Shown: positions 1 through 64,000 of the stretch, piece by piece
Numbering within the stretch: position 1 is the first letter of the stretch
How the letters are laid out: each line of letters starts with the position of its first letter
NCBI GenBank assembly: GCA_964016885.1
Contig: OZ024740.1
Location: 331,390,001 to 331,454,000 of the forward strand
Length of the DNA stretch: 64,000 nt
Source: Eledone cirrhosa
Lineage: Eukaryota
Direction of reading: 5' to 3'
Notes under the pieces: generated by a model
What the model was told of the DNA's origin: nothing
The model's database searches: none
Seen by the model: only the letters and a program-made list of their open reading frames with translations
Made by a program: the position numbers and the translations under genes

Positions 1-249
1 GCACTTCTTTTATGTGTATGTGTGTGTGTGCGTGTGTGCGTGTGTGTGTGTGGCGTTTGAGTACAATATTATGCCAGTTGGCATTAATATCCTTGGCTTT
101 GTGTATTGGCATAGATAAGAATTTCGTTGATGTACCAAACACTGATACAGTTTCAGGTGTATGACGACACCACTTCTTTTTGTTAGTATTTCGTAGAGTG
201 GGCTTGAGTTCGAGTGTATGCAAAAGCCAACTTCGTGTGTTTATATATA

Positions 250-520
250 TATTAAAATAATAGATTAAATTTTAAGCAAAGAATCGCTGCTTACCCCCTT
301 AGCGGGATCTTCTGAAACTAAAAAAAATAAATCTGTGAACGCAGAAGTAAATATTTCGAAAAGTTTGTAACTGAAGGAAAACAGGTAGACGATACTTTGG
401 TTCGTGAAGACGTTCCCTGGCAAAGAACGGGAAAAAGCGAAGATAATACGTCATTATGTGGAGCGTAGAGAACAATTACACGTAAAGATAAAACCACGTT
501 TATAGTATGAATGAAGTAGT
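250..520. mobile_element. Dispersed repeat family A (non-autonomous, probably PLE-terminus-derived) next to (TA)n
   Basis: Motif attaaaataatagattaaattttaagcaaagaatcgctgct...acgcagaagtaaatatttcgaaa. Related copies at ~28630-28830, ~37795-37960, ~48360-48675 (reverse) and ~56760-57640 in each tandem unit. Confidence 0.65.
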
Positions 521-524
521 AATG

Positions 525-569
<45 letters not shown>

Positions 570-589
570 AAGGTTAACACTTACATAAA

Positions 590-1589
590 GTTATAGATAT
601 ATATGCTGCAACCGGTCACTTTTCGACAGCATGTAGAAACTGACTAAATATACCATCAACCATACACAATTAGGTGTAAAATTAAACTTAGAAGAAATGT
701 GTACATACCGTTGATGGCATATTTAGTCAGTTTCTACATGCTGTCGAAATGTTGGATAAATACTCTATTGGGGCCACCGCGAAGAGGCCACTTTCGGTTA
801 TTTGTCGGAGATTTCTTCATAAGAGCCTTTCTTCTTATAGCTTGGTCTAATTGATTTTTTTATATGATTAATTATGCTAATTGGAAGAGGAAATGGTATA
901 TATTTTATCTAATAATTCTAAGGACATGATTTATGATATATTGCTCTGAATATTTAATTTATTAATTCTTCATAGAGCCTAAAAGTGACCGGTTGCAGCA
1001 TATATATCTGTAACTTTATGTATATGTAAACATTTATATTTAATAATCTCCCGTTAGGTTGAGATTCAATTTGGCGATATTTGGCTGCGCTTTCTAGCAA
1101 CAAGCCTACCTGCCGTAAGCAACCAATCACATTCTTTCTAGCTTGACCACAGCCACATAGCGATTCTTAGCCATTTTTTAATCTAATTTTGGCGCGATCA
1201 AGTTGGAAAACTAAATGTCTGATTTTGAGTTTGTCTCCTGATGAATCCCAACTCAAGACATTCCTATTAATTGGATGTCTAAAAATACGGATGAAACCAT
1301 GGTAGAGATATAATTACGGTATGTACACATTTCTTCTAAGTTTAATTTTACACCTAATTGTGTATGGTTGATGGTATATTTAGTCAGTTTCTACATGCTG
1401 TCGAAATGTTGGATAAATACTCTATTGGGGCCACCTCGAAGAGGCCACTTTCGGTTATTTGTCGGAGATTTCTTCTTAAGAGCCTTTCTTCTTATAGTTT
1501 GGTCTAATTGATTTTTTATATGGTTAATTATGTAAATTGGAAGAGGAAATGGTATATATTTTATCTAATAATTCTAAGGACATGATTTA

Positions 1590-1592
<3 letters not shown>
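590..1592 (+). mobile_element. Non-coding PLE pseudo-LTR/retrozyme-like remnant: direct repeat plus inverted 5' piece, within (TA)n
   Basis: 710-940 is repeated at 1367-1592 (offset ~657). 590-710 is the reverse complement of parts of 980-1022 and 1318-1407. Contains an HHR and is flanked by (TA)n. Confidence 0.65.
1232..1310 (+). ncRNA. Type I hammerhead ribozyme
   Basis: tgtctc-CTGATGA-atcc...ggat-GAAA-ccatgg-TA-gagata. Stem I tgtctc/gagata; stem II atcc/ggat with an inner hairpin; palindromic stem III; GUA triplet. Confidence 0.8.
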
Positions 1593-1687
<95 letters not shown>

Positions 1688-3246
1688 CTAAGTCTGCGCT
1701 ACCTGAAACTATGAAACAATATTTTTTTATTGTTCTTCCTAAATTTTACATCTTACACCTCATTGCCACTTTTGTGAAATTTATTTTCTACTTCTTCTTC
1801 ATTTAGCTTTCCCGGTCGTATACTATTTAGGGGAGGTTTCTTGCCATCGTTTTCGCCTAGTTTTCTTCAAATCTGTTTTCGATTTATACTTCATATGTTT
1901 CATAATTTCTGATGGCGCTTCTTTTTTATTTTCCCTTTATTCATTAATATTCACCATCTCTTTCGAAATTGTTGGATGCCTTGGTAATAGAAATTAATTA
2001 TTTGCTTTGCTCTTGCTTTGTGGTCTTGTGTATTAAATTTCCAGTATTCTTGTCTCCCTAATAAAAATTAGGATTTGTCCTCCCGATTGCTAGTGATGTG
2101 GTACCTTCTGAGAGACCTAATTCACCTGCAACGCACGAGTCAGACAAAGCATACCTTCCCTCCGGCGGAACTTCATTCTCCCCAGATACCTTGCCATTTA
2201 TAAGCATTTAATTGTTCTGCTTGCCTCAGCGTCCGAATGTCTTGTCTTCTCTCCTAGATGCAACTTATGTATATCAGATGTTTGGACCGGATATAGAAGA
2301 GCCGCAAATATTCTCTACCTCTCACGAGAATGCCCACTAGACGAGTTCCTCATAGGAAGCCTTGTGGGAATTCTTATTTGAGTATCTAAAATAGCATTCC
2401 AGTTTAACACAAAATACCTCCAATGACTTAGATATTTGAACTGTCTTAACTGCGACGTTTTGCATCTACTTCTATGGGAAATACAAGAAGGAAGATTTCT
2501 TTCCAAGCAAATATCTGTAAGCCTTCTGCTATGCTTCATTTGCACCAGTACCTCCTGGCTGCACCCAATGTTCTTCTACCAGACGGTCCCACCCTAAGAA
2601 GCTGTCCTCTCCAGGTTTTACCAGATGAAGCCCAAGCTACCGAGGTGAACAGTCATCACTCCGCTCCAGCGTCCTCAGTGTGTTCAGGGATTTCTACGAA
2701 TTTCGATGCAATAGCATCCCTATACCTATTATTGTGCCCTCCATCAAACAGAGCTTCCTCCTTTAACCTGGACTTGCCGCTTTTGGCCTTTATTTACTTT
2801 AGTTTATCTCAGGTTGAAGATAATTAGATGGTGATACGTTGAGCGACCATTCTATCTTATATCACGAATACTCATTAAAGAATTGAAGAGATCAGACAAT
2901 AAATGATCAATTATTGACTTCTGCAACTGCTACCTATTTTAACAGAGAACGATATTCATAAAAGAGAGTCATGGAACTTTGTTGAGGAATTCCCGACAAT
3001 ATCTACCGTTCTATCATCAAGTTGGAGGTGTTTCATTTACAGTAAACCTTATTAGTAGCGTAATCTCAGAAATTTAAAATTTAAGAATATTATAAGCTGT
3101 ATATAAGATTTTATATTTGATATAGTTTTAATCTTTGGAACTTAGTGTATATTTGTAGTTTAATACTATCGTTACAAAACTATATTAAATAAAAAATGTT
3201 TGTGTTCAATTTTGTCAATGGTTTCTCTTTCCTTCCCTATTTGTCA

Positions 3247-3377
<131 letters not shown>

Positions 3378-3428
3378 TTTTCTTTCACTCTCCTTTTATA
3401 TATGTATATATATATGTGAGAAAAACCA

Positions 3429-3464
3429 CTTTTGAAAAGCAGAAGAACTGCGAAACTGGTAAAG
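3429..3464 (+). ncRNA. Type I hammerhead, U3-A8 variant
   Basis: ctt-TTGAAAA-gcag-aagaa-ctgc-GAAA-ctgg-TA-aag, followed by AATAAA. Same family as 41582-41617 (-) and 44248-44283 (+). Confidence 0.65.
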
Positions 3465-3596
3465 GAACCAAATAAATATATATGTTTAAAAAAAAGACTC
3501 CAGTTCCATTTTCGATTTCATCTTTTTTCATAATACTTTCACTCGTGTAGTACACCTCGGTAATTTTTCATTTTGTAAAAAGAAAACTCACTTTCT

Positions 3597-3662
<66 letters not shown>

Positions 3663-3702
3663 CGAAACATAAGTCAATTGCATGAACTCATAATCCTTTA
3701 TT

Positions 3703-3760
3703 TACTGCTATATATATTTCGATGATAGCCATTGAATGGCTATGACCTTATCAGCCAGTT
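3703..3760 (-). ncRNA. Degenerate hammerhead-like motif (CUGAUAA core)
   Basis: Minus strand: actgg-CTGATAA-ggtcatagccattcaatggctatcatc-GAAA-tatata-TA-gcagt, then aataaa. Confidence 0.45.
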
Positions 3761-3818
3761 AGTCAGTTCTTAGATATGCCAGCTCTGTGTTTATGGTGTT
3801 GATGGTATCAGAGCCTTG

Positions 3819-3871
<53 letters not shown>

Positions 3872-3882
3872 CGTAAAATAAG

Positions 3883-3935
<53 letters not shown>

Positions 3936-3940
<5 letters not shown>

Positions 3941-4038
3941 AAACAGTAAGACCCCGACGGCTGAGCTCAAGCCGTTTCGACGGCTAATTCTCGTCGAAAC
4001 GGCTTGAGCTCAGCCGTCGGGGTCTTACTGGTTCCTAT
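3936..4038. repeat. Near-perfect GC-rich hairpin (~47-bp arms) containing the 3' half of a hammerhead
   Basis: ataggaaacagtaagaccccgacggctgagctcaagccgtttcgacg / cgtcgaaacggcttgagctcagccgtcggggtcttactggttcctat. Confidence 0.9.
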
Positions 4039-4126
4039 TACCCACTCTACTACAACAAGTATTGAGTACTTTGGTGCGTTATGGTCCACCTGGTTCCTTA
4101 TCACATTTCCTTCGTTATATATATAT

Positions 4127-4572
<446 letters not shown>

Positions 4573-4582
4573 ATATATATAT

Positions 4583-4652
<70 letters not shown>

Positions 4653-5215
4653 GGGAGGGGGTTATAGAAAGCCAAAGCTACACTTAGATATGTCCACAGC
4701 AGGTAGAACAATTAATATTTCTATTCTTGATTCATGATAAGATAGTACATGATATTTGCTACTACTAATTTAATGTATTTCTGATTGAGGAACGGTCTAT
4801 AATAAGCTGCGCAATCTCCAACCAGTTATTATGTGGTTTCCTAAGCTACAGGTCATGTAAAACGCCATTATGCCTCGTACAACATTGTTGGATAATGAGT
4901 ATATATTTGGCAAAGAAGAAATACAACTACAATGCATCATTAGTGTTAGAAATATTGAGGATGATTATGAATCAACTAACCTAGGTTTCTGTTGATTATT
5001 AGGCGACAACATTTAGGCACTAATGACATACGTACTTCGAAGAGAAATAAATATATCGTAAAGCCGTGAAGTGATAGTTCCTGTCTTATCTATATAACAA
5101 ACAGTAAAAATAATATTGTACAGAAATAATATTTACAGTAAACTTTGATATTTTAAATAGTGCCTTGAGGATTCATATACCAAACACTTTATCATTTCCT
5201 AATATTGAGATTCTT

Positions 5216-5269
<54 letters not shown>

Positions 5270-5409
5270 TTGTTAAACAATATTCAATGATTATGTCAAA
5301 GAATGAGTCTTACAGTAGATTGGAAGCACTCAACGTAAAAAATAATTTTCTGGAGTTATTAATATTAAAATATAAGTATTAATAAAATAGATGTAATTTT
5401 GATCAATTT

Positions 5410-5464
5410 CATTTTATTATACATATTTCGGATGTACAACAGTACGTCCTCATCAGACAAAATA
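5410..5464 (-). ncRNA. Type I hammerhead ribozyme
   Basis: Minus strand: tattttgt-CTGATGA-ggacgtac-tgtt-gtacatcc-GAAA-tatgta-TA-ataaaatg. Confidence 0.75.
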
Positions 5465-5957
5465 TAATGATACATGACATACCCTGAGATGTTAAATGGT
5501 TAAGATTTAATCAAGGTAGTGATTAACCAGATAGAAAATTTTACTTATATCCTACTTATTAGAAAATGCGAAAACGTAATAAATTCATTAGAGAATATGT
5601 GAGTAATAAAAAGGTTGCATACTGTAAGTGTTCTAAAATTTAAAGTGTATGATATTACAATATAACTAGGAAAACATCTCATTAACAGCCAGTGATAGCC
5701 ACTGGAAAAAAGATTTATAAAGAAGGAAAAAAAAAGTGGGGGGGGGGGGGTCGAAAGTTAAACGGTTAGATTTGAAAATATTTAATTTATAATATTAGGG
5801 TGAAGACTCCAGATTTCAGGATTATTTGCTAGTTATTTATATATTATTTATATGAATTCGATAAGTGTGTTATCATTTCTAAACTTCTGAATTGTTAGAA
5901 TAACATTTAAAGGATGCGTGCATCTCGGACATGCCCGGCTGACGGCACATCCATGAT

Positions 5958-8932
5958 CTAGAGTTTATCCCGAACTGACAATGCTCCTCGGTAGCACTGC
6001 CAGGCCAGAGATTTCTGGAAGTTGTCCATAACTCCCGGCCCGAAAGTTCTTCCGAAGAGATTGGCTAGTTGATTTTCGTCGACGCCTAGAGTTTCCCCAA
6101 GTACATCGTCGCTCTTCCCCTCCACTAATCCTCTATAGAACGCCGAGGTGGAGTTTCCACCGATCACATTGCCTGATTGGTCGAGGGCTGTGAGCGCCTG
6201 AAGACATTCCAGTCTCCAGGCGCTCCCTCTCGATCTTCGCTTGACACAGGACTGCAGCTCCGTCAAGGAAACGAGCTGGGGAAATACGTGTCTAGCAAAC
6301 GGTGACCACACCTGATCATCGTCCAGGAAGAGGTGGAGATGTCGTAGCCTGAGCGCGTGTCTGTGCATCATCAGCCACGGCATTCCCAGCCCTCCGCGTA
6401 GCGGGTGTTGACAGCCGATGGGCCGCCTGACCATCGGAGCGCGTCCCTTCCACAAAAAGCGAAAGAGCAAACGCTCCAGCGCAGTCAGGCGGGGCTTAGG
6501 ACAAAGTACGACGGTCAGCCGGTAGCAGATGACAGACGCGATGTACGCGTTAGCCACCTCCGCTCGACCTTTCAGGGATAGTTTCCTCTCCGCCCATTTC
6601 TGGGTGAGAGAAGCCACCCTGCTCGTCGCCTCGTCCCAGTTTTTGTCCGTCTGGAGGTCCGGACCGAAACAGAACCCTAGCAATTTAACCGGTCTGTCCG
6701 TTCAGCGTCCGACGACGCTATTGGACGGCATGGACCTGCCTCTCCAGGTGCCGAGCTGCAGGCCCACTGACTTTTCTTGGTTGATCATTGCTCCTGTCAC
6801 CGCTTCGTATTCTCTTAGTGTAGTGCCGATCGCCTCGATGTGTTTGGCGTTCGACACCACTACGGTGATATCATCCGCATATGCTGACACGGGTCTTCCG
6901 CATCCTAGTTCGCGCGGGACGCCCCTCGACGTCTCCAGTTTGTGCAGTAATGGCTCGAGAGTCAATACGTACAAGAGGGACGAGAGGGGACATCCTTGGC
7001 GGACCGAGTCAATACGTACAAGAGGGACGAGAGGAGACATCCTTGGAGGACCGTTCACTCTCACCACAGAGCAGATGTCGCTGTGCATGGCAGCAACCCA
7101 GCCTCTGGAGACGGGCCCAAAGCCAGTCGCCCTCAGGACTGCCGCTAGGTAACGATGGGCGACCCGATCGAAAGCTTTCGACTGATCTAAATTGATCAAG
7201 GACCCACCCGTGCCAGGTTCCCTAGCTACCCTCTCTACGATGTATCGTAGAGGTTGTCGTGGATGGATCTGTCGGGAATGGCGCATGTCTGCGCCTCTCC
7301 CACCAGACAACCAACGAACAGCGCCAACCTCTTTGCTAGCACCTTGGCCAAAATCTTGAACTCTGTGTTTAGCAGAGTTATGGGCCTGAAATTATCTATG
7401 TTATACCCCTTGTTCGGATCCTTTCTCAGCAGTGCCACCGCTTCTCGGCTCACAGAACTGGGAATTCTCCCGTTCTGTTGCCAGTTGCAGTAGACGTCCG
7501 CCAAGAGGCCTCCGAACAAGTCATGCATCTGTACGTAAAGTTCATAGGGCAGACCATCCAAACCAGGCGATTTACCCCTTGTGCAGCCAGTCATTGCCTC
7601 CCTTACTTCTGCGGCTGTTATCGGCATTTCGAAACACTCCGCCTCAGTGGCCGAGAGCCGCAGCAGTCCGTCGAGGTACACACTAAAGTCCATCCCTCGA
7701 CCCGGCCCACCGCTGCCCCCGAACAGCTGAGCGAAGTGTCGCTGAAAAGCTTCACACATTTGCCCGGGATCGAGTAGCATGCGCCCGTCGTGGTCCACCA
7801 AAGACCGGATCGTGGCTTTGTTGCCACGACGCGCCTCCGCCACTCGGGCCCATTGAACGGCTTTCGTCCCGTCGTGTCTGAGAGACGCACTCTAGCTCTG
7901 ACAACGCAGCCTTCGTGCTTTGCATTGAAGAATTGGTCAACGGCCAATTTCGCCGCAAGCACGTCGGTCGCAATGCGTTTGCGAAGCGCCTCGTCTAATT
8001 TTCTAACTAGTTCTCCCTCTGCTCTACTTTTCTCTATTGCTAAAGACTTACTAAAACTAATGGATTCTATTCTAATCGTTCTTTTCAGAGCAAACCAGCA
8101 CTTGTTGTTGACGATGGCCCCCGTCAACGCCCGCTTAACTAGTTCGCTAATCCGGTTCTGTAGGCCTTGCGCACTGGTAAGGATGCGTTTAGCTTCCAGT
8201 AGCCGGGTCCTCGTCTATGAAGCCTATCTAAGTCAAGCACACAGATCACGAATTTGTGGTCCGTGTAGCTGACTATCTTGAATTGTGGACAGCCTATGCT
8301 AGACCTGTCTATTTCCCTACAAAATACACTATCTAGATATGATCTGGATGACCCTATGCGATTTTTCCATGTCCACATTGGCACATTCGGGAAATCCAAT
8401 CGGTACCTGTCAGACAGTTTAAAACGCCTGAGCCGGATGGTGAGGCTCTTGCACCCACCACTCCTATCCGCTAATCCCACACAGTCCCAGCGTGCATCTA
8501 AGATCCCGTTCCAACGCCCACTAACACTAAAGAGCGGGACGTTCCAAGAAAGGTCTCCAGACGCAGGAAGAAATCAGGCCGCCCTGCTGTTGTCGGGGCA
8601 TAGACGGCTACTAGCCTGAAATCTTGCGTGTCTCCGCTGGTCACGTCCAGCACCACCAACTTACCCTCTGGGTCCAGGAAGATGGCCCGTATGGCGAGAT
8701 CCAAACCTCTCCGAAAAAGCACAGCAACTCCTCCCCCGATCCAGGACGGATGGAAGATGCGTACACATCGTAGCCGCCGATGATCGGTGCGAAGGCCAGT
8801 GCTTCGGAGATTCTGGTCTCGCTGATGGCCACTACATCTATGTATAGTGACCTGAGGTCGTTGAGCAGGTGACCCTGCTTCCATGACGACCTCAAGCCAC
8901 GCGTTTATATTGCCTATTCTGAGTGAGGTCAT
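5958..8932 (-). pseudogene. Tx1 ORF2 (APE endonuclease + reverse transcriptase), multiple frameshifts
   Basis: Motifs: LRIGNINA, VVAISETR, LVAVYAP, SRSYLD, YTDH, PGYWKLN, GKSPGLDG, NFRPITLLNTEFKILAKVLA, LDQSKAFDRV, VRQGCPLS, AYADD, GGLGMP. Confidence 0.9.
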
Positions 8933-8967
8933 GTTTAAAATAGAGTGGAAAAGATGGGAAAGACCAC

Positions 8968-10938
8968 TTACCGTACTTTTCGTAGAGGAAGGATGGTTTT
9001 TCCATCCCTTTTCATTTGATCGTCTGGTGAAGGGACCGTCGAATCGTCCCTTCGGCTGGTCGTCGGCTCTTCTATGAGTATGTCCGAATATACTCTTCGG
9101 TTGAGAGTCCCTCCTAGGTCTCTGAAATCACCAACTGCGTTGGGGAATTTCGTTTTAATGCTTGTGTATTGTTTCTGTGCTATTTTTAGCAGTCTTATGT
9201 TAGCTGGCGTTTTGATTGGTGCTGGTATTATGTAGTCGTGCTGTGAAATGTCTATGTGTTCAATTATGTAAGTCATTAGTTTCTTGTTGTGTGTATTTAT
9301 TGCCGTGCATTTGTTTTTCTGGGGGTGGGGTGTGGTTCTGCTATTTTCTTGTCGTTGTTGCTGGGTGTGTGTGTTTTGTTGTTGTGTTTGCGATGTTGGT
9401 GCTTGTGGTGGTGTTGTTGAAGGTGTCGTTGTTGTTGGCGGTGGGGTTGTCGCCGGTGGTGATGGTGGTGCTAGTGTGGATGGTGATGGTGTTGGTGGTG
9501 TTGCTGCTGTGAGTCTCTTTGCAGTAGCCTTTACCTTTTTTCATTTCTTTCCTCCCTTTTCGAAGGCGACGATGCGCTGCTTCTGCGTTTGTGCCTTCTT
9601 ACGACCTTTTGCCATCCCTCTCCCACCTCACACTCCATGTCTGATTCTGTGAGGTCGGGGAGGGGTACCAACCCCACTCTTCCACTTGTTGTTGTTGGTG
9701 ATGTTTGCACTGGAGTCTCTGTTGCAGCCGCATTTGGTATTACTGTTGTTGTTGTTAATACTTCCACTGCTGCTGCTGTTTTTGATTTCCGTGGCGTGGG
9801 TATGGGTGCCACGGACCTATCGTTCCTGAATGCCGCTTGGTCTGTTGATGATAGCCGTGGAGCCGGTTTCGGAAGGAGGGGGGTTTTCTCCTTTCTCAGG
9901 GTCTTCTCGTTGCAGAAGGCCCTGAGGTGAGTCTTCGATCCACAGCGAAAGCATTTCGGGCGTTTGCCCTCAACACTTATGGGCAGTTGAGTGCCGTTAT
10001 CGAAGTCTATCGCATCCGGGATAGCTTCAATGCACTCCTGGTTGGTTTGGATTAACATCTCAATGGAGGTGCCGACCCAATCTTCTCTTACTTTTTCAGT
10101 ACTTGCAGTACAGTTGTTTTGTCCTCGATTCCGACGAGGACAGACGCGGCCAGCCAAGAAGGGGCCATCCCGGGGGGGGGGGGGTCAGTTTGACCCTCAC
10201 AATTTTTTGCCCGCAGTAGGAGGGCACCAACACCATTTCCTCGCTCCTTAGGGTCACTACGGATTGGGCCTTTGCCTCCTGGGGTGTGGCAAAAAGCACG
10301 TCTACGGTGGCATATTTCTTGCTTCGGGTGATGTGCGTTTTCCGCTGCCACACAGATTTTTGTATTTGAGCCTCTGTGGCTCTTTCAACCCTACGGGATT
10401 TTGTGCTTACTGTATGGTACGTGACCGTACAGTGCTGTTGGGTTTCGAAAACATTTTCGGCTGCCTTGCAGATTGCTCGGTGTCCGGTTTTCGTCACCAT
10501 CTTCTTCGCTTCCTCTAATTCCTCATTTGTTATGAGGATGGTTTCCAGGTTCTTTGCGATACCTGCAAACGAGATTGGTTTTTCTTTGCTGCTGTTGTTG
10601 TTGTTGTTGTTGTTGTCAGAGCTGCTGTTACTTTTGTTGTTGCTGCAGGTACTACGACTACTGCCGCCGCCGCTGTTGCTGTGGTTTTTATTGTTGTTGC
10701 TGCTGCTGCTGCTGTTGTTGTTGCTGTTTCTGCTAATGCTGTTGTTGTTTATGCTGCTGCTGATACTGTTGCGGCTGCTACTGTTGTTTTCCTTGTCACT
10801 GTTGATGCTGCTGCTGTTATTACAGCTGCTACTGCTATTATTCCTGACGTTAGACGAATGCAATGAGTTTTCATATTTCCCGCACACCTTTTTCGTCGTT
10901 GTCGTCGTCGTTGTGGAGAAATCTTGCACGCTTTGCAC
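8968..10938 (-). pseudogene. Tx1 ORF1 (gag-like), Asn/Ser-rich N-terminus, CCHC knuckle
   Basis: CFRCGSKTHLRAFC (CX2CX4HX4C). Frame break at the poly-G run ~10171-10184 and further breaks downstream. Confidence 0.75.
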
Positions 10939-11299
10939 GTGATTTTTCTTTTCTGGCGTCGCTTGCTAAAGAGAAGGGAGAGAGAGAGACACATTTAGAG
11001 AAGGGAGGGAGAGAGACAATCTTCTCTCTGCTGTAGTGACGATTGAGGAAGAAGACGGAATGAGTGGGAGTGACCTATGAAAACTATTTTTCGTAGCCAT
11101 GTTGTTTTTTTTTGTTTAAAATAAATATTGGGCACAAAACCCCAATAAGCCGTTATTTAACCCCGAAGAGCCAAATAACGGGCAGAAAGACCCCTCTCAC
11201 GAGGAGGAGGGTGTTTTTGTCTACAAGTTGGTTAAAGTTTTAAACAATTTACAATTGTTATAGCGGTCAAAATTCACAATACCGTCAACCATAGCATTT

Positions 11300-11535
11300 A
11301 ATAATAATAATAATAATAATTGTTTCTACTATTGGCACATGGCCAGCAATCACCCAGTTCATTACTGGTACTTTATTTTATCGATCCCGTAAGGATGAAA
11401 GGCAAAGTTAATCCACACGAGGTAAACTTTGCCTTTGATCCTTACCGGGTCGATAAAATACACTACCAGTAATGTACTGGATAATTGCTGGTCTTGTGCC
11501 AATAGTAGAAACAGTTATTATTATTATTATTATTA
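11300..11535. mobile_element. Fold-back pair of SINE 3' halves with outward (AAT)n tails
   Basis: tttctactattggcaca...ggcaaagtt is the reverse complement of aactttgcc...tgtgccaatagtagaaac. Matches the SINE at 41985 and 48176. Confidence 0.8.
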
Positions 11536-11843
11536 TAGGTTGTGTGGCACAACCGAAGAGAAAATAGATCAAGATAAACCAAGCTGATGGCCATAATAAC
11601 GGAGGAGCAGGTAAATCCGTGGCTATTCTCAGTAAATTGAGTGTAGAGATAGAGAGAAAGACGAAAGACGGAGAAACCGGAAGCGAAAGGGTGTACAGGA
11701 CAGAGGGTGTGAGTAAGAGGGATAGAGAGAGAGAAACCATATTTTTGTGGGTGTATATATATATATATATATATATATAATAAATATACATAGAGAGATA
11801 GCTAGATAGATAGATAAATAGATAGAGAGATAGAGAGAGATAT

Positions 11844-11893
<50 letters not shown>

Positions 11894-11902
11894 GGATAGA
11901 TA

Positions 11903-12434
11903 TATTTCTTTATTAGCCACATGGGCACACAAGAAAAGGGGACACAACAAAGATATGCGGGGGATTTTACATACAATCGTGTAAAAAAATATAAAACAAA
12001 CAATTATAACAATCGAAATCCACAATAGGGGGGGAGGCGCCACAAATGTGTTGTTTAATACCCCGTTGATAGAACAACCCTCAACTTCAGGAGCGTGTTG
12101 TGCCAGTTCCCCTTTCTTCCTTTTGCTCTCTTCTTCAACCTGCAGGTTTATATACATTTTTGCCATATTCACCGACCTTTCAGTTAATCAAATGGGGAGC
12201 AGTGCCTCTCTCTCCATTCTGATTCTCCTTCTAAAGTGGTATCTAAAGAAGGGAATGAGTTATTGTCCGGTGAGTAAGGCATCTGTCCTCAGTCCTCTCA
12301 ATGTCGTCCACCATATAACCTCTTTCACCATAGACACTATACAGAGGAAAACCGCCTCTATTTCGTTGTTGAAAGAAGTTGGCGGTTTGATCCTTACTAT
12401 GGACTCGGCAGTCAACTGGATTTGTTCCATACGC
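11903..12434 (-). mobile_element. 5'-truncated Tx1 3' end inserted in (GATA)n with a 12-bp TSD
   Basis: Decayed ORF2 C-terminus (KEVIWW...FFRYHFRRRIRMERE...NMAKM), a 3' UTR with AATAAA, and gatggatagata at both 11891-11902 and 12435-12446. Confidence 0.7.
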
Positions 12435-13259
12435 GATGGATAGATAGATACATAGATCGACCACTGCGTGTTTGGGACCTGTAACAGACAATAGTCTACA
12501 CATAGCTAGATTTCAACAGATAGTGGAAGTAATAAAACGAATTCTAAGGGAGGACGTTATAATCAGTGCGATGACAGCTACATTCAAGACAACGGCAACA
12601 ACAACAACAACGACGACAAAAGCAACACCGAGCGCATCACTACATTGGCCGTTAATAGCAGTGATAACAATACCCTGTTAATGCAACAGTTACATCTCCA
12701 CTAGACAACCAATTGAAAAGCCAGGCAGCGGAGACAACAACAACACTAGTAATGAATTCGGCCACGACGATGACGGCAACAAAAAAAAAAAACAGTTTGG
12801 TCGTTGTAAATAAATTCCCATGGTAATAATAATGATAATTGTTTCTAATTTTTGGCATAAGGCCAGCAATTATCCCACTGCATAATAATAATAATTAGTA
12901 ATATCAATAGTAGTGAATTGTAACTACAGTGGAATTAATAATAACAACAACAACAACAAAGCCCGGGCAAATAATGACTACTAGAATGTGGATGCAAGAT
13001 TTAGGTATCGAACAAAGGAACAGAAACAGATAGTGGTATATGGATACAAGGGCAGGTATACATACAGTGAACAAGGAGCAAAATAATATAAAACATGGAC
13101 CCTCATGTCGTGAGTGTAACAGAATGATGGTAGTGTGATTCGTGGCGGACGCACACAGGCTATCCAGGTTTCGGCCGATATTGCTGTTGGTGTGCGTCGA
13201 CGCCCGGCCCACAGGGTCAAGCCTTGTACTAGACCATAGCCAGTACATATACTTTGCTA

Positions 13260-14030
13260 ATGTGTATAGTCTGAGGAAGGTTCCAGCTGATATGTGGTAC
13301 CAGGTGCTGAATATGTTATTTCTTTTATTAATAATGTGTTCCCCCCTTAATTAACTCCATAATTTCGGTAACAGAGATTGCACGATCCATGCCCTCCTCC
13401 TCTATAGGGTTGTGCTGTGGTGTATTTGGTATATGACAGGATGTATCCAATGTTTTCATGATTGAGTCGCCACACCTGTTACGAGAGGATGGTGCTGTTT
13501 TCTATTCACTTAAACGTGTGGTATTGGTTTTACCAACGTTCCTTCAATTTATTAGCCGTAGTTCCGATATACGTGAAGGTCTGGCTATTGGTACTTACTC
13601 TAAATACATAAACCACATTACCGCAAAAGCATTTGCCTCCGAGAGGGATATTTCTGGGGCTTCTATAATTATAATCCAGGGAGGTGTTGCTGCCTGGATT
13701 ACCAGATCATGCTCTTTGATTCCTTAGTGGTGCCCAGTCCAGAGTGTTATCATCGAAGAATGAAGTATTTGGGTTGCATGCTTCATTACGGTTGCTGAGA
13801 AAGTCGCGGATATTTCTTAATGTACTCCGGTTAATGGTTTCCATATTTTGAGCCAGGTTTCTAATTGTGGAGTAGGACAATTTAATTATGTGCCTGTTGA
13901 AAATGACGCGTACTTCCGCTGGTTTTGGAAGTGCTTATCCAACACCCTGAAGAAAGTGGCCTCATATGATGGCGCAGAATTGTTGTAATACAAGGTTTCA
14001 CAGCTTTAGAATCATTCCTTGCTAATCAGC
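13260..14030 (-). pseudogene. Decayed PLE C-terminus (RT thumb/linker + GIY-YIG)
   Basis: Minus-strand translation across frameshifts and stops: FFRVLDKHF..IFNRHIIKLSYSTIRNLAQN and NVVYVFRVSTNSQTFTYIGTTANKLKERW. Resembles the PLE segment at 46737-47294. Confidence 0.7.
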
Positions 14031-14159
14031 CTATGAACTTTTCAGCCTACACTCGTACACGCACACACATACACACACACACACATATACGTATGTGCGT
14101 ATGTATCTGTGTGTCTTTGTGTGTGTGTGTTTGTGTGTGGGTGCGTGTGTCTACATGCA

Positions 14160-14242
<83 letters not shown>

Positions 14243-16191
14243 TATATATATCTTCCTATTAGCTGTTGGCAATATATAGTTGAATGAAAGCATCACGAAT
14301 TTGCCTTCATTTTTTCGGTCTCACACTTGGTGTTGAATGTTGATGGCTGTCTAGTATATTTTGATCGGATCATGGCATATGTTTTGTCACCTTTCTTGTT
14401 TATATATTCTCGTTACTTTTCGCTCTCTATTGATGACTATTTTTCAAGAATTATCACTTATCTCCCAATACATCGTGTTTACGTCCATGATTTCTTGTTC
14501 ACATTAATAAGTATATCGTCTGTATTTATTTGTTCATTTGTTTTATATATTAGTTTTCTATAGAAATGCTGACTTTTTCCTCTAAACTTCGATCGTCAAA
14601 TGCTTCCGATCCATACATTATCCATTATCGTATTGGTTTAGCTATCTATCTTCAAATTATGCTTAGATATTTCATTATATAACATTGGTGGGATTGTTGA
14701 ATGGTGCCCAGCCTAACGATATCTTTCACTGCAATAACATTTGGGCTTAATTCAAAAGGCTATATAAATCATTACCTTATTTGGCCTCGGTACGTAGTGT
14801 GTAAACTTCATTGAACCAAAAGGGTTTGGCGATTTGACATAGCTACTGAGGTTTATGTGAAATTATCACATTAAAGGATATCCACAATGAGATTTATATC
14901 AGTTGATTATGCATAACCATACAGGATATTTCTTCATATTCACATCCATTAAAAAATCGCACTCTCTTACTTTTGCTTATAATCAATTCCAACTCGCCGA
15001 GTCCAGAGTATATAGAAATCTCCATAAAATTACTATTTGCAAACAGTCTATAAAGGTTATCAGCTTATTTTGCCATGTACCGAGTGAGTTAACGTTACTA
15101 AAGATGGATAAAATATTGAAAGCATAGTTGTTTTTACATGTCTACGGAGGTACGTGTGACATGATAATTTGCTGAAAATACCCATCGCATTATATATATA
15201 AGTTTATGAATGCATAAACATTTTATGTAACTTGTATGTAAGTCTCTGTTATAAATCACATTATGTTACTGCTACTGTTAACACACACACACACATACAC
15301 ACACAAGCACATATATACACACACCACAAACCACGAGCACATAGACACATACACACACTGACACACAGATGAATGCATTTCAGTAACAACAATATCATGG
15401 AATATTTAAACCAATTTATTTTAACATGTTTAAATATCATTTTGTTTCTAGTGTCTATAATCTATGCAAACGTCATACAACAAATTTCCGGCACATTCAG
15501 TTCTATAGCAATGTCGTATTATCCGTGTTGCCGGTATATATATAATTTAATTGGAAACATACCATAGATTTAGAATCATTCAAACTAATGATAAAGTACC
15601 TCATGTAGGTGCAAATGTGTGAAATCAAATGTAATATTAGATGATAACCACCTAACTTTTAAATAAACTAGACTAGGAGTTTGTGTGAAATTTACGTGCA
15701 TGGCAATATTAATTTTCCAATTTAAAGTGTTATTTAGAGTCTAAATTTTAGACGAACTATAAGATGCTGGGAAATATGTGCTGTATTTGTATTAATATTT
15801 ATAAAGGAAAATAAAGGATAAAGCTGCCCAATATTTCTTTCTTATTTTATACAGCCGATTTAGTTATGATTCTATTGATTTATGATTGAAGCAATATATA
15901 TGTACCAATTAAGTATTGTGATATTGTCGATATTCGCTTTTATTTCTGTCTCTAAATATCACGTTACGTTTGTGTCAATCAAAACTATATTCGACGCGTA
16001 GCGTTTCTCAATCTGATCAGGGAGAATAATTTATTTTTCTTGATTGTTTGAATATGTTACTATTTTAACAGTATTCTATTCTCATTTATCGGATAACAAA
16101 ACCAGTTATAGTATATAGTCAAAAACGTTTGCAAGTATTCAGAAATCGCAAATGAATAATTCCCTAGGTCCTTGTTTGATAAGTGTCCATG

Positions 16192-16274
<83 letters not shown>

Positions 16275-16295
16275 TTTGTGTGTGTCTTTGTGCGG

Positions 16296-16327
<32 letters not shown>

Positions 16328-16432
16328 GAATGTATATATAGTGTATTTTGCAATACACTGTATGCTTAATTAAAAGCATTTCGAAGACCATACGCTATTG
16401 TTTTAGAGTAGTGACACTCTCACTTACTTTAA

Positions 16433-16525
16433 TTTTCAGCAAACAGGGGAGATAAAGCTGACAGAGCTCTGTTTCGCACTTTTTGGTGCTTATCAGAGAT
16501 AAGTACTCCGCCTGTTTGCTGAAAA
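16433..16525 (-). ncRNA. Hammerhead-like motif (CUGAUAA core) in a long closing stem
   Basis: Minus strand: ttttcagcaaacagg...ct-CTGATAA-gcac-caaaaa-gtgc-GAAA-cagagctctg-TC-ag...cctgtttgctgaaaa. Confidence 0.55.
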
Positions 16526-16616
16526 TCGTGAATGTTTGATTCTTATAGAATTTCTAGCAAAATACACTATATATACATTCATATATATATATCGCTACTT
16601 CAGATCACCAATTCTA

Positions 16617-16696
<80 letters not shown>

Positions 16697-16738
16697 CATA
16701 AAACGAAAAATCAGTGATGCCTCTGGACTCAGTTTATT

Positions 16739-16830
16739 GTGTGTTACAATTGTTTCGCCGGCAGATAGCTCGAGACAGGATCATTGTATGGATCTGTCTG
16801 ATTCTAGATCTGCAGATTCTTCGGACATAT
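16739..16830 (-). ncRNA. Degenerate hammerhead with long stem II
   Basis: Minus strand: atatgt-CCGAAGA-...gcagat...atctgc...-GAAA-caattg-TA-acacac-aataaa. Confidence 0.4.
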
Positions 16831-17556
16831 GCAATACTTTCAGAGCAAACTTTCTCACTTGGGTGTTAGTTTCAAAAAACATCTCGCTATTGGCTGTTGT
16901 TTTTCTACGTCATCACAAATTCTGGTCAATATTTGCTGCCAAACTGGCCATCAGCTACTCTCCGTCCGACACACTTCAATGGACTCATGCTGGGTTTGGT
17001 ACTTCACAAGTCAGCTCACACACATATATATATACCCACACATACACACACACATATATACACATACACACACATGCACACACGTACATATATACGCATA
17101 TACATATGTACACACACATATTTACGAATATACACCCGCATACATATACCTACACACTCTCTCTCACACACACACACACACGCCCACGACCATATACATA
17201 CCAACATACACCTCCACAGGCGTCTGCCTATATGGCCTCCTACATCCGCTCTCACACGCACGCACACTCGCACACACCCAGACTTATACGCATACACGGA
17301 CACATACCTGCGTACGCGTACATTTGTTAATATACACAAACACGTACAGACATATACATAGACACACACACACATATAGACGCCTGTCCATATATAGAGG
17401 CACAAAGACCGACACGCTCCCAAAGACACATACACACATACACACACATATACACAGATACATATATATATATACTTATATATGTACGCACGCGCACACA
17501 GCATACTCAGAAACAATCACTACCATATGCATATATATACTGTATATATATATATA

Positions 17557-17686
<130 letters not shown>

Positions 17687-17787
17687 TGAGAGAGGGTGTC
17701 AGATTTGTAATGGCACTGAAAATATATTAAAGGGTCTGTTTTTCTTTTTTTCATTTCCTTTTCTTTGATTCGTCAAAGTGGCATTAT

Positions 17788-17888
17788 TGAAGATAACTTT
17801 ACCTTTCATCCTTACGGGATCGATAAAACAAAGTACCAATAATGGACTAGGTACGTGCTGGCCTTGTGCCAAAAGTAGCAACAACTAT
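17788..17888 (-). mobile_element. SINE 3' fragment
   Basis: Matches the SINE body ctttcatccttacggg-tcgataaaa...ggccttgtgccaaaagtag. As written it reads on the + strand, so orientation is tentative. Confidence 0.6.
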
Positions 17889-18120
17889 TGAGAAAATTAG
17901 AGGGACAATTCTTATTTTAAAAAAGAGTTTTATAATGTATATAATGTATTTAAAGTATAACCAGTTTCGATGTTTGAGTAAAATTCACTTCTTCAACATT
18001 TGAAGAGGTGAATTTAAAAAGAATTAATAAGGATCAAAAACTAAAAATTAAAGTTTCAAAATCAACTGTTGAGGTAAGTTTTTGCATCTTTCTTGTTGAG
18101 AAAGTGACTGTTAAATGAAC

Positions 18121-18160
<40 letters not shown>

Positions 18161-18377
18161 GAGAAGAAAGAAGAATACTGCGTGGTTTGCACATGGGTTA
18201 CATATGATAAAAATAGTCCTTCGTCAGTGATTTTCCAACCATCATTGGTATTTCATCGCATTAAAAATCAGATACCTAAGGTTGGTGCGAGCAATAACTA
18301 AAAAAAGTTATTGGGACCAGGATTCGCGTAAGGCGAGGGGGACAAGTAAACAACATAGAAGGATAAAAGCAAACCGA

Positions 18378-18446
<69 letters not shown>

Positions 18447-18469
18447 ACGCGCGTGACCTTGTAGTACGA

Positions 18470-18500
<31 letters not shown>

Positions 18501-18519
18501 ACGCGCGTTACCTTGTAGT

Positions 18520-18760
18520 ACGTGTGTTGCAGTTACGATCGTGATGTTTTAGGTTCGATTCCTGGACGAGGCTATGAGTTAAGCACTTTTGTCCCGTTGC
18601 TCCAATATAATCAGCTGAAAATTAGTGCCAATAATATGTAAAGGTATAGCCGTGCGATCGACTGGCGTCCAATCCTATGGAGAATCTTATACTATCAGTC
18701 ACTTAACACCACGGAAACCGGGATAAGCACCTGTCAGGTAAGCTTCCTGATTGAGACAGA
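18520..18760 (+). mobile_element. tRNA-derived SINE, second family, decayed
   Basis: B-box-like ggttcgattcc, followed by ...gactggcgtcc...cacggaaaccgggataagc. Confidence 0.5.
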
Positions 18761-18944
18761 TTTAGACAATATATGTGTCTTTACTTGATCTTGTGCCGAA
18801 AGTAGAAACAGACACCCACACACAGACGCCCACACACACACACACATAACTACAAACACATATACACACAAATATACACATTCACACACACACAAATATA
18901 CACACACACATATATATATGTATATATATATATATATATACGTA

Positions 18945-19010
<66 letters not shown>

Positions 19011-19846
19011 AGAATGTATTTTTGTCCCTGGTAATATTAGTACGTTTTATGACCAGAAATAATAATACACCAATCAATATATTTTCCTTTCATTTGCATA
19101 TATATTTTGTATATATTCAAATCGAACATATAATTTTATATCTATATGCAACAAAAATATATTAAGATATTAAATATTCTAGTTTTAATGGTTTCGAGGA
19201 ATCGGGTTGCATACAAAGGATAATGCAATTAGATTCCCAATGATTTCATTGATATGAGACATGCGTAGAATTTTCTGTGAAGTTACTGAAACGTTATTGC
19301 TATTTTGAAGATCTTTCAACAAACAATATCAACATGTCAAAACTGAAAAATGTTTTTTGTCATGAATACCTAAGCCATCATTGGCAGCTAATCAATATGT
19401 AGCGTGGCTTATTTAGCATGAAAACAAGGCAATAATGGAAAATAAATCTGCATAGTAAATTCAAAGAAAAACACTAAATTCTATAATGTTGCGATATTCT
19501 TCGATGAAAATATATTTATACATAAATGTAGAAAGGAAAATGTGGGGATCCCATATTCAAATCAGATTGAGGGAGCTATGTTTAAACTGTTTGGTGATAC
19601 TATCAATCTGTTGATCTTAATTCTTGGGGATAGGTGAAGTGCGTTGAACGCAGGACGTACAGTTCCGGCACAGATATTGCAAACACCGCAATTGACGCTT
19701 AACAAATTCTGCAAAGTACTATAAATAACGACATCTAGAGTTAAAGAAGGCAATTTACACCCAGGAGAAATTTGAACATAGCTGCAACAAAAATCGTGGC
19801 ATCTACTCTGACGCTGTAAACTATGTTGGAATTAGCATTATATTAT

Positions 19847-19965
<119 letters not shown>

Positions 19966-20252
19966 CAAATAACGAAACGAAATTAAATTTCGTTTCGTTT
20001 GTAACTCACTTTTGTATGACTGACGCTTAAACAATTAAGTTAAAAATGTACATCCACATATGTATACTGAAATACTAGTATGCATATAAATACACACACG
20101 TGTACATATGTAGATGTACCGAGTTTTTCACTGGACACTTTACTGTGAGTGTTCAGCTAGTCTGTATGTAAACACACAGACAAACCGGTTTTTAGAGTCA
20201 TACTGGTTTTCGAGGAAACACCTTTCCTCTATTCTCCAGAAAGCCAGACAGG

Positions 20253-20297
20253 AATATTGGACTAGTTTCGATGTTGTTACATCTCATCAGCAATATT
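20253..20297 (-). ncRNA. Type I hammerhead ribozyme (inverted arm)
   Basis: Exact reverse complement of 20707-20751. Confidence 0.9.
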
Positions 20298-20706
20298 TAC
20301 CTATCCTCCGGCCTTTCTAGAGAATCGTAAAAGCACATATCGTTATATGCTTTTTCTATGAAAATTAGTAGTGGGCAGACTACTTTGCATAGAGCGTGAG
20401 TACGTACCGGTTCAGCGGAGACGATAAAAACAAATAACGAAACGAAATTAAATTTCGTTTCGTTTGTAACTCACTTTTGTATGACTGACGCTTAAACAAT
20501 TAAGTTAAAAATGTACATCCACATATGTATACTGAAATACTAGTATGCATATGAATACACACACGTGTACATATGTAGATGTACCGAGTTTTTCACTGGA
20601 CACTTTACTGTGAGTGTTCAGCTAGTCTGTATGTAAACACACAGACAAACCGGTTTTTAGAGTCATACTGGTTTTACGATTCTCTAGAAAGGCCGGAGGA
20701 TAGGTA

Positions 20707-20751
20707 AATATTGCTGATGAGATGTAACAACATCGAAACTAGTCCAATATT
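20707..20751 (+). ncRNA. Type I hammerhead ribozyme
   Basis: aatattg-CTGATGA-gatg-taacaa-catc-GAAA-ctag-TC-caatatt. Predicted cleavage after C20744. Confidence 0.92.
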
Positions 20752-21171
20752 CCTGTCTGGCTTTCTAGAGAATAGAGGAAAGGTGTTTCCTCGAAAACCA
20801 GTATGACTCTAAAAACCGGTTTGTCTGTGTGTTTACATACAGAATAGCTGAACACTCACAGTAAAGTGTCCAGTGAAAAACTCGGTACATCTACATATGT
20901 ACACGTGTGTGTATTCATATGCATACTAGTATTTCAGTATACATATGTGGATGTACATTTTTAACTTAATTGTTTAAGCGTCAGTCATACAAAAGTGAGT
21001 TACAAACGAAACGAAATTTAATTTCGTTTCGTTATTTGTTTTTATCGTCTCCGCTGAACCGGTACGTACTCACGCTCTATGCAAATTAGTCTGCCCACTA
21101 CTAATTTTCATAGAAAAAGCATATAACGATATGTGCTTTTACGATTCTCTAGAAAGGCCGGAGGATAGGTA

Positions 21172-21216
21172 AATATTGCTGATGAGATGTAACAACATCG
21201 AAACTAGTCCAATATT
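21172..21216 (+). ncRNA. Type I hammerhead ribozyme
   Basis: Identical to 20707-20751. Predicted cleavage after C21209. Confidence 0.92.
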
Positions 21217-21455
21217 CCTGTCTGGCTTTCTGGAGAATAGAGGAAAGGTATTTCCTCGAAAACCAGTATGACTCTAAAAACCGGTTTGTCTGTGTGTTTA
21301 CATACAGACTAGCTGAACACTCACAGTAAAGTGTCCAGTGAAAAACTCGGTACATCTACATATGTACACGTGTGTGTATTCATATGCATACTAGTATTTC
21401 AGTATACATATGTGGATGTACATTTTTAACTTAATTGTATATATATATATATATA

Positions 21456-22449
21456 TACAATATATGGAAACTATATTTTTAAAACCATATTTATTTTATT
21501 ATACATATTTCAAGGGCAACCAAGGCAGATTATGGTGCGCTTTCATCAGATAAAATTCAGATCTGTTTTATAAATAAATATTGACATACCACGAAAAAAG
21601 ACAACCTTAACGGTTGGAGCTTCCTGGATAGTGGAGATATTACATTTATTGAGGATAATACAAAGTTATGACTGAGTATGCAAATGAGTGTCCGAAAGGT
21701 TGAAAAGATAACGGTTTATTTAAATTAAACTGTTGGAAGAAGATGATATGTAAGGGAGAGAGAAAAAAAAGAAAAAAGAAAAAAAGATAAAAGTAAAAAG
21801 AAAAAAGAAAGGAGAAAGATAGAAGACGAAAGAAAGAACAATTATATATATTGAGAGTGAAGATAGAGTGCATGAAGAAATCAGTTTCAAAGGATAAATA
21901 TACACAGCGTAAGTATATCTAAGTGAAAGAAGAAATAAGATTCACGTGGAAGAATAATATTTATAATGCAGGGTTCATTACGTTTTGATTATAACACTTA
22001 TAATGATAGGTTGAAAAATTAGATTAAAATTAAAAATTAGAAATCAAAATTAAAGATTAAAATTTGCCTTAATATTAAAGATTTAATTTAATAATTTAAT
22101 ATTAATAGTTAGTTTAAATGTGTATGTTAAGGATTATAAATTATTTAAGTAAATCTATAGTATTTTACATTAGAGAAAATCTAGTATAGTTTATTTTATT
22201 AAAAGTTGTAAGTCCAAATTTAAACATCAAAATAATTCTAAATTTATGAAATTACGAGAGTTTACAAAGGAATAATCACTCAATTATATTATAAAAACAT
22301 TAAGGAAGTGTAAAGGAAGTTATTTATAAAACAAATCTGTATTTTATCTGATGAAAGCGCACCATAATTTGCCTTGGTTGCACTTGAAATATGTATAATA
22401 AAATAAATATGTTTTTATAAATATAGTTTCCATTTATTAATATATTGTG
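21456..22449. mobile_element. Fold-back element with ~120-bp terminal inverted repeats
   Basis: 21456-21577 is the reverse complement of 22320-22449; AT-rich interior. Confidence 0.7.
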
Positions 22450-22530
22450 TATTTACTCCACCTACTGTTGAGTGCTTTTACAGTTATAAAAATATTTAAC
22501 ATGTTGAATCCCAACAATTTAAATATAAAC

Positions 22531-22763
22531 TCTGCATATATATATATATATATAAAGCTGACGGCCGTACGTGTGTATGTAACACACTTTTGGCAAAACA
22601 GCTGGACCAAACGGCACCAAATTTGCACCATAGATATAACTTTTACCAAGGAAGAAAGTCAGGGTAATTTTGTCTACTAAATTTCGTTATTTTTGATTAA
22701 AGGTATTTTGTTTATTTAAAGATTCACTTCGTTAAAATTATCAAATGTCAACACGTCCGGCTA
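22531..22763 (+). mobile_element. Short non-autonomous Helitron-like element
   Basis: 5' tatataaagctgacggccgtacgtgtgt...ggaccaaacggcaccaaattt; ends ...gtccggCTAG. The same 5' motif restarts at 22868. Confidence 0.45.
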
Positions 22764-23089
22764 GCGATTGCTTAAATGAACATTCATATATTGTGCAGTT
22801 TATATATGATATCGTGTTTTATTTAATATATCATGGATTAAATTTATGTGTATATTGTCAATCTCTATCTATATTAATAAAGCTGACGGCCGTATGTAAT
22901 ATGAGGAGTACATTACTGGTACTTTATTATATATAATATATATAATACGACATTCCTCTCTCTTTCTTACTCTTTCTTTTTAGATAGATACATAGCTATA
23001 ACGTCGTGCGCTTATAATATATGTCTGTATTTGTGCCTGTCTGCATTGACTTCGCTTCTAACCAACTTTTAATTAATTATGTATATATA

Positions 23090-24115
23090 TACTTCCGAAT
23101 CAACATCACGGAACAGGGAGGGATCCACTGCAACTTCTACCGAAAGGCAGCCTGCAGGGACCTGTTCGGCCACTACAAATCCGCCCTCCCTAACAGTGCC
23201 AAAAGAGGGTACATTAGAACACCAGAGATTCGTCTTTGCGGAAACACATAGCCAAATGCGGAAACAAAGACGGAACGCCCATGGTCACAATTCTAGCGAC
23301 AGAGAGAAACGTCGGTACATTACGTATCAAGGAAGCACTTTCGATCAAACGCCTAGGGCCACAATTAAACGACCGATGCGAGAGAAGCGAAATGAGGTGG
23401 TTGGTTTAAATAAACAAACGATCCAGCAACACACGCACACACACACACACACAAGCGAGACAGCAACACACGCACACACACACACACAGTAGCATTCCAC
23501 CATACGAACATACTACACTGCCAATACAGAGGAACAAGGCAACCACATACGCACACACACACTCAACCGAAACAACAACACACGCACACACACACTCACA
23601 CAGTAACATTCACCAAACAGGCAGAGAATACTATTGACTGACAGCTAGCGCCACTCCACTCCCACAATTGAAAGAACTAACTCAGCCGCGACCTCTGCTT
23701 GACCGACCCCATTTCACGCGCACGCGCGCTCTGCTAAATGCCTGAGATATTCAAAACAACGAACAGCGGAGGACACGTTTCGCACCTTTCCGACAGACCC
23801 CCCCCCCCCCAGGCAAAAAAACCCAGTTGATGGATGTGAATCCGAAATATATAGGGACATTTAAATCTCTCCCAAGGTAACTCTACCTCGTGTTATTATT
23901 TTTATTTTTATCCTTTACGCTCTTTCCTACATTCTTCTACACGCTACAGTCTTCTACACGCCACACATCTCAACGTACACCCACTTACATTTCTCTCTCC
24001 ACCACCGGAACTTGTTACCCGGAGATTTACCCAACTGCATTGTCGAGGCTTCCAAACGACTTAAATAAATTTACCTTATTCCACAATGCTTCAAGCAAAC
24101 ATCAATACTCTCTTA
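23090..24115 (+). pseudogene. Internally deleted PLE (RT thumb fused to GIY-YIG C-terminus) with 3' UTR
   Basis: FRINITEQGGIHCNFYRKAACRDLFGHYKSALPNSAKRGYIR, then SSLRKHIAKC...VTILATERNVGTLRIKEALSIKRLGPQLNDR. Degenerate HHR at 23822-23856 (CAGTTGA-t-ggat-gtga-atcc-GAAA-tata-TA-ggg). Confidence 0.7.
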
Positions 24116-24142
24116 TATATATATATATATCTATCTATCTAT

Positions 24143-26704
24143 CTAAGGCGGGTAAAATTCCCGAGATCCATGGACGAGTTCTCTCCAGCGGTCTCTGTCC
24201 CTCATTATCGCTGCCATATCCTGCATCTCCAACAGACCAGTGTCTGTCCTTAGGGCATCAACATATGTTAACCTTGGACTTCCTCTTCTAGTGTGTCCAT
24301 GTAGGGGCTCCCAAAGGAGCACTGAGTGCAATGTCAACTCTGGATGTCGGTGAGCATGTCCAGCCAACCTCAGTCTCCTCTGTGTCACTTTTGAGCTGAC
24401 TTTTGGGATGCTCCCATACAGCTCTGAGTTTTTCATCCTCAGTGTATACTGATTAATGTTCAGAGCCATCCTCAGCATTCTCGTGTAGCACCCATCCACC
24501 ATCTGAGTGAGTTTCTTGGTCAGTGTCCAAGTCTCAGACCCATACAGCAGCACAGACTCCACTACAGCAATGAAGAGGCGGATTTTCAGGTCCCTACGAA
24601 GGTTCGACTTCCACACCGATCTCAAGCTGTGGCACGCCGCCCAGGCATTGCTCTTCCTCTCAACCACATCATCCTCCGTATTCCCAATCTTTGCTCCCAA
24701 ATACAAGAAGTCCTCAACCAATTCCAGCGGCTTCCCGCCTACATTAGTGATCCCCTCTGGCTTCTCAACATTCTCTACCAGATATTTTGTTTTAGTCTCA
24801 TTCATTCTCAGCCCCACACTCATCGACACAGTCTCAACCTCCCGCATCAAATCCTCTGCCTCCTTCACTGTATTTGTCACCAAAACTATGTCGTCGGCAA
24901 ATTCAGCATCCGATACCTTTTTCGCCCCAACTCTCCTGCTCTGAGCCGGTGCTACAGTAAAGCCAGAGTCCTGGTGTTTCTCCAGTGCAAGGCGCATACA
25001 ATAGTCCACTACGATGATAAAAAGGTAGGGAGCCAATGTTTCTCCCTGGAGCACTCCAGCCAGTATCTCAAAGTACTCTGTGATCCCATCAGGCGTAATG
25101 ACTTGGGCTTTGGTGTTGGTGTAGAGCAGTGATATCAGGTCCACTATCCTCTTGGGGATTCCATAAGCCTGTAAGATCATCATCAGGCAGTAACGTTTCA
25201 CAGAATCAAAGGCCTTCCTAAAGTCAATGAAAACCATGACCGCAGGAAGGCACTTTGCTCTAGCTCCCTCTAATATCCTCCTCAGCATCAGGATGTGACT
25301 GGTGGTTGATCTACCCTCTCTGAAGCCGTTCTGGTTGTCCATGAGCTTCTTCTCCATCTCAGGCTGGATCCTGTTAAGAATCATCCTGTTGAGGGTCTTT
25401 GCCACAAGTGACGTCAGTGAGATACCCCGGTAGTTGTTGGTGTTAGAGAGATCTCCCTTCTTTGGCACTGGGACGATGTTACTGATCCTCCACTGATTCG
25501 GGGCAACTCCTTTCTCCAGTGCCCCGTTACAGAACCCCAGGATGATATCATCAAAATCACACCTCTTCATCACCTCTGATGCCACTCCATCTTCTCCATG
25601 AGCCTTGCCCTCCTTGATCTTCTTCTTGGCTCTCTGAAGCTCCTCTCTGGTGAAGGGCTCTGTCTCAACATCCAGTTCCTCAAACAGCCGCCTGATCCCC
25701 TCAGTGCTCTGGGCTGTGGAGGGTGGCTCTCCTAGTAGGGTCCTAAAATGGTCTAGCCATTTCCTCTTCCTATCCTCGGGCCCCGTTCCCTGGATCTGAC
25801 TCGAACACCTTTTCTTCCTCCCTGTGATCTCGTTGATGATCATCCAGCTTTCCTTACATCCAGATCTGTCAACCGCTCTCTCCACACTTCTGATCTTCTC
25901 TATCAGTGCCTCCTCTCTGACCTCAGTGTAAGCGGTACAGAGCTCTTCCCTCATCACTTCCACAGTCTCCATCCTCTCCTCCGTAGGATCAGCATAGAAT
26001 TGGTCCCTGGTAGCTTTCAGGTGTTCTCTGGCGGCACACACTTTTGGGTTTACAGAGCTGACGTGCTTCCCTTTGTTCTTTTTCCTCGGCACCAGGGTTT
26101 CACTTGCTTTCGCCACTGCATTGGTGAAGTGCCCGTACCTCCTCGTCACACTCTCCTCAGTCCATCCAATCTCTCTCTCCTCTGACTCTCCACACAGAGC
26201 ACTAAACCTGTTTCTCACTTCCACTGTGAACCTCTCTTGTAGCTTATCATCTTCTTTGAAAGCTCCCCAGTCATAGATTGTTCTCTGGGGCTGAGCCTTG
26301 CTCTTTCTTAAGCTCACGCGGACCTCACTCATAACAAGCCGGTGGTCACTACCCAGTGTACTGAAATAGCTGTATGGTTCCGTGTTCAGAACACTATTCC
26401 GCCACTTTTTCCTCACCAGAATGAAATCAATCTGGGACTTGGACAGGTGCATATCTGAGATGTAGGTCCACATCTTCCCCAGATTCTTCCTAAACCTTAG
26501 GTTGGTCGCCATCAAGTTCGCCTCCAGCAGGGTGTCTCTCAGTAGTCTTCCATTTCGGTTGGTGTTGTTATGGAAGTACCAGCAAGGATCTTCACTGCCC
26601 TCCTTACTCAGATGTGCATTGAAGTCCCCCAAAACAAGCAGGATATTGTGTGCCTGAGTGGTGTTGACAGCTCTACACACCTCCTCATGGAACTCCTCAG
26701 CCAT
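24143..26704 (-). CDS. RTE-type LINE ORF: C-terminal half of APE + RT, 853 aa uninterrupted
   Basis: Motifs: LGDFNAH, SQIDFIL, GSDH, YRGISL, QNGFREGRST, FIDFRKAFDSV, GVLQGETLAPYLF, FADD, FLYLG, LLYGSETW, RRLRLAGH. Confidence 0.92.
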   Translation of the reverse strand: MAEEFHEEVCRAVNTTQAHNILLVLGDFNAHLSKEGSEDPCWYFHNNTNRNGRLLRDTLLEANLMATNLRFRKNLGKMWTYISDMHLSKSQIDFILVRKKWRNSVLNTEPYSYFSTLGSDHRLVMSEVRVSLRKSKAQPQRTIYDWGAFKEDDKLQERFTVEVRNRFSALCGESEEREIGWTEESVTRRYGHFTNAVAKASETLVPRKKNKGKHVSSVNPKVCAAREHLKATRDQFYADPTEERMETVEVMREELCTAYTEVREEALIEKIRSVERAVDRSGCKESWMIINEITGRKKRCSSQIQGTGPEDRKRKWLDHFRTLLGEPPSTAQSTEGIRRLFEELDVETEPFTREELQRAKKKIKEGKAHGEDGVASEVMKRCDFDDIILGFCNGALEKGVAPNQWRISNIVPVPKKGDLSNTNNYRGISLTSLVAKTLNRMILNRIQPEMEKKLMDNQNGFREGRSTTSHILMLRRILEGARAKCLPAVMVFIDFRKAFDSVKRYCLMMILQAYGIPKRIVDLISLLYTNTKAQVITPDGITEYFEILAGVLQGETLAPYLFIIVVDYCMRLALEKHQDSGFTVAPAQSRRVGAKKVSDAEFADDIVLVTNTVKEAEDLMREVETVSMSVGLRMNETKTKYLVENVEKPEGITNVGGKPLELVEDFLYLGAKIGNTEDDVVERKSNAWAACHSLRSVWKSNLRRDLKIRLFIAVVESVLLYGSETWTLTKKLTQMVDGCYTRMLRMALNINQYTLRMKNSELYGSIPKVSSKVTQRRLRLAGHAHRHPELTLHSVLLWEPLHGHTRRGSPRLTYVDALRTDTGLLEMQDMAAIMRDRDRWRELVHGSREFYPP

Positions 26705-27189
26705 TGAAAAGAAATATGGAGAGTCGATCTAACAACACTAGGGTTAGAGCCCCTAATTACACTGTCAAGGAGCAGCCTGGTCGTTATGACTCTGCTGGCT
26801 TAGAGCCACAGAGAGGGCCAGTGGATGATGGGTCAGCTGTCTCTGAGACAAATATAAAGAATGCAGTTTTGTCCTGCAGAAGAGCCATCAAAATGGGCAC
26901 TTTGAATGTGAGGACTATTCGAACGCTGGAGAAGAGAGAGGAGTTGGGACATCTGTTCGAGGAGAGTGGTATACAGATACTTGCGATCCAAGAACACAGG
27001 ATTCTACACGATGAGCCCGTGAGGAGTGGGTTTTGTGTTCAGTGCAAAAACCAATCTGTTAGTGAGGGAAATAATGCCTATCTCCCCGCGAGTGTTGAGG
27101 GTGACCTTCAATGGAAACCCAAGACTGACAGTCATCTCAGCCTATAGTCCAACCGAGGGGGACAGTGATGTGAATGCGGAGGAGTTCCA

Positions 27190-27190
<1 letters not shown>
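26704..27190 (+). mobile_element. Inverted 5' segment of the RTE LINE (N-terminal APE)
   Basis: MGTLNVRT...ILAIQEHR, then (frameshift/deletion) GFVF...ISPRVLRVTFNGNPRLTVISAYSPTE...NAEEFH. This continues into the AEEFHEEV start of the minus-strand ORF. Confidence 0.88.
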
Positions 27191-27239
<49 letters not shown>

Positions 27240-27240
<1 letters not shown>

Positions 27241-27558
27241 GTACTATATATTTTCAACAGTAATACTATACTATATATTTTCAACAGTAATACTATACAT
27301 TATTATATGTTTTCAACAGTCATATTATAATATATATTTTCAACTGTAATACTATACTATATATTTTCAACAGTAATACTATACATTAATATATGTTTTC
27401 AACAGTAATATTATACTATATATTTTCAACAGTAATACTGTACTATACTATATATTCTCAACAGTAATACTGTACTATATATTTTCAACAGTAATAGTAT
27501 ACTATATATCTTCAACAATAATACTATACTATATGTTGTCAACGGGAATACTGTACTA
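27240..27558. repeat. 27-bp minisatellite (tatatattttcaacagtaatactatac)n
   Basis: Tandem copies. The array resumes at 28191-28347 and one more copy follows at ~35722-35752. Confidence 0.9.
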
Positions 27559-28193
27559 TCTATATATATAAGGATGTCTGTTTGTGTGTGTGAGTGTGTG
27601 TGTGTTTCAGTTTGAATCCCTAAAACTCGAGAAGTACCAACCGATCTTTTCAAATTTTACATGTGTATTACTTATTTTTCAAGGAGTGTTATGCACATAA
27701 ACAAATTCAACGTTTTGATCCCTTAGGGCCCGCATTAGGTGAAAAGCTGCGTTTTTTCAGCTCTTAAGGGTTTTCATGAAGCATTACGTCAGACCGATTT
27801 CCTTAAAATTGTAACTATGTATTAGTCAGTCTCTTCTTCATACCGTGAGAAAAGAAAATCCAACTTTTTTATGGCCTAGGGCCCGCATTAGGTGAATAAC
27901 CTCATTTTTTCAGCTTTTTATGACTTTTTTTCTTGCCGATTTTCCTGAAATTTCAAGGCATATTATGCACATAAAAAAATTCATTTTCTTGATCCCCTAG
28001 GGCCCGCATTAGGTGAAAACCTGCATTTTTTCCTGCTTCATCGAGGAAAATCTTAAAGATTATACAGCCATCAGAGTATTCTGTTTATTTTCCTTACATA
28101 TTGTCTAGGCATGCAGTTTTTCCACAATTAGGTATATTGGCGGCCCGCATTCCAAAATACATAATCCAGTGCAACGCCGGGTACCACTGCTAT
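27559..28193 (+). mobile_element. Non-autonomous Helitron-like element
   Basis: a|TCtatatatataagg...(gt)n 5' end; three internal repeats containing agggcccgcattaggtgaa; 3' ccagtgcaacgccggg hairpin then CTAt. Confidence 0.7.
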
Positions 28194-28831
28194 ATTTTCA
28201 ACAGTAATACTGTACCGTATATTTTCAACAGTAATACTGTACTATATATTTTCAACAGTAATACTATACTATATATTTTCAACAGTAATACTATACTATG
28301 TATTTTCAACAGTAATACTATACTATATATTTTCAACAGTAATACTGTCTATATATCTAATACAGAGAATGTCTATCTGTATGTCTGTCCCCCTAAAACT
28401 CGAGAACCACCCAACCGATTTTTTTCACACTTTACACATGTAATACTTATGGTCGTGTGAGTGTTCAGAGCAAAATATATTTCAATGCCCTAGGGACCGC
28501 ATTAGGCGCCGATTAGCGATCTCACTCTCTTTCTTAGTCTGTCTTTTTAGATAAATACATAGCTATAACGTCGCTCCCTTATAATATCTGTATGTATGTG
28601 TGATGTCTGCATTGCAAAATTATGAAAACATAAAACGCAGAAGTAAATATTTCGAAAACCTTGCAACCGAAGGAAAACAGGAAGACGATACTTTGGTTCG
28701 TGAAGACGTTCCCTGGCAATGAACAGAAAAAAGCAAAGATAATACGTCAGCAATGAGAACAATATTTGCTCTAGCCTTCTCATATATTTGATATATATTT
28801 ATCCTTATCGAGCCCTCTTTGGTTCGACTAA

Positions 28832-28900
<69 letters not shown>

Positions 28901-29465
28901 TTTTGCGAGGTTTTTTATATGAAATCGTGTGTCGAAACAGATATTGTTATATTTGGGGAGGGTCATATTTGCGTAATATTGCCAGAATTAATAACAGAAC
29001 ACACTCACTGTCTGGTTGGTTTTCGCTTCTCGCTGTCTTTTATATATATATATCTGCGATCTAACTTACTCGGTCCTCAATGTTGCCATTGACTGACCGG
29101 CGGTCAAAAATAATACAGATACAATATAGACACAAACACATATATATAGTTTACATAATTTACATAAATCTTTCGTTGCACATCTGCAACATCGTCAGTG
29201 GTGTTATATTCATTGTTCCTCCTGTTGTGTTGTATGTCTACGCCATTTTTTTGTTCAGTCTGTCTATATATTTATTTATTTATTTGCTTGTTTGTTTATC
29301 TTATTTTATTTTGTATTCTTTGCGCATGCGTTTGCGTGTGTGTATAGTGTTATGTGTGATGTGTGACTAGTGTGTATAGTGTTGTGTCTGCTGGGTGACT
29401 AGTGTGTGTTTATGTGCTTGTGTATGTATTTATTTATCTTATTTTATTTAATTTTATTTACTTAT

Positions 29466-32400
29466 TTATACTTCTCTTAGGTCAGTGTTGTTTGTTTGGG
29501 TGTTGTTGTTGTTCCACTCATTCTTTCTGTTTAGCTTTGGTCTTCTAATTTCTATTTCACTGGCCTCTCTGATTTGCCTATCTGCTGGGTCATTCCTATG
29601 TTTAGATATTATTCTAATTTCTATGTTGTCTATGTTACCGCCATGTTGTTGTCTAGCATGTTCGTATAGTACTGACCCGTTTTTTCGTCCTTTTAGTTCC
29701 CCCCAGTGTTGGTCTATCCTTTCACCTATGCTACGAGCTGTCTCACCTATGTATGTTGTTGTCATGTTTCTGCAAGTACCCTCTGTACATCTTATGCTAT
29801 AGACTACGTTTCTAGTTTTACAGTTTATCCGGGGGTTCACCTTACATATGATACATTTCCTATTAGTACAGTGAGTTTTCTTAAAAGGGTAGGTTTTGCT
29901 GATCAGGGATTTTATGGTGGTTTCTGGCTTTTCTACCACCTTTATTTTTAAGTGGGTCTTTCTCAGGGCCTTTCTACACTGGTTAGCTAATTTCCCTCCA
30001 GGGGTGGCGTCCACAAACATGACACTCTGATATCTCTGGTTGTCGTACCATGATGTGGCCTTCCCTATCTTATGTCTAGCCCTATCTAAGCTATTCCATG
30101 ATTTGCTCCTGTATAGTGGGCAAATTCCTTTCATGTCCAGTTCTATGAGGGTCTTATACTTTTCCATGGCTCCTTCGTATACTCTGACTCTGTCTCTTTG
30201 GTTGTAGCCAGAGAACTGCATGCGGTTGATGAAGTGTTGGATGTGTCCTTCCATTTCTGTTGGGTCGCACATGCTGGACACATTCTTCATCACTCGTACC
30301 AAATCTGCGATCAGAATATTAAACTTAGCACTACTGGACATTGCTGAGTTTTTGAGTATCAGGTATTTGGAGGCCATGGGTTTAGCATAGTGTGAGTGGA
30401 GAATTTGGGCTCTCTCGTCTATAGTGTTAATCCAGAGTTCTGTGTCTAATACAGCTAGTCTATTGTTAGGGTGTTTGGAAGGGAAGTCTATAGTTACAGT
30501 TATACTCTGGTGTATGGAATTAGCTATCTGCTGGATGCTTTCCATCGTGCTACGTTCTAAATCAAACTTGTTAGTGCTCTCTAGTGGGGGTGTTCTTATA
30601 ACTATATTGATATCGTCTACATAACGAGAGTACATGATGAGGTCTATGGAGCTTTCATTAAGGAGATCTTTAAGTCTCCTTTCCCACCATACCATGAAAA
30701 GGTTGGCAACATCACCAGCTATGCTGACGCCGATGGCTGCTCCCTCATTTTGGGTGTAGATTTTCTCATTGAACTTAAATATGTGGCCCTTTAGGGTAGT
30801 TTTGATACTAGCCCCTATTGCATGTGCGACCATTTTTCTTACCTGATCAGTGTTTTGGGAGGTCCGTATAGCTTTGGTCCACCCAATCCACCTTCCTATG
30901 GGAGTCTTTTTAGCCATTGAGGTTATGGTGGGGGGTCTACCTCTTATAGGTCTACTAGGGCAGAAACATCTAAGGTCATGGCTGTCTAGGTAGTCAGTGT
31001 CGTAGGTAAGTCTAAGTAGGAGGCCCAGTTCGTCTGTGTCGACGTCGCAGAACTCCACCTCACTCTCAATGATCATCTCCACACATCTTTTCACAGCAAA
31101 ATCAATGTTAATGGATGGGTAAAGTGACACCACATCCATGCTGCCTATTATGCAGTTGGATAGGCTCCTGTTTTTGTTGCACTCACTGATTCTGCTGAGG
31201 AGGTCCTCTGTACTTTCACATACATCTGGGGACATCTTGATTATGGGGCGTATAACCATTGAGAGGAAGTAGGAGATCCTGTAGTTGCTAGCTATATTAG
31301 CTCCGCATACGGGTCTTGTTGGTGGTCCTGTTGTCGGGTCGTCGACTGTCTTGTGGTCTTTGCGGATCCCATACAAGGGTGGTATGCCATTGTTAGACGC
31401 CTGGAAGTTGTTGGCAGTGCGTCTGCTTGGCTTTAGGATGTCAGTCCACATCATCATGTGAGCGTTGAGGATTTTTTCTCTCCCATAGTGTGTTAGTTGT
31501 GCAACTTCGCTCGTGTTGGTGATGTGGGGTTGCATTGCCTCGATGTAGTTCGGCATGCTATCTATTGACATCCTACCAGACTTATCTGTGGGTAGACACA
31601 CTACCTCACCATCCCTTGTGCGCTGCTTGAGGCTAACCAAGCCTTCTACAGGTTTTATCCCAAGTTGTTGGGCCTCTGGTCTGCTCTGTCTCATAGTGTA
31701 CCTGTCTACTACTTGTCTAATCTTATTTCTAGCTATGGTGAACTGTGCCTCCGTCTCGTCATCTATTTGCTGTGGTATGCAAACTCTTTTATTAAAGGGT
31801 AACCTCGTAGGATAGATATTACCCATCTTATATGTTTTGTCAGCTGGGTTGAAAAATAGTTTCTCTAAGGGGTTGTCGTTATTTCTATCGTCATAGTTGT
31901 GTGTGTTGCTATTATTGTTATCATGGTGGTTGTTGTTGTTTCTATCATTAGCATTAATATTATTATTGTTATGATTGCTAGATGTATTGTTGTTTACTTC
32001 ACCGTTATTGTTGTTGTTGTTACTGCTATTTCTACCATTGTGGTTGTTACTATTATTATGTTTCTTGTTTTTGTTGATGTTGCTACATGTACTATTTCCA
32101 TTATTACCACTGTGGTTATTGTTGTTGTTGTTGTTCGTATTGTTACCGTTATTACTACTGTGGTCACTGTTGCTGTGTCTGTGGTTAACGTTTCTATTAT
32201 TATTATTATTGTGGTTGTTGTTGTTCTGTCTATCGCTAGTATTATTGCCATTATCACTATTTCTCACTTTCCTGCCATTGTTATGGTTATGGCTGTTATT
32301 TCTATACCCAGAGTTATTGTTTATATTACTACTACCGTTATTATTGTTGTTGTTGTTTACCTTTGCATTCCAACGTATTTTTGTGAAACACTTTTCCAGC

Positions 32401-33098
32401 TCCGTTTTGCATTCCATAGGGTTAATCTTTTTGTAGATGGCAAATTTTGGTGGTAACTTTAGGATTTGTTGTTCTTGTTCACTGATTAAAGTGTTCCCAT
32501 AGATATTTACTGTGTGGTCATTGGTAAATTCTTCCGGTAGTTTTACATCACTCATACGGATGTTGTCGATGTTATCTGGGTATTTTTGAGAATATTCGAT
32601 TTTCCTTTCTTGTAGTTTTTTCTTATTCATCCATTCTAATTTCTTCTTGAAATGCCTACAGCATTCGTTTTGAGCATATTTCGTTTCGCGTCGGATGACG
32701 CTCATGAAGTCATCTCTCTCGTTTGCTGTGATGAGATTTCGGATTTCCTTACCGTTGATGCGTTTTTGTCTGTAGAGTGCGTTGACTTTTGTGTATGTTG
32801 TTCTTTTCATATTAACTGTTATTGTATGTTTTAGCCGTTCAGCTTGTGTTTTGTTCAATAATAAATTATTTACTTGTTTTGATATGTTTGTTGTGTATGT
32901 TTTGGAGGAAACACAGTGTTTTAAGAAGCGGATTTGTTCTGTTGTTATTGTAGTTTTTATATAACAGAAAACAGTGTCTTTCAATAACCTTTCAGCTTGG
33001 CACAAGCTAATGCCATAGCGGCGATGAATTAGTTTTGCGAGGTTTTTTATATGAAATCGTGTGTCGAAACAGATATTGTTATATTTGGGGAGGGTCAT
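29466..33098 (-). CDS. Intact PLE polyprotein, 1210 aa: RT + Cys-rich linker + C-terminal GIY-YIG endonuclease (Neptune-like)
   Basis: Motifs: PTDKSG, PPLYGIRKDHK, RPV, SMDVVSLYPSI, QNEGAAIG, RYVDD, VLD, HCTNRKCIIC..C, VVYSIRC...YIGETAR...R..QH, REASEI...PKLN. Confidence 0.93.
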   Translation of the reverse strand: MTLPKYNNICFDTRFHIKNLAKLIHRRYGISLCQAERLLKDTVFCYIKTTITTEQIRFLKHCVSSKTYTTNISKQVNNLLLNKTQAERLKHTITVNMKRTTYTKVNALYRQKRINGKEIRNLITANERDDFMSVIRRETKYAQNECCRHFKKKLEWMNKKKLQERKIEYSQKYPDNIDNIRMSDVKLPEEFTNDHTVNIYGNTLISEQEQQILKLPPKFAIYKKINPMECKTELEKCFTKIRWNAKVNNNNNNNGSSNINNNSGYRNNSHNHNNGRKVRNSDNGNNTSDRQNNNNHNNNNNRNVNHRHSNSDHSSNNGNNTNNNNNNNHSGNNGNSTCSNINKNKKHNNSNNHNGRNSSNNNNNNGEVNNNTSSNHNNNNINANDRNNNNHHDNNNSNTHNYDDRNNDNPLEKLFFNPADKTYKMGNIYPTRLPFNKRVCIPQQIDDETEAQFTIARNKIRQVVDRYTMRQSRPEAQQLGIKPVEGLVSLKQRTRDGEVVCLPTDKSGRMSIDSMPNYIEAMQPHITNTSEVAQLTHYGREKILNAHMMMWTDILKPSRRTANNFQASNNGIPPLYGIRKDHKTVDDPTTGPPTRPVCGANIASNYRISYFLSMVIRPIIKMSPDVCESTEDLLSRISECNKNRSLSNCIIGSMDVVSLYPSINIDFAVKRCVEMIIESEVEFCDVDTDELGLLLRLTYDTDYLDSHDLRCFCPSRPIRGRPPTITSMAKKTPIGRWIGWTKAIRTSQNTDQVRKMVAHAIGASIKTTLKGHIFKFNEKIYTQNEGAAIGVSIAGDVANLFMVWWERRLKDLLNESSIDLIMYSRYVDDINIVIRTPPLESTNKFDLERSTMESIQQIANSIHQSITVTIDFPSKHPNNRLAVLDTELWINTIDERAQILHSHYAKPMASKYLILKNSAMSSSAKFNILIADLVRVMKNVSSMCDPTEMEGHIQHFINRMQFSGYNQRDRVRVYEGAMEKYKTLIELDMKGICPLYRSKSWNSLDRARHKIGKATSWYDNQRYQSVMFVDATPGGKLANQCRKALRKTHLKIKVVEKPETTIKSLISKTYPFKKTHCTNRKCIICKVNPRINCKTRNVVYSIRCTEGTCRNMTTTYIGETARSIGERIDQHWGELKGRKNGSVLYEHARQQHGGNIDNIEIRIISKHRNDPADRQIREASEIEIRRPKLNRKNEWNNNNTQTNNTDLREV

Positions 33099-33599
33099 AT
33101 TTGCGTAATATTGCCAGAATTAATAACAGAACACACTCACTGTTTGGTTGGTTTTCGCTTCTCGCTGTCTTTTATATATATATATATCTGCGATCTAACT
33201 TACTCGGTCCTCAATGTTGCCATTGACTGACCGGCGGTCAAAAATAATACAGATACAATATAGACACAAACACATATATATAGTTTACATAATTTACATA
33301 AATCTTTCGTTGCACATCTGCAACATCGTCAGTGGTGTTATATTCATTGTTCCTCCTGTTGTGTTGTATGTCTACGCCATTTTTTTGTTCAGTCTGTCTA
33401 TATATTTATTTATTTATTTGCTTGTTTGTTTATCTTATTTTATTTTGTATTCTTTGCGCATGCGTTTGCGTGTGTGTATAGTGTTATGTGTGATGTGTGA
33501 CTAGTGTGTATAGTGTTGTGTCTGCTGGGTGACTAGTGTGTGTTTATGTGCTTGTGTATGTATTTATTTATCTTATTTTATTTAATTTTATTTACTTAT

Positions 33600-34637
33600 T
33601 TATACTTCTCTTAGGTCAGTGTTGTTTGTTTGGGTGTTGTTGTTGTTCCACTCATTCTTTCTGTTTAGCTTTGGTCTTCTAATTTCTATTTCACTGGCCT
33701 CTCTGATTTGCCTATCTGCTGGGTCATTCCTATGTTTAGATATTATTCTAATTTCTATGTTGTCTATGTTACCGTCATGTTGTTGTCTAGCATGTTCGTA
33801 TAGTACTGACCCGTTTTTTCGTCCTTTTAGTTCCCCCCAGTGTTGGTCTATCCTTTCACCTATGCTACGAGCTGTCTCACCTATGTATGTTGTTGTCATG
33901 TTTCTGCAAGTACCCTCTGTACATCTTATGCTATAGACTACGTTTCTAGTTTTACAGTTTATCCGGGGGTTCACCTTACATATGATACATTTCCTATTAA
34001 TACAGTGGGTTTTCTTAAAAGGGTAGGTTTTGCTGATCAGGGATTTTATGGTGGTTCCTGGCTTTTCTACCACCTTTATTTTTAAGTGGGTCTTTCTCAG
34101 GGCCTTTCTACACTGGTTAGCTAATTTCCCTCCAGGGGTGGCGTCCACAAACATGACACTCTGATATCTCTGGTTGTCGTACCATGATGTGGCCTTCCCT
34201 ATCTTATGTCTAGCCCTATCTAAGCTATTCCATGATTTGCTCCTGTATAGTGGGCAAATTCCTTTCATGTCCAGTTCTATGAGGGTCTTATACTTTTCCA
34301 TGGCTCCTTCGTATACTCTGACTCTGTCTCTTTGGTTGTAGCCAGAGAACTGCATGCAGTTGATGAAGTGTTGGATGTGTCCTTCCATTTCTGTTGGGTC
34401 GCACATGCTGGACACATTCTTCATCACTCGTACCAAATCTGCGATCAGAATATTAAACTTAGCACTACTGGACATTGCTGAGTTTTTGAGTATCAGGTAT
34501 TTGGAGGCCATGGGTTTAGCATAGTGTGAGTGGAGAATTTGGGCTCTCTCGTCTATAGTGTTAATCCAGAGTTCTGTGTCTAATACAGGTAGTCTATTGT
34601 TAGGGTGTTTGGAAGGGAAGTCTATAGTTACAGTTAT
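33600..34637 (-). pseudogene. 5'-truncated duplicate of the PLE ORF C-terminus (upstream pseudo-LTR)
   Basis: The 303-aa ORF is identical to the main ORF except four substitutions (R/C, E/G, T/I, G/D). Confidence 0.9.
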
Positions 34638-34670
34638 GTATATATATATATATAAAATATATATATATAT

Positions 34671-34722
<52 letters not shown>

Positions 34723-34826
34723 TATATATAAAGGACAAAAAAAATTATTTATAGGTAATCCCGTTAGAGGTTGTGAATACTTCGTATTGATAACATGGAC
34801 ACCAGTACAAAAAAGGGTGTTTATTT

Positions 34827-34940
34827 ACAGTCTAACAATTGTTTCACTGATTAAGTTGTCTAAAGTATGCTGAACACTTGAAGCTGTGCCATTCAATTTT
34901 AAATACGTTGTCAGCTTAACCAGATCATCAGAGAAACTGT
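34827..34940 (-). ncRNA. Type I hammerhead with long stem II
   Basis: Minus strand: acagtttct-CTGATGA-tctggttaag...cttaatcagt-GAAA-caattg-TT-agactgt-aaataaa. Confidence 0.7.
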
Positions 34941-35800
34941 TAAAATATGTTCAGTTTTCACGAATTCAAATTACAACATCATTAATAATAAAGATAAAGA
35001 GAGAAAAAAGAAAGAGAGATAGAGATAAAAAAAGAAAGAAAAAAGAGAAAGGAAAAAAGAAAGATATATAGAAAAAATACAGAGAGAAAAGAGGATAGAA
35101 AGAAAAGAGAAAAGGATAAATAAAAAATGAAAAATAAAGGTAAATAAAAATAAAAATAATGGGAAAAATAATATCAACAATAAATGAATAAATGCTAATA
35201 AAACAAGTGACGTCGAGGATGATGCAAAACAATACAAAACATGAAAAGAAATAAATAAAAAGTGTTTATATGTGCGAAGAAAAGTAAACATAGTATGATT
35301 ATTGAGAGTAGTTGTGGTGCAGCGAAGTCAATGTTTTCATAATGTCGTAACGCAGACAGATACATAGCTATAACGTCGCGCCCCGGTTAAGACGGCACTC
35401 ATGGCTTAGCAATTACATAGTTAACGGTTCGGAAATCACATGCATCACTGACGAGTTTACTCCTTACACTACCAGTTAGTCTGTGTGTACTTCCTCCTGT
35501 TTTTAGGTCATGCCTCGAAGGAAGAGATACTCGATTGGCCGAAATACTGCGAAAGCGGCAAGAAAAAGAACAAGGCGTGCAAACGAATCGTCAGTGGAAT
35601 CTGCTATTCGACGGTCGCAAGGCCGTGGTATTCCGTACTTCTCTGTATTGTTTCAGAAAGGATGGATAAACCTGCAAATCTATGTTTAGAATCCCGAGCA
35701 ACGCCGAGCCATTCTGCTAGTACTAAATATTTTCAACAGTAATACTATACTACAAAGACGGCCTATCGTATGTTTATCCAAGCGAAGCTAGGTACGTCAG

Positions 35801-35924
<124 letters not shown>

Positions 35925-36009
35925 ATGTCGTAGAACACGATTTATATATATATATATATATAATTATATATAATTATATAGTAACATGTGCATATGCCGT
36001 ATTTGACTA

Positions 36010-36462
36010 GACAGAATTAGTGTGTTAGTTGGAATTTTAAAACACCCTCTGAAAGGAAACAAATGTGTATTGACGTACATGGGAGACGAATCCACATATT
36101 GGGTTTGCCGTACGTAGGAATGTGTTACCCATGCCTCCTGCCATTCAATTAGAAGGTATATAACCATAGCAGTTATATATATGTACATAAATAGGTAGAC
36201 AAACGGCTATCAAATTCGTTAGCCTTTTGTAAACAAAGCCCGCTTTATGTCTCCCTATGTATATACATATAAATACTTGCTATGCTTATATAGTTTCTGA
36301 TTGAATGGGCAGAGGCATAGGTAGCATGTTGGTGTCATGGTAACCCATTGGTCTACATTAGTCCAAAGATGCGAGTTCTTGTCTCATGCACGTCAATACT
36401 CATCGTTTTATCCATTCAGAGGGGTTTTTTTTTTAATTCCCAACTCTCAGCCTAATTCTATC
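36010..36462. repeat. Diverged inverted repeat pair, possibly tRNA-SINE-like
   Basis: 36010-36150 is the approximate reverse complement of 36300-36462. Confidence 0.55.
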
Positions 36463-36559
36463 ATATATATTTATATACTGTGTTTATATATATATATATA
36501 TACGTGTGCGTATGTTTATGTGTATGCGTACGTGTGGATGTGACAGATTGTGTGGGTTT

Positions 36560-36912
36560 AGATGAATTGGGAAAGTCGTTAGAAAGCCTGCGAAAATACT
36601 TTGCGCTATTCATTCCGTCTCACTGCTCTCTGAGTTCAAATCCCGCTGGGGTCAACTTTTCCTTTCATCTGTTCTCGGTCAATAAAATATGGACCTGGCG
36701 AATACTGGTACATATTATATTACCTGGATTGGCAGTATCGGTAGAGGGTCAGACACCATGTTTGGCAGCAAAGAGTTACGGCCCTTTATGTTGAGAGTTC
36801 AAATCCCGCCGAGTTTAAATTTGCCTTTCATCCTTACGGGGCCGATAAAATAAAGAACCAGTAATACACTGGGATAATTGGTGGCCTTGTGCCAAAAGTA
36901 GAAACAATTATA
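36560..36912 (+). mobile_element. Two adjacent tRNA-derived SINEs
   Basis: B box gagttcaaatcccgc occurs twice; A box tggcagtatcgg at 36730; tail agtagaaacaattatatta. Confidence 0.8.
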
Positions 36913-37052
36913 TTACCTCATTCCCTCTTCTGATGAAAACTAGTTTTCGAAGCGTAAAGTCAGTTCTACTATTTCAAGCGATAAACAAGATGTTACTTCA
37001 TTGTTCCTTTTACTTCCTGCATACAGATACATACATATGTGTGTGAGTGTGT

Positions 37053-37112
<60 letters not shown>

Positions 37113-37117
37113 CGATA

Positions 37118-37789
37118 CTAGCCGAGTTACCCGCGCCTTGCTGCGTTTCACACATTTCTTTTATTTCTGTAAGAAAATGATGATTGATTTTAAATCAGTG
37201 ATATAATTTATTGAGAAAAACTTTGCATTTCAATATTACTCAATATAAAATGTAATGCATGAAAAATTGGAAAACATTATCTTTTGTAATATATCAAATC
37301 AAAATTAATTATTAAATCTCATTCTTATTTTGTTGCTTGTAAATATTTTTTTTCAAAATATCAATTCAAAATCATGTGAATAGGCATCATATCTTGTCAT
37401 TTAGCTATGGTTCAAATTTCATATGAATCGAAGGGAAAACATTTTCAGTGAGGGGTTTGTGCCCCCGGGGAACCCTAATAGGGGGGTTTAACCCCCCCCC
37501 CCTTTAGTGTGTCTTAATATTATTGAAATTTGCTGAGATTTTCTGAATAGGCATCATAACCTGTCATTTACCTATGGTTTAAATTTTATATAAATCGAAG
37601 GGAAACATTTTCAGCTTGGGTTTGTGCCCCCGGGGAACCGTTTGATTAAAATGAAATATACTGATCCAAATACCCTAGACAATGTATTTTCAGAATATAT
37701 ATGGTTATGGGGTTCTATCTTCCAAACCATTAGAGGGGTTTGTGAACAAACAAACAAACAGACAGGAACTACAATTTTATATATATAGA
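37118..37789 (-). mobile_element. Non-autonomous Helitron
   Basis: Minus strand a|TCtatatatataaaattg...cgcagcaaggcgcgggtaactcggCTAG|t. A-T target site, no TSD. Confidence 0.8.
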
Positions 37790-37963
37790 TATTCAAATAA
37801 CAGGATAAAATTTAAACAAAGAATCGCTTAACGGATCTTCTTTGCTTAAACTTTAATCTGTTATTTTAATAAATATTTGCTCTATGTTTTTTTATATATT
37901 TTTATATATATATTATCCTTATCGAACCTTCTTCGGATTTTAGACTTCACATTTATTTTCATT

Positions 37964-38018
<55 letters not shown>

Positions 38019-38271
38019 CTGATTCCAGATTGAGCTGATCGATGTTGACACGATTCTAGTATGCCAATAGAATTTATATATATGCTGCAACAATGATTTA
38101 GATCCTAGTTATATATATAGTAATGATAATAAATGTGAAGTCTAAAATTCGAAGAGCGCTCGATAAGGGGAATATACATATAAAAATATAAAAATATATT
38201 TTAAAAAACCATAGAGCAAATATATATATATACATTTCTGAGAGGTTCGTGCGGGCTGAATCCTCATACAT

Positions 38272-38314
<43 letters not shown>

Positions 38315-38854
38315 TGTGTCTGTGTTTGCGTTTGAGTGTGCGTCTGTTTGTGTGTTTGAATAGATTTGAAATTAAGCTTAGAGGCCTCGAACCATACTTT
38401 TTCCTTCTAGGAAATGGATTTTATTCGTTTGCAATGTTGAATTTACCATGAGATCCGCTGTCTTCAGTATAACGTAAACGTCTTTCCTTAAATGTAAGCT
38501 GTTAAACGCATACAGTCAGATTAAGCAACGCATGCTCATTCTGCGGATTACAAAACACATAATATATTAAAAGATATATGTGTTACATTTTACAAACAAC
38601 TATGTGTTTTTTAATGTATCTGTGCCATATTTAGCAAATTATAATTTGTCCGTTCATGCTACATACTCGTCACGTTTTCAGCTAAACTGTAAACATGCGA
38701 AAACTACCAATAAAATTACAACTGCGTGCTAATTCAATAATTCTAACTTTGTGGAGGCAATTTTGAACGACTTTCAAGAAGATATATCTGGTCAATATTT
38801 CAAATTTAAAAGCAAATAAAAGCTAGTCTTTGAAACTGAAACGCATTCTACGTG

Positions 38855-39065
38855 GCTTTCAAGTTTAGGTGGATGACTATTCCACAGACACACATACCCT
38901 TAAAGTATTTCTTAGGGAGATTCAGTGTGAATCAAAATGTGACAATGTTGGCCATTCGAATTACAGGTGTAACTCACATTTGCCATCTACGTGGACTGCC
39001 AGCAATCGCACTCACGACCTTACGACTGTAAGCCGAACACCCTACCCTCAATGACACGTGCCTCC
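38855..39065 (-). mobile_element. tRNA-derived SINE (third family), decayed
   Basis: Minus-strand head ggcacgtgtcattgagggtagggtgttcggcttacagtcgtaaggtcgtgagtgcgattgc resembles a tRNA with A/B boxes. Confidence 0.6.
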
Positions 39066-39221
39066 ATATATATATAAATATATATATGTGTGCTGTGTGT
39101 GTGTGTGCGTGTGTATCTGTAGATATATATATATATATAAATGTATATTTGAGTTAGAAACTCATTAAGGTCCCTTACAATTAAAATTAGCTCAAGGAAA
39201 AGATTTTCCGGGCTGTGTAAT

Positions 39222-39372
39222 ATAATTCAATATAGAGAGAAACACACAGATATATACACATCTGTATTCAGATTATAAGGAACCACTGTTCAACCTAGCA
39301 AATGTTGGTCCCTTATAATCTGAATACAGATGTGTATATATATCTGTGTTTTTCTCTCTTTATTGAATTATA
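39222..39372. repeat. Palindromic fold-back (~60-bp arms)
   Basis: tataattcaata...tgtattcagattataagg / ccttataatctgaataca...tattgaattata. Confidence 0.85.
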
Positions 39373-39887
39373 TATATATATATATATATATACATAACAA
39401 ATACCTTTATTGCTCTATATGGCAGCATACAGTAAATGTAATCTGAGCTTTTCGAATATTAATAACAATATTCGATTTGTTTTCAATTATGCAAACACCC
39501 TCTTTAAAACCATATCAGTAGAATGAACCCCTCGTTCTTGCACTTGGGTTGGCATATAAACAGAAAGGCAGATACTAATGTTTCTGGGTGATTACACTTC
39601 ATTAGTACCGTATAACTGTTTACCTGCCAACTGTCAGAGCTAGTAAAAATATATATTTTCTAAAATATACAATGACTGCTAGACCTGATTTGCATATTAG
39701 CAGACTGGCTGATCAGTAATCTCTGCATATTAACAGTCCCACTGATCAGAGAGGTTTTAGGGGATCTTTCTACTGACATGACCTTGAAGAAGCTGTTTGT
39801 ATTGTTGCAAACAAATCGAATATTATTATTAATATTCGAAAAACTCAGATTACATTTATTATGTATATATATATATATATATGTAAA

Positions 39888-39990
39888 CACAGGGTCTCTC
39901 AAAAAATGTATACATACTTGGATTACCTTTAAAAGCAGTATTTATTAGAATGCTTTTGATGTAGGTATACATTTTTGGGTCACATTATAT
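39888..39990. mobile_element. Decayed Tc1/mariner-type MITE
   Basis: Imperfect TIRs cagggtctctcaaaaaatgtatac / gtatacatttttgggtcacatta in a TA context. Confidence 0.45.
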
Positions 39991-41481
39991 ATCTCTCTCT
40001 CTCTACATGTATATATATATACATACTTAATGAGCGAGTGAAAGACAGAGAAATCAAAACCATTTTTTTAAATGGTCCAAATCTTTTGCCTAATATCTGA
40101 GATAGTTTTGCACATCTTATGTCTAATCCCCTTCATCCATACAAGGAGATTTTCTTTCAAAGAAATCCATAATCATCAGTAGAACACATAGGTCACTGTT
40201 CTATTTCAAAGAACAGATGTTTTCATATTCTCTCCTCTAATATTCCTTTATACAACTTACAAACAAATATATTGTAGTTATATAGAGAACTTTAGGTTAC
40301 TAATATCCTTGGATTAGTTTTTGTTTCGTTTACTTTTTGTTATATTCGTAATCTCTAAAGCTTGGTGCAGATAGAACTACGGATGGATATACATAGAAAT
40401 TCGATGATATGAGATACAACACATCTCACTCACAAACATACACATAGCTACATATATATGCACATATTCTTTTGTCTAGGGAAGCGATAAGAACTCACAA
40501 TTGTTTACATTATATGAAATCCTCCCATCAGTGTTAAGAATGAACAAATCTTTTATATTATTGCGTATTAATATTATTCACATACTGTACCAGCGTAATA
40601 TCAAATAAATATTCCTATATTTGGGTAAAAGGCCTGCAATTTGATAGGAACGTAAAAATCGATTAAATCGACCTAAGTGTGTTACAGGTACTTTATTTTA
40701 TCGATCCACTAATGATGAAAATCAAAGCTAAACTGCATGGGATTTGAACGCAAATCATAAAACGACGTGTTTATAAGTTGCATTGCATGTTGCCGAAGCT
40801 CTACTAATACTGTTAATCTACTGCCCTTGTTAAATACAAAATAATTTAGTCCGTTTGTTGGGGAGGGGAACGGCTATTAAATAGACACAGTTCGAAACTG
40901 GTACTTTATTTTATTAATCGCGCAAAAATGAAGGGTAATGCTAACCTCGGCTAGATTGGAACTCAGAACATAAAGCGCCGTAACTATATGTGACAAAAAT
41001 ATCGATACATCCACACTTGTATAATATCAAATGACAAAATTGATTAGGTGGAAACAAAATAGTTTTATGTAAATTAGTCTAATTGATTTAGTGAATGCAC
41101 AATATTTACTGGTTAAATATTCTACATATAGAAGAGACGACTACGAGCATGATTTCTGAAAATAAGTCAATAAATTTCAAAGCAATGCCATTCAATCAAT
41201 GAAAGTGATATCATCAAGTGTTTGCTTGCGTTTCTCCAAAGTGACATAGAGGCGACTAAAAAAATATTCATTTTATCATATTACCGTAAGGCACGCATAA
41301 CATTTGATATAAAATATATAGATTACACACGTGTCTAATATATAAGGATAAAATGTCGTGTAGAGTCAAATGAATTTATCTAAGACTATATATGGTAATA
41401 GTTACACGTATTTTTCGTTGTCAGTTCATAAGAGAAGCCAAACGGTAAACAGTTATAGTGATTAATCATGTGTAGGCATAC

Positions 41482-41519
<38 letters not shown>

Positions 41520-41520
<1 letters not shown>

Positions 41521-44400
41521 GGAAAAAAGATGGATTCGAAAATACGACTGAAGTCTTTAAAAAAACATATTTATTTTGATCCTTTACCGGTTTCGCAATT
41601 CTTGGGCTTTTCAAAAGTAAAATTGAGATGGAGCGTTTGTGGTTTTCCTCGCATCTGGTCCGTGTTCGAATGTTACTTATGCTTTATATGGAAAAAAGTG
41701 GCTCGAAATGCTAGGTTTTTAGAAAAGTAATGTGAATAAGTATAATAAATGTCGCGCCAGTTCGCGTTAAAAAATTATTATATTTGCCTTCAAAAAAGGG
41801 GGGGCTAGATTGTTTTTTCATATATGAGTGAAGTTTGGTTGGTCGATGCAGTCACGTGAATAGGCACATCAGCTTTCGGGCCAGTTTGTGTTTGAATTTC
41901 TTTTTACTTTAAAAAAAGTGGCTCACGAAGGTTTTCTTTATAAATGTAATTTGATTGCCCTTTCTATTCCATTACTAGGTGGATTGGCAGCATCAATAGA
42001 GGGTCGGACGCCATGCTTTCCAGCATAGTTACGTCCCTTTACGATCTGAGTTCAAATCCCGCCGAGGTTGACTTTGCCTTTCATCCTTACGGGGTCGATA
42101 AAATAAAGTACCAGTAATGCACTGGGTAATTACTGGCCTTGTGCCAAAAGTAGAAACAATTATTTATTAGTAATGGTGGGTACTGTATAACGAGCAAAAT
42201 TTCCTTTAATTCTTGAACTTTTTTATTTCGCGTTTCATAATTGGAGACAATTGTGCAAATTCTTCTTGCTAGGTTAAAAGGTCTTCGTGCAAACCAACAG
42301 ATTCCAAACAATACCTGCTATTCACCTTCAAACATCCAAAGCACACGAAGACGAACATCCCTTTTAACCTAGCAAGAAAAAATTGCACAATTGTCTCCAA
42401 TTATGAAACGCGAAATAAAAGACTTTAAGATTTAAAGGAAATTCTGCTCGAAAGACAATACCCAACATTACTAATAAATAATGGAATAGAAAGGGCAAAA
42501 GCAATAGGCATTGATGAATTACGGAAACAGAAACACATTCAAGGTACGCCCAATATTCTATCATATATCTCAACACACAAACCAAGAAATGCGGAAGCTT
42601 ACAACATTATTCACAAGAACATCCCACTATTGAAACACGACCCAAGAATGAAAATAGCCCTTGAAACACACAAAATAATCAAAAGAAAAAGACAACCGAA
42701 ATCACTAAAAACATTACTCACAAATGCCAAATTACCTACCACAAACCTACAGCAACTGTCAAAAAATGTGGTCGCTCTAATTGTTGAACCTACACTCCTC
42801 ACATCAGTGAAGGCAATATGTATATATTTCAAACAGTACAAAATGTTGCTGTAAAAATCACTTCACTTGCTCATAAAAAATCTACTTTATGCCATTAAAT
42901 GTAAAGGATGCAATGAAGATTATATAGGACAAACTAAACTCACACTCAGAAACAGAATGACAATTCATCGCCAACAATTACGAGACCCTACCACAAGACA
43001 GATACCACTCAGTGCACGTCTACACATATGCGCAAGTAATAAGACACCCAAATTCCAAGCCTTCCCATGTTATCTTTGCGCTGACATTACAACAGAACAA
43101 ATACGAATAAATAAGGAAAATATGTTTATTCAAAAATAGAGACCAGCATTAAATATAGATTAATATACATTATGTCAACACCATAACATGCTAACCATCC
43201 AAACAGACGCATACACACACACACACACACACACACACATAACACCTTCTATATTCGAAAATAAAATCCAGGGCTAAATAAACCTTAACATACGTTAATA
43301 GTCTAACACCTTAACGTGCTAACTATACCTCCCTCCCCCCACACACACATAACTCCCTACCCCCATTTCTAATAACGGAATCAATTTCCTACACACAAAC
43401 ACACAAAAATAATATATTCTATCCATCTTACCATGCTAACCATACGCCAGCACACAAACACATATAAGTACCACCCCATTTCTACTAGCGGAATCATTTT
43501 CCTACACACAAACACACAAAAAATAATATATATTCTTTCCATCTTAACATTTTCCTACACACACACACATATAACACCGATACACACACACACAACTCCC
43601 TCCGCCATTTCTACTAATAAAATCATCTTCCTACAGACACACACACACACACTCACACACCCCAGCACACAAACAAACATACATATCTCTACTTTCTTTA
43701 TTTCAATAGAAAGTCTGAATGTTGACACCCCAGCATATCAGTCATACTCACGGAACCAGAACAATTCTCTCCATCCCTTTTTTCTTGACCATTATCCTTT
43801 GTTTGGCACAAAATTCTCTAAATGGTTACAAAAATATTCCAAAATACGGGCGCGAAATTTAATGTACTTGTTCAAGTGACAGTCATAATTTCATTTATAA
43901 CCAATCAAATTACATTTATAAAAGAAGCCTTCGTGAGCCACTTTTTAAGTAAAAAGAAATTCAAATACAAACTGGCGCGAAAGCTGATGTGCTTATTCTA
44001 GTGACTGCATCAACCAACCAAACTTCACCCATATATGAACAAATCTAGCCCCCCCCCCCCTTTTTTTTTCTTGAAGGTAAATATAATAAGAACTTTGTAA
44101 GGCGACCTGGCGCGAAATTTATTATACTTATTCCCATTACTTTTCTAAAAACCTAGCATTTCCAGCCACATATTTCCATATATAACAAGTAAAATTCGAA
44201 CACGGACCAGATGCGAGCAAAACCACAACCCCTCCATCTCAATCCTACTTTTGAGAATCACAAGAACTGCGAAACCGGTAAAGGAACCAAATAAATATAT
44301 ATATATTTTTAAAAACTCCAGTTACATTTTCGATTTCATCTTTTTTCCTTACATTTTCACTCGTGTAGACACCTAGTTTTCTTTTTAGTTTTTTAAAAAA
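41520..44400 (+). mobile_element. Decayed 5'-truncated PLE (Neptune-like) with inverted pseudo-LTR
   Basis: 41520-41960 is the reverse complement of 43900-44350. Fragments TDSKQYLLF..HPKHTKTNIPFNLAR, KRKRQPKSLK and LLYAIKCKGCNEDYIGQT..LRNRMTIH. A short inverted ORF piece lies at 42160-42285. U3-A8 HHRs in both repeats. Confidence 0.8.
41985..42165 (+). mobile_element. tRNA-derived SINE
   Basis: A box tggcagcatcaa, B box gagttcaaatcc, and a ttatt tail. Near-full copy at 48176-48357; reverse decayed copies at ~40620-40980. Confidence 0.85.
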
Positions 44401-45051
44401 TGCCACTTTCTAATATATATATATATATATGTGTGTGTGTCTGGGTGTCTGTGTGTATATATACATATAATTATATAAGCGTATATAAATATACACACAT
44501 AAATACGCATATAACGCACGCACACACATACCTACAGTTTTAAATACACATATGTTCACTAAACATACATCAACCAAAACACAAAGTACACGTATACACA
44601 CCTTACATACGTGCAAACACTCATACACACACAAACACAAATTACACATATACACATAATCATATACACATGTACCACTATATATAATATAATATATACA
44701 CCTATAACAAATACAAGCAATTATACGTACGAGAATGTTTACGTACCTTCACAAAACATACGGGTAAGGTATACTTACGTATACAAATAAATAATGGTAT
44801 AAACATAAAATATACTTAGCTAACACATCAAGGCGTAAATTATCCGCGTATTGTTCGTACTATCCGTTAGGGTATAATGTGGGGCTATAATACAGGAAAG
44901 GTTTATGCAATTTATGTTCAAAAGCCGAAATTGCCTCCCCACTTTACCCTGAAGGATCAGAAACCCAATTTCACCAACAAGCCCTCTATTCGGCTTATTA
45001 ACCCTACGACGTCCGGTTTAGGTAGACTTAGTAAAAGGATTTTATATAGGA

Positions 45052-46074
45052 CTAGCAGTAAAGCCCGGCGTTGCTCGGGGTCGCTCAGTAGCTGTGTTAA
45101 AGTTACAATGTTAAGTTTCTTTTTTGGCTTAAAAACTGTAGTGTCTACTGTGCAGACTTGCATGTGGTGTTTTTGATTAATATTCCCTCAACCAACAACA
45201 TGCCTTATGAAGTTAAGAAAACATAACGATAACCCGAATGTTATAACAAAAGAGGATGCTGGGGATAAAAACTGCACTGGTTATTTATTAACAAAGATCG
45301 AAAATGTAAACACTGCAACGCAGAGAAAAACATTAGCGTAACCAAATTATCAGTTATGTCTGTCTGCACGCCTATATCACCTCTCTGCACGACTGTCTGT
45401 CTGCACGCCTATATCACCTCTCTGCACGACTGTCTGTCTGCACGCCTATATCACCTCTCTGCACGACTGTCTGTCTGCACGCCTATATCACCTCTCTGCA
45501 TGACTGTCTGTCTGCACGCCTATATCACCTCTCTGCACGACTGTCTGTCTGCACGCCTATATCACCTCTCTGCATGACTATCTGTCTGCACGCCTATATC
45601 ACCTCTCTGCACGACTATCTGTCTGCACGCGTATATCACCTCTCTGCACGACTGTCTGTCTGCACGACTGTCTGTCTGCACGCCAAACGAAATTTACAGA
45701 TACATATATTTTAAATAAACTTATATAATTTTTGCTTTTTTTTAAGAAATATTTGCTTGTTTTACGTAGTCTTTATGTGTTAATGTCATTTTAAACGCTG
45801 AGAAAGCCAGCGTAATTTTTTTAATTTTTGCACGCAGACGCTCAATGTAAACAGAACAAAGGGAAATAACTGATCACTTACGCTCAAAAATCGATACATT
45901 ATATTCGATTTCGTCAGATAGGGCAGGTCAATTTGAAATATTTTTTTCCGATGTCTTCGCTAGGGCTCAATGTACAAGTATAGCAATTTCAGTGCAATTC
46001 CGTGAGAGATTCTAAGAGGAGATGTGTGCCAAAAATCGAAGACAGACAGACAACCTCAGTTTTATATATATAGA
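45052..46074 (-). mobile_element. Non-autonomous Helitron
   Basis: a|TCtatatatataaaactg...ccccgagcaacgccgggctttactgCTAG|t. Removing it rejoins the PLE frame as KRILYR-IIPEIR. Confidence 0.88.
45357..45683. repeat. 37-bp minisatellite inside the Helitron, ~8 copies
   Basis: (ctgtctgtctgcacgcctatatcacctctctgcacga)n. Confidence 0.92.
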
Positions 46075-48175
46075 TTATACCTGAAATTAGATGCTGGCCT
46101 TTCTTGCACGTTGGAACAATTCTTTCGCCGTGATTGATTGGTTCAATGGCATATGCCACAAAGGACATTGCCGTTTTATCCAATTCGACATCAGTAACTA
46201 CTACTCCTCAATCACTTTACCACTTCTCCTTAGAGCTATCAATTTCGGTAAAATGCTCACGGTGGTTAAGGATTTCGAGGTTGATGTCATCCTCAATGCC
46301 CGTAAGTCCGAGATTAATTTCGACGACTCTATTTGTATTAAACAATCTAATAGTACCCCATTCAACATGAGTATGCGCGCCAGCGCTTCGGCGGAGGTTA
46401 CTGATCTTATCGACCTTTTCCTTCTTTTCTCTATCAAGGAAGAATTGCCCAATGTGGGCGATGGTTTGTACCGTGATGACAGTCTTTTGACAATGAAAAA
46501 GTGCGGTGCACGCGAATGCGACAGGTTCGGGAAAGTACTCACTGCTTCTTTAAACGCTTCAACCTCTCCATACAGGTTGAACCCCACCTCTCGTTCGTTA
46601 ATTACTTCGACGTTACCCTCAATCTGTCGAATGGCATGCAATGCCCGTATAGAAAGCCGAATAATACGCTTAATTACATAAGTAAGCATTCTAAACATCC
46701 TGCCAGTATAACCAAGAACCTGGTAAGAAACTTTCTTTGAGGCTTTCCCGTCTATCTACAAACGAGCATATTTTCACCGACCATTCCACATATTACAATG
46801 AAGCTCTTGCTCGGAGTGGATTTGTCGATAAGGTAGCATATACTAAGTATGAGCATAAACCAAGGAAAAATAGATCCCGATGCATTATATGGTATATCCC
46901 ACTATATAATATGGAGGTGGCCACACCATTAGCTGAGATCTTTCTCTCCCTTATTAAGAAGCATTTCCCTTCAGCACATAAATATAATAACATTTTTAAT
47001 AGAAATACCATTAAAATATTTTACTCTACGACTCCTAACCTTGCACATAACATCTCTTCTTCAAATTTAGCTAAATTACCTAGGCGTAGGAACACGGGCA
47101 ACCCTGTAGCTGGTACTAACCGTAATTGTAGGAATGGGGTTAAATGCCCTCTATCCGGTAAATGCCTCTCCAGTAACATTGTCCACAAATGTAAGGTCGA
47201 AACACCCGCGTCCCGTAGGGCATACATAGAGTTAACCGCCAATAGATTCAAGCACCGTCTTTACATGCACACCCATTCTTTTCTTAAGCCGTAAAAAAGA
47301 AATATGACGTCAATTTCAGCTTATATATGGAGTCTAAAAGACAACCACACCCAATATAGGTTACACTGGAAGATCCTAGCTTGGGCTAGATCGTATAACG
47401 GAAATAAATGACCATACGCACTTTGCGCAGCTGAAGCCCTGGAAATACTCTACGCCAATGACCACATCTTAAACAAAAAATATGAGGCAATTTCGTCTTG
47501 TAAATAAAAATTTCATAAAACTTTCCTGTATTACAGCCCCACATTATACCCTTACGGATAGTATAAACAATACGCGGATAATTCACGTCTTGATGTGGTA
47601 GCTAAGTATATTTTATGTTTATACTATTACTTATTTGTATAGGTATGTATACCTTACCCTTATGTTTTGTGAAGGTACGTACACCTTCTCGTACGTATAT
47701 GTGCTTGCATTTGTTATAGGTGTACATATTATATTATATATACTGGTACATGTATATATGTGGATTTTGTGTTTGTATGTGTATGCGTGTTTGCACGTAT
47801 GTAAGGTGTATACTTTGTGTTTTGGTTGACGTGGGTTTAGTGAACATATGTGTATTTACCTGTAGGTATGTGTCTGTGCGTGCGTTATATGCGTACATAT
47901 GTGTGTATATTTATATACGCTTATATAATTATACACACACACACACACACACAGATATATATATATATATTTTATGTGTGCGTGTACAGTTGTCGCGCGG
48001 GTTTATGTATACGTGCGCGTGGTTATGTGTACGTGCTTGTATATATGCATGCATGGCGGGTGTTTTCGCATATACATTTGTATGTAGGTATATGGACGGG
48101 TGTAATGTAAATTATTGTTGATTTCAGTAACCTTTGTCATTTTCGGTGTACTAATTTATTTACATTATTCTTAAC

Positions 48176-48357
48176 TGGCAGTATCGGTAGAGGGTCGGAC
48201 GCCATACTTTGCAGCAAAGAGTTACGGACCTTTGTAGTCTGAGATCAAAACCCGTCGAGGTTAACTTTGTCTTTCATCCTTACGGTGTCGATAAAATAAA
48301 GTACCAGTAATACACTGGTTAATTGCTGGCCTTGTGCCAAATGTAGAAACAATTATT
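48176..48357 (+). mobile_element. tRNA-derived SINE
   Basis: tggcagtatcggtagagggtcggacgcc...gccaaatgtagaaacaattatt. Confidence 0.85.
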
Positions 48358-48668
48358 CTTAACTATGAAGCCGAGAATCATTCGGTTTCCTAAACAGAAT
48401 ATTAGTCTACGACTTCATTTATACCATAAACGTGGTTTTGTCTGTGCGTGTAATTGTTCTCAGCGTTCCACATAACGACGTATTATCTTCGCTTTTTTCC
48501 GTTCATTGCCAGGGAACGTCGTCACCGACCAAAGTATCGAATTCCGTTTTCCTTCGTTTGCAACGTTTTTCAAAATATTTACTTCTGCGTTCACAGATTG
48601 ATTTTTTAGTTTGAGAAGTTCCGTTAAGGGTGAAAGCAGCGATTCTTTCCCCAAACTTTAATCTGGTA

Positions 48669-48714
<46 letters not shown>

Positions 48715-50126
48715 CATTATATATAGTTGCAGCTGCGATTAGTATATTTCGAAATAATTCTTCAGAATCTTGCACGAAGCACTCAATGAGATGATATCGA
48801 TAATTCGATAACATATAGCTCAGAGTAATAAAAATTCGTTTGGGGCGTAACACAGTAAAGATTGCAGCCGGAGAGATGTTGTCACAAAACCCACTACAAC
48901 AACGAACATGCATATATGGGTGTGTGTGTGCGTGTGTGCGTGTGCATGTGTGCGTGTGTGCGTGCGTGTGTGCGTGCGTCTGTGTCTGTGTCTGTGTCTG
49001 TGTGTTTCCGTGTGTGTGTGCGTGTGTGTGTGTGTGTGTGTGGAAAGACAAAGAAAAATTGATAAAGTTACAGATATTAAATCCATCGTATTTTTCTTTT
49101 TAATAAACCTTTTAGAAACGTTTTTTTTTACTGCATTTTAAACTTTTTTGCAGTAATATTTAAATATAATGTACTTCGTTGAACCCCTCTGTATTTCTAA
49201 ATAGATATCATATTTTTTAAATCAAATTTTAAAATAATAATTTTTTTATGAATGCGCATTAGCGTATTGTTAACTTAATTGTATTTCTACTAATACTCCT
49301 TAGATAGTATTAAATATGTCCTATAAGTATTCAATCTTCAAAATATTCATATTTAGTACGTTTTGCTTATACACATACATTCCCAGTGATAGATAAACAC
49401 CAATTCCTTTTACACAACATTTATTTTTCAACTTAACATAAATTCTCCTTAGTTGATTTCAATGTTATTCTGGGTGCGTGATTATTTGTAAGTGTATGTG
49501 ATTACGTGTGCAAGATTATATTAACGTGGCGCCAACTTTTATTCTATCATGGTAACGTATTACGTCAGTATAATTAATTAAACTTAAAGTGCACCAATGC
49601 TCAATTATGCCATGGGCCGCAACATGTTAGCTTTGTTTAAGCATGGATTCCTTTTCTCCTTCAATCGATAAATTGATCAAAACTAATATTATGTATTTTT
49701 CTATGACCATATTCCTGTTTTGAAAATATCTTCATTTTCAATTTTTTGCATTCTTTGAAATTAATTGAGGCCATACTGCCATTAATTTTTTCCATTTTTT
49801 TGGCGTCAAGAATAATGGATTATAAATTGTAGAAATGTATCCATCTAAATTTACAAATGTTAGAAAATAATTACGACTCTGCAGCATTAATTAATGGAAA
49901 CTATTTTTACATAGCCGAAAGAGAAAGCAATCACGCAATAAAGTAAAATAAAATAAAATAATTATTTCAGGCCAACACCAAAACTACTATGATAATATCG
50001 TAATTAATATATTCATAAAAGTTAAATGTTATAAAGATCAAGTGTTTATAAATTTAAATACTATTATTGATTCATTTCTGCGTCATAATTCCATGCATAT
50101 ATATAAATATATATATATATAACCAT

Positions 50127-50254
<128 letters not shown>

Positions 50255-50299
50255 GTATATATTGATTTAATCAATTTAAACGTCTGTATATAGCTAATA

Positions 50300-53200
50300 A
50301 GGTATGGCAGACTAAGGGAAGTATCAAGTCCTTCTTACAGTTGAAAAAGAAAAACAGATATACAACGATAAGGGAATATGAAAATGCAAAAAGCAAAAAT
50401 GTTAAATATAAATAAAATAAAACATTTAAAAAGCAAAGGTCAACAAGAGGCAACAGAGGTACTAAAATGATAAAGAAGAATTGGGAAGTAAGGGAAGCTG
50501 TAAAGCAGCTTGGAGGTGCTGGTCTTGATTCTTTTTGTAACCTCTGTGTACTCAAAAATATTGTTTATATTTGGTAGATCTATTGCAAGATGCTGTATCT
50601 CTAATTTTGGCACATTTTTAAGGATCGGTTTCAAGATGCACCCCTCCTCTCTGAGTGATAACAAAATAGTACCGACGAGTTACTGGAAAGTTACCACAAG
50701 AAAATAGGTGGTTCTCTACAATGAGTTCGTGATAAACTGTAATTCCAGTCCAATTCCAGCTTAGTTTTTTTATTTATTTTTGTTAGCATTGCTCACTGTC
50801 TGATATGTTTACATGTTGTCAGATCTGGTTGAAAAAGTGGAGGGTTGAAATCTGATAGCATATCTATAGATTGGTCTCCCAATTGTTCCACTCTTAACGA
50901 ATTATATTTTGGATAAATTATTCTGTTGCGATAGGTTTGGGATGTAGTCTCAATTATTTATTTTTGTATTCCCTCCTTTGCAAATTCATCTTCTTTCCTA
51001 TTTCCTCTAGTATCTGTGCAGCTTAGTATCCAAACCAATGTCATTCTTTTAAATTCTTTCTCTGAGATGTAGTTATCAATTCTTTGTAGATCACTCTCAA
51101 TATCTCTAACCCGACACTATTTTACTGGTCGCAACTTATATAGATTCAATAAACAATCAGTAAATGGAAAGCGCATTTCGTGAGCTGAGTGTATGGCTAA
51201 TATATTTCCCCACCACTCTGCGTCCAATATTGTGAAACCACGATGTGTGGTTCACAGACACACACTCACACTAAGGCAGTGTAGTTTTGAAAGGTGTATT
51301 TTACACAATACTTACCTACCTATATTACAAGTGTTGTTACTGGTTTATCCGATGAACGAATTTGATGTTTGTACAAATAAATGATTGATTATTAAAACCC
51401 TACGTATTATATATGAATAATGGTTTCTGCGTTAGGCGGCACAAAACCTACTAGAAAATGATACGTAGCTAGATAACCAGAGAAAGACCAGGATGTTGTG
51501 TGTCATTGATATAAAAATATTAGGATTTTAAAAAGGTATCCAACACTTAATTTGAAGCTCATCTGTCTATTATTATTTTTGAAGGATCAAGTAGCTCCAC
51601 ACCCAAATCCCTGTTCTGATTGTACCTGACCCCGTTGCTAAAACTGACTGACTGTACCATAATGTTATGGGATTCTTCTGCATCCTGTTTTGAGTTTTTC
51701 ATTATTACTTTAAACAATTTTACTTGTTCTTGACATGGAGAAAACTATATACTATGCTGTTACTTTTGCAGTTAAACTGAGACATTAGCAGTTTGCGTTT
51801 TCTAGATTATTCTATTAACAAGTGGGTAAGGGTTTACCTGCTTCGTGAAAAATAGTTATCGTGTAAATAAATCATAGACATCCCAATATAGCTTTGCCGA
51901 TTTGGATAGGAAATCTATCCATAGCTTGAAGCTAGCTCGTGCTTGTGTCTTCCCTAAACCCAACTGTCATACAAGATTTGAAAGTTCGTGATCCCTTATA
52001 ATTCAATCCTATGTATTTATATGTTAGGCAGTGGAATTTTCTTGAAATAATTTCGATTCCATGCCATATTGAGGTTATTTGTTTCAGTGTTTGCTTGAAA
52101 TGAGTTTACTATTTCAAGTGAAATTGTAACCAAATATCAAAGATCTTTATGAATATTTAAGATATCAATAGTAGTTTCATTAAGTATATTTCATTACATT
52201 GATAATTGAGAGATTCAGGATTATGGAAGTTAATCACTTGTGTTTTAAAATAATCAAATAGCTGGCTATTCCCTTTTGCCTGTTCAGTTGCAGTAGATAG
52301 TCCTACGCATAATCTGGTTTTGTTGTTGTTGATGATATTTGATGAAGTGTATGTTGATATTATTTGCAAAACCTGCCGCGTCCGCAATTTTATTTAGAGA
52401 TTGAATTAATTACTTTGTGTAAGATAAAAAGAGAATGGGGGGCACTGGAGTCCGTAGTGGGTGGCCGATTGTAAGTTAAATAATTTTGTTGTTCTCATTC
52501 CAGGCGTGTACTACGATTAGCTCGAATATTTTCTGCCTAGTTCAGAATACCAAATTGATGCAATTTATTTTTTTAAATAGAGTGTCATGAACTATCAGAA
52601 GCTCCCCAAGTGAGATCAAGCTGGTTGATTTGTTCAAGAGATTTGAGTCTCTGATGAATGTGATTATTTCATGTAGAAAAGTATCTTTATTTCTATTCAC
52701 TCGAAATCCGAAGTGAGATAATCGGTAAGATAATCTATTTCCTATAATGTTTTCTAAGAGTAGAGTCATTGAAGCATATGTCCTGGTAGACTGATCGGTG
52801 TTCTTGTTTGGTTTAGTTATTACTAAAATATGTGTAAATCTCCATATACCTTTATGAAGTTAAAAAATAATTTCATTATTCAATAAGTTTCGTACTATTA
52901 CTTGTACGAGACATCATGTTTCATTTATAATTAAATTAAATATTACTCCTGGACTGGTAGCCGTTTTTTTCTTTTAACTGAGTCTTATCTATTGTTTAAT
53001 GATATCAGGGAAGTCTACATTTAGAGTCTGATCGGTAGGAGCTGTGTAATTAGGATGAGGTTCTGTAAACGAACAATTCTGCAAACAACGATCAAAGTTT
53101 GAATGTCTGAGATTGCCTCACTATTGTGATTATGTATTAATAACAGTTGATTTGTTTGGGGTGGAGGTTGATCATTCAGTTGTATATGTTCCATATAACG

Positions 53201-55600
53201 CCCATGAATTCAAGGCTAGCTTTGCTAAAACAAAAATCATATTTAGCTCGTTTTATTCGCCTTTTAAGCCCATTTTTAACTCCTTATAATTTTCATAATT
53301 GCTTAAGGGTATTTTCCCATTTTTAATGATTGGGTAATTTCCATTCTTAGTTGCTTTAACTCTTCGCTCCACCATGCTTTATTGTAGTTGGTATGTTTAG
53401 TATTGTTATTTTTATTCGGAGTGATAAAAATAAATGGTACTTTCTCAGTGAATGTGTCTTAATAAATACTTGTATACTTGTTTTGAGTTGTTCAACTGAT
53501 TAGATATTGTAAACTTTGATGTGATGTGATAGTTCTGCTTTATATAATTAGTATAATTAGTCCAGTCAGACTTGTGAAATTTATATTTTCTTACTTTAGG
53601 CTTTATTTGCTGAGTTTAGCAATTGTTAGTGCATTCGATGGTTAAAGGAATTGCAATATTGAAAGTTGTCGTGGTATGATTCGAACCTAAATTCATATTA
53701 TTTCCAGTTTTCCATAAAACTAGGGGCTGAGAGAAACGAATGAAAATGATCAGTTGAAGTTGTGTTATTAATATGTCTCTAGGGACCAGAGTCTTATACT
53801 CTATATAAAATTATGTTTATTCCTTAATTTTCAGAGATAATCTTCTTTTATAATGTTTTGTTTCTTATGTTAGTGTTCCCAAAAAGAGGATGTGCATGAA
53901 AATCCCCTGAAATTAGAGTTTTGTATTATGGATTCGATTTGTCTAAGTCATCGTCAATATATGATGTTACTTCTGTGCTTTTGGGGGTGTTATAAATATT
54001 TATTAAATAGAAAGTTACTTTTCATATGTACACGTACCAAATATCAATCGAGTTACACTTCTTTTGTATTATGTCCAAGTTAGAGATTAATTGTGATCTA
54101 ATCACTGTGAGAAACCTTGAGGATCCATGATATACGTTATTGCATATACAAAAAAAAAGAAAATCCCGTGTATTTCTGTTGTACAAATTCCAATCATTTA
54201 GTAGGAGCTCTTGAAGGGAAATATATGAAGTGTTGAGACATAACTTTAGATACAATTTATTTGTTTGTTGACGTTGATTTGCAGATCTTTATTTGGTTCA
54301 TTGTTATTTTTGTATAGGTTTTCGCTGTTTGTATTTGAGCCAATTTGTTAAACCCTCTGCTTTAAGACATTTTGTTTTTTTATTGGAAACATTGTTGTTA
54401 GAAAATTGGTCTTCTGGTGGTGTATTGTTCTTTTCAGATACATGGTGTTTATTGTAATCATGAGCTCCATTGCATTTGTGGCACTTTGCCTTAGTTAGAT
54501 TCTGTTTTACAGTGCAGTCTCTGTAATAGAGTGAGGGGGATGAAGAACCGTTGAACTAGTCGCTGTTAACAAGTTCTTCCTTTATTCTGCCTCGATATTC
54601 TGCATTGAGAAGAGCGTACTCTTGATTAAGTAGGACATATTAGGATTACTTAAGAGTTTAATTTTATCTTGCCATGATTTGATTGGCTGTTCATTTCATT
54701 TATATCGAGAAAGGAATTATACTGAGTGTGTTTGTACCTTTTAAATCTTGTCATCGGGGAGCTCTCATATATGTCTTTACGGACACTATGTACCACTATT
54801 GAGAATGTAGGTTGGATTAGAAGTACTCCACATGATTTAAAATCTTCTGCGATATTGCGTTTACGTATTTCGTTTGGTGATTGGGTATTGCTAGATTGTT
54901 TGTTTTTTCAACATTGTTGTGTAATTGTATCAGTTTTATTTCATGGATTAGTACTCCTACTATCTATTGGAGTTTCATTTGTTTTTTATAGTGATAGGCA
55001 AGTTTTTCTGTGTGCTGGAATGGGGTTCAATTTAAATGAAGTATATCGGTCTATTTTATTTTTTCTTGAAAGGTTTTTGTGTTTGGCCAATTTTTTTCTT
55101 TACAACGCTGTTCCAAATCTTGTTTTTATGAGTGGTTGACTGGATGACTGGTTGGTTTGCTTAATGATATCATTTAATGTTATTACGTCATGTTTATAAT
55201 TTCGTTGAATTTGTTCACCACATTGGTGTGGACTGATGGTGCTGTTGGTGCTATTAGTTGTTTGCTATTCAATGCTTAACTTTATTAATGATACAGATAT
55301 GACAGTGAGACTTTCTTTGTCTATGTTCTGATTTGATTTAATTCTAATTTGTATCAGGATATCCGCGATACGATGGATGGTTATATTTGGTGCGTGCAGT
55401 GCTAATTTGTTTTCTGACGATTTGATTTTTTTCTCATTGTTATTTCTATTTTTGTGGTGTTTCCTTCATAGTGTCTTACCATTATTAGTTTTCTATTTGA
55501 TGAGCCAGACTTTCTACATGGATTGCGAATGTCAGAGATTACTTAGTTGTAAGTGCAAGTCCAAGTCAATTTCGTATTATACATAATTCATTTCTAAACG
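50300..55600 (-). pseudogene. Heavily decayed two-ORF LINE (I/Jockey-like group)
   Basis: Minus-strand remnants: AKCHKCNGAH knuckle ~54460-54490, GDFHAH ~53890-53910, NLGSNH ~53680, NFHKSDWTNY ~53560. No long ORFs; boundaries approximate. Confidence 0.6.
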
Positions 55601-56724
55601 TCAATGTAAATAAGATGTACTACTTCTTATCTTATAGCAAAACACTTATGTAGATTTTAACTCATGTTTAGTACAATTCTATCTCTCATAGAAACTGCAA
55701 CAGCAGACTGCTTGATGGGGTAGTCAAGGTAAAGCAAGTCTATAACCAGATATTGGTCAGCCAATCTTTATATACTAGTACAAATACACATATATATAAG
55801 TACACATATAGACAAGCTGTCCAGCACCTCACAACATCGATGTGGTTAGGCAGTCAAGTTATATATCTATATATAGATAAGTCTACACAAATATATATAG
55901 TTTTCGTGACTCTGTTGTGTGGATGAGGATAACGTTTTGATTAACGTGTGCGTAAATATATTAACACTTTCCCGTTATTATCGTCTTTTCTGTGTATGAT
56001 AACACAATGCCAGTATGTGGACGAACTACGTGCTAGAGGCAGCTTTAGGATCTCCATTAAAATGTATGTAAACTCGACAAAAGTTGATAAATAAGTTCAG
56101 TAGAGTTAATGTTCATTCAATTATCGTACTGAAATAGGATACAAATAGTCAGAGGCACTTTAAATGTAATACATCGGAGACTATTACAAAACTTCGTTTC
56201 CACGGATCATATCTTATTCCAACACAATAATATTTGCAATTGTAGAGATAAACATTAAGTAAATGATTATTGTATGATTCCTGTAAATAGATTTATTCTC
56301 AAGTTGTTATTGAGCAGTCTCAAGATCTAATATAATTCAATTATCTTTTGAAAGTCTACTATTGAAAATTTACGTTGTGAGTATAGTTTTATATATTTAT
56401 AGATATTCGGTAAAACACCCTTGGTTGTGTATGTAGTGGTATGGTTAGGTTCTGAAAATATGTTAATAAATGTCTTTATATGCAGTCTCAATTTATTGGT
56501 TGACGTAAGGAGTATTCAATACCAGTGTCGAGTATAACTATTCTTTATTGTATATAATTGGAAAGTTAGTCGTGTTACTCTGCTGTTTCAGAATCAACCA
56601 ACCAACCAACCGGAAACGTATAATAAATTGAAATGAAACCTACAGGTGCGTGTGTCTTTATTGGAAGCATGTCCCTCCCAAAGTATAACAATATATACAT
56701 ATATATATATATATACATATATAT

Positions 56725-56763
<39 letters not shown>

Positions 56764-59476
56764 TTAAAATAACAGATTAAAGTTTAAGCAAAGAATCGCT
56801 GCTTTCACCCTTAACGGGATCTTCTGAAACTAACAAAGTCAATCTGTAAACGCAGAACTGGATATTTCAAAAAACGTTGCAACCGGAGGAAGACAGGAAG
56901 ACGATATTTTGGTTTGTGGTAACGTTCGCTGGCAAAGAACGGGAAAAAACGAATAAACGTCATTAATAGGAGCGGTGAAAAACAATTACGTGCAAAGACA
57001 GAACCACGTTTATGGTATAAAAGAGGTCGTAGACTAATGTTCTCTTAGGTGGTGCATAGAGACGTTCTCTGGCAATGAACGAAAACACGAAGATAATAAG
57101 TCATACGTGGAGCGTGGAGAACAATAGCACGCAAAGACAAAACCACGTAAATGGTATAGCAGAAGTTGTAGACTAAAATTCTAACTAGGAGACCAAATGA
57201 ATCTCCGCTACAGAGTTAAGAACAAAGTAAATAAATACAATACGGAAGTAATAGAAACAAATAAATACATACACGCAAACAGATACGTACATACACAAGC
57301 ATACGCAAACCCTTACCATAGATATACAAAACCAAGCACATATAAATATGTGTGTGTGTGTATGCTTGTGTACAAATAAATAAATAATTATATAAACGTA
57401 TATAAGTAAATAAATACGTATATAACAAGCGCAGACACATACCTACAAATAAATACACGAATGTTCGGAGACGTAGTTTCAGAAGATCCCGTTAAGGGTG
57501 AAAGCAGCGATTCTTTGCTTAAACTTTAATCTGTTATTTTAATAAATATTTGCTCTACGGTGCTTATATATTTGATATATATTTTCCTTATCGAGCCCTT
57601 TTTGGATTTTAGTCTTCAATTTTATTATTAACTCTATATATAGACTAATGTTTGTTTTTTCAACATTGTTGTGTAATTGTATCAGTTTTATTTCATGGAT
57701 TAGTACTCCTACTATCTATTGGAGTTTCATTTGTTTTTTATAGTGATAGGCAAGTTTTTCTGTGTGCTGGAATGGGGTTCAATTTAAATGAAGTATATCG
57801 GTCTATTTTATTTTTTCTTGAAAGGTTTTTGTGTTTGGCCAATTTTTTCTTTACAACGCTGTTCCAAATCTTGTTTTTATGAGTGGTTGACTGGATGACT
57901 GGTTGGTTTGCTTAATGATATCATTTAATGTTATTACGTCATGTTTATAATTTCGTTGAATTTGTTCACCACATTGGTGTGGACTGATGGTGCTGTTGGT
58001 GCTATTAGTTGTTTGCTATTCAATGCTTAACTTTATTAATGATACAGATATGACAGTGAGACTTTCTTTGTCTATGTTCTGATTTGATTTAATTCTAATT
58101 TGTATCAGGATATCCGCGATACGATGGATGGTTATATTTGGTGCGTGCAGTGCTAATTTGTTTTCTGACGATTTGATTTTTTTCTCATTGTTATTTCTAT
58201 TTTTGTGGTGTTTCCTTCATAGTGTCTTACCATTATTAGTTTTCTATTTGATGAGCCAGACTTTCTACATGGATTGCGAATGTCAGAGATTACTTAGTTG
58301 TAAGTGCAAGTCCAAGTCAATTTCGTATTATACATAATTCATTTCTAAACGTCAATGTAAATAAGATGTACTACTTCTTATCTTATAGCAAAACACTTAT
58401 GTAGATTTTAACTCATGTTTAGTACAATTCTATCTCTCATAGAAACTGCAACAGCAGACTGCTTGATGGGGTAGTCAAGGTAAAGCAAGTCTATAACCAG
58501 ATATTGGTCAGCCAATCTTTATATACTAGTACAAATACACATATATATAAGTACACATATAGACAAGCTGTCCAGCACCTCACAACATCGATGTGGTTAG
58601 GCAGTCAAGTTATATATCTATATATAGATAAGTCTACACAAATATATATAGTTTTCGTGACTCTGTTGTGTGGATGAGGATAACGTTTTGATTAACGTGT
58701 GCGTAAATATATTAACACTTTCCCGTTATTATCGTCTTTTCTGTGTATGATAACACAATGCCAGTATGTGGACGAACTACGTGCTAGAGGCAGCTTTAGG
58801 ATCTCCATTAAAATGTATGTAAACTCGACAAAAGTTGATAAATAAGTTCAGTAGAGTTAATGTTCATTCAATTATTCGTACTGAAATAGGATACAAATAG
58901 TCAGAGGCACTTTAAATGTAATACATCGGAGACTATTACAAAACTTCGTTTCCACGGATCATATCTTATTCCAACACAATAATATTTGCAATTGTAGAGA
59001 TAAACATTAAGTAAATGATTATTGTATGATTCCTGTAAATAGATTTATTCTCAAGTTGTTATTGAGCAGTCTCAAGATCTAATATAATTCAATTATCTTT
59101 TGAAAGTCTACTATTGAAAATTTACGTTGTGAGTATAGTTTTATATATTTATAGATATTCGGTAAAACACCCTTGGTTGTGTATGTAGTGGTATGGTTAG
59201 GTTCTGAAAATATGTTAATAAATGTCTTTATATGCAGTCTCAATTTATTGGTTGACGTAAGGAGTATTCAATACCAGTGTCGAGTATAACTATTCTTTAT
59301 TGTATATAATTGGAAAGTTAGTCGTGTTACTCTGCTGTTTCAGAATCAACCAACCAACCAACCGGAAACGTATAATAAATTGAAATGAAACCTACAGGTG
59401 CGTGTGTCTTTATTGGAAGCATGTCCCTCCCAAAGTATAACAATATATACATATATATATATATATACATATATAT

Positions 59477-59518
<42 letters not shown>

Positions 59519-62230
59519 TAAAATAACAGATTAAAGTTTAAGCAAAGAATCGCTGCTTTCACCCTTAACGGGATCTTCTGAAACTAACAAAGTCAATCTG
59601 TAAACGCAGAACTGGATATTTCAAAAAACGTTGCAACCGGAGGAAGACAGGAAGACGATATTTTGGTTTGTGGTAACGTTCGCTGGCAAAGAACGGGAAA
59701 AAACGAATAAACGTCATTAATAGGAGCGGTGAAAAACAATTACGTGCAAAGACAGAACCACGTTTATGGTATAAAAGAGGTCGTAGACTAATGTTCTCTT
59801 AGGTGGTGCATAGAGACGTTCTCTGGCAATGAACGAAAACACGAAGATAATAAGTCATACGTGGAGCGTGGAGAACAATAGCACGCAAAGACAAAACCAC
59901 GTAAATGGTATAGCAGAAGTTGTAGACTAAAATTCTAACTAGGAGACCAAATGAATCTCCGCTACAGAGTTAAGAACAAAGTAAATAAATACAATACGGA
60001 AGTAATAGAAACAAATAAATACATACACGCAAACAGATACGTACATACACAAGCATACGCAAACCCTTACCATAGATATACAAAACCAAGCACATATAAA
60101 TATGTGTGTGTGTGTATGCTTGTGTACAAATAAATAAATAATTATATAAACGTATATAAGTAAATAAATACGTATATAACAAGCGCAGACACATACCTAC
60201 AAATAAATACACGAATGTTCGGAGACGTAGTTTCAGAAGATCCCGTTAAGGGTGAAAGCAGCGATTCTTTGCTTAAACTTTAATCTGTTATTTTAATAAA
60301 TATTTGCTCTACGGTGCTTATATATTTGATATATATTTTCCTTATCGAGCCCTTTTTGGATTTTAGTCTTCAATTTTATTATTAACTCTATATATAGACT
60401 AATGTTTGTTTTTTCAACATTGTTGTGTAATTGTATCAGTTTTATTTCATGGATTAGTACTCCTACTATCTATTGGAGTTTCATTTGTTTTTTATAGTGA
60501 TAGGCAAGTTTTTCTGTGTGCTGGAATGGGGTTCAATTTAAATGAAGTATATCGGTCTATTTTATTTTTTCTTGAAAGGTTTTTGTGTTTGGCCAATTTT
60601 TTCTTTACAACGCTGTTCCAAATCTTGTTTTTATGAGTGGTTGACTGGATGACTGGTTGGTTTGCTTAATGATATCATTTAATGTTATTACGTCATGTTT
60701 ATAATTTCGTTGAATTTGTTCACCACATTGGTGTGGACTGATGGTGCTGTTGGTGCTATTAGTTGTTTGCTATTCAATGCTTAACTTTATTAATGATACA
60801 GATATGACAGTGAGACTTTCTTTGTCTATGTTCTGATTTGATTTAATTCTAATTTGTATCAGGATATCCGCGATACGATGGATGGTTATATTTGGTGCGT
60901 GCAGTGCTAATTTGTTTTCTGACGATTTGATTTTTTTCTCATTGTTATTTCTATTTTTGTGGTGTTTCCTTCATAGTGTCTTACCATTATTAGTTTTCTA
61001 TTTGATGAGCCAGACTTTCTACATGGATTGCGAATGTCAGAGATTACTTAGTTGTAAGTGCAAGTCCAAGTCAATTTCGTATTATACATAATTCATTTCT
61101 AAACGTCAATGTAAATAAGATGTACTACTTCTTATCTTATAGCAAAACACTTATGTAGATTTTAACTCATGTTTAGTACAATTCTATCTCTCATAGAAAC
61201 TGCAACAGCAGACTGCTTGATGGGGTAGTCAAGGTAAAGCAAGTCTATAACCAGATATTGGTCAGCCAATCTTTATATACTAGTACAAATACACATATAT
61301 ATAAGTACACATATAGACAAGCTGTCCAGCACCTCACAACATCGATGTGGTTAGGCAGTCAAGTTATATATCTATATATAGATAAGTCTACACAAATATA
61401 TATAGTTTTCGTGACTCTGTTGTGTGGATGAGGATAACGTTTTGATTAACGTGTGCGTAAATATATTAACACTTTCCCGTTATTATCGTCTTTTCTGTGT
61501 ATGATAACACAATGCCAGTATGTGGACGAACTACGTGCTAGAGGCAGCTTTAGGATCTCCATTAAAATGTATGTAAACTCGACAAAAGTTGATAAATAAG
61601 TTCAGTAGAGTTAATGTTCATTCAATTATTCGTACTGAAATAGGATACAAATAGTCAGAGGCACTTTAAATGTAATACATCGGAGACTATTACAAAACTT
61701 CGTTTCCACGGATCATATCTTATTCCAACACAATAATATTTGCAATTGTAGAGATAAACATTAAGTAAATGATTATTGTATGATTCCTGTAAATAGATTT
61801 ATTCTCAAGTTGTTATTGAGCAGTCTCAAGATCTAATATAATTCAATTATCTTTTGAAAGTCTACTATTGAAAATTTACGTTGTGAGTATAGTTTTATAT
61901 ATTTATAGATATTCGGTAAAACACCCTTGGTTGTGTATGTAGTGGTATGGTTAGGTTCTGAAAATATGTTAATAAATGTCTTTATATGCAGTCTCAATTT
62001 ATTGGTTGACGTAAGGAGTATTCAATACCAGTGTCGAGTATAACTATTCTTTATTGTATATAATTGGAAAGTTAGTCGTGTTACTCTGCTGTTTCAGAAT
62101 CAACCAACCAACCAACCGGAAACGTATAATAAATTGAAATGAAACCTACAGGTGCGTGTGTCTTTATTGGAAGCATGTCCCTCCCAAAGTATAACAATAT
62201 ATACATATATATATATATATACATATATAT

Positions 62231-62269
<39 letters not shown>

Positions 62270-64000
62270 TTAAAATAACAGATTAAAGTTTAAGCAAAGA
62301 ATCGCTGCTTTCACCCTTAACGGGATCTTCTGAAACTAACAAAGTCAATCTGTAAACGCAGAACTGGATATTTCAAAAAACGTTGCAACCGGAGGAAGAC
62401 AGGAAGACGATATTTTGGTTTGTGGTAACGTTCGCTGGCAAAGAACGGGAAAAAACGAATAAACGTCATTAATAGGAGCGGTGAAAAACAATTACGTGCA
62501 AAGACAGAACCACGTTTATGGTATAAAAGAGGTCGTAGACTAATGTTCTCTTAGGTGGTGCATAGAGACGTTCTCTGGCAATGAACGAAAACACGAAGAT
62601 AATAAGTCATACGTGGAGCGTGGAGAACAATAGCACGCAAAGACAAAACCACGTAAATGGTATAGCAGAAGTTGTAGACTAAAATTCTAACTAGGAGACC
62701 AAATGAATCTCCGCTACAGAGTTAAGAACAAAGTAAATAAATACAATACGGAAGTAATAGAAACAAATAAATACATACACGCAAACAGATACGTACATAC
62801 ACAAGCATACGCAAACCCTTACCATAGATATACAAAACCAAGCACATATAAATATGTGTGTGTGTGTATGCTTGTGTACAAATAAATAAATAATTATATA
62901 AACGTATATAAGTAAATAAATACGTATATAACAAGCGCAGACACATACCTACAAATAAATACACGAATGTTCGGAGACGTAGTTTCAGAAGATCCCGTTA
63001 AGGGTGAAAGCAGCGATTCTTTGCTTAAACTTTAATCTGTTATTTTAATAAATATTTGCTCTACGGTGCTTATATATTTGATATATATTTTCCTTATCGA
63101 GCCCTTTTTGGATTTTAGTCTTCAATTTTATTATTAACTCTATATATAGACTAATGTTTGTTTTTTCAACATTGTTGTGTAATTGTATCAGTTTTATTTC
63201 ATGGATTAGTACTCCTACTATCTATTGGAGTTTCATTTGTTTTTTATAGTGATAGGCAAGTTTTTCTGTGTGCTGGAATGGGGTTCAATTTAAATGAAGT
63301 ATATCGGTCTATTTTATTTTTTCTTGAAAGGTTTTTGTGTTTGGCCAATTTTTTCTTTACAACGCTGTTCCAAATCTTGTTTTTATGAGTGGTTGACTGG
63401 ATGACTGGTTGGTTTGCTTAATGATATCATTTAATGTTATTACGTCATGTTTATAATTTCGTTGAATTTGTTCACCACATTGGTGTGGACTGATGGTGCT
63501 GTTGGTGCTATTAGTTGTTTGCTATTCAATGCTTAACTTTATTAATGATACAGATATGACAGTGAGACTTTCTTTGTCTATGTTCTGATTTGATTTAATT
63601 CTAATTTGTATCAGGATATCCGCGATACGATGGATGGTTATATTTGGTGCGTGCAGTGCTAATTTGTTTTCTGACGATTTGATTTTTTTCTCATTGTTAT
63701 TTCTATTTTTGTGGTGTTTCCTTCATAGTGTCTTACCATTATTAGTTTTCTATTTGATGAGCCAGACTTTCTACATGGATTGCGAATGTCAGAGATTACT
63801 TAGTTGTAAGTGCAAGTCCAAGTCAATTTCGTATTATACATAATTCATTTCTAAACGTCAATGTAAATAAGATGTACTACTTCTTATCTTATAGCAAAAC
63901 ACTTATGTAGATTTTAACTCATGTTTAGTACAATTCTATCTCTCATAGAAACTGCAACAGCAGACTGCTTGATGGGGTAGTCAAGGTAAAGCAAGTCTAT
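54897..64000. repeat. Tandem array of ~2752-bp near-identical units (3.3 copies visible)
   Basis: Units start at 54897, 57649, 60403 and 63155. Identical spurious ORFs recur at offsets of 2751-2754. Confidence 0.97.

Follow-up and report, generated by a model that had tools for sequence, protein, structure and literature searches.

A short non-coding repeat with a ribozyme lies in the DNA of the octopus Eledone cirrhosa as two arms of opposite orientation, joined head-to-head between TA tracts. The question raised by this locus is which RNA served as template and which enzyme put it there. The stretch analyzed (the window, 64,000 nt) is AT-rich, repeat-dense animal DNA, in which the whole insert at 19959–21438 is built from a 465-nt hammerhead-ribozyme repeat. 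An earlier note on this DNA had described a retrozyme-like insert with an inverted, permuted structure in the style of PLEs. In the following, unit position 1 corresponds to window position 21134, and the coordinates of the features are collected in Table 1.

The repeat unit and its ribozyme

Three identical hammerhead cores occur in the insert, at 20260–20291 on the minus strand and at 20713–20744 and 21178–21209 on the plus strand. The core is intact in all three passes over the ribozyme position, and none of 100 shuffles contained any core. The motif is of type I, with a helix I of 6 bp carrying a bulge and an outer stem, a helix II closed by a loop of 4–6 nt, and a helix III of only 1–2 bp with a palindromic loop; cleavage is predicted after unit position 76. 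The Rfam model Hammerhead_HH9 matches it with 34.2 bits (E = 3.4e-6), below the gathering score of 52, and across the whole window there is no Rfam match at the gathering level. Rfam matches to microRNAs, far below their gathering scores, were taken as hairpin or low-complexity noise. Although just 1.65 units long, the plus arm contains two consecutive ribozymes 465 nt apart.

Folded as a circle, the monomer has a minimum free energy (MFE) of −152.3 kcal/mol, a value as low as which was reached by none of 60 dinucleotide shuffles (z = −9.6); 67% of the predicted circle is paired, and helices I and II are present in the MFE structure. The GC fraction is 0.364 (20001–21000), thus under 50%, and no ORF of 120 aa or more overlaps 19959–21438. 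With neither an RT nor a GIY-YIG ORF, the insert is not an autonomous PLE and is at most PLE cargo. Judged by sequence, the unit fits the definition of a non-LTR retrozyme, and the term used in the earlier note is upheld by the 465-nt period, the type I hammerhead in each unit and the lack of coding capacity.

The same short non-coding repeat with one type I hammerhead per unit and a GC content below 50% characterizes metazoan non-LTR retrozymes, together with a highly paired predicted circle, a foldable ribozyme, and co-occurrence with PLEs (PMC7229834 and bioRxiv 10.64898/2026.07.22.740005, in their available text). The unit of 465 nt compares with 150–450 bp in the former and 51–972 bp in the latter source. 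The one-bp helix III with a palindromic tetraloop of the axolotl HHR_Amex1 matches the hammerhead of the insert, as far as that motif is described in the text available. Hammerheads with a short helix III are poor at cleavage when monomeric but efficient when in tandem, a behavior that would stabilize monomeric circles (available text of PMC4209133); eight of nine predicted Xenopus retrozymes showed no cleavage in vitro (bioRxiv 10.64898/2026.07.22.740005, text as available). In the available descriptions, metazoan retrozymes are arranged head-to-tail, as monomers, dimers, or multimers, whereas the present insert is head-to-head and made of two partial tandems.

In the open-access literature, supplements aside, neither an inverted retrozyme insertion nor an octopus retrozyme was found described, and the combination of “retrozymes” with “twin priming” gave no match there. 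The word “inverted” is absent from the main texts of PMC7229834 and PMC4209133, and occurs once in bioRxiv 10.64898/2026.07.22.740005, in the form in which these texts are available. The insert is a putative new retrozyme family member with a two-ended inverted insertion footprint.

Anatomy of the insert

The junction given in the earlier note, about 1.5 units in minus orientation joined to about 1.6 in plus orientation through TTTT, is borne out (1.54 and 1.65 units). The RNA-sense 3′ ends point outward, that of the minus arm overlapping the left TA tract by 3 nt and that of the plus arm overlapping the right one by 1 nt; these overlaps are at chance level (20% and 89% of unit positions). An exact microhomology of at least 4 nt, as at the junction, is present in 2.3% of all 465 × 465 possible head-to-head junctions of the unit. 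An extended 9-of-11 match around the junction was equalled by 5.5% of 20,000 random junctions and, as borderline, was discarded.

The four arm ends fall at unit positions 4, 126, 305, and 377, none of them at the cleavage site. It also holds, as claimed before, that the outer ends abut (TA)n: The left flank reads (AC)18(AT)38, the right flank (TA)9. Neither end carries a poly(A) or simple-repeat tail, and unit-internal sequence runs directly into TA. A MITE or DNA transposon was rejected: The arms are offset by 72 nt, do not form terminal inverted repeats that begin at both ends, and are themselves partial tandems.

Over their paired 645 nt the arms have four mismatches, and in total there are five substitutions in 1484 nt, each private to one partial copy. 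Because the arms of neighboring insertions are 90%–93% identical, so few changes indicate a young insertion. A blastn and core scan of the 64-kb window found the unit at this single locus. The earlier note expected about 700 bp of double-stranded RNA from read-through; a hairpin is possible, with a shorter stem. A read-through transcript could form a duplex of 645 bp, 641 of them paired, with a 118-nt loop, and in the predicted fold the first plus-strand ribozyme stays folded and the second is buried.

Table 1. Features of the insert and of the elements used for comparison (window coordinates)
Feature	Position	Strand	Remarks
Left target tract	19849–19961	.	(AC)18 then (AT)38
Minus arm	19959–20675	−	unit 126–465 + 1–377 (reverse complement), 717 nt, 1.54 units
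Minus-arm extension beyond plus arm	19959–20030	−	72 nt, unit 306–377
Type I hammerhead, minus-arm copy	20238–20308	−	Rfam HH9 E = 3.4e-6, below gathering score
Head-to-head (5′–5′) junction	20672–20675	.	exact 4-nt microhomology TTTT, unit 126–129 vs. unit 4–7
Plus arm	20672–21438	+	unit 4–465 + 1–305, 767 nt, 1.65 units
Spacer between 645-nt inverted arms	20676–20793	+	118 nt; contains first plus-strand ribozyme
Type I hammerhead, first plus copy	20696–20766	+	predicted cleavage after 20744
Cleavage-to-cleavage monomer, predicted circular RNA	20745–21209	+	465 nt
Type I hammerhead, second plus copy	21161–21231	+	predicted cleavage after 21209
Right target tract	21438–21457	.	(TA)9; common to older neighboring insertion
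Older non-coding insertion, inverted arms	21458–22535	.	arms 93% identical, 90–96-nt tail, same TA tract as retrozyme
AP-endonuclease LINE, 5′ inversion	24114–27189	−	junction near 26705; TA both ends
Young PLE	28896–34637	−	1.39 units, 1217-aa stop-free frame, TA both ends, no inversion
Decayed PLE, inverted 5′ copy	41517–44412	+	tail 58–63 nt
Decayed PLE, inverted copy of 3′ end	44431–47954	+	no clear tail

Template and geometry

There is one crossing of the cleavage site in the minus arm, and there are two in the plus arm. Unless end-to-end jumps took place, these crossings exclude a cleaved linear monomer as template and support a circle or an uncleaved multimer, with both arms reading through the cleavage site. 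Between these two, we give some preference to the circle. The double crossing in the plus arm argues for it, since a linear RNA of that kind should cleave (PMC4209133, available text); against it, the in vitro assay with a PLE protein used uncleaved linear RNA (PMC11167929). For this choice, variant phasing is uninformative, all five variants being singletons, a pattern that fits one template followed by later mutation.

The arms span unit positions 4–770 and 126–842, and neither span includes the other. A fold-back chimera, raised as an alternative in the earlier note, and a plain snap-back were both rejected, as the spans are not nested, the arms differ at four of 645 positions, the flanks are unrelated, and one arm overruns the other by 72 nt. 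The geometry supports a two-ended target-primed insertion. Two cDNAs, one per target strand, joined at their 3′ ends, give the best reading, accounting for all features with the fewest steps.

PLE-type insertions in the window

Four other inverted insertions of PLE type, at 21.45, 41.5, 44.4, and 56.7 kb, were compared with the retrozyme. In three of the four, one arm is longer at its 3′ end by an unaligned overhang, of 58 nt at 41.5 kb, 89 nt at 56.7 kb, and 96 nt at 21.45 kb; the overhang of the 44.4-kb element, about 10 nt within a CA run, is effectively no tail. By the same measure the offset in the retrozyme is 70 nt (72 by unit coordinates). The chance of an offset of 60–95 nt is 15%, rising to 41% when every offset of at most 95 nt is counted. 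Among the hallmarks of PLEs are inverted 5′ copies, tails, and (TA)n targets, with published tails of 30–40 bp (PMC8557442, in the text available) against 58–96 nt locally. The extension at unit 306–377 is a candidate PLE-type tail, for which the offset is suggestive, and the two start sites 72 nt apart may correspond to two fixed initiation sites.

The 56.7-kb family is dispersed in the window (245–320, 28634–28835, 37838–38191, 48607–48681, and 56757–57634), and two 3′ ends recur in it, separated by about 89 nt. The position of the short end is identical at 56757, 245, and 48681 (no TA follows the copy at 245), and that of the long end is roughly so at 57634, 37971, 38112, and 28835; tandem duplicates of the 56.7-kb locus were left out of these counts. 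The long end of the 41.5-kb family recurs near 3597. From this recurrence, PLE-type ends in the window appear fixed in pairs, as in PMC11167929. The earlier note took arbitrary ends as a sign of PLEs, probably by wrong logic, and fixed termini in other copies as a refutation; the latter has to be reversed, as fixed ends, if found in other copies, would speak for the PLE model.

The 56.7-kb locus itself lies in a 2752-bp tandem repeat (54897–64000; at least 3.3 copies, 99.9% identity) that is either a recent duplication or an assembly artefact. Each unit of it contains the inverted PLE-type insertion at 56757–57634, with a long untailed and a short tailed arm.

The elements at 41.5 and 44.4 kb had been described as coding PLEs with the same inverted-5′ layout. 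Both do have inverted copies of their 3′ ends (arms 90.1% and 91.5% identical, respectively), but their frames are broken by stops and frameshifts. The inverted arm at 41.5 kb is interrupted, about 1.4 kb being lost with a dispersed 190-bp repeat in its place, and that at 44.4 kb is set apart from the ORF by about 1.15 kb. In the 41.5-kb element, a Pfam match to GIY-YIG exceeds the cut-off. Its inversion junction lies near 42289 (42159–42482), where the 5′ ends are just about 55 nt apart.

The PLE at 28.9 kb shares the target of the insert, as had been stated, with TA at both ends, but is not inverted. It represents a candidate type of trans-acting enzyme. It lies 7.5 kb from the insert, between TA tracts, and has a CX4CX2C linker, a motif hypothesized to act in microsatellite targeting. 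Among named relatives of its protein, the best comes from Octopus vulgaris, with 67% identity across 91% of the query, and both of the two named proteins among 36 matches are from that species. Pfam at E 0.001 did not recognize the full 1217-aa frame, and with its last 803 aa the match to RVT_1 (E = 3.4e-4) stayed under the cut-off, so that the assignment rests on motifs and layout. The frame includes an Asn-rich low-complexity stretch, and the element's 3′ end falls 90 nt into the start of the frame. The element adjoins the tail of another family, a case of nested TA targeting. Hammerhead-like cores at 29198 and 33332 gave no clear helix I in the fold and are not claimed.

In the older insertion next to the retrozyme, both arms contain a hammerhead-like motif of type I with a weak fold, at 21549 (minus) and at 22348 (plus); Rfam reported neither of these motifs. 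A related motif occurs at 5456 on the minus strand (5405–5470).

Within the window, no partner PLE was found for the unit (best blastn E = 0.084; none convincing with nhmmer). In local alignments with six local element ends, the best score was reached by one of 100 shuffles, through low-complexity TG/TA sequence. The lack of a partner is weak evidence, since in Xenopus a match to a known element was obtained for only 24 of 57 families (bioRxiv 10.64898/2026.07.22.740005, available text). A weak nhmmer match on the minus strand at 48808–48919 to unit 273–374 (12.4 bits; E = 0.0017 or 0.47, depending on the rotation) was reached by none of 60 shuffled units. A TA tract is located about 80 nt away, no hammerhead was detected, and the sequence is possibly a remote relative or a compositional match.

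A LINE with an inversion

The AP-endonuclease LINE at 24–27 kb, which we take to be RTE-like, lies 2.7 kb from the insert and serves as a counter-control. It has Pfam matches to RVT_1 and Exo_endo_phos_2, and its main frame is open for 861 aa. Its full-length relatives align with residues 1–199 on the plus strand (26716–27190) and with residues 195–1044 on the minus strand from 26701. The segment that was inverted stems from the sequence immediately upstream, and about 17 nt are duplicated at the inversion, whereas the inverted pieces of PLEs duplicate the 3′ end. Since this LINE has both, inversion and TA flanks are not specific to PLEs; TA tracts are moreover dense in the window (82 tracts, 2210 bases). 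On the circular unit, the same end positions can be read either as a 72-nt tail or as a LINE-style deletion of 91 nt in a 3.4-mer. The ends themselves favor a PLE over a LINE, both being internal to the unit and tail-less, whereas the LINE ends in an (ATAG)n tail.

Elsewhere in the window there is a decayed two-ORF LINE (5958–11000, minus strand) with RT matches in several frames. Young inverted structures also lie by TA tracts at 4114–4435 and 618–1597, with arms 98.6%–100% identical.

Proposed mechanism

On balance we consider it somewhat more likely than not that the retrozyme was inserted by two-ended target-primed reverse transcription, probably of a circle, with a PLE enzyme acting in trans. 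The starting point, as read from the sequence, is a unit whose type I hammerhead is complete, has a helix III both unstable and palindromic, and lies in a highly paired predicted circle. By analogy with the retrozymes of other animals, tandem transcripts would self-cleave as dimers, and monomers would be ligated into stable 465-nt circles. A PLE protein with RT and GIY-YIG domains would then cut both strands of (TA)n in trans. The 3′-OHs would prime internally, at the observed unit positions 305 and 377, and each cDNA would make about 1.6 turns, running past the cleavage/ligation site. Finally, the 3′ ends of the cDNAs would anneal through AAAA/TTTT and be filled in. Of the reverse transcription around a circle by a PLE in trans put forward in the earlier note, the read-through of a circle or multimer and the two-ended geometry have stood, and the PLE enzyme is the presumed part.

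In favor of this model, both RNA-sense 3′ ends lie on TA, and a 4-nt microhomology joins the 5′ ends (2.3% by chance). A PLE protein in vitro cuts and extends both strands, with initiation fixed at a pair of internal sites corresponding to the genomic tail (PMC11167929), and this internal start on both strands is like that of the model. Endonuclease-bearing PLEs share with the insert the partial tandem, the inverted copy on the 5′ side, the (TA)n target, and the offset outer ends (PMC8557442, in its available text; PMC11167929). Unlike them, the insert has no ORF, its hammerhead is canonical and not minimal, and no pseudo-LTR partner was found in the window. In the twin and dual priming of L1, two cDNAs from opposite target strands are likewise joined at their 5′ ends (available text of PMC2837659), but the insert has neither poly(A) nor a visible target-site duplication, which the TA tract would hide, and its arms cover the unit more than once. 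The evidence base of the model is one locus in genomic sequence.

The mechanism put forward in the earlier note is one proposed in print since 2014 and 2020 (PMC4209133, PMC7229834). In their available text, the former proposed circular RNA as template for reverse transcription of more than one unit by PLE enzymes, and the latter made the same proposal for retrozymes, arguing from shared features that PLEs are strong candidates. The proposal is repeated in PMC7761336, and in bioRxiv 10.64898/2026.07.22.740005 animal retrozymes are held to be non-autonomous PLE derivatives, on the basis of co-occurrence and pseudo-LTR similarity (both as available). Insertion footprints add a third, cheap line of evidence on the enzyme and the template of animal retrozymes. 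The locus makes a sharp prediction, with ends expected at unit positions 305 and 377, arms exceeding one unit, and TA targets, which turns a published hypothesis into a genome-wide test; as a single locus it is an example, not a proof.

A stronger version is tentative and rather doubtful: Both subunits of a PLE dimer would have copied one and the same 465-nt circle, in a double rolling circle with fixed starts 72 nt apart, this distance being the retrozyme's own PLE tail. If true, the insert would give direct genomic evidence that PLE enzymes reverse-transcribe animal circular RNAs as circles. It would also account for the inverted and tailed structures of PLEs, the origin of which is called undefined in the available text of PMC8557442.

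Other explanations

An AP-endonuclease LINE could have primed on a linear multimer at least 3.4 units long, initially at unit 305 and then internally at unit 377, 91 nt being lost at the inversion. For L1, both twin and dual priming are known (PMC2837659, available text), and the LINE at 24–27 kb, with its open frame and TA at both ends, shows an inversion of this kind. Such an origin is nevertheless unlikely: Neither end of the insert carries (ATAG)n or poly(A), similarity to the 3′ end of the LINE is absent (20 of 100 shuffles score as well), and the RNA would need three uncleaved ribozymes. The sequence order is also formally compatible with a rearrangement of DNA, in which the left part of a head-to-tail array of about 3.4 units was later inverted, with a 91-nt deletion and microhomology-mediated repair. 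Microhomologies of 4 nt are typical also of end joining and template switching. This course of events is distinctly unlikely, as one breakpoint would have to coincide with the TA boundary, the five changes in 1484 nt point to a young insertion, and inverted layouts that arose at insertion time are seen in five or more other insertions of the window.

A snap-back in vivo, in which the cDNA folds at the microhomology and is copied, would need an additional slip between template repeats to gain the 72 nt. It would agree with the small distance between the 5′ ends (118 nt; about 55 nt in the 41.5-kb PLE) and the similar arm lengths of 717 and 767 nt. In its plain form, however, it stops at unit 305 in one register and yields about 370 nt at most in the other, so that an extra switch is needed; the tailed arm of the 56.7-kb insertion is the short one, likewise beyond the reach of snap-back, and we regard this course as very unlikely. 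Repeats of this sort are known to trouble assemblies (PMC8557442, text as available), but there is a very slim chance that a fold-back chimera from the library or a misjoin between repeat copies produced arms with four differences over 645 positions, a 72-nt offset, and unrelated unique flanks, the right one being the intact end of an older element. Least credible are two independent insertions of the same family, the second exactly at the 5′ end of the first. Nested TA targeting does occur, between the retrozyme and the 21.45-kb element and between the 28.9-kb PLE and the tail of another family; against it, the junction has kept no TA, neither arm is younger than the other, the arms have no distinguishing variants in common, and the two 5′ ends share a microhomology.

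Minor features of the unit

An octamer motif is present in the unit at 21079–21086 and is mutated in the minus arm. Promoters of the snRNA type belong to the background on newt satellite 2; a literature search gave no confirmation of this. With four octamers in the window against 4.4 expected, the motif was rejected as evidence. At unit position 99 (window 20767, 21232, and 20237), an A/G variant lies in a long stem and changes a pair between Watson–Crick and wobble. The variant could echo A-to-I editing of the template, and one later mutation explains it equally well.
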